Origin: a virus
Lineage: Duplodnaviria > Caudoviricetes
DNA length: 33,485 bases
Virus record (IMG/VR): IMGVR_UViG_3300032245_001057
Coordinates: 1 to 33,485 of that record
Reading direction: 5' to 3' (one strand)
The translations under genes and the position numbers were made by a program. The notes beneath the pieces are model-generated. The model saw nothing but the letters and a program-made list of their open reading frames with translations. It did not search any database and was not told the origin of the DNA. Shown one piece after another: positions 1-33,485 of the stretch; positions within the stretch are counted from its first letter, which is position 1, and each line of letters opens with the position of its first letter.

Positions 1-1072
1 CTCGGTCATTACAAAGTTTTGAAAATTTAGTTACGTCTTTAGCATTGAAAAGTGTGGAATTTTTTTCAATAAAACTCAGAATAGCCTTTATTTGCTTATC
101 TTTGTCAATCTCCTGTGAGAGCCAGTCTTTAAGATTATATCCGCTTTCATGGGCAATTCCAAAATCATTATGAGGCTTTGGCGGCAGTTTGATAACTAGT
201 TGATTAAGATCAAAGAACTTGCTCAGATTCATGAAGATCTTAATAGATGAAATAAGACCATGATTCTTTTCTGAATCTGAGTCATTATTGTTAGAAATAA
301 TAATTCGATCAATTTCTTTACCGCTAAGGTATGAAATAATCTTAGGGTTAATACCCAAACCAAAAGTGACCAAAGAATTCTTAATTCCTTGATCAAACAA
401 GGCCATGCTATCACCAATGCTTTCTACAAGGATAACCTCTTTAGCTTGATCAATATATTCATCAACTGTTGTGGCAGCAGGGATATATGCTGGATAGACC
501 CAGTTCTTTCTTTTGCCAAGATGTTTCCATTTAGCAAAATCATTTTCATTATCTACTTTTCGCCCAGAGAATCCAATGATTTGTTTGTTCTCATCATAGA
601 TTGGGAATACCATCCTACGATACATTTGACCTACTCCTGCAAGACCAACTTTAAAAAATCTTTGGGTAGTTTCTGAAATTGATTTGTTTTTATAAAAATT
701 GTAATTGGGAAACAATCTTTCTAGTGCTGATTCTGGATAAATTTTTTCCATTTCGATTAATTCTTTATTTTCTGTATAGGTATAGGTTTCGCCTTTTTGA
801 ATACCATCTAAGATATTTTTTAATTTAGTTCTGTCGTCTTTGAGAGTAAGTTGAATAAGAGCTTCTAAAGGTTTTGATCCTTTATTCTCAATATAGTCAT
901 TCCATACTCCAGTATTTTTATAGATTTGAACTGCGGTCTTATTGTCGCCATTTCTATAAATCGCACTAGTTCTCCAGTGATTGCCGCAATCAATAAGATT
1001 GTATCCTATGGACTCTAATACTTCTTTAATTTTATTAGAATCTATCGAAGTTGGGGATGTGGTCATCGTCAT
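1..1072 (-). CDS. dnaG: DNA primase (DnaG-type, TOPRIM), 3'-partial
   Basis: Not in the ORF track because it has no stop in the window. Manual translation is open from ATG 1072 (or 1066) to base 1: RMVFPIYDENKQIIGFSGR (DnaG RNA-polymerase domain) and EVILVESIGDSMAL (TOPRIM). Overlaps the helicase 3' end. Confidence 0.85.
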   Translation of the reverse strand, partial: MTMTTSPTSIDSNKIKEVLESIGYNLIDCGNHWRTSAIYRNGDNKTAVQIYKNTGVWNDYIENKGSKPLEALIQLTLKDDRTKLKNILDGIQKGETYTYTENKELIEMEKIYPESALERLFPNYNFYKNKSISETTQRFFKVGLAGVGQMYRRMVFPIYDENKQIIGFSGRKVDNENDFAKWKHLGKRKNWVYPAYIPAATTVDEYIDQAKEVILVESIGDSMALFDQGIKNSLVTFGLGINPKIISYLSGKEIDRIIISNNNDSDSEKNHGLISSIKIFMNLSKFFDLNQLVIKLPPKPHNDFGIAHESGYNLKDWLSQEIDKDKQIKAILSFIEKNSTLFNAKDVTKFSKLCNDR

Positions 1073-2552
1073 CTGTATCTTCTAATTCTTGATTTCCTTC
1101 TAATGCTTGAGCAATATCTCTCAGATCTCCTCGTTCTGCAATATTAAAATTAGCAAATTCCAAATTAACGAAGTTCTTTCGCAGGGTGTCTCCAATTCGG
1201 ATTGGTTCTACTGCACCAGCAATATCCTTGCCCAAGTGTCGAGCCTTAACATTAATAAGTTTATGAGTTCCGAATCGAACTCCTTCTGTCTGGATCTCAT
1301 CAGCAGTTTTATTTCTAAGAATAAACATATGAGAACAGAATTGAGTAATGCGATCTGAAAGAGATACGACGCTTTCGTCATCAATCACATTAGCTGCCAT
1401 ACGGTTATTTGTAATACCACTACGATTAGATTGAACTGAAGTGATCATGGGAATGACTGGATTGCCATCTTCAAGGATTTCTTTCTGAATACATTTCTTA
1501 AACTTATCAACCATTTCACCGACAGTCTGCCATTCGCTCTTTCCTGCGCCAGATTCTGAGGTTGTCTTAATGTAATCGAATGAGAAAATCATCTGATTGC
1601 CTCGACCAACTTTAGAATAATAAAAACGCTTTAGAGTGTCAATCATGGAATCAACGTCCATGCCTCCTACATTGTAATAATAGAATTGAAGATCTTTGAT
1701 CTTAGACCATACACTACGAACTTTATCGACTACTTCTTGTCCAGCCCTGCGCCAGTTGCCGCTCTCAATAAGATGCATGGGAACGCCAGATAAAGCGGCG
1801 CACTGGCGCATCACAAGCTCCTCTTTGCTCATTTCTCCGTTATCAAAGTGAAGAACTGGGACATTGTATTTTGCGCTAACCTTAGTGGCGTAGTGCATAC
1901 AAAACTGAGTCTTTCCAACGCCAGAGCGAGCTACAATAACTGTAATATTTCCTGGGCGCAAAAGTGATCCATAAATCTCATTAACCTTTTGATGCGGACC
2001 CATCATTCCAAATTCGGTAATAGGATTATTTCCACGCTCTTCAATAATATCTTCCATATCAGCATAGATGTTCTCTGGAACATCCTTGCCAATTTCATAG
2101 AGATTAATCTTAGAGTTGTAAATGCTATCCGCGCATTCAACAATCTGTTGATACGAAGATTCTGGAGATATAGATTTCATTGCTTTCGCCATCTCCTGAG
2201 AAGAATTAAAGATTTCCCTACGAATAGAGAATTTCTTTAATTCCTTTGCAGTTTTTACTAGATTGCCAGTTGGGACTTTTCTCAATGCAAGTGACTTGAT
2301 ATAGTCAGATGGATTCAAATTGTCTTCGAAAGATAATCCAATTGAATTAATTCTTTGGGCGATAATGATTTCATCAATTTCATCACCAGCATCAATAGCT
2401 TGTTTAATAATAGTAAAGATCGCGCTATGGAGATTACTCTGTTCGGAGTAAAAATCAGATGCATCAATAAAATTAGAGATCTGCGAAAAATGCTGTGACT
2501 CTTTAATAAGACCAGCAAGGAGTTGTTTTTCTATTTCAAAATTATAAATCAT
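1035..2552 (-). CDS. dnaB: Replicative DNA helicase, DnaB family
   Basis: DnaB N-terminal domain (EIEKQLLAGLI...DFYSEQ), Walker A ARSGVGKT, EMSKEELVMR, FDYI, SVQSNR; adjacent to primase. Confidence 0.9.
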   Translation of the reverse strand: MIYNFEIEKQLLAGLIKESQHFSQISNFIDASDFYSEQSNLHSAIFTIIKQAIDAGDEIDEIIIAQRINSIGLSFEDNLNPSDYIKSLALRKVPTGNLVKTAKELKKFSIRREIFNSSQEMAKAMKSISPESSYQQIVECADSIYNSKINLYEIGKDVPENIYADMEDIIEERGNNPITEFGMMGPHQKVNEIYGSLLRPGNITVIVARSGVGKTQFCMHYATKVSAKYNVPVLHFDNGEMSKEELVMRQCAALSGVPMHLIESGNWRRAGQEVVDKVRSVWSKIKDLQFYYYNVGGMDVDSMIDTLKRFYYSKVGRGNQMIFSFDYIKTTSESGAGKSEWQTVGEMVDKFKKCIQKEILEDGNPVIPMITSVQSNRSGITNNRMAANVIDDESVVSLSDRITQFCSHMFILRNKTADEIQTEGVRFGTHKLINVKARHLGKDIAGAVEPIRIGDTLRKNFVNLEFANFNIAERGDLRDIAQALEGNQELEDTDDDDHIPNFDRF

Positions 2553-2561
2553 TTTGTAGTT

Positions 2562-2589
2562 ATTCTATTGTTCTACCTAAACTATGCAA
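2562..2589 (-). promoter_or_regulatory. Putative sigma70-type promoter for dnaB
   Basis: TTGCAT-16nt-TAGAAT on the minus strand, with the -10 box 9 nt upstream of the ATG. Confidence 0.45.
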
Positions 2590-2592
2590 GCT

Positions 2593-2838
2593 TTATTCAT
2601 CTAGCATTTCAGTATCATTATTAGTTCTAAGCAAATAATCAGACATGGCTTTTTTCAATCCAAGCTCGGTGATTACTGAATCGAATCTTGAATAAATCAT
2701 TGGATATCCCTTTTCAGTAACGCAAGCAATAATCAATCCTTTATATTTATCTGAGTCTCCACTCAGCTCATACAGTTTATTGACTAGGCTATCTGGGATG
2801 CTAAATTCTGGCTGTTCTTCTGGTTCAAATTCTTCCAT
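2593..2838 (-). CDS. Hypothetical protein (81 aa)
   Basis: Fits operon packing. ATG at 2838 (MEEFEPEE) is preferred over the track start, which overlaps the upstream gene. Confidence 0.7.
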   Translation of the reverse strand: MEEFEPEEQPEFSIPDSLVNKLYELSGDSDKYKGLIIACVTEKGYPMIYSRFDSVITELGLKKAMSDYLLRTNNDTEMLDE

Positions 2839-2839
2839 A

Positions 2840-3247
2840 TTATAAGTATATTTGTTGATTCTCAAAAAATTCCAAACAGATTTTATCTGTTGGGTAAATT
2901 TCCACTAATTTTAGATTATTTTTTTGACAAAATTCATATTTTTTGTCGTCTCTTTTTAATTGCTGTAAATACTTAAGTCGATTTCCATGAAAGAATTTGA
3001 CAAATTTTGTATGTTGCGCTCCTTGGACTTCTATCATGATTTTCTTATTTGCATTATAAAAATCAAAACTTAATCTTGTTCCGACTAATCTGAATTCTTC
3101 AAAAACAATATCATGTTGCCAATATGGGCGAAGAAAGTATTTTACTTGAAGTTGAAATTTACTTCTACTTTTTTTGTCCCAATCAATGAGATATTTTTTA
3201 GCATTTTTTAAATTAAGTTCTCTACCATTAATTCCTATGAATTTCAT
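2840..3247 (-). CDS. Vsr/DUF559-like endonuclease
   Basis: FDFY...IEVQGAQH...FFHG...QLKRDDKK pattern typical of very-short-patch-repair-like nucleases. Confidence 0.65.
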   Translation of the reverse strand: MKFIGINGRELNLKNAKKYLIDWDKKSRSKFQLQVKYFLRPYWQHDIVFEEFRLVGTRLSFDFYNANKKIMIEVQGAQHTKFVKFFHGNRLKYLQQLKRDDKKYEFCQKNNLKLVEIYPTDKICLEFFENQQIYL

Positions 3248-4392
3248 GTATTGAGATTATTGATTGACGCTTTAAAATAATTAACTAAGAATCCGCAGAG
3301 TTTATCATCATCTTCGATGATTTTGAAAAGATTATTATCTCCTTGAATTGTTTCTGGGAATTCAAGTCCATTTTCAATGAGTAGATCTTTAAATTCTTCT
3401 ACTGGTTTAATCCAAGCACCTTTCTTTTCAAGAAACTCCCAAGCATAAAGAAGATCTACGACTTCTTTTTGAACCCAGATTGAAGTTCCATTCTTGCGAC
3501 CATATCGAATTGGATATGTAATTGTCATATTGGTTTTCTCATTAGGAGACTTTTTAATAGTAGCCTTAGCGAAATGTCCAATGATTGGATTCTTTTTAAC
3601 GCAAATAGTTTTATTTGCTGAATCCTGAAGAATAAGATCTCCTTTATAACGAGGCTCAAATTCTACGATATAATTCGCAAAGTGAAGAAGAGCGTTGCCA
3701 CCAGTAGCACTGGTTTGACGGATTGGAGCTTTAGAGTATGGATCAAGCTTGATATCAGCACGAACTTGACTAATGAAGATTGCCATGTGTCCTCGCTTAG
3801 TAAGAGCGATAGATAGACGCTTCATAAAGTTTGCTGCAATGACTGCACCACCAGCAACTTTATTGCTGTCCTCAAATGATTTATCGAGATCTCCCTTAGT
3901 GATAAGACCATCTACAGAATCAAGCAAGAAACAATACTTCGTCTTCTCATCATTCTTGGCGACAAGCTCCCTCATCACATCTACAACTGTTTCATAAATA
4001 TTACTTTCAAATACAAAACAAGTTCCAGCCACCCATTCTTCCGCTGAAAACACGAATCTAACTCCAGAACGATTTCTCATTTCTGGAGATAGCCTACCTT
4101 CTGCTTTGATATAAAAGCCTTTGGCATTTGGAAGATCATTGCAAAAATTCTTCATTACTTCCAAAGATTCAGAAGTCTTGCCTCCTTCGTTCATACCGAC
4201 AAAGCGATGCAATCCTGGCCCAAATCCGCCACCTAATTGCAAATCAAATTGAATTGATCCGCTAGACACTTTATAGTCTATTTCATCTTCAAAATTGTAG
4301 TGATCTTCTTTATTTGTTTTTAAGAAAGAACCAAGAACGCTTTGTGACGATGGCACTTCTTTTGTCGATTTTTCTTCTTTAATTTTAGTCAT
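3244..4392 (-). CDS. recA: Divergent RecA/UvsX-like recombinase
   Basis: SSGSIQFDLQLGGG, Walker A GMNEGGKTS, Walker B LLDSVDGL, IFISQVR, ATGGNALLHFA. Confidence 0.85.
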   Translation of the reverse strand: MTKIKEEKSTKEVPSSQSVLGSFLKTNKEDHYNFEDEIDYKVSSGSIQFDLQLGGGFGPGLHRFVGMNEGGKTSESLEVMKNFCNDLPNAKGFYIKAEGRLSPEMRNRSGVRFVFSAEEWVAGTCFVFESNIYETVVDVMRELVAKNDEKTKYCFLLDSVDGLITKGDLDKSFEDSNKVAGGAVIAANFMKRLSIALTKRGHMAIFISQVRADIKLDPYSKAPIRQTSATGGNALLHFANYIVEFEPRYKGDLILQDSANKTICVKKNPIIGHFAKATIKKSPNEKTNMTITYPIRYGRKNGTSIWVQKEVVDLLYAWEFLEKKGAWIKPVEEFKDLLIENGLEFPETIQGDNNLFKIIEDDDKLCGFLVNYFKASINNLNT

Positions 4393-4741
4393 TTAGAAAT
4401 TGTTTTGTTGTTTTTTTTCTTTGTTTTACCTCTGCGTCTTCACCTATCTTCTCTCCAATAGAGTAATCCTCATACTTACTGAAGTCAACTCTAAAGTTAA
4501 ATGCTGAAAATTTTATATCCATTTTCATTTTTAATTTATCGCAGACAATATAAGATAATGAATCAAATTTTTTGTCAAAAGAAACAATATTCATAAACTC
4601 TTCAGAATATCTTTCACAAAGATCATTGAGGATCTTCATCTCGCGCATGTAAAAAAGACGCTTGTTCTTTGTGGGAACAAGCGTCAGTCTAGAAAGAATG
4701 TCTTTCTTGTTGATTTTTTTCTTTGCTTTCTTTTTAGCCAC
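4385..4741 (-). CDS. Hypothetical basic protein
   Basis: 118-aa ORF overlapping both neighbours; Lys-rich N-terminus. Confidence 0.7.
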   Translation of the reverse strand: MAKKKAKKKINKKDILSRLTLVPTKNKRLFYMREMKILNDLCERYSEEFMNIVSFDKKFDSLSYIVCDKLKMKMDIKFSAFNFRVDFSKYEDYSIGEKIGEDAEVKQRKKTTKQFLND

Positions 4742-5867
4742 ACCCCATTTTAAGTTCTTCTAAGTCATTGTCAAGCATTTTCTTGACTAGACCTTTAAAA
4801 TCTGTTTTAGGTTTCCAATTAAGAAATGCTCTAGCATTTGTAGAATCACCCCAAAGAAGTTCGACTTCTGCTGGTCGATAAAATTTAGGATTAATTTTCA
4901 TTACGATTTGATCATTGACCACGAACTGTTCATCCTCTGGAATGCCAGTATTATTTTTCCAAGCTCCATTTAATCCTGCATGTTCAAATGCTAATTCGAC
5001 AAACTCTCTAATAGTATGAGTTTCATTAGAAGAAAGAACATATTCTTTTGGAGTTTCTTGATTAAGCATTAACCAAATACCTTCTACAAAATCTTCGGCA
5101 TCGCTCCAATCTCTTTTGGCATCAAGATTTCCCAATTCAAGAGGATCAAATTTCTGATCATTATCAAGAGCATTTTTAATCCTAGCAACTGCTTTGCTTA
5201 TTTTGCGAGTAACAAATTCTTCACCTCGTCTAGTTCCTTCATGATTAAAAAGCCAGCCCTGAATAGCGTAAAGATCGTATGACTCTCTCCAGACTTTTAC
5301 GAGCTGTCTTGATGCTGCTTTAGACGCTCCGTATGGGCTTCTAGGGCGCAATGGATGTTTCTCATCTTGAGGAACATAAGATACATCGCCAAATTCTTCT
5401 GAGGAGCCAGCTTGATAAAACCTACAACTTGGATGATAGAGTCTAATTGCTTCAAGAATGTGAAGAGCTGAAGTAGCATTTGTTTCCCAAGTTTGATGCC
5501 CAAAATCCCAGCTACTTCCAACAAAACTTTGTGCTGCTAAATTAATAAAATAATCTGGCTTGATCTTTTCAATTATCCTCGAAATAGAGTGACTATCAAT
5601 AAGATCAAAGTTAATCAAGTGAAAACGCTCATTATTGATATGAGAAATATTTTTATGATTATAAACACTAAGTCTACGAACGCATCCAAAAATTTCATAG
5701 TCCGTATTAGCTAAAAGATAATCGACCATGTGGCTGCCGTCTTGCCCAGTTACTCCTGTAACAATAATAGATTTTTTACCCACTGATTTTTTTGCCGCAT
5801 CTTCGATGTTTAAGATGTCCATGTGATCTATTTTTTTGCCTGTGTATTTTTCTTTAAGATTTTGCAT
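4734..5867 (-). CDS. gmd: GDP-mannose 4,6-dehydratase
   Basis: TGVTGQDGSH, NLAAQSFV, SSEEFG, PRSPYGASK, FNHE..RRGEEFVTRKI, GNLDAKRDW, RPAEVELL. Confidence 0.95.
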   Translation of the reverse strand: MQNLKEKYTGKKIDHMDILNIEDAAKKSVGKKSIIVTGVTGQDGSHMVDYLLANTDYEIFGCVRRLSVYNHKNISHINNERFHLINFDLIDSHSISRIIEKIKPDYFINLAAQSFVGSSWDFGHQTWETNATSALHILEAIRLYHPSCRFYQAGSSEEFGDVSYVPQDEKHPLRPRSPYGASKAASRQLVKVWRESYDLYAIQGWLFNHEGTRRGEEFVTRKISKAVARIKNALDNDQKFDPLELGNLDAKRDWSDAEDFVEGIWLMLNQETPKEYVLSSNETHTIREFVELAFEHAGLNGAWKNNTGIPEDEQFVVNDQIVMKINPKFYRPAEVELLWGDSTNARAFLNWKPKTDFKGLVKKMLDNDLEELKMGCG

Positions 5868-5868
5868 T

Positions 5869-6807
5869 TTAATTTAATTGATGAATTTTGATAATATATT
5901 TTTTTATAATAACGTCCCAACTAAAATTGTCAACAGCGTATTTTTTAATTTGTTTTCTCATTTTAATTGATTTTTCTCTATTTATTTTGATAACATTTTC
6001 AACATATTCTAGATTATTTATTTTAATTTCGGGGATTACATCAATAAATGGTAATGATAAATCTAAATTGGCTGTAGCATATTCTGATACAACTAAGCCT
6101 AATCCCGCCATTAAAGCCTCTTTAGTAACTAAGGGGTCAGCTTCACCATCACTAAGCAGTATTAAATTTGCATAATTTGTTAAATTAGTATAAAGAAAAT
6201 CTTTATTCCATTCGCCTAAATAATTAATATTATTGTTAAATCTTTCATCAGCAATATTTCCAGCAAAATATAAAGATCCAATACCTTGAAATAAGTATTG
6301 ACGTTTTCTGTAATCTATTTTGGCCAAATAAATAGATTTATCTTTATATTCGCATTCTTCTTTGAGTATAAACAAATCTTCTCTTGCTCCATTTGGAGTG
6401 ATAAATAACCTATCATTTGCAACGCCTAATTTTAAATATGTATTTTTTATATTTTCAGATAGACAAAAGACATAAAAATTTCCAGTAATAATTTCATGTA
6501 GAATTCTATGATATTCAGGATGCTTTTCATATTGTTCTGTATAAGCGTAGTGAGTAGTCAATGCTTTTCTTTTGCATTGAATGCGTGGCATTAGAAATGC
6601 ATAATCATCATATTGCATATGCACAAAATCAGGATTAAAAGAATTAACTAAATCAACAATTTCTTGTGGATTAGATACGTTAACAATCTGAACATCATGT
6701 CCGTGTTTTTTTAAATTTTCGCTATAATCCCAAATTAATGATTCAACCGCGCCCCAAGCAATTGGAGGGATACTCATGAAGCCAGGTCCAATGATAGATA
6801 TTTTCAT
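5869..6807 (-). CDS. GT-B (GT4-like) glycosyltransferase
   Basis: IPPIAWGAVE N-terminal motif; EADPLVTKEA (EX7E); FSWD near the C-terminus. Confidence 0.75.
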   Translation of the reverse strand: MKISIIGPGFMSIPPIAWGAVESLIWDYSENLKKHGHDVQIVNVSNPQEIVDLVNSFNPDFVHMQYDDYAFLMPRIQCKRKALTTHYAYTEQYEKHPEYHRILHEIITGNFYVFCLSENIKNTYLKLGVANDRLFITPNGAREDLFILKEECEYKDKSIYLAKIDYRKRQYLFQGIGSLYFAGNIADERFNNNINYLGEWNKDFLYTNLTNYANLILLSDGEADPLVTKEALMAGLGLVVSEYATANLDLSLPFIDVIPEIKINNLEYVENVIKINREKSIKMRKQIKKYAVDNFSWDVIIKKYIIKIHQLN

Positions 6808-6808
6808 A

Positions 6809-7609
6809 TTAGATATTCCATTTTTCTTTTATTGCGTCTTGTGTTTCTCCATTATAATCTAGACCATTTATTTGTCTATCTGAATAACCATGAAATACAA
6901 ATATTTTTTCAAATTCATCATCAAAAGGATTTTTACCAAATAGTTCGTTATTAATTAATTTTAATGGCATGTGATTAGCGCAACAATGGTTTGATGATCC
7001 GTTTATATTTTGATATTCATATTTTAATAATACCGTTGATAAAAAAGTTTCATCATATAACCCATCAATAAATTGATTATTATTTAAATAGTATTCGTTA
7101 TGTAAATTAAAAACTTCTTTTAATATACTTAAGCAGTTTTGATTGTTTTTAAAAAAGAATACGCCTCCTGTAAAAAATGGAGTTTTTGGATCTATAGCGT
7201 ATTTATTTATGAAATCAAATGATGATTGAGTTCTAAATATTTTAGAAAATTTATTAAAATCTATTAAATGAAAATGTTGGATAACTCCAAATTTATTTTG
7301 GATTTTATTAAAAATTTGCTCAATTTGATCGCTACATATAATTGTATCACAATCTAAATATATTCCGTATTCAGTATCTAATTGTTGACATACATAATAT
7401 TTATATTGCCAAAATATATGTTTTTGATTTATTTTTTCATCAATGTGTATTATCTCTATATTTTCAGAATTAGTTAATTTTTTATCAATATCTAAAATTT
7501 TAATTTTATATTTAACATTTAATCTAGACAAACTTCTTATAGATTTTTTTAATTGCTCATAATAGATGTCCGACCCACCAACAACATAAAAAAATGTATA
7601 TTTTATCAT
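6809..7609 (-). CDS. GT-A (GT8-like) glycosyltransferase
   Basis: YLDCDT DxD motif, FTGGVFFF, YDETFLS. Confidence 0.6.
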   Translation of the reverse strand: MIKYTFFYVVGGSDIYYEQLKKSIRSLSRLNVKYKIKILDIDKKLTNSENIEIIHIDEKINQKHIFWQYKYYVCQQLDTEYGIYLDCDTIICSDQIEQIFNKIQNKFGVIQHFHLIDFNKFSKIFRTQSSFDFINKYAIDPKTPFFTGGVFFFKNNQNCLSILKEVFNLHNEYYLNNNQFIDGLYDETFLSTVLLKYEYQNINGSSNHCCANHMPLKLINNELFGKNPFDDEFEKIFVFHGYSDRQINGLDYNGETQDAIKEKWNI

Positions 7610-8559
7610 TCTAAAAGATTTTTAATTTTTGTAATATAAGAATTCATTAAAATACTTTCAAGACCAAAAGCATCAATAGCGTATTGTCTGATTTCTTGTC
7701 TTTTATTAGTTGATATTTTTTTATTTTTCTCGATAATTTCTTTAATATAATTAATATCATTTATTTTATCTTCGGGTATAATATCAATAAAATCTAAACT
7801 TGTATCTAATTCATATGCGACGGCTTCTGTAACAACCAATCCTAATCCACACATTAAAGCTTCTTTAGGTGCTAAAGGCGTAGTGTTTTCAACAGAACTG
7901 ATTAAAATAAAATTGGAGTATTTAGAAATTTCTTGATTTAATAATTCTCTAGAGACTTCTCCTTTGTAGTTTTTGTAATTATGAAATTTTGAATCGGACA
8001 GTCTTCCCATGAAATCAATATTTTCAATATCTTGAATTATATATTGTCTTTTTCTATCAACAATTTGGGAAAAGCATAGAGTCTTATCGTATTCAGCTTT
8101 TTCATAGAAAGTATATGGTTCATATCTTACCCCTAATTTACTTAAAAATGTATTTTCTCGTTTTGCTCCAAAATTAACAAAAGTATCAATATCTTTTTGA
8201 GATGATGCAAAAATATGAAAATCTTTATTATTAGTAATTTGATTTATAATTCTATCGTATCCATCATTATGATAATTATTTGGATTATTAATAAATGGAT
8301 AATGACTTGATATGATTTTTACTTTTGAATAAATGCTATTTATAATATCAATAAATATATCATAATGAATATGGACCACATCATAGTTTCCTGAATTCAC
8401 TTTTTGAATAATTTCAATCCTAGACGAGCTATTGATAATATCAACATTAATATTATTTTTTGTTAAAATGTTATAATAATCCCATAACATCATTTCTACC
8501 GCGCCCCAAGTATCTGGAGGTATAGGCATTATTCCTGGAGCAACTAAACAAATTTTCAT
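7606..8559 (-). CDS. GT-B (GT4-like) glycosyltransferase, paralog of 5869-6807
   Basis: IPPDTWGAVE; ENTTPLAPKEALMCGLGLVV. Confidence 0.75.
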   Translation of the reverse strand: MKICLVAPGIMPIPPDTWGAVEMMLWDYYNILTKNNINVDIINSSSRIEIIQKVNSGNYDVVHIHYDIFIDIINSIYSKVKIISSHYPFINNPNNYHNDGYDRIINQITNNKDFHIFASSQKDIDTFVNFGAKRENTFLSKLGVRYEPYTFYEKAEYDKTLCFSQIVDRKRQYIIQDIENIDFMGRLSDSKFHNYKNYKGEVSRELLNQEISKYSNFILISSVENTTPLAPKEALMCGLGLVVTEAVAYELDTSLDFIDIIPEDKINDINYIKEIIEKNKKISTNKRQEIRQYAIDAFGLESILMNSYITKIKNLLE

Positions 8560-8561
8560 AA

Positions 8562-9809
8562 TTAAATTATTTCAAATTTTGGACAAGGAACTATAAATTT
8601 ACCGCCATTATCTAAGAAAGATTTTTCTCTAACTTTGAATTCATCAATAAAATGCCAAGGAAGAATGAGTAAGTAATCAGGGTTAGCTTTTCTCATTTCT
8701 TCTTCTGAAAAAATAGGAATATTTGTACCAACAGTTTTTAAGCCAAACTTATAAGGGCTTCTTTCTGCCGCTCCGTCAATTAATGTATTGTCTAATCCAA
8801 AATATTGTAATAATGTATTACCTTTTGTTGATGCTCCATAAACCCAAGTGCTTTTTCCTTTTTCTTTTGCTGATTTAATGAAATTAAAAGTCTGCTCTTT
8901 TAAGGATTTTATTTTTTCATAAAAATCAAGATAGTATGATGGTTCATTCATATTAAGATTCTCTTCGTATTGAAGAAGAGATTCTATTCTAAATTTTGCG
9001 ACATCCCTATAAGGAGCTGTAGCAAATGAATTTTTACTTGCAGTATTTTTTTGTAGATAAACCCTAAATGAACCCCCATTAACATCATTCAATTCGCAAT
9101 CAACAATTTTAAAATTACAATTTTCAACTAAATATTTCATTGAGTGCAAATTATAATACATTAAATGTTCGTGACAAATATTATCAAAAGCCAATTGATT
9201 AATCATGAGCGGAGTATAACTCATTTGAATTACAAATAATCCATCATCATCCAATATATCATAAGCGTCATTTAAAAATGATTTTGGATCTTCAAGATCA
9301 TAAAACATAGCAATACAGGTAACGACATCACATTTTCTATTTTTAAAAATGCTTTTATTATAAGATTCCTTAGAAAAGTAATCTTGAATAATTTCATCTG
9401 CATATTTAGAGCTTTCTTTAACATATGAATCTTCTACTGGATCAATTCCTAATTTTGAAATTTCTTCGGGCAAATAACTTAAAAGTGTTCCATCATTACA
9501 TGCTATGTCAAGCCACAAGGATTTATTATCTAGTTTTTTAACATATGTGCATGAATCTACAACATTTTTTAATTGCTTTCTCATGGTGTTATTAGTACCA
9601 GACCTATACCAATATCTTCCATACATTTTATCTGGATCAACTCCCGATTCGAGCTGAACAAGTCCAGATTTTTTGGATAGCATTAATTTTAATTCAAATT
9701 TTTCAACTTCTTTTTGATCATCTTCAATAAAATCGGAAACGCATAGATTTCCCAGGGTAAAAAGCTCAACTAGCTCATCGTTTGATATTCTACAGTTTAT
9801 TTTTTTCAT
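8562..9809 (-). CDS. NDP-hexose C-methyltransferase
   Basis: LDIACNDGTLL SAM motif, DNICHEHLMYY, YGASTKGNTLL, PDYLLILPWHF, GGKFIVPCP. Confidence 0.85.
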   Translation of the reverse strand: MKKINCRISNDELVELFTLGNLCVSDFIEDDQKEVEKFELKLMLSKKSGLVQLESGVDPDKMYGRYWYRSGTNNTMRKQLKNVVDSCTYVKKLDNKSLWLDIACNDGTLLSYLPEEISKLGIDPVEDSYVKESSKYADEIIQDYFSKESYNKSIFKNRKCDVVTCIAMFYDLEDPKSFLNDAYDILDDDGLFVIQMSYTPLMINQLAFDNICHEHLMYYNLHSMKYLVENCNFKIVDCELNDVNGGSFRVYLQKNTASKNSFATAPYRDVAKFRIESLLQYEENLNMNEPSYYLDFYEKIKSLKEQTFNFIKSAKEKGKSTWVYGASTKGNTLLQYFGLDNTLIDGAAERSPYKFGLKTVGTNIPIFSEEEMRKANPDYLLILPWHFIDEFKVREKSFLDNGGKFIVPCPKFEII

Positions 9810-9819
9810 GATTGTTTAA

Positions 9820-10791
9820 TTATAGTATGCTTATAATACTGTTGATTCTATTAATATATGTATGATTTTCTTGTACATATTTCATAGAGTTTTTAATAAA
9901 ATTAAAATTATTTTTATTACTCATTCCTATATAGAATAATTCGGCAGGATTATCATTATAAAAGCAGTTCCCATCTAGCTCTTCAAAAATTGTTTTTGAG
10001 TTGGTTAATCCAAGATGTCCATGACTAATATTTTTAAATATTCTACAGGTAACAACCCCCTCTTTTAAATGCTTTGTACCTCGCAAATCAACAGTTATGA
10101 TTGATTGTTGAGATCTTTTGATAACTTCTTCATTACTAAGTGGATTTGACCACGGGCAGTTATGAATAAATTTAATATTATTTTTTTCGCATTCTGTTAT
10201 GAATGGCAAGTAAACACTATAATTTTCATTATCGCCATGTCTGCTGAGTGATCCACAAAAGTTTATAATATTGTCTCTTTGAATGTCAATATCATCATAA
10301 TTAAATTCATTCGGAAGCTTATTAGTAGCCCAGCTAATATATAACTTATCAAAGTCATCTATTTCATAATTTACATAATCATTTACAATTAGAACTTTAT
10401 TATTAGTTTTTGGCTCAAAATACATTGCTGGACCAATTTTAATAGCTTTTTCTTTATTAAGAGAATATTCATGAACATGATCTTTAAAATCTTTACCCGC
10501 CAATCGAACATCAATATATCTTCCAGCGTCTTGATATTTAATTGGTGATGGACAATGCATAATTAAATAACAGCTAGTTTTATTTATTGGTATATTTTTA
10601 TCAGCAAAACCTTCGCTTATGAATAGGCAGTTATCATAATTAAAATTATCTGGAAAATTATTGTCATCAAACCAATATGTTTCATATCCTAAAGATTTAA
10701 ATGCTCTATAATAAGCTTCATGGACATATGAATGAGTATGACTGCCTAAAGGATAACCCCAAATAATTACTTTTAAATATGGTAAAATCAT
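9820..10791 (-). CDS. Probable glycosyltransferase (CgeB-like GT-B C-terminus)
   Basis: CRIFKNIS and ENHTYINR C-terminal motifs. ATG at 10791 gives an ATGA overlap with the upstream gene. Confidence 0.55.
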   Translation of the reverse strand: MILPYLKVIIWGYPLGSHTHSYVHEAYYRAFKSLGYETYWFDDNNFPDNFNYDNCLFISEGFADKNIPINKTSCYLIMHCPSPIKYQDAGRYIDVRLAGKDFKDHVHEYSLNKEKAIKIGPAMYFEPKTNNKVLIVNDYVNYEIDDFDKLYISWATNKLPNEFNYDDIDIQRDNIINFCGSLSRHGDNENYSVYLPFITECEKNNIKFIHNCPWSNPLSNEEVIKRSQQSIITVDLRGTKHLKEGVVTCRIFKNISHGHLGLTNSKTIFEELDGNCFYNDNPAELFYIGMSNKNNFNFIKNSMKYVQENHTYINRINSIISIL

Positions 10792-11327
10792 TTGTATATA
10801 TACCAAGATTGAAAATTTAACTCATTTGTTAAAAAGAATGAATTTCCAAAGACCTCTAATACGGCTTTATCAACACCAAACTGTTCATAAAAAGGATGAT
10901 CCATAGCTGGATTAAAATCGTGTCCAGATAAAATGCCTCCTTTTTTTACTTTTGGTAGCCAATTTTTAATATCATTAATTACTGCATCATATGAGTGATC
11001 TGCGTCTAAATAAATCCAGTCAAAATATTCGTCTTCATATAAAAGAGAAGCTTCATTGCTTTTCATTTTTACTATCTTAACATTTTTTTTATCAGAATAT
11101 GTATTTAAAATTTTATTGTAGCCAAGTTCTACTTGGCCTGGTTTTTGCGAAAAATAAAAATCATTGCCCTCGGTTTGCCACATATCTATTAAATGAATCT
11201 CGTATTCATCATCATAGTACGTTTTTGTATACCCGCCATACTCGACACCAATTTCTGCAATCTTAGGATTTGATTTATTAATCAAACTTATTAAGCCATC
11301 TCTATTTATATTCGTATTAATTTTCAT
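10788..11327 (-). CDS. Class I SAM-dependent methyltransferase (Methyltransf_24-like)
   Basis: AEIGVEYG, FDWIYLDADHSY, LPKVKKGGILSGHD. Confidence 0.85.
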   Translation of the reverse strand: MKINTNINRDGLISLINKSNPKIAEIGVEYGGYTKTYYDDEYEIHLIDMWQTEGNDFYFSQKPGQVELGYNKILNTYSDKKNVKIVKMKSNEASLLYEDEYFDWIYLDADHSYDAVINDIKNWLPKVKKGGILSGHDFNPAMDHPFYEQFGVDKAVLEVFGNSFFLTNELNFQSWYIYK

Positions 11328-12030
11328 TTTTATTTATTCCTGGGAATCTTGGATATTGATTCATATTTTTTTCTTTATGTATAATTATTTTTTCAATCGG
11401 AAGTTGCCAATTTTCTGGATAAGAATATGATGATGATATCGTAACAACTCTATCTTTATTTTTATAAAGATAATAATTTAAATGTGATTCATCGTGCCAT
11501 TTAGCTATAATATTATTATCTAAATCTGTTTGTGTGTTATTTTTTAATTCAGAAATCATTTTACATATTTCATTAGATGAACCACCCCAAAAACACCCCT
11601 GATGATAAATGCCTTCATTTTCTGGAGAAATGTATGCGGTCGATTGTGGATTTGTCTCGATGGTCCACATTTTGTCAGATACATAAATTCCAGGATGCAT
11701 GACTGCAAATAAATCACATATAGGAAATTCATCTATATTCTGTACGACTTCTAAATCGCAATCAAAATAAATAACCATATCGTAATTATTTAATTGATTT
11801 AATATAGTGTTAAAATATTCAAATCTTTTTAGAGTTACAAATGGCCAAGGCTCATGATTTATTTTATTAAAATAAATGTTTGAATATTCACTAGAAATTG
11901 TATCCTCATCAGCAAATAAAAAAATATCTTTTTCAATTAATGGTAAAAATTTATTTTGAATGGACTCAATCAAAGGACTCAAAAAATCTTTATAGTTATT
12001 TGTCGCTACTGTTAGTATTGCTATTTTCAT
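11317..12030 (-). CDS. GT6 family (ABO/alpha-1,3-Gal(NAc) transferase-like) glycosyltransferase
   Basis: VATNNY, WPFVTLKRF, YFDCD, HPG, YHQGCFWGG, AKWHDESHLN. Confidence 0.9.
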   Translation of the reverse strand: MKIAILTVATNNYKDFLSPLIESIQNKFLPLIEKDIFLFADEDTISSEYSNIYFNKINHEPWPFVTLKRFEYFNTILNQLNNYDMVIYFDCDLEVVQNIDEFPICDLFAVMHPGIYVSDKMWTIETNPQSTAYISPENEGIYHQGCFWGGSSNEICKMISELKNNTQTDLDNNIIAKWHDESHLNYYLYKNKDRVVTISSSYSYPENWQLPIEKIIIHKEKNMNQYPRFPGINKNEN

Positions 12031-12039
12031 TATTTATTT

Positions 12040-12852
12040 TTATAATTGAATCCATTCTGATGGGAGTAAGTCTTGTTTGTAAGTTGCGTATTGATTTCCA
12101 CAAATTTGTTTGGCGTAATCTTCAGAAAACCAATTTTGAGGGCATATTATTTTTTTGTTTAAATTTTGATTGAGCCAAGCGGCCCACCAACTAAAGCTCG
12201 AATTGGCTATTATATTGTTTTGACATCGACTCATCAATAGTAAGTCGTCTTGGCCATTATTTCCGTCTATAAAAATAAAATTATCAGTACCTATATTTTT
12301 ATAGGTAAATTCATTTTTGCACCATTCAATATCATTAGAAAATACAAAAAATAAAGTATCTTTATCAAACAAAGATATCGCTTTCTTATAGTATTCTAAA
12401 TCTTGAACGGGATGACAATTTTGTAGATTTAAATAATCACCTCTTCTAATATGAATAGAACAATTTTTTTGGTTTAATTCTTTTGAGTATTTTTGAATTA
12501 AGTTACAATCAAAATTAAATATTCTTTGAATTTCTTCTTTATGTTTTGTAAAATATTTTTCACTTTGAAAATATCCATTTAATATTAAATTATTATCAAA
12601 TTTTGGTATTTTATTATAACAAAAAGATAATTCATCATATTTATGAAATTCTGCATTAGCTGAAGATATTTTAATATTTGAAAAAATATTATCTCTATAC
12701 GAGTCTAATGGTGGATGATGACATGGTATATATAAATTATCATATAATTCAAACTTATGTCCATGATCTAATGAATACGCATAAGCTGTAGCTATTTGAA
12801 ATAATGTATTTCCAAGCCCACCTTGAAGAACTGGTGTTATTTTTTTATTCAT
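12040..12852 (-). CDS. GT11 alpha-1,2-fucosyltransferase-like
   Basis: GGLGNTLFQ, GYFQSEKYF, HIRRGDY, FSNDIEWC, NSSFSWWAAWL. Confidence 0.9.
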   Translation of the reverse strand: MNKKITPVLQGGLGNTLFQIATAYAYSLDHGHKFELYDNLYIPCHHPPLDSYRDNIFSNIKISSANAEFHKYDELSFCYNKIPKFDNNLILNGYFQSEKYFTKHKEEIQRIFNFDCNLIQKYSKELNQKNCSIHIRRGDYLNLQNCHPVQDLEYYKKAISLFDKDTLFFVFSNDIEWCKNEFTYKNIGTDNFIFIDGNNGQDDLLLMSRCQNNIIANSSFSWWAAWLNQNLNKKIICPQNWFSEDYAKQICGNQYATYKQDLLPSEWIQL

Positions 12853-13580
12853 ATCGACAAATTATTTAATAACTTTATAAAATTAAGACATTTGTATTCT
12901 ACATAATCTATATTTTGTTTTTTATTACAAGTAGTTCCATCGGATAAATAAGTATAATCATAGTGCCATACAGTATTATTAGAATCAAAAAATATTTTAA
13001 TTTCTTTTTCATTTAATCTTAATGAAAAATCTATATCTTCATTATGCTTAAATCCTTTAAACATACCATAATAAGGAATATTATTATCCCATTTTATATT
13101 TTCTAATAATGATCTTTTACATACAGAAAAGCATCCTGTTTGATAAAATATATCAGAATTTGATTCGTAATTATACTCTACCATATGATGAAGTGGAAAA
13201 TAAATAGCTCTGTCCCAGTATCTTCCTGAGTCTGGTAATAGAATTTTATTACCCATTATTTGCCAATCTTTATTTGTTTGATTAAAAATTTTAAAATTTT
13301 CTAACCAGTCTGGAGGGAAAAGTATATCATCATCACAATGCACAATAATATCTCCTTTTGAATTTTCAAAAGCTATATTTTTCCTTTTTCCTAAAAATTC
13401 AATGAATTCATTATCTTCAATTAATTCGCAACCTTTTCCTTTAAAAGTATTTAAGTTGTTACCAACAACTATTATTTCATAATCATCATTATTGCGAAAA
13501 TTATTATGTATTGATTTAATACACAAATTAGTTTTATAAGATTTTGAACCATTAGTAATTATACAAAAAGATACAAACAT
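12849..13580 (-). CDS. GT2 family glycosyltransferase
   Basis: SFCIIT, KRKNIAFENSKGDIIVHCDDD, EDIDFSLRL. ATG at 13580 preferred over the track's TTG at 13586. Confidence 0.75.
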   Translation of the reverse strand: MFVSFCIITNGSKSYKTNLCIKSIHNNFRNNDDYEIIVVGNNLNTFKGKGCELIEDNEFIEFLGKRKNIAFENSKGDIIVHCDDDILFPPDWLENFKIFNQTNKDWQIMGNKILLPDSGRYWDRAIYFPLHHMVEYNYESNSDIFYQTGCFSVCKRSLLENIKWDNNIPYYGMFKGFKHNEDIDFSLRLNEKEIKIFFDSNNTVWHYDYTYLSDGTTCNKKQNIDYVEYKCLNFIKLLNNLSI

Positions 13581-13602
13581 AATCAATATGATTGATTATA
13601 AA

Positions 13603-14580
13603 TCAAATATCTTCTTCTTCAATAAATATTTTGACTTCTTGTAGATCTGGATTTTCAGCAAAAAGATCTTCTTGAGAAACAAATGTAGATTCATCCCAAT
13701 CCCATTCTAATCCATCATCGTCGCTCAACAAAAATTCTTCAGCAGAAGCCAAAGAAGATACTGGTTTAGAACTCCAAAATTTACATGACCAGTAATTTGC
13801 TTTCCATTTTGGGCCAAGATTAGTATCACACTGATGTCTTGCCCTGTAGCTTTTGCGTCTTGCTGGATTATCGCGTTTGATTTCCATGTTTGGATCACCA
13901 AATTTTACCATTACGGTATTTCCTTTATCGTTTTTGACATAAACGCCAAATTTCTTTTTAGATCCAGTAGGTAATCTAAAAGGCTTATTAAGTGTATTTT
14001 TTTCAGCATCAGAAAACTCTAAGTCTTCGGCTTCTTGATCTTGATCCCAAACCTCTATTCCAGCAGAAATTAAATCTAACTTAGCCAAATCAAATTCAAT
14101 ATCTTGAAAGTCCCAAAAAGCTTCTCCATCTCTTTCGAGATAATAAAGATCATGCCCTTCCGCAACATCTTGATCTGCTTTTCTATAAGCATCCTTGACA
14201 GCGCCACCACGAAGCATCTTTAGAAACATATTAACTCTAGCCATTGCCCATCCGCCTCTTGTCATTCCAACTCTATGGCTAGATGAGAATGCTCCAGCAC
14301 CACGACGATAAATCTTTTTTAATTGACTGAGGCTTGTCTTTTTTTCGTATTTTGCATTATGCTCTTTTACTTTGGCTTGCAAAGCGGAAGTAACTTTTTC
14401 TGAAAAAGTAATAGAAGAAGATTCTCCTGAAGAAGCTGAATCTTTCTTATTTTTTGACGAACCATGTCTCTTCTCTTCTGGTTTAGCTGGAGTCTGTGCA
14501 TCGCTTTTTGGTCCAGAACGCGCAGCCGCAGAAGAATTAGAAAAAAACTCTTTTATTTTATCAGAAAAATCGAATTCCAT
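13603..14580 (-). CDS. Hypothetical protein with two basic domains and acidic linkers
   Basis: Domain 1: LKKIYRRGAGAFSSSHR...WAMARVNMFL. Domain 2: KKFGVYVK...VKFGDPNMEIKRDNPARRKSYRARHQC...YWSC. Both resemble recurrent small phage domains; function not assignable. Confidence 0.75.
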   Translation of the reverse strand: MEFDFSDKIKEFFSNSSAAARSGPKSDAQTPAKPEEKRHGSSKNKKDSASSGESSSITFSEKVTSALQAKVKEHNAKYEKKTSLSQLKKIYRRGAGAFSSSHRVGMTRGGWAMARVNMFLKMLRGGAVKDAYRKADQDVAEGHDLYYLERDGEAFWDFQDIEFDLAKLDLISAGIEVWDQDQEAEDLEFSDAEKNTLNKPFRLPTGSKKKFGVYVKNDKGNTVMVKFGDPNMEIKRDNPARRKSYRARHQCDTNLGPKWKANYWSCKFWSSKPVSSLASAEEFLLSDDDGLEWDWDESTFVSQEDLFAENPDLQEVKIFIEEEDI

Positions 14581-14609
14581 TGTATTGTGGTTACACTTTT
14601 TTTAATAAA

Positions 14610-16262
14610 TCATCCTTCACAAGTAGAACAATTTAAAATTGATCTAGCTAGTTGTTGGCTTGGATTACTTGATCTTTGATAATATAGGCTTTTAATTCCT
14701 TGCTCCCAAGCAAAGATAAGCAATTCATTAATATCTTTTGGTTTAGTATTGGGAGAGATCATAATGTTTAAGCTTTGACCTTGATCAATATACTTTTGAC
14801 GTTGAGCTGCTTGAATAATTATTTCCATTTGAGAAATTTCTCCAAAAGTTTTAAATACATCTTTTTCTTCTTCACTAAGAAATGAAAGATGTTGCACGGA
14901 GCCTCCATGAGAAAGGATATCTTTCCAAACTTCTAAAGTATTCATGTTTTTATTTTTAAGTAAATCGAGTAAATACGGATTTCTATATGTAAATTTACCT
15001 TTGCTTAGGTCTTTAGTATAATAATTACTATTAAGCGGTTCGATTGATGGAGAAACTTGCCCAAGAATAAATGAGCTTGAAGTGGTTGGAGCTACAGCAA
15101 GAGTGGTAGAATTTCTACGACCATATCCTTTAAGCAGTTCTGGTTCTCCAAAAATTTCAGCCAGTTCTTGGGTTGCTTTGTCGCATTTCTCACGAATAGT
15201 TTTCCAGATTTCAATATTTAGAAGTTTTGCTTCCATCGACTCAAAGCTGATGAGCTTTGATTGGAGCAATGAGTGCCACCCAAGAACTCCAACGCCTAAT
15301 GCTCTCTGATTGATAGCAAACTTTCTTGGAGCCTCCATAAAGGCCACTCCTTCTGTTTTATTAATGAACTCAGTCATAACCGCATCCAAGAAATAAACAA
15401 GGGTTTCAACAGCATCTGTTCCAACCATATCGTCCCATCGCTCTAGATTCAGAGATGAAAGATTGCAAACAAATGATTCATCTTCTTGATTAGAAAGAAA
15501 GATTTCTGAGCAAAGATTTGAATTATTGATCTTCAATCCCTTATCTTTATAAACTTGTGGGGCTTGATCATTAGCGTTGTCCGTAAAGAAAATATATGGA
15601 TAGCCTGTTTCAAATCTCTTCTTAATTACTAAGCCCCAAATATTGCGGAGATTTTTATCTCCATTAATCATTTTTTGCATCCATTCATTAGATACACAAA
15701 CTCCAATAGACATATCTTGAATCTCATGACCATCTCCACGAATCTTTAGAAACTCTTCAATATCTGGATGATCAATAGGAAGATAAGCAGCAAAAGAACC
15801 CCTACGAACATTACCTTGCGAAACAACATTCATTAGCTTATCATATAGCTCCATAAAATGCACTGCTCCTGTAGATTCGCCACCAGAATTAATAGAAGTT
15901 CCTCTTCCGCGAAGCTCTCCAAAATAAGCAGAGGTTCCTCCTCCCATCTTAGTCATGATTCCTACTTCAGAAAGCTTTCCAAGGATGCCAGACATTGTAT
16001 CTGGAATGTAAGATCCAAAGCAAGAAATAGGAAGACCCCTCTTGCGTCCAAAGTTAGAAATGATTGGCGAGCTTATAGAGTAAAAGCCTCTAGAAAGATA
16101 ATCTTCAAATTTTTCAGCAAACCCATTTATGCCCAAATACTTTTCAGCGGTAGCGGCTATATCTTTAAAGCGTTGTTCTGGATTTTCTCCCTCCAACAAG
16201 TAGCCTCTTTCTAAAAATTTTCTAGAATCTTTATTTAACCAGTAGTATTTTTCTTTTTCCAT
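14610..16262 (-). CDS. nrdA: Ribonucleotide reductase alpha subunit (short, no ATP cone)
   Basis: LPISCF, SQGNVRRG, SNLCSEI, VCNLSS, APTTSSS, DQGQSLN, KSLYY, C-terminal CSTCEG. Confidence 0.95.
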   Translation of the reverse strand: MEKEKYYWLNKDSRKFLERGYLLEGENPEQRFKDIAATAEKYLGINGFAEKFEDYLSRGFYSISSPIISNFGRKRGLPISCFGSYIPDTMSGILGKLSEVGIMTKMGGGTSAYFGELRGRGTSINSGGESTGAVHFMELYDKLMNVVSQGNVRRGSFAAYLPIDHPDIEEFLKIRGDGHEIQDMSIGVCVSNEWMQKMINGDKNLRNIWGLVIKKRFETGYPYIFFTDNANDQAPQVYKDKGLKINNSNLCSEIFLSNQEDESFVCNLSSLNLERWDDMVGTDAVETLVYFLDAVMTEFINKTEGVAFMEAPRKFAINQRALGVGVLGWHSLLQSKLISFESMEAKLLNIEIWKTIREKCDKATQELAEIFGEPELLKGYGRRNSTTLAVAPTTSSSFILGQVSPSIEPLNSNYYTKDLSKGKFTYRNPYLLDLLKNKNMNTLEVWKDILSHGGSVQHLSFLSEEEKDVFKTFGEISQMEIIIQAAQRQKYIDQGQSLNIMISPNTKPKDINELLIFAWEQGIKSLYYQRSSNPSQQLARSILNCSTCEG

Positions 16263-16266
16263 AATA

Positions 16267-17277
16267 TTATTTTAAAATCTTGTAAATCATCTGCACAGAT
16301 ACATTGTACTCTAATGCTAATTCAACACAAGACATTCCTGTATTTTTTTTGTTTTTTATTTCTTCTAATTTATTCCAAATGGGATGTGATTGTTTTTTCT
16401 TGGAAATGTTATTATTATCGAGTATACGCTTTATTACGCATGGATCACATTTAAAATAATCAGCTATTTTATTATATGATGGGACATCGTTGTACATTTT
16501 TATAATCTGATCCACATATTTCAAATCAATAGCTCTTGTATATGCGTTGCTTTTTCTTATCTCGATATTTTCAGATCTAAGCATATCTGCGAAAAAATTT
16601 GCAGATGCTCCATATTCGGCATGTAATTGGTTTAATGAAAGACCGCTATTGTATTTTTCAATAATTTCATATTTTTTAAGCCATAATGGATTTCGAATAT
16701 TTTTTTCTCTAAATTTGACATTAGCAGTTTTTAAAATTTCTTTAATAATCTTTGAGGATTTTTTAAAAATTTTTGATATTTTATCAATAGACAACATGTT
16801 AATAACATACAATTTTACTATTTCATCGACATGTTTCCTAATTTCAAAATCATAAGATGGATGATTTTCTCCAGATCCAACTGATGCTAGGCCACATTCT
16901 ATCATATTGGTAAGGTCATTTCCTCTATTTTTATAAAAATAATACCATTTATATTCACCTTCATATGCTGAATTTTCATCATCAAAATTTTCTAAAATAG
17001 CAGATAGTATATAGTTTCCATCATTTTCTAATTTTTTAATTTTTCTTGATTTATGAAAGTTCTCATGAGATCTTTGATAAGCTTCTTCCATATGCTTGTT
17101 CTCTCTTCTTAAACATGGGAATTCTTTGTTCTTTGCTTTTCCAATATAAAAAATATTATCATGGTTTAATTCAATGTTATTTTTATCATCGGAAAAAAAT
17201 AAACCATATACATAATAATTAGATGTTGTTGGATCTAATCTATAGACTTTTCTTTTTTTATTATATTGTTTAGACAT
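16267..17277 (-). mobile_element. Free-standing GIY-YIG (LEM-3-like) homing endonuclease with C-terminal HTH repeats
   Basis: YYVYGL...FYIGKAK...R...SAYEGE...LTN followed by ~4 HTH-like units; lies between nrdB and nrdA. Confidence 0.75.
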
Positions 17278-17315
17278 AATAATATTTACACTATAAATAC
17301 CATTGGTTGTGTAAA

Positions 17316-18287
17316 TTAAAATAGATCGTCTTCACTAAATGATTGATTTTTCTTGGAATAACCAGTGTCTCTGGAATGGAAAAAATCCGTCATATTGTTG
17401 CCCAAAAGTTCCTCGTCGAACCACGCAGTTAATGATAACACATCTTGGTCAATTTTAAAGACTTTTTTGAAACCAATTTGAGTTAGTGATTCATTAATAC
17501 GATTTTTAATAAATTCTTTTAAGATCGGTGCAGAAAGAGATTTCTCTTCAATACCATTAATCATCCAGTCTACAATCTTGCTTTCAGCTTCAAATGCTTG
17601 TTCAGCTTCGTGAGCTACTCTTTGTTCAAGTTCAGAATCAAATAAATCTGGATATTCTTCACGAATGGTATTGATGATCTTGATACCAACAAGAGCGTGA
17701 ATATTTTCTTCGTTACGAGTATACTTGACCTGTTGGTCAGTATCCTTCATCACGTTCTTGAAACGAGCAAAATGATTAATGATATAAAATTGAGAAAACA
17801 AAGAAACATTCTCAACGAATAAAGTAAAAAGAATTAAAGCATAAAGATATTGTTTCTTCGAATCCTTATAAAATTTATGAGTATACTTACGAAGATACTT
17901 AACGCGACCCTGAATCCACTCAAGTTTAAGATTTTCTTCAAAAATATCTTCAATATCTAAAACGTTAAGAAGTCTTTCGTAAGCGCTGTTATGAATTACT
18001 TCAACATTAGCCATTACATATCCAAGATCTTGCAGAGCTGGGTGAGGAAGATTGTCTCCAAGTTTTGCCCAAAAAGTTTTTACTGCGACTTCGATTTGCC
18101 CAACAGCAGAAAGAGTCCTAACAATGATCTCTCTTTCTTGATCGCTTAAATTGACTTTAAACTGTTGAACATCAGACTTAAAGTTGAACTCCTTGTCGGT
18201 CCAAAATCCATTGTGCATCGCCTCAATAAATTGCTCTGTCCAAGGATATTTGTTTGGTTTTCTTGAGATTTGTTCTTCAAAGATCAT
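17316..18287 (-). CDS. nrdB: Ribonucleotide reductase beta subunit (class Id-like)
   Basis: QIEVAVKTFW, EVIHNSAY, ENVSLFSQF, EENIH, DFF..R...Y C-terminus. Confidence 0.95.
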   Translation of the reverse strand: MIFEEQISRKPNKYPWTEQFIEAMHNGFWTDKEFNFKSDVQQFKVNLSDQEREIIVRTLSAVGQIEVAVKTFWAKLGDNLPHPALQDLGYVMANVEVIHNSAYERLLNVLDIEDIFEENLKLEWIQGRVKYLRKYTHKFYKDSKKQYLYALILFTLFVENVSLFSQFYIINHFARFKNVMKDTDQQVKYTRNEENIHALVGIKIINTIREEYPDLFDSELEQRVAHEAEQAFEAESKIVDWMINGIEEKSLSAPILKEFIKNRINESLTQIGFKKVFKIDQDVLSLTAWFDEELLGNNMTDFFHSRDTGYSKKNQSFSEDDLF

Positions 18288-18301
18288 AGTGTTATGATTA
18301 C

Positions 18302-18330
18302 ACTATAAGGCTGAATAGAGAGTCTCACAA
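18302..18330 (-). promoter_or_regulatory. Putative sigma70-type promoter for nrdB
   Basis: TTGTGA-17nt-TATAGT on the minus strand, overlapping an AGTGTA motif. Confidence 0.45.
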
Positions 18331-18354
18331 GTAAAAAAATAAAACTTTTTTATC

Positions 18355-18383
18355 TTGACAAGAAAAATAATCATGCGTATAAT
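18355..18383 (+). promoter_or_regulatory. Consensus sigma70 promoter
   Basis: Perfect TTGACA-17nt-TATAAT with an upstream A/T tract. Confidence 0.8.
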
Positions 18384-18395
18384 TGAAGAATCTTA

Positions 18396-18552
18396 ACGAG
18401 ACGTTATCTTAAAGAGCTGACGATTCACGAATGACTCTAAACAAAATATCTTATTTTATTCGTAAACGATTTATAATTAAATAAGATAAACTTTTACGAA
18501 TAAAGAAGACGAAATCGTATATAAATTAATATTATTTATAAATCGTACACGA
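18396..18552. repeat. ACGA/TCGT-rich region with three interleaved inverted repeats
   Basis: Ten ACGA/TCGT tetramers. Inverted repeats: 18447-56/18479-88, 18455-66/18493-504, 18466-76/18536-46. Confidence 0.7.
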
Positions 18553-18634
18553 ATAGTATTTAAATAATAAATATTTCTATTATTATATTGACTTATTGAA
18601 GATATATATTAAACTGATAGTTATAATCAAAGAG

Positions 18635-19228
18635 ATGAGCAAAAAACATATTATAGCCATAGCTGGTAATGCTAGATGCGGAAAAGATACTTTAGGTAAA
18701 AATATTTCAAATTTGTTGAATGAATATGGAGTAAATTCGTCCACTTATTCGTTTGCTGATGAATTAAAAAAAGAAACAGATAAATTTTTGATTGAAACTC
18801 TTGGCATATCAGCCTATACGGATAACGATGAAGAAAAGCTAATAATTAGGCCATTTTTGGTTTTCTGGGGAACAGAGATCAGGAGAAAAATTAATCCATC
18901 AATATGGGTGGATAAGGTCTTTGAAAGAATTAAGCCTAATGAAGTTGCGATTATTACTGATTTGAGATTTGAAAATGAGTTTGATTTCATCAAGTCAAAC
19001 GATGGTCTTTCAATATATCTATCTAGAATTGATTCTAATGGAAATCAAATAGGTCCAGCCAATGACTATGAAAAGACTAACAATGAATTTTTATCTCAAA
19101 ACGCTGATTCTAATTTTACATGGGTATCATCTGATGATTTATCATTGCTTAAATCATTATCTAATGAGGCTTTAGAAACTATTTTAACTGAAGAAAGGTT
19201 TGAAGCATGGAAAGCGATATCTCTTTAA
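18635..19228 (+). CDS. Deoxynucleoside monophosphate kinase
   Basis: IAGNARCGKDT, SFADELK, WGTEIRR, ITDLRFENE. ATG at 18635 preferred over the track's TTG. Confidence 0.85.
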   Translation: MSKKHIIAIAGNARCGKDTLGKNISNLLNEYGVNSSTYSFADELKKETDKFLIETLGISAYTDNDEEKLIIRPFLVFWGTEIRRKINPSIWVDKVFERIKPNEVAIITDLRFENEFDFIKSNDGLSIYLSRIDSNGNQIGPANDYEKTNNEFLSQNADSNFTWVSSDDLSLLKSLSNEALETILTEERFEAWKAISL

Positions 19229-19779
19229 TAACAAAAATTCAGTCGAAAAACGACGAGCAGAGTCTATTGGAATTAATCAATAGACATTCTGGAATCTATA
19301 CATCTATGGTTGAGAGGTTTGCTTCTGGAAAAACAATTTTAGACAAGGATTTAATCATGGATGACAAAAATTTTACTATTTATGCATCTGCTTTGAAATT
19401 TGACTCCAGTAGAGAAACTAAATTTTCAACTCATCTAGCTAATGAGGTAAAGTGGAAATGTTTAAACGCTATTAATAAAATTAAAAAACGTAAAGAATGC
19501 AGCATAGAGGACGAGTCAAACTATATTGAACCATCATGCGAAGATTTCATCTCTTCTATCGACGAAAAAGAAACTTTAAACAATTTTAAAGATCTTTTAG
19601 ACAAAGAAACTGATCAAAGAGTAAAAAAAATCATTGACATGAGATATAATAGCGTCAATAATAAGCTAACTTCATGGAAGATTATTGCATCTCATTTAAA
19701 AATGAGTATTCAGGGGTGCATAAATATCCATAATAGATTTATAAACAAACACAAAAAAGAATTATGTATAACACAATAG
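19207..19779 (+). CDS. Phage sigma70-family-like factor
   Basis: Region 2-like KFDSSRETKFSTHL; region 4-like IIDMRY...SWKIIASHLKMS HTH. Confidence 0.75.
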   Translation: MESDISLITKIQSKNDEQSLLELINRHSGIYTSMVERFASGKTILDKDLIMDDKNFTIYASALKFDSSRETKFSTHLANEVKWKCLNAINKIKKRKECSIEDESNYIEPSCEDFISSIDEKETLNNFKDLLDKETDQRVKKIIDMRYNSVNNKLTSWKIIASHLKMSIQGCINIHNRFINKHKKELCITQ

Positions 19780-20153
19780 TAACAGTATGTCACCTTGTCT
19801 CTGATCCAGAACTCAAGGAAATTAGCGGAGGAAAAAAGGTTTGCAAGATGCGAGTTTGCGTCTCTAGTCAAAACGCAAAGACCAAGAACTTCATTGATGT
19901 CGAGGCTTGGGATCGACAAGCAGAAGTTTGTTCTCAATATCTGAAGAAGGGCAGAGAAGTCCTTATCCAAGGAGAACTGTGCATGGATACATGGGAAAAG
20001 GATGGCAAGAAGGCTAGTAAGCATTTTATTCGCGCAAATACTGTTCAATTTTTGGGAGGTAATGGAGGCGAAAAGAAGGAGGGCCAATCTCAAGATTCAT
20101 CTAAGCCGCAAAGCAATTCTTCAGTTTCAAGCGAAGAGGATATCCCCTTTTAA
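19764..20153 (+). CDS. ssb: Single-stranded DNA-binding protein
   Basis: LVSDPELK, FIDVEAWDRQAE, YLKKGREVLIQGEL, C-terminal EEDIPF. Confidence 0.95.
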   Translation: MYNTIVTVCHLVSDPELKEISGGKKVCKMRVCVSSQNAKTKNFIDVEAWDRQAEVCSQYLKKGREVLIQGELCMDTWEKDGKKASKHFIRANTVQFLGGNGGEKKEGQSQDSSKPQSNSSVSSEEDIPF

Positions 20154-20156
20154 TCT

Positions 20157-21236
20157 ATGCAATTACTCGTAGAAGCACCCATTAATTCCCTTTCACTAGG
20201 GAATGTTTCAATTAATTTTTTAAAAGAATTAAAGAATAAAAACGTTGAAGTCGGACTTTTTCCAGTAGGGAACGTTGATATCCAAGCTTATGATCTAGAC
20301 CAAGATTTTATATCTTGGCTTCAAGAGTCAACTAATAATAGATTCAAATTTCTCAATAAGGACATTCCAGAGCTTAGGCTTTGGCACTTAAATGGTAGCG
20401 AAAACAGAAAAAATGCGAAACAATATTTATACACATTTTATGAATGTAGCGATCCGACCAGCACAGAAGTAGCTATCGCTAAAGCTCAAGATCATGTTTT
20501 TTTCAGCTCGACATATTCCAAAGATAAATTTGTAAAAAATGGATGTGAAAATTCCTCTTTTATTCCTCTTGGATTTGACAAGACATTTTTCAAAACAGAC
20601 AAGAAATATCTAAATGACGTTATCCATTTTGGAATAATGGGTAAATTTGAAAAAAGGAAAAACACTGGAAAAATCATCCAGAACTGGGCCAAAAAGTATG
20701 GAAACAACAACAAGTATCAATTAACTTGCTGTGTTACAAATCCATTCTTTAAGCCAGAAGACATGCAAAATGTTATTCAAACAGTTCTTGAGGGTAAAAG
20801 ATATACAAATATTAATTTTCTACCATATCTTCAAAAGAATTCAGAAATTAATGAGTTGCTTAATGCTATTGATATTGATCTTACAGGATTAAGCTTTTCC
20901 GAGGGCTGGAATCTTCCAAGCTTTAATGCTACTTGTTTGGGTAAATGGTCTATTGTTCATAATGCCACAGCACATAAAGACTGGGCAAATAATGATAATA
21001 GTATTATGGTTGAATCTGAATCAGAAACAGAATGTTACGATCAAGTATTCTTCCAAAAGGGTTCTGAATTTAACCAAGGTGTTTGGCCCATTTATTCTGA
21101 CGAAGCGATGGTGAGCGCAATGGAGAAGGCAGAAACTAAAGTAGGACAAATTAACACAGAAGGACAAAAGTTGTGCGACACAATGACATACTCTAATACA
21201 ATAGACTCCATTTTGTCTAGTATTTACAAGAATTAA
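20157..21236 (+). CDS. GT-B (GT4-like) glycosyltransferase
   Basis: IPLGFD, GKFEKRKN, SEGWNLPSFNA. Confidence 0.75.
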   Translation: MQLLVEAPINSLSLGNVSINFLKELKNKNVEVGLFPVGNVDIQAYDLDQDFISWLQESTNNRFKFLNKDIPELRLWHLNGSENRKNAKQYLYTFYECSDPTSTEVAIAKAQDHVFFSSTYSKDKFVKNGCENSSFIPLGFDKTFFKTDKKYLNDVIHFGIMGKFEKRKNTGKIIQNWAKKYGNNNKYQLTCCVTNPFFKPEDMQNVIQTVLEGKRYTNINFLPYLQKNSEINELLNAIDIDLTGLSFSEGWNLPSFNATCLGKWSIVHNATAHKDWANNDNSIMVESESETECYDQVFFQKGSEFNQGVWPIYSDEAMVSAMEKAETKVGQINTEGQKLCDTMTYSNTIDSILSSIYKN

Positions 21237-21239
21237 TGT

Positions 21240-21255
21240 TGGTGCAATTTTTGCT
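21240..21255 (+). promoter_or_regulatory. Putative sigma54 (-24/-12) promoter of hsp20
   Basis: TGGTGCAATTTTTGCT has exact GG-N10-GC spacing. Confidence 0.5.
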
Positions 21256-21270
21256 AAATATATAAAACTT

Positions 21271-21603
21271 ATGAAATCGTTGTTCGAAGAACTATTGGAA
21301 ACATCTTATGGATGCACAAATAAAATCAATCAAACTAGCATGTCAATCAAAGATCTTGGAGATTTTTGGATTGCTGAAATTATCTTGGCTGGATTTTCTA
21401 AAACAGATATTAGTATTAATGCTGATAACGAAACTTTGGAAGTCAAAGCTAAAAACGAAGAAAGAAAATCAAAAGATCTCAGGCTAAAACTTAGCGGCCT
21501 AGTATCTATTGATAAGATTTCCTCAAAACTTAAAGACGGAATTTTAAAAATTAAGTTACCAAAAATAACTACAAATAATAAAGTTTCTATTAGTATTGAT
21601 TAA
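21271..21603 (+). CDS. Small heat-shock protein (Hsp20)
   Basis: LAGFSKTDISI and ISSKLKDGILKIKLPK alpha-crystallin motifs. Confidence 0.85.
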   Translation: MKSLFEELLETSYGCTNKINQTSMSIKDLGDFWIAEIILAGFSKTDISINADNETLEVKAKNEERKSKDLRLKLSGLVSIDKISSKLKDGILKIKLPKITTNNKVSISID

Positions 21604-21607
21604 AGAG

Positions 21608-21639
21608 AAAAGGGGGGGTTGAAAAACCTCCCTTTTTTT
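21608..21639 (+). terminator. Rho-independent terminator
   Basis: AAAAGGGGGGGTT-GAAA-AACCTCCC followed by T7. Confidence 0.85.
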
Positions 21640-21651
21640 ATATAAAACAAT

Positions 21652-22047
21652 ATGCCTATCTATACCTATTTTAGAGAATCAACAGAAGAGTTTATTGACG
21701 TATTCCAAGGGATGAATGATGTCCATGAATACAATGGAGTAGATGGCAACGAAGATGACTGGAAAAGGGTGTATCACTCTCCTCAGATGTCTATCGACAC
21801 TCAGATAGACCCATTTAGCCAAAAGCAGTTCAACGACCGCACAAGGGACAAGAAAGGTACTGTGGGACATATGCTTGATTATAGCTCAGAAATGAGTGAA
21901 AAAAGAGCGTCACAAGCTGGCGGCATTGATCCAGTTAAGCAAAAGTATTTTGAAAATTATTCAAAAGAACGTAGGGGAGCAAAACATCAAATGGAAAAAC
22001 AGACTTTCGAAGGAAAGAACTTTAAAGTTGATTATAAACAAAATTAA
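21652..22047 (+). CDS. Hypothetical protein, FmdB-like N-terminus lacking cysteines
   Basis: MPIYTY...EEFIDVFQGMND...WKRVY start; stop overlaps the convergent gene. Confidence 0.6.
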   Translation: MPIYTYFRESTEEFIDVFQGMNDVHEYNGVDGNEDDWKRVYHSPQMSIDTQIDPFSQKQFNDRTRDKKGTVGHMLDYSSEMSEKRASQAGGIDPVKQKYFENYSKERRGAKHQMEKQTFEGKNFKVDYKQN

Positions 22048-22751
22048 TTAATCTTAACGAAAGATAGCTGAGTCGCAGATCCAGAATTTGCCAATCCAGT
22101 TCCAGATGCTAAAACTGCACTGGAAGTTGTGTTTGACAGAGCTTGCAATTGTATATTTGTATTGCTTGTCAAGTTTATTATTGTTGACATATTGATACTA
22201 GAAAAATCAGAGACACCGCTAGTATGAAATGCCATTGCTGATGCATAAACAGAGCCAGTAGTATCTTTTATTCTAAATGCCACTGTGCTTGGTGCTGATC
22301 CAGTGTGTAGGGCCATCGCAGTAGCAAGCCACATTCCACTTGTTAAATCTCCAGATATTATATTATAATATGTTTGACTTAAAGCTAACGTAGAATTTGA
22401 AGCTAATTTTATATTTGAATTTTTTAATGTAAAAGAATCTCCACTAAAAGATATGCCACTAATTGGATTGGCAAAATATTTAATACCGCTTATTGTTTGA
22501 TTTCCAGTTGTATAAACTCCATTAATTAGACCTGTAGCAGTCGTAGCGGTTGTCGCATTTCCAATAAGATTCCCAACTATTGAAGAATTAAAAGTTTTAG
22601 TCCCTGAAATAGTTTGATTACCAGTTAAAGCAACAACCCCCCCAGCATTCCAATTAACTGCTAAACCATTACCCAATGTAATCGTATTAGTGCCGCTTTG
22701 ATTTAAAACGTACTGATAAGTATCTGATACATTGAATAATCCTAAATCCAT
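22044..22751 (-). CDS. Short tail-fibre-like protein
   Basis: Two TGNQTISGxKxF repeats, GNATTAT, beta-rich C-terminal knob; rich in Ser/Thr/Gly. Confidence 0.6.
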   Translation of the reverse strand: MDLGLFNVSDTYQYVLNQSGTNTITLGNGLAVNWNAGGVVALTGNQTISGTKTFNSSIVGNLIGNATTATTATGLINGVYTTGNQTISGIKYFANPISGISFSGDSFTLKNSNIKLASNSTLALSQTYYNIISGDLTSGMWLATAMALHTGSAPSTVAFRIKDTTGSVYASAMAFHTSGVSDFSSINMSTIINLTSNTNIQLQALSNTTSSAVLASGTGLANSGSATQLSFVKIN

Positions 22752-22773
22752 ATATTTATATACACTTTAAAAA

Positions 22774-23475
22774 TCAAAATGCGCTCAATGCAATTCTTCC
22801 CCAAAAAGGAGATGAAGTTCCAGTACACACATACAATGATGTTCCACTGACTGCCATTTGACCAAGGCTTCCACTTTGAGACGAAAGCCCAGTAAAAGAT
22901 GGAAGTCTCAAATAAACTCCACTAGCAAAATCTAAATAACAAGTGTGCGCCCCTTTGGAATCATGATCTCTATCTTGTCCATCAGCCCAAACACCTGCCC
23001 CACTATGTGTATTTGCTATTTTTGCTCTTCTTCCTCCGACAATCGACGAGTAATCTCCAGATGTTGTGTTTAATAATCCCCCACCAATAAAATTATATAA
23101 GCCAACAGTCCTATTATCTTGTCCTCCGACGATACTTAAGCCAGAGCCACTTACAAAATTTCGAAGCCCTCCATTAATACTTATATAGTCTCCAACTCCT
23201 GTATTCCTTAATCCACCCATAATACTTGAATGAAAAGAGTTTCCAGTGACTGAATTAGATTGTCCACCAGCTACATATGTTGCATTAGCTATGTTAAAAT
23301 TATTCAAGCTATCCTTGAATGTGTAGCCCGTAATAAGCCTATTGCCAGTTGTTGTTGCGACAAATGAAGCCTCCCAATTAACTGCTGAATAATCTCCCAA
23401 TGTAATAGGGGAAGCACCATTTTGATTTAAAAGGTATTGATATGTTCCACTTATTTTCTCACCGCTCAAATTCAT
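22774..23475 (-). CDS. Short fibre/adhesin-like protein with GGxxN repeats
   Basis: About six 14-aa GGxxNxxxGxxSxI repeats; N-terminus shared with 22044-22751. Confidence 0.6.
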   Translation of the reverse strand: MNLSGEKISGTYQYLLNQNGASPITLGDYSAVNWEASFVATTTGNRLITGYTFKDSLNNFNIANATYVAGGQSNSVTGNSFHSSIMGGLRNTGVGDYISINGGLRNFVSGSGLSIVGGQDNRTVGLYNFIGGGLLNTTSGDYSSIVGGRRAKIANTHSGAGVWADGQDRDHDSKGAHTCYLDFASGVYLRLPSFTGLSSQSGSLGQMAVSGTSLYVCTGTSSPFWGRIALSAF

Positions 23476-23496
23476 TTGCTTTTATTTACACTTTTA

Positions 23497-24714
23497 TTAA
23501 CTAAAATTCCAATTATTAGGTTCTTGATTCCATCTGTTATCATTAACTTCGTAAGTTCTATAGGTATATTTTTGCACATTGTCCATTATGAATCCGTCGC
23601 TTTCTGTTATTTGTACGGAAAAAGACGCTGACATTTTGTATATATTATTTACTTGTGTTGAATAATTTAAGCTTGTTAGTTTAGCTCCTTGAAAATTATA
23701 AAACCCAGTGACTGAATCAATATCATTCGAAAAAGAAAAATTAACATCATAAAGATCTTCTGCATTAAATAGCGCAGAACTTTGGCTTCTATTGGCTATC
23801 GTTGAATTAAAACCAGAAACTAAAGATTCTATTTGTATATTTGCAATTATTGGAAATTTTAATTTTCTATCAGATACTGAACTATTACCAAATTTATATA
23901 AATCTACTCTATCGAAATCAAAATTTAAATTATATGATTGAAGTATTAAATTTGAAAAATTCTTCAAAGGAGTGGTTGCATCTTGAGAATTACTTTTATT
24001 TATAATAGAAACTAAACTTTTATGCGGTAATGCTACTGGAGGATTTAAAGCATTTCTATCTTGTATATCTGAATTAATGTTTTTACTTATATTTGATAAC
24101 CTTCTATATTGATAAACAAAATTATAGTTTAGCCCTCCACTAATAGGATCTAATGCTGGAACTTTGATATTTTGTGGTGGGCCAGATGTTGAAAATAAAC
24201 TTTCTGCTCCAATATTCGATGATTTGAATTTTGTCGATACAACAGGAAGTTGCCCAAGTGACATTGATATTGAATAATTGCTCAAATAACAATTTCCGAA
24301 AGAAACAACCTCTCCATCTGTCCAATCTTGTGTAATTTTCCCTATTTCATCGAAGCCATCAGTCCCATCTTTTTCATTAGATAAAAAATAAAAATTATAG
24401 TTTTTATTTTTAAAATTAGACATAGCTGATATATTGGTTCCAGATTTTTGAAACCCCATTAGCAACTCATTATTTAAATATGGAGAAAAATAATAATCTA
24501 TTGACAAATCAACTTGTGGTCTTAAAACGTCTACATTAGTTGAGTAATTTTGATAGCCTAATTGTTTGCTAGCTTGTTTATTTGTGGAAAAATTAAAATT
24601 TAGAGATTGTGTTAATGAAAAAATATTTCCAGTTTCTGGTATAGTTTCTGACCACGCTGGAGATTTGCCAATAATAACAAATGATGAATTACTTTTTAGT
24701 ATATTTTTTTTCAT
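23497..24714 (-). CDS. Putative tail structural protein (tube-like)
   Basis: Beta-rich, downstream of the TMP, shares motifs with 25736-26557. Confidence 0.5.
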   Translation of the reverse strand: MKKNILKSNSSFVIIGKSPAWSETIPETGNIFSLTQSLNFNFSTNKQASKQLGYQNYSTNVDVLRPQVDLSIDYYFSPYLNNELLMGFQKSGTNISAMSNFKNKNYNFYFLSNEKDGTDGFDEIGKITQDWTDGEVVSFGNCYLSNYSISMSLGQLPVVSTKFKSSNIGAESLFSTSGPPQNIKVPALDPISGGLNYNFVYQYRRLSNISKNINSDIQDRNALNPPVALPHKSLVSIINKSNSQDATTPLKNFSNLILQSYNLNFDFDRVDLYKFGNSSVSDRKLKFPIIANIQIESLVSGFNSTIANRSQSSALFNAEDLYDVNFSFSNDIDSVTGFYNFQGAKLTSLNYSTQVNNIYKMSASFSVQITESDGFIMDNVQKYTYRTYEVNDNRWNQEPNNWNFS

Positions 24715-25739
24715 TATGTATCTTTTGGTATAATTCCTAATGGGTCTTCAATAAAAGTCACATCTAAATCGTTATGATCTTTATATTTCCAAGTGTGTGT
24801 CCATTGTGGACAATAGTATACTTTTGGTCTATTATATACTGATGGTATTTGATGTCTAAACTTTCTATATCCAGCTTTGTTTTCTAAGAAATGAAGCATA
24901 CATAGTAATTGCTTATTGCTTATATTAGTGAATTTATAATTTATATCAAATTTTGCTGTATTATTTTTTGTTTTAATTCTTAAAGGAAAAGAATTTTTAA
25001 AATCAACTTTAGATACTTGTATTTTTACATCATTTTGAAATCCTATATCTGGACTAAAGAAAAAATCTTGAGTCCATGCCGAATTAACTCCAGTTGGAGA
25101 ATTAGAGTTAGAGCTATAATGATCGCCGCTACAATAGAAAAAATTATTTAATTTATTAGTATTGACATTGCTATAAAGTATATCATATTTTTTATATGAA
25201 TTTCCAGTTGCCCAGACCCTTAAATTTGACCAGCCAGTATTATAATCTTTCCATTTTACAATAATAGAATTAAATGGATTTTGTAGCTTGTCACTATCGA
25301 AGTTTAAGAAATAAGAAGATTTCCAGTTAAAAAAAGAAGGAGCCTGATCTACAGAGATATCAACAGCAAACTCATAATGATTATTATTAATATGATTAAC
25401 AGCATAATTTTCACAGAAAGATTTATTGCTTTTATAAATTCCGCTGTTATCTGGATTAAAGTAAAAGCTTTGATGACCTTCTTTACTTTCAAAGAAATTT
25501 ACCAATTTTGCACAGTTATCTTCATTTACATCATACCTAACCTTATAAGATACTGATAAATTATTTAAGGAAGCTGGTATAATATTGCTGTATGAATCAT
25601 TAGTTTCATACGCTAGTATTTTTGAAACATACTCTACTCTAGATCCATAGACTGGAGTTAAAGATAAATCAGAAAAATTTACTGGCGCAGTTATTCCTGA
25701 AATATTTCTATCTCTATTATAAAAAAGGTCTTCACTCAT
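24714..25739 (-). CDS. Minor tail protein with two lambda gpM-like domains and a CBM-like insert
   Basis: LVNFFESKEGHQSFYFNP and MLHFLENKAGYRKFRHQIP...KVYYCPQW resemble gpM; the insert has a W..G..Y...D...Y.C...H.S....P....W pattern. Confidence 0.6.
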   Translation of the reverse strand: MSEDLFYNRDRNISGITAPVNFSDLSLTPVYGSRVEYVSKILAYETNDSYSNIIPASLNNLSVSYKVRYDVNEDNCAKLVNFFESKEGHQSFYFNPDNSGIYKSNKSFCENYAVNHINNNHYEFAVDISVDQAPSFFNWKSSYFLNFDSDKLQNPFNSIIVKWKDYNTGWSNLRVWATGNSYKKYDILYSNVNTNKLNNFFYCSGDHYSSNSNSPTGVNSAWTQDFFFSPDIGFQNDVKIQVSKVDFKNSFPLRIKTKNNTAKFDINYKFTNISNKQLLCMLHFLENKAGYRKFRHQIPSVYNRPKVYYCPQWTHTWKYKDHNDLDVTFIEDPLGIIPKDT

Positions 25740-26557
25740 AAATGTCCAACATAGTTTAAGGTTAATTTCAATAATCCATCAGCAGATGCGGATAATTGTT
25801 CTGATACAAGACTTGCTTTTGGAACATTAAATGTTATTGCTGGAACGCCAATAACATTTGAGTCTATAGATAGATATACATTTTTATTTTCTTTATTTGT
25901 CAAGAAATTTTGTGAATTCTGAAGAAACGCATCATCAATTTCTATTTGAACAGATGCTGAATATTCTAATGGAGGAATAGATTCTACCGTAACTGCCAAA
26001 GAAGAGCCTATGGAGTATATGGGTTTTCTATTTATTTTTATAGAATAGTCAAATCCAACTACCCTATTAGAAGTTGCATTGTCGCAAGTGATCTTACATG
26101 CTGATTGATATGGTAATAAATAATCATAAAAAGAAGGGAATGAACCTGACGAATTGTTTCCACTGCGTATCGAGTCAAAAACTGTAAAATTTGTTGTAAC
26201 TTTCGGAATTGATCCAATCGCAAAGTTTAACATGTATTCTGTCATGTATCCGCTTTTAAAACCATATGAACTGTTTTCATAATTTATACTTGCGTCCATG
26301 ATTCCAGTCAGCCCAGTATATTGCAATAAAAAATCCTCCCAATCGCTTGAGGATGTTTTTTTTGTAAGCAGCAAATCTCTAGTTATTGAAATATTTTTTG
26401 TAGAATCTGAATTGGAGATGGTTATTCCGTTTGAATATCCTAGTGGATTTGCCGTAGATAAACTATGCGAATAAGAAGTATCAGAGACTGATACTCCTGT
26501 CATTTTATATCCTCCTACATATAAAGAGGATTCATCATTTAATTTTGCGCCAAACAT
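25736..26557 (-). CDS. Putative tail structural protein (tube-like)
   Basis: Directly downstream of the TMP; paralog-like to 23497-24714. Confidence 0.5.
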   Translation of the reverse strand: MFGAKLNDESSLYVGGYKMTGVSVSDTSYSHSLSTANPLGYSNGITISNSDSTKNISITRDLLLTKKTSSSDWEDFLLQYTGLTGIMDASINYENSSYGFKSGYMTEYMLNFAIGSIPKVTTNFTVFDSIRSGNNSSGSFPSFYDYLLPYQSACKITCDNATSNRVVGFDYSIKINRKPIYSIGSSLAVTVESIPPLEYSASVQIEIDDAFLQNSQNFLTNKENKNVYLSIDSNVIGVPAITFNVPKASLVSEQLSASADGLLKLTLNYVGHL

Positions 26558-26558
26558 A

Positions 26559-29500
26559 TTAACTTCTTCTTAAAACGCCCCCAAGTCTTTTTTCTTCTTG
26601 AAGCACTTGAACAACTGCATCTCTAATTTTCTTAGAGAGATTTTGATCTTTTTGACTTCCACCATCTTGCTGATTATCTCCACTAGTTTGTCCTTGTTGC
26701 GAAGAAACGTTGACTGTGACGGGCTTGCTCGATTCTTTAGTGACTCTTATCAACTCGTCGATCTTATTGATGAGTTGATCATTAATAGCTGAAGAGCTAG
26801 TATCTGTCGATGCTCCAGAGTTCATCGCATTAAGATTGTTTGCTCCAATTCTTCGGGTTGCTCCAGCATTCATAATGAACTCACCACCAGAAAGCATTGC
26901 TGGGACTGTATCTATTCCAGATGTTTGAGGAATCGCGCCACCAGTAGCCAACCTTTTAATGTTTAATGCTCCCATATTGGCAAATTTATCATAAAGATTT
27001 TTATCACTTCCAGCAAAAAAATCAATAACATTTTTTCCCATTCCACCTGTATCATCAACTCTATATATAGCTCCATTAATTTCTAACATTGTTCCTAGTG
27101 GAAAATAATTAGAAGCTACGCTTTTACCAGCTTCCAAAGTTCTTCCAGACGCGCCAAGTGTTTGACTAAAGCCTTCGTAGCCTTTGACTCCGAGATTAGC
27201 TTTTTCTTGGTCCATCGCAGTTGTTTTATCTATTGATGCTGATCCATAAGCAGTTGCTACAAAATTTCCATTCAAACTTGTTGCAGCATTTGATTCTCCA
27301 AAAGATCCACCATTAACCACCAAGGCTTTCGGAACTCCATTTTCAAAATTAGTTGTAGCCATATTATAGTATTGGCTAGCAGATTTAAAATCTCCAGAAA
27401 ATAATGAACCCAAACTTGATCCAACATTTCCAAATTTTTCGCCTACACCTTTGACTCCACCCATAAAAGTCCCTGTCTTGGCAAAACCTTCTTGAAATCC
27501 CGTTTTTGTTATACCCACTCCTGCGCTCACGGCTGATGTAATTAAGGCGCTTATTATGGCTGTTTTGAATGCCTTCTTTTGGGCTTTTTCTTCTTCTCTT
27601 GCTTGTTTTTCAGCTGCAAGTTGTTGAAAATATAGACCCAAAGCTTCTTTCTTAGATTCTTTAACAGCCGCAGCCATTGGTCCTTGATTTCTTCCAAAGT
27701 TAGTAAGCCTGACGCTTTCTGGAGTGAGATCTATATAGGAAGAATCACCACCTCCTCTAATAATGTCTCCAGCTCCAGAAGTATATGATTGCGATGCGTA
27801 ACTTAATAGATTCTTTTTCCCAGAAATAGTTCCAGCTCCATAATATCCAGGCATTTGGAATCCACCTTTACCAGTTTGATTTCTAACATTTGAAGCATTA
27901 ATAACATCAGAGCCTAAACCTCTATCCCTAATAACTGGTCCTCCTCTAGCATATCCAGAAATTGAACCATTATTCAATGCCTCCATGAATCCTGATCCAT
28001 ACTTAGAGACTGCTTTTTTATTCATGACATATTCGCCACCCATTAACATGGCGGGAACATCATCTTTATTGCCAGAACCGCCAGTAATTGGACCACCAGA
28101 AGCTTTGAATAAAGTTCCTACTCCCCCAGTAAATTGACCAGCAATATTTTTAATTTGAGCTTTTGTTATTTCATTCAAGAAGCTTGAAGCTGCGGCCCTA
28201 AGAGAATCGCCTAAGCTCTTACCTTGCATAATAACGCCTTCCATAGCAGAAGCCATGTTATCTGCAAATAATTGAGGTATTCTTTCTCCAAGATTAAACG
28301 CAAACATTTCGTTTTCATCTCTTAATTTAGTCAATCCAGATTCTAAACCTCCAGGTACACCGCTTTGTATTGCTTTTAATTTTTGTTCAGCCAAGCTCAA
28401 GCCTTTTTCCTCAAGATTGTTACTTTTTGTAAGCTGATCTATTTCTGTATTTCGATTAGCAATAATTTTATCTAAATTATCATTAAATTCTTTTCCATAT
28501 TTTCCTCTAAGCTGCTCTAAATCTGTCGCCTTTGCTATTTCATCAGTTATTCCTGCTACTTCTGTTGCATCAACGCCTTTTGTAGCAAGCGATGTAGCTT
28601 GTTGTATTCCATTTCTCAAATATCTTTGTTGTATTTCTTGAACAGCTCTCGATTGATCTATTGGTTGTAATTCTCTTTGTGATTTAGCTTGTTCAGCTTC
28701 TCTTTTGAGAGCTTGTAATGAAGTTTCATTTAGTTTTGGTTGCCCTAATTCAGCAATTTTTTTTCTTTTTGCGAATTCATCTGGAGAAAATTGTTTAATT
28801 TCTAAATCTTTAGATTGTTGAGCAAGTTGAATAGAATTTTGAATTAATTCATTTCTTTTTGATAGATTATCATTCCTATCTTTATCTGCATCACTAATTT
28901 GTCTTGTAATTCCTAAAATAGTTTTTAAAAGAGATGCTTGATCATTTATTTTTTTCTCTCCAGCGAATAAACTAGTAATATATTTTAATATACCATCATT
29001 CGCTAAACCCTCTTTACCTATGACTCCATCTAAACTGGAGCCAATTTTTTTAGATATGTCTTCAATTTTTGCAAAATCATTATTAGCAAATGCTTTTCTT
29101 AAATCTTCACTAAATGAATTTGTTTTTTCAGATATAGAAGTAAAAACTTTATCAAAATCTTCTATTTTTAACCCTGCGCCAGAAAGTGTTTTTTCTAAAT
29201 CCCCTCTCAATCCTTCATATGCAGTTTGTTGATTTTTGATTAAATTATTCTGAGTTTCAAATTTTTTATTTGAATCTTCTATAGCGTCAGATCTTTTTTT
29301 GTCAGTCAAAAGTGCATTATTAGCTATGTCTAATAATTCATTATTTGGACCTAATGCTTTATTTTCTAATTCATTTATGATTTTAGTATATTGAGATTGC
29401 CCTCTTAATAATGCTAATGATTTATTATATTCAATATTTAATGCTTGGCTATCAGTTAATATTGCATCTTGCTTTTGTCTATATGCCCCTATTAATTGAT

Positions 29501-32500
29501 TAGCTTGCTTTAATAATTCATTATTAAGCGGTTCGCTACCTTCCGCCATGCCTCCTGTTACTAAAGCTGATTTTATAAAATTTAATGGATTAGCTTGTGA
29601 TTTTATTTTAGCTTCATCAGTAAAAGCATATTTATTCTTTTTATAATCTTCAAAGTTGCCATAGCCAGCCGCTTTAGCTTTTTCCTCATTACTCATTAAA
29701 CTAGGATTAATAAATTTTTCCACATCTTGTGGATTCATTTGTCCAATTATGTTTCCCAGCCCTTCATTTGGATTTAAGTTTAATTTTTTAATTTCTATAT
29801 CTGTTTTTTTAAGATCATCTATAAATCCGTTAAATGATGACGATAATTGCAATATTTCATCTTGTGTAATTATTGAATCTTTGGAGAATTTTTGAATTTC
29901 TGCATTTAATTTATCTACTGAAACTCCAGCGCCCAACGCTTGTGCTTGCATCTTAAATAGATTATCTTTAAGTTCGTCAGTTACGTCTCCAGCAAAGTTA
30001 GCTGTCTCTTCTACAGTTCGATAAGAATCAGAACCAACATCACCCCCGCCACTTTTTTCACCCAGTAAATACGTTCTTCCAGTTTTTAAAGATTGCCGAA
30101 CAGAAGCTTGTGCTTGTTCCTCGACTTTCTTTTTTCCCTCTGGAGATAATTTATCTAAATTAGTACTAGCTTCGGCTGCGGCTTTTCCAACTCGATCTAA
30201 AGATTCAGCGACTGTTCTATTTATGCCAGATTGCTCATTATAAATCTCAGTTCCAATTTGCCAAGCCGCAGTTAAAGCTCCGATAGCCAATCCAGCAGGA
30301 CCAAGAAATCCAGCAAATTTTGGCAAAGCTGTTCCCAGCCCTTGTAAAGCGAATACCGCTGTAGTTCCCGAAGAAAGACCCTCTGAAACTATATTAGAAT
30401 ATTTACCTACTTTACTTGTAGCGTCAGAAGTGGCTCCGCTCAAAGCTGAAAATCCAGCTTGAAGAGCAAATATTGTTCCAAGCATATCTTTTGAACCCTT
30501 TTCTTTAGGTTCTGAAACTCTTGCCTCCCTAAGTGTTGCAGTTATTCCTGTACCTAGAACTCCTTTTGTAGATTCGATAATAGCTTTTTTCACCAATTCA
30601 TTTTCTTTCTGCATGTCCGATGAAAGGTTATTTGACGCCAAATTTAATTTGGCTAATGTATCTGTATGCTTTTTATAAGCATCTCCATTTACTTTGACTT
30701 TTCCAAGTTTGCTTTCAGTAGCTTTTATATCGGCATCAATTACAGCAATTTGTTTTTTAAGCGCCTGTTCATATTGTTTATCTGCCTCTTCTAAAGCTTT
30801 ACTTCTTGTCATCCCAACATAGGGTGTCAAATTTGAATCTGCATAATTTGGAACAAAACCTCCAGCAGCTCCATACATTTGAGCATTGGCCCCTTCTTTT
30901 CTAGCTCTATTGATACCCTGAAAGCCTCCTGCTGGCTCATCACGGCGATTAGCCACCATAAGGCCCATAGGATTGCCCGAGTTCTTCAGAGAGCTATGCT
31001 GATCAACATAGACCTGACTAGGATCAACTCCTGCGCCAACTTCTCTTGAGATAGCTTCTTTTAATGGATCAGCAAAGTTGGGGATAAAGCCTTTTTGTTT
31101 TACAAGATTTCTTAAACCTTCAGGATTTGCGGCAATTTGTTTTGAGAAAACTTGGAATACTTGATCCATAGATGCGGTTGGTCCAGCAGCACGGTATGCC
31201 TTGTCCACCATAGCGGAAATTCCATTTTCTGAATCAAGAGTATCAAATACTTTTCTTAAAGATATTCCTTTGTTTCCAACTTTAGCAGAAGCTCCAAACT
31301 TTTTCAAGAACATCTCTTGTTCTTGCTTGGAAAAGCCGCTTGTTCCATCTTTGATTCTTTTTAAAGTATCAGTTATGTAACTTTCATTAACAAAATTTGG
31401 GACATAACCAGAAGCTCCATTTACAATCTGAAGATTTCCGCCCATCTCTTTTTTAAGAATATCTAAAAACTCAGGTTGATTTAATGGAGCATATGAAGTG
31501 CCTTTTAATTGAGCCTCTGATCTGAGATCATTGCCTCCAGTTGCGACTCTAGCTTCTCTTCTTCTTTTTATTTCTTCATTATCAACATTTAAATATTTTA
31601 AAGATCCTCCAGAACGTTTGATTGAATCTAGTATCGGTTGAAATTGCTTTGAAATACCAGTAGGCGTTTTAGCTAAACCAGCAGCAGACAATATTGTAAA
31701 TCCAGTTGCTTTCGCCACATCTTCCATAGATTGGATGAATTGACCAATGCCGCCAGCCATTGTCGATTTGCCAGCTCCAGCAGGAGCGAGAATACCATCT
31801 TTTCTTTTTTTAGAAGCTAATATAGCTGGTAAAATAGATGCACGAAGTTCTGCTGGAAGTTTATCTGAATCATAAACATAATTAGCGAAGTTGGGGATAT
31901 AACCTGATGCTGCTTTACCAAAAGCAGATTGACCCTTTTCAACTTTCAATATTTTACCAGCAACTGATGAAATAAGATCTGGCCCAGAATTAGCCTTAGC
32001 CTCTAAGCCTTTAGTTGATTGACCGCTTTGAATTCCAAATAATTCTTTTATTCTTCCATAAGGCTTAAAATCAATCAATGAGCCTCTATCTTGTGAAGAA
32101 AAATCTGAAAAATCTTTATCTTTTAAAATGCCAGCTATTCCCGCTTCAAAAATAGCTCCAGAAGTGCCAGTTAAAGCTCCTTTATTTAATAAGGACTCTA
32201 TAAGTTGTATATTTTCTGGATTTGGAATTTGACCACCAGATAAATCTTTTGCCATTTTTAAAGCAACTGAAGCTGAAACTTTTGATAATTGTTCTGTAAT
32301 TTTAGTGCTTTCTTTAAATTTTAAATTTTTATCATTAATTCTATGAATAGGAACATCAATTAAATATTTACTTGATTCAGTTGGATTTAATGTTATTCTC
32401 CCTTTGTCATCGGCATATCTTGATGCCATTTGACCAGTACCCTTCTCCCCAACAATCATTCCAAAATCAACTCCTCCAGCATTTACTTTAGCTAAATTAC

Positions 32501-33485
32501 CCAAAGATTTAGCTTTAATAGACGAAAGAGCATTCTTAATTTGGCTTTCGGCCATTGTTCCTCCACTTGGAAATTTAAAAGTTTTTGAATTTCCAATCCT
32601 ATATTGTTCTATATTATCGGCATATTGTCTAACTTCAGCTGCTGAAGCCGTTTGTGCAAAATTAGGAATAAACCCATTGGCAGAATTAATTTTCTGAGCA
32701 TTAGATGGCAAACCCATTCTTCCAACCATGTCTCTATTGAAAATAGCAGATCCACCTCCTCCACCATAATTTGGAACAATATGCTCGCCAGTATTAGCAA
32801 CCATAGTCCCCTTTTTCCCGCCACCAAAGTTAAAATTAGGAATAATAACTGGCCTATCTGAAGATCTTGCGCCACCGACACCTTTATTAATATCATTGGC
32901 TTCTGCCATTACTGTTGGCATATAACCACCAGCAGCCCTTGGCTTACCAGCTCCAGTTGTAGCTCCATACACAGCAGGAGCAATTGACGCTGCAATAGTT
33001 CTCATTTTCTCCATTGTAGCCAATTGAGTATTCAAAGCAGTAGAAAAGAACTTCGCTTGGGACAGTCTATCACCTTCTAATGCTAGAATTTGAGTCTGAA
33101 TTGATTTGTTATTTAACAGAGTAGAAGCTATGGTTGATTGAATCGCTCCAATTTCTTTTGCCGCAGAACCAATATTGAAGAATGTTTTTAATGCTGACGC
33201 TCCAAATTGAACAAAATTAATTGATAACTTAGCAATAATTGCTCCAAATAAAAGTAATCCTGGCCCTGATAATATACCGCCAATTCCCTTTACAATACCT
33301 TTTGCAAAATCAGAACCAAGACCTTCTCCTTGAAGAAGATCTTTAACATTTGTAGCAAAACTATTAAAGAATGATAAGATATTTTTTAAACTATCAGTAA
33401 CTCCAATCTCTCCAAGAGTATTAGCTAGTTCTTGAAGATTTACAGTTGCTTCATTAATCGAAGCCGCGAGAGTTTTATTTAATGC
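26559..33485 (-). CDS. Tape measure protein with embedded enzymatic domains, 5'-partial (>=2308 aa)
   Basis: The frame stays open for 150 more codons beyond the track start (33035) to the window edge. Coiled-coil and hydrophobic segments; two D(D/T)VPAML.GGE(Y/F) units typical of TMP C-termini; a 3D domain; followed by tail genes. Confidence 0.85.
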   Translation of the reverse strand, partial: ALNKTLAASINEATVNLQELANTLGEIGVTDSLKNILSFFNSFATNVKDLLQGEGLGSDFAKGIVKGIGGILSGPGLLLFGAIIAKLSINFVQFGASALKTFFNIGSAAKEIGAIQSTIASTLLNNKSIQTQILALEGDRLSQAKFFSTALNTQLATMEKMRTIAASIAPAVYGATTGAGKPRAAGGYMPTVMAEANDINKGVGGARSSDRPVIIPNFNFGGGKKGTMVANTGEHIVPNYGGGGGSAIFNRDMVGRMGLPSNAQKINSANGFIPNFAQTASAAEVRQYADNIEQYRIGNSKTFKFPSGGTMAESQIKNALSSIKAKSLGNLAKVNAGGVDFGMIVGEKGTGQMASRYADDKGRITLNPTESSKYLIDVPIHRINDKNLKFKESTKITEQLSKVSASVALKMAKDLSGGQIPNPENIQLIESLLNKGALTGTSGAIFEAGIAGILKDKDFSDFSSQDRGSLIDFKPYGRIKELFGIQSGQSTKGLEAKANSGPDLISSVAGKILKVEKGQSAFGKAASGYIPNFANYVYDSDKLPAELRASILPAILASKKRKDGILAPAGAGKSTMAGGIGQFIQSMEDVAKATGFTILSAAGLAKTPTGISKQFQPILDSIKRSGGSLKYLNVDNEEIKRRREARVATGGNDLRSEAQLKGTSYAPLNQPEFLDILKKEMGGNLQIVNGASGYVPNFVNESYITDTLKRIKDGTSGFSKQEQEMFLKKFGASAKVGNKGISLRKVFDTLDSENGISAMVDKAYRAAGPTASMDQVFQVFSKQIAANPEGLRNLVKQKGFIPNFADPLKEAISREVGAGVDPSQVYVDQHSSLKNSGNPMGLMVANRRDEPAGGFQGINRARKEGANAQMYGAAGGFVPNYADSNLTPYVGMTRSKALEEADKQYEQALKKQIAVIDADIKATESKLGKVKVNGDAYKKHTDTLAKLNLASNNLSSDMQKENELVKKAIIESTKGVLGTGITATLREARVSEPKEKGSKDMLGTIFALQAGFSALSGATSDATSKVGKYSNIVSEGLSSGTTAVFALQGLGTALPKFAGFLGPAGLAIGALTAAWQIGTEIYNEQSGINRTVAESLDRVGKAAAEASTNLDKLSPEGKKKVEEQAQASVRQSLKTGRTYLLGEKSGGGDVGSDSYRTVEETANFAGDVTDELKDNLFKMQAQALGAGVSVDKLNAEIQKFSKDSIITQDEILQLSSSFNGFIDDLKKTDIEIKKLNLNPNEGLGNIIGQMNPQDVEKFINPSLMSNEEKAKAAGYGNFEDYKKNKYAFTDEAKIKSQANPLNFIKSALVTGGMAEGSEPLNNELLKQANQLIGAYRQKQDAILTDSQALNIEYNKSLALLRGQSQYTKIINELENKALGPNNELLDIANNALLTDKKRSDAIEDSNKKFETQNNLIKNQQTAYEGLRGDLEKTLSGAGLKIEDFDKVFTSISEKTNSFSEDLRKAFANNDFAKIEDISKKIGSSLDGVIGKEGLANDGILKYITSLFAGEKKINDQASLLKTILGITRQISDADKDRNDNLSKRNELIQNSIQLAQQSKDLEIKQFSPDEFAKRKKIAELGQPKLNETSLQALKREAEQAKSQRELQPIDQSRAVQEIQQRYLRNGIQQATSLATKGVDATEVAGITDEIAKATDLEQLRGKYGKEFNDNLDKIIANRNTEIDQLTKSNNLEEKGLSLAEQKLKAIQSGVPGGLESGLTKLRDENEMFAFNLGERIPQLFADNMASAMEGVIMQGKSLGDSLRAAASSFLNEITKAQIKNIAGQFTGGVGTLFKASGGPITGGSGNKDDVPAMLMGGEYVMNKKAVSKYGSGFMEALNNGSISGYARGGPVIRDRGLGSDVINASNVRNQTGKGGFQMPGYYGAGTISGKKNLLSYASQSYTSGAGDIIRGGGDSSYIDLTPESVRLTNFGRNQGPMAAAVKESKKEALGLYFQQLAAEKQAREEEKAQKKAFKTAIISALITSAVSAGVGITKTGFQEGFAKTGTFMGGVKGVGEKFGNVGSSLGSLFSGDFKSASQYYNMATTNFENGVPKALVVNGGSFGESNAATSLNGNFVATAYGSASIDKTTAMDQEKANLGVKGYEGFSQTLGASGRTLEAGKSVASNYFPLGTMLEINGAIYRVDDTGGMGKNVIDFFAGSDKNLYDKFANMGALNIKRLATGGAIPQTSGIDTVPAMLSGGEFIMNAGATRRIGANNLNAMNSGASTDTSSSAINDQLINKIDELIRVTKESSKPVTVNVSSQQGQTSGDNQQDGGSQKDQNLSKKIRDAVVQVLQEEKRLGGVLRRS

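Follow-up and report, generated by a model that had tools for sequence, protein, structure and literature searches.

A tape measure protein with an array of modules between copies of a short peptide, exchanged among related phages at the DNA encoding that peptide

The tape measure gene and its repeated peptide

The window analysed here, 33,485 nucleotides of DNA from an uncultured freshwater phage, carries the gene for a siphophage tape measure protein (TMP) that holds three inserted modules between copies of one short peptide (Table 1). Its 5' part lies beyond the window, full-length homologues being ~350 residues longer and containing a PF10145 core. Identification as a TMP, already made in the first-pass annotation, was borne out by PF10145, which scores above cut-off in 12/12 full-length homologous proteins although the core itself lies beyond the window edge, and by matches to PHROG TMP families. 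The gene is long and directly upstream of minor tail genes, with PF05939 above cut-off two genes downstream. Copy 1 of an A-x-G-G box common to TMPs matches 860 phage records, and 27/30 among the matches listed are annotated as TMP; SLT, GH19 or VanY domains sit farther C-terminal in the TMPs of relatives. The array region and one adjoining tail gene found no match among 50697 annotated phage records. Assignment of a host was dropped, as three genome-bin matches conflict (an uncultured bin, Flavobacterium and Nitrospinales) and such bins may contain mis-binned phage contigs.

The peptide, G[FY][IV]PN[FY], has five exact matches in the TMP reading frame, whose Gly codons begin at nt 32675, 31904, 31409, 31091 and 30860. 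A six-frame scan of the window found it nowhere outside these five sites, and at least two matches arose in 0/20000 shuffles. Successive copies are spaced by 251, 159, 100 and 71 aa, which fits the five copies and the module sizes of ~245, 155, 95 and 65 aa noted earlier. In structure predictions the motifs score <50, and they are predicted to be unstructured in the monomer. A 16th motif match in five genomes falls in an unrelated reading frame and was read as chance.

Both ends of the array are conserved. Alignments and DNA comparisons revealed that the array begins only at the motif closing a 94-aa opening unit, with DNA similarity stopping right after motif 1. The strings AAGGYMPT, IIPNF and IVPNY, previously taken for degenerate motif copies, are indeed present, but all lie within this one unit. 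Likewise, four unrelated modules had been proposed between the motifs, of which three stand as cargo inserts, whereas the fourth (67 aa) is a conserved closing unit. The blastp cluster of the latter is the largest (87/384 modules, a size biased upward because the homologue search used the closing unit as query) and ends most arrays; the unit was also found at the array end among 44 loci from another search. In hhalign the profile of the opening unit did not match that of the common A-x-G-G box significantly (probability 2.9%), and no homology of this box with the opening or the closing unit was shown beyond the motif itself; position and inspection by eye suggest such a relationship. The hydrophobic segment just ahead of the array reaches a KD mean of at least 1.6 in 51/56 homologues, and none that high occurs within the array; a second hydrophobic segment is weak (at least 1.6 in 19/56 homologues).

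Table 1. Features of the tape measure gene in the window
Feature	Position	Strand	Remarks
Tail tape measure protein	26559..33485	(-)	ORF 5'-open; 2308 aa inside window
Hydrophobic, possibly membrane-spanning segment	33198..33296	(-)	just ahead of array; KD 19-residue mean 1.85
Opening unit, 94 aa, AAGGYMP to motif 1	32655..32936	(-)	conserved; 74% mean column identity
Motif 1, SANGFIPNFA	32655..32684	(-)	exact match
Module 1, 247 aa, alpha/beta domain	31914..32654	(-)	predicted fold pLDDT 89.6
Motif 2, AASGYIPNFA	31884..31913	(-)	exact match
Module 2, 155 aa, P-loop kinase fold	31419..31883	(-)	zeta toxin / polynucleotide kinase / NMP kinase superfamily
Motif 3, GASGYVPNFV	31389..31418	(-)	exact match
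Module 3, 96 aa	31101..31388	(-)	predicted all-helical, low confidence, no family; in 8/98 homologues
Motif 4, KQKGFIPNFA	31071..31100	(-)	exact match
Closing unit, 67 aa, between motifs 4 and 5	30870..31070	(-)	conserved, structural, not cargo
Motif 5, AAGGFVPNYA	30840..30869	(-)	exact match; closes array
Common TMP A-x-G-G box, copy 1	27933..28109	(-)	bounded by ASGG and ARGG
Common TMP A-x-G-G box, copy 2	26787..26954	(-)	

Predicted folds of the modules

Structure prediction per module, proposed earlier as a check, indicates that module 1 and module 2 each form a domain of their own. Enzyme signatures had been claimed for both, one P-loop and one nuclease-like. The P-loop claim holds: the Walker A motif of module 2 (31761-31787) is kept in 12/12 aligned copies, and the module is predicted with confidence while the motifs adjoining it are not. 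Its top rows in VIA, which are tied, are zeta toxin (Z 7.9, rmsd 4.0, 142 aligned), polynucleotide kinase (Z 7.7) and uridylate kinase (Z 7.6). Thus, the predicted structure shows module 2 to belong to the P-loop kinase superfamily. Apparently free-standing relatives of 153-154 aa have ends that coincide with the module borders.

For module 1, the nuclease-like claim stood as a residue pattern, whereas the fold could not be placed. E447, D472 and E495-x-K497 conform to the pattern E..D..(D/E)xK of PD-(D/E)xK nucleases, and in an alignment D, (D/E) and K are kept in 62/62 sequences and E in 60/62, G and F also being invariant. At the 50% cluster level the module has 473 relatives. Comparison with solved nucleases gave no match, and neither three fold searches nor one language-model search placed the fold or matched it to a restriction-endonuclease core: the best Foldseek hits were weak (E 1.5 in PDB, 0.2 in BFVD), the best VIA hit (Z 5.8) aligned over a helical hairpin only, a PDB sequence search returned no relative beyond chance lectin matches, and a search of the Atlas no usable match. 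A circular permutation of a nuclease fold was considered and was not demonstrated (E 0.2). We refer to module 1 as nuclease-like by its residue pattern only.

A single relative of similar length, unannotated, was found for module 3. Among the cargo of related TMPs, GNAT and SNase domains score above the Pfam cut-off and an ART-PolyVal-like domain below it; for the bulk of the cargo no Pfam family scores that high (0/66 matched in one set, 3/54 in another). Profile searches with the kinase-like and a second nuclease-like cargo family retrieved no solved relative. By predicted activity, at least two unrelated enzyme-type domains are thus joined in one polypeptide, in an architecture that varies among relatives.

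Modules are exchanged at the motif codons

Comparison of 98 homologous TMPs revealed 0-13 motifs per array, 67 architectures and 83 blastp clusters, with 75 cargo clusters; some homologues lack cargo or lack the motif. The arrays add 218-1367 residues to the TMP. Some TMPs have flanks that are 98-99% alike and yet differ in their arrays (e.g. L006/L007/L008 and L098/L099). In the close group among the 44 loci, the surroundings of the TMP gene are constant irrespective of cargo: the three genes ahead of it do not change, nor does the tail gene that comes within 3-6 nt after it. Modules therefore differ in how many there are, in kind and in order, within constant flanks and gene neighbourhood; a possibly polymorphic system had been anticipated in the first-pass annotation. 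The locus does not have the layout of polymorphic toxins, a C-terminal toxin next to a co-varying immunity gene: the array is internal, and adjoining genes do not co-vary with the cargo.

The proposal that the motif is a recombination anchor for module swapping was likewise supported. In 24 chosen pairs, DNA similarity stops at the motif codons, with 65/86 alignment ends falling within -30..+40 nt of a motif (16% expected). Variants in natural samples agree: of 12 loose contig ends from four samples, 10 are no more than 23 nt away from a motif, and in the probable source sample a minor variant has different upstream sequence joined at motif 2. A joint of 30873-32727 in two samples was not counted as a deletion, as only 29 motif letters support it. 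Taken together, these genome comparisons show that exchange, gain, loss and duplication occur at the motif codons. The position of the exchange is partly forced, because the motif is the only DNA common to unrelated modules.

The modules might be selfish or neutral in-frame passengers, such as homing nucleases or length spacers, settled at a permissive site. The nuclease-like module, present in 78/83 complete arrays (families assigned partly by eye), and the homologues devoid of cargo or motif would suit such passengers. However, the cargo also includes kinase, GNAT, SNase and ART-like domains, and catalytic-type residues persist at 15-25% identity. Moreover, dN/dS ranges from 0.03 to 0.67 and is <1 in 16/16 measurable pairs (pairs chosen), showing that the modules compared are under purifying selection. 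We consider passengers very improbable.

Proposed delivery and release, and known systems

The explanation we favour, which we regard as evenly poised, is that the TMP contains folded modules, arranged as a cassette and exchanged at the motif DNA, which are likely ejected into the host and probably cut free. Related phages swap modules at the motif codons, between two conserved units, and from what is known of TMPs the modules would be threaded through the tail with the TMP and ejected at infection. The hydrophobic segment ahead of the array and cargo needing ATP, acetyl-CoA or NAD suggest delivery to the cytoplasmic side. Release at the peptide, suggested by its likeness to the T5 cut site, may be due to a protease or to the bracketing units, and the freed modules would have host nucleic acids, nucleotides or proteins as their targets, ahead of phage gene expression. 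A role in host takeover or counter-defence is a guess, as is that of module 1 as a sequence- or structure-selective nuclease.

Cationic sequences account for 231/233 cargo sequences and 40/76 TMP backbones, and the comparison of cargo and backbone counted 2 cysteines in 47987 residues, versus 1.5% in ordinary genes. Cargo as cysteine-free as the TMP backbone suggests the same route for both and speaks against excision of the modules during tail assembly, after which they would act in the producer cell or be discarded without injection. According to the reports consulted (PMC10038345, PMC12617516), the TMPs of lambda and T5 undergo cutting while the tail is being assembled, and arrays of the size found here would alter tail length if kept. 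However, the T5 and lambda particles described there retain both fragments, and removing the middle of a ruler is hard to reconcile with its function; we judge such excision improbable.

Cleavage at the motif was assessed against T5 pb2, whose cut after R1127 is the one mapped TMP cut (PMC10038345); the sequence reads FVPR ahead of the cut and AEGG after it. A profile of the opening motif ranks the T5 cut site first in pb2 (10.3 vs 1.6 bits), and the cassette profile ranks first the seven residues ahead of R1127 (6.5 vs -0.3), a score that arises somewhere in 85/1000 shuffles of pb2. With PNF omitted, the cassette profile gives the AEGG site no more than third place (0.7 bits). Three of the four profiles thus give the T5 site the top rank, with two registers possible, in a comparison made post hoc. 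T5 has Ser at the position of the invariant Gly of the motif, and in lambda gpH and JBD30 the cassette profile peaks at other places. The cut at residue 1066 of JBD30 was not used, being its authors' prediction and not located at an A-x-G-G start. This likeness, of modest strength, is suggestive only of cleavage at the motif.

Alternatively, the delivered cassette may stay uncut, the motif serving as recombination anchor and as structural connector to the tube, a chaperone or neighbouring TMP chains, while the enzymes, still tethered, operate where they enter. All genomic evidence on arrays and exchange fits this equally well. The P and N of the motif are 89-100% conserved, and PNF is kept beyond what the mapped T5 cut requires; the search for a protease established no candidate, a tail gene with a JAB domain turning up in 1/3 related genomes. 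Furthermore, the virion RNA polymerase of Thermus phage P23-45 is reported to be present in virions within full-length, uncut gp96 (PMC10770324). On the other hand, opening and cassette motif both resemble the T5 cut, the motif flanks both sides in 126/150 distant relatives of module 1, which suits release of single domains, and the motifs are predicted to be unstructured. We hold a tethered, uncut cassette to be less likely than one that is cut.

Several known systems resemble the array in part. Polyvalent proteins of phages and conjugative elements (Iyer et al. 2017, PMC5512222) also join unrelated enzyme domains in one polypeptide of variable architecture, with delivery at invasion and proteolytic processing proposed, and the ART-PolyVal-like (below Pfam cut-off) and GNAT modules of TMP relatives recall them. 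However, as described there, they are thought to be packaged in the capsid and processed by zincin metallopeptidase domains. Pfam scans of the window TMP and its homologues found none of their hallmark domains (MuF, zincin metallopeptidase and others), the one ART-PolyVal match staying below cut-off. In the array, the carrier is a TMP and one motif fences every module; the main text of that account names no tape measure, and the account as consulted no fencing peptide. T5 pb2 and lambda gpH are cut near an A-x-G-G box, of which the window TMP has two in addition to the related cassette motif, but they are described with one C-terminal cut and no internal array (PMC10038345, PMC12617516); for gpH, cut site and catalyst are presented as an open question (PMC12617516). 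P23-45 gp96 similarly holds a folded enzyme that works in the host early after injection, yet it is portrayed as a single, fixed N-terminal one without a swappable array (PMC10770324). Motifs 1-3 of mycobacteriophage TMPs and other TMP wall hydrolases are host-directed enzymes embedded in a TMP that, in the published description, target the cell wall (PMC1796659), whereas the array holds cytoplasmic-type enzymes in an exchangeable series. Finally, Sle1-type effectors of actinobacterial contractile injection systems have a TMP-related carrier and exchangeable functional domains, but are reported as parts of a bacterial nanomachine with one functional domain each, not as a phage TMP with an internal array (PMC13277306). 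Our literature search found no published account of a motif-fenced module array in a TMP.

More tentatively, the peptide could be an amplified form of a general TMP maturation signal that is used once by T5 and probably by lambda. In this phage group the ruler would then serve as a programmable polyprotein injector. Its magazine, shuffled by recombination, would draw on dozens of cargo families, among them a nuclease-like domain whose fold is unplaced, and each module would be cut off and delivered ahead of any phage gene expression. Recent exchange of modules within TMPs, of which the array supplies clean cases, could not be confirmed in a survey of protein mosaicism in phages (PMC10684548). 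Since the motif predicts cut sites, the old question of where and how TMPs are cut becomes testable. The 75 cargo clusters also form a catalogue of candidate enzymes for host takeover or counter-defence before phage gene expression, and the array may represent a natural design for delivering proteins via a non-contractile tail.

A motif array in a tape measure gene

The first-pass annotation had proposed a tape measure protein (TMP) carrying a string of cargo domains delimited by recurring G[FY][IV]PN[FY] motifs. Five exact copies, spaced by 251, 159, 100 and 71 aa, are present in a single ORF, none occurs elsewhere in the six frames of the window, and two motifs were obtained in 0/20000 shuffles. 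The codons of the copies vary at synonymous sites, and the repeat is therefore maintained at the protein level. In five genomes, 15 of 16 matches to the strict pattern fall in the TMP gene. Variable modules do separate the motifs, but the fourth proposed module is a conserved closing unit (67 aa), and the degenerate copies regarded as extra repeats belong to a conserved opening unit (94 aa), the two units bracketing the array. The assignment as TMP was confirmed by the PF10145 core (12/12 full-length homologues) and by matches of the homologues to PHROG TMP families. Their flanks are 70-91% alike, and genes downstream of the window TMP match minor tail families. Wall-hydrolase domains lie C-terminal of the array in 4/12 homologues (SLT twice, GH19, VanY); a window segment that we take to resemble a 3D-type wall hydrolase domain gave no match in Pfam or PDB sequence searches. 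The five related records examined measure 115-191 kb, one of three related genomes searched encodes lambda-like JAB-domain and tail assembly proteins, and parts of the window occur in two samples labelled freshwater.

Coordinates of features in the window and in the genome of one relative (L128)
Record	Position	Strand	Feature
Window	26559-33485	-	Array-bearing ORF, 2308 aa, open at the window's end; N-terminus outside
Window	27933..28109	-	Common A-x-G-G box
Window	26970-27233	-	Presumed 3D-type wall-hydrolase-like segment, between the two common boxes
Window	26787..26954	-	Common A-x-G-G box
Window	16267-17277	-	336-aa ORF, by eye homing-endonuclease-like, between two ribonucleotide reductase-like genes
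Window	13603-14580	-	Acidic 325-aa protein that combines two PHROG families of unknown function (7595, 28338)
Window	4734-13586	-	About eleven low-GC genes, by eye sugar-modifying (GDP-mannose dehydratase, glycosyl-/methyltransferases); probable island for glycosylating virion or DNA
L128	1387-2501		JAB-domain gene, then lambda-like tail assembly gene; candidate protease

Module exchange at the motif

We compared 98 proteins, truncated ones and near-duplicates included, namely the window TMP and those of 44, 50 and three genome-bin loci; the 50 loci remained from 78 after removal of 28 identical contigs and stem from the best 80 of 307 relatives. With a relaxed motif, each protein has 0-13 motifs, giving 384 inter-motif segments in 83 blastp clusters and 67 architectures, and 84/92 arrays are distinct. 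As the comparison suggested at first pass was meant to reveal, modules differ in number and identity beside conserved flanks. Cargo accounts for 75 clusters (31 singletons), a number that overstates the independent families, since several clusters merge through profile links. In two cassettes (L027, L069) the closing unit appears twice and additional cargo separates the two copies, which looks like an extension of the array by duplication. L037 and L044 have, by eye, opening-type units near the C-terminus in place of the common box. The TMP ORFs of L002, L052 and L055 span only 1427-1743 aa and keep a complete array, the C-terminal boxes being absent from the latter two; they may represent split genes or shorter tails.

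Architectures are scattered over the flank tree (70 rows), and are shared in 2/25 pairs at 90-95% flank likeness and in 8/14 at >=95%, the pairs not being independent. Within the array, 65/86 alignment ends from 24 hand-chosen pairs are located between -30 and +40 nt relative to a motif, as compared to 16% expected. L006 and L008 are 98% alike up to position +18 of a motif, differ in one module and become alike again at the next motif. L115 and L119, 99.7% alike either side of a swapped module, also hold a tandem duplicate with motifs as borders. Of the loose contig ends from four samples, 10/12 are no more than 23 nt away from a motif, among them that of a minor variant diverging at motif 2 in the probable source sample. 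Because alignment ends, swaps and loose contig ends fall at motifs, the motif codons are the crossover point, which upholds the earlier idea of recombination anchors; selection for intact domains and absence of other shared DNA both contribute. The array is real and polymorphic through recombination at the motif. Neighbouring genes did not co-vary with cargo in the close group among the 44 loci, and an adjacent immunity gene is therefore absent.

Cargo modules

Module 1 (247 aa) gave a confident structural model (pLDDT 89.6). An E..D..(D/E)xK-type residue pattern is nuclease-like. In this divergent family D, (D/E) and K are invariant in 62/62 members and E is kept in 60. Foldseek found no match to the model in PDB or BFVD, and VIA nothing beyond a helical hairpin. 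The earlier nuclease label is retained as putative, drawn only from the residue pattern. At the 50% cluster level the family counts 473 members, and 126 among the best 150 are flanked by a motif on either side. A second module group carries the same residue pattern, and 78/83 complete arrays have one or two nuclease-pattern modules (assignment partly by eye).

The predicted P-loop module was recovered: module 2 (155 aa) has a P-loop kinase fold, with an Atlas score of 0.93, mostly kinases among the VIA matches (top Z 7.9) and a Foldseek match (E ~1e-3) that would not be significant by itself. Three proteins of 153-154 aa (47% identity), one labelled a complete gene, start and end at its borders, which suggests that cargo may be acquired by whole-gene capture. 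Module 3 (96 aa) is predicted helical with low confidence, and motifs score <50 in the predicted structure. Among relatives, GNAT, SNase and DUF7178 exceed the Pfam cut-off (3/54 cargo modules in one set, 0/66 in another), ART-PolyVal stays below it, and protein-kinase-like modules were recognized by eye and by a conserved D/N/D. Cargo is cationic in 231/233 cases and, as the TMP backbone, cysteine-free. Its dN/dS is 0.03-0.67 (16 chosen pairs); that modules are passengers seems very improbable.

Putative cleavage and delivery

T5 pb2 is cut after R1127 (PMC10038345), where it reads ANSFVPR|AEGGMM, and the window opening unit begins KPRAAGGYMP. In pb2, the T5 site comes first with the opening-motif and common-box profiles and third with the cassette profile from which PNF was omitted. 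When the cassette profile extends through P, the residues directly before R1127 come first in pb2, with a score reached somewhere in 85/1000 shuffles, and the maximum of this profile lies elsewhere in lambda and JBD30. A-x-G-G at 734 of lambda predicts a 12.5 kDa piece versus the reported 14 kDa. The common box, present twice in the C-terminal part of the window TMP, matches 860 phage records. Distant module 1 relatives (P0130, P0156, P0107) have chained variants, among them GYIPRFAKG and NFAKGG, whose cassette motif leads at its end straight into an F-A-x-G start, a hint that the two motif types may be halves of one signal. A link between cassette and opening motifs and the T5 cut site is plausible, with an unsure register and putative cutting.

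A motif-fenced TMP array is apparently undescribed in print: we found no description, nor the motif strings as text, in the literature searched (chiefly the main text of open articles; TMP fusions may be listed in the supplements to PMC5512222). The array would work like the polyvalent proteins portrayed in PMC5512222, but on a TMP chassis; their hallmark domains were not found in Pfam scans of the window TMP and its homologues, and the array is therefore not classed among them.

In 51/56 proteins a hydrophobic segment lies ahead of the array, which itself contains none and is followed by a weaker one. We infer delivery and cutting of the modules; that they act in the producer cell instead is improbable. 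A TMP-fused polymerase of P23-45 is uncut in virions (PMC10770324), and cutting is perhaps unneeded for this reason; delivery by the same route with the cassette remaining uncut is the next most likely reading. In the most likely scenario, to which we give an even chance, the cassette would be threaded through the tail as a piece of the ruler, the hydrophobic segment would insert, and the cassette would then reach the cytoplasmic side, where delivered modules may refold and be cleaved into single enzymes.
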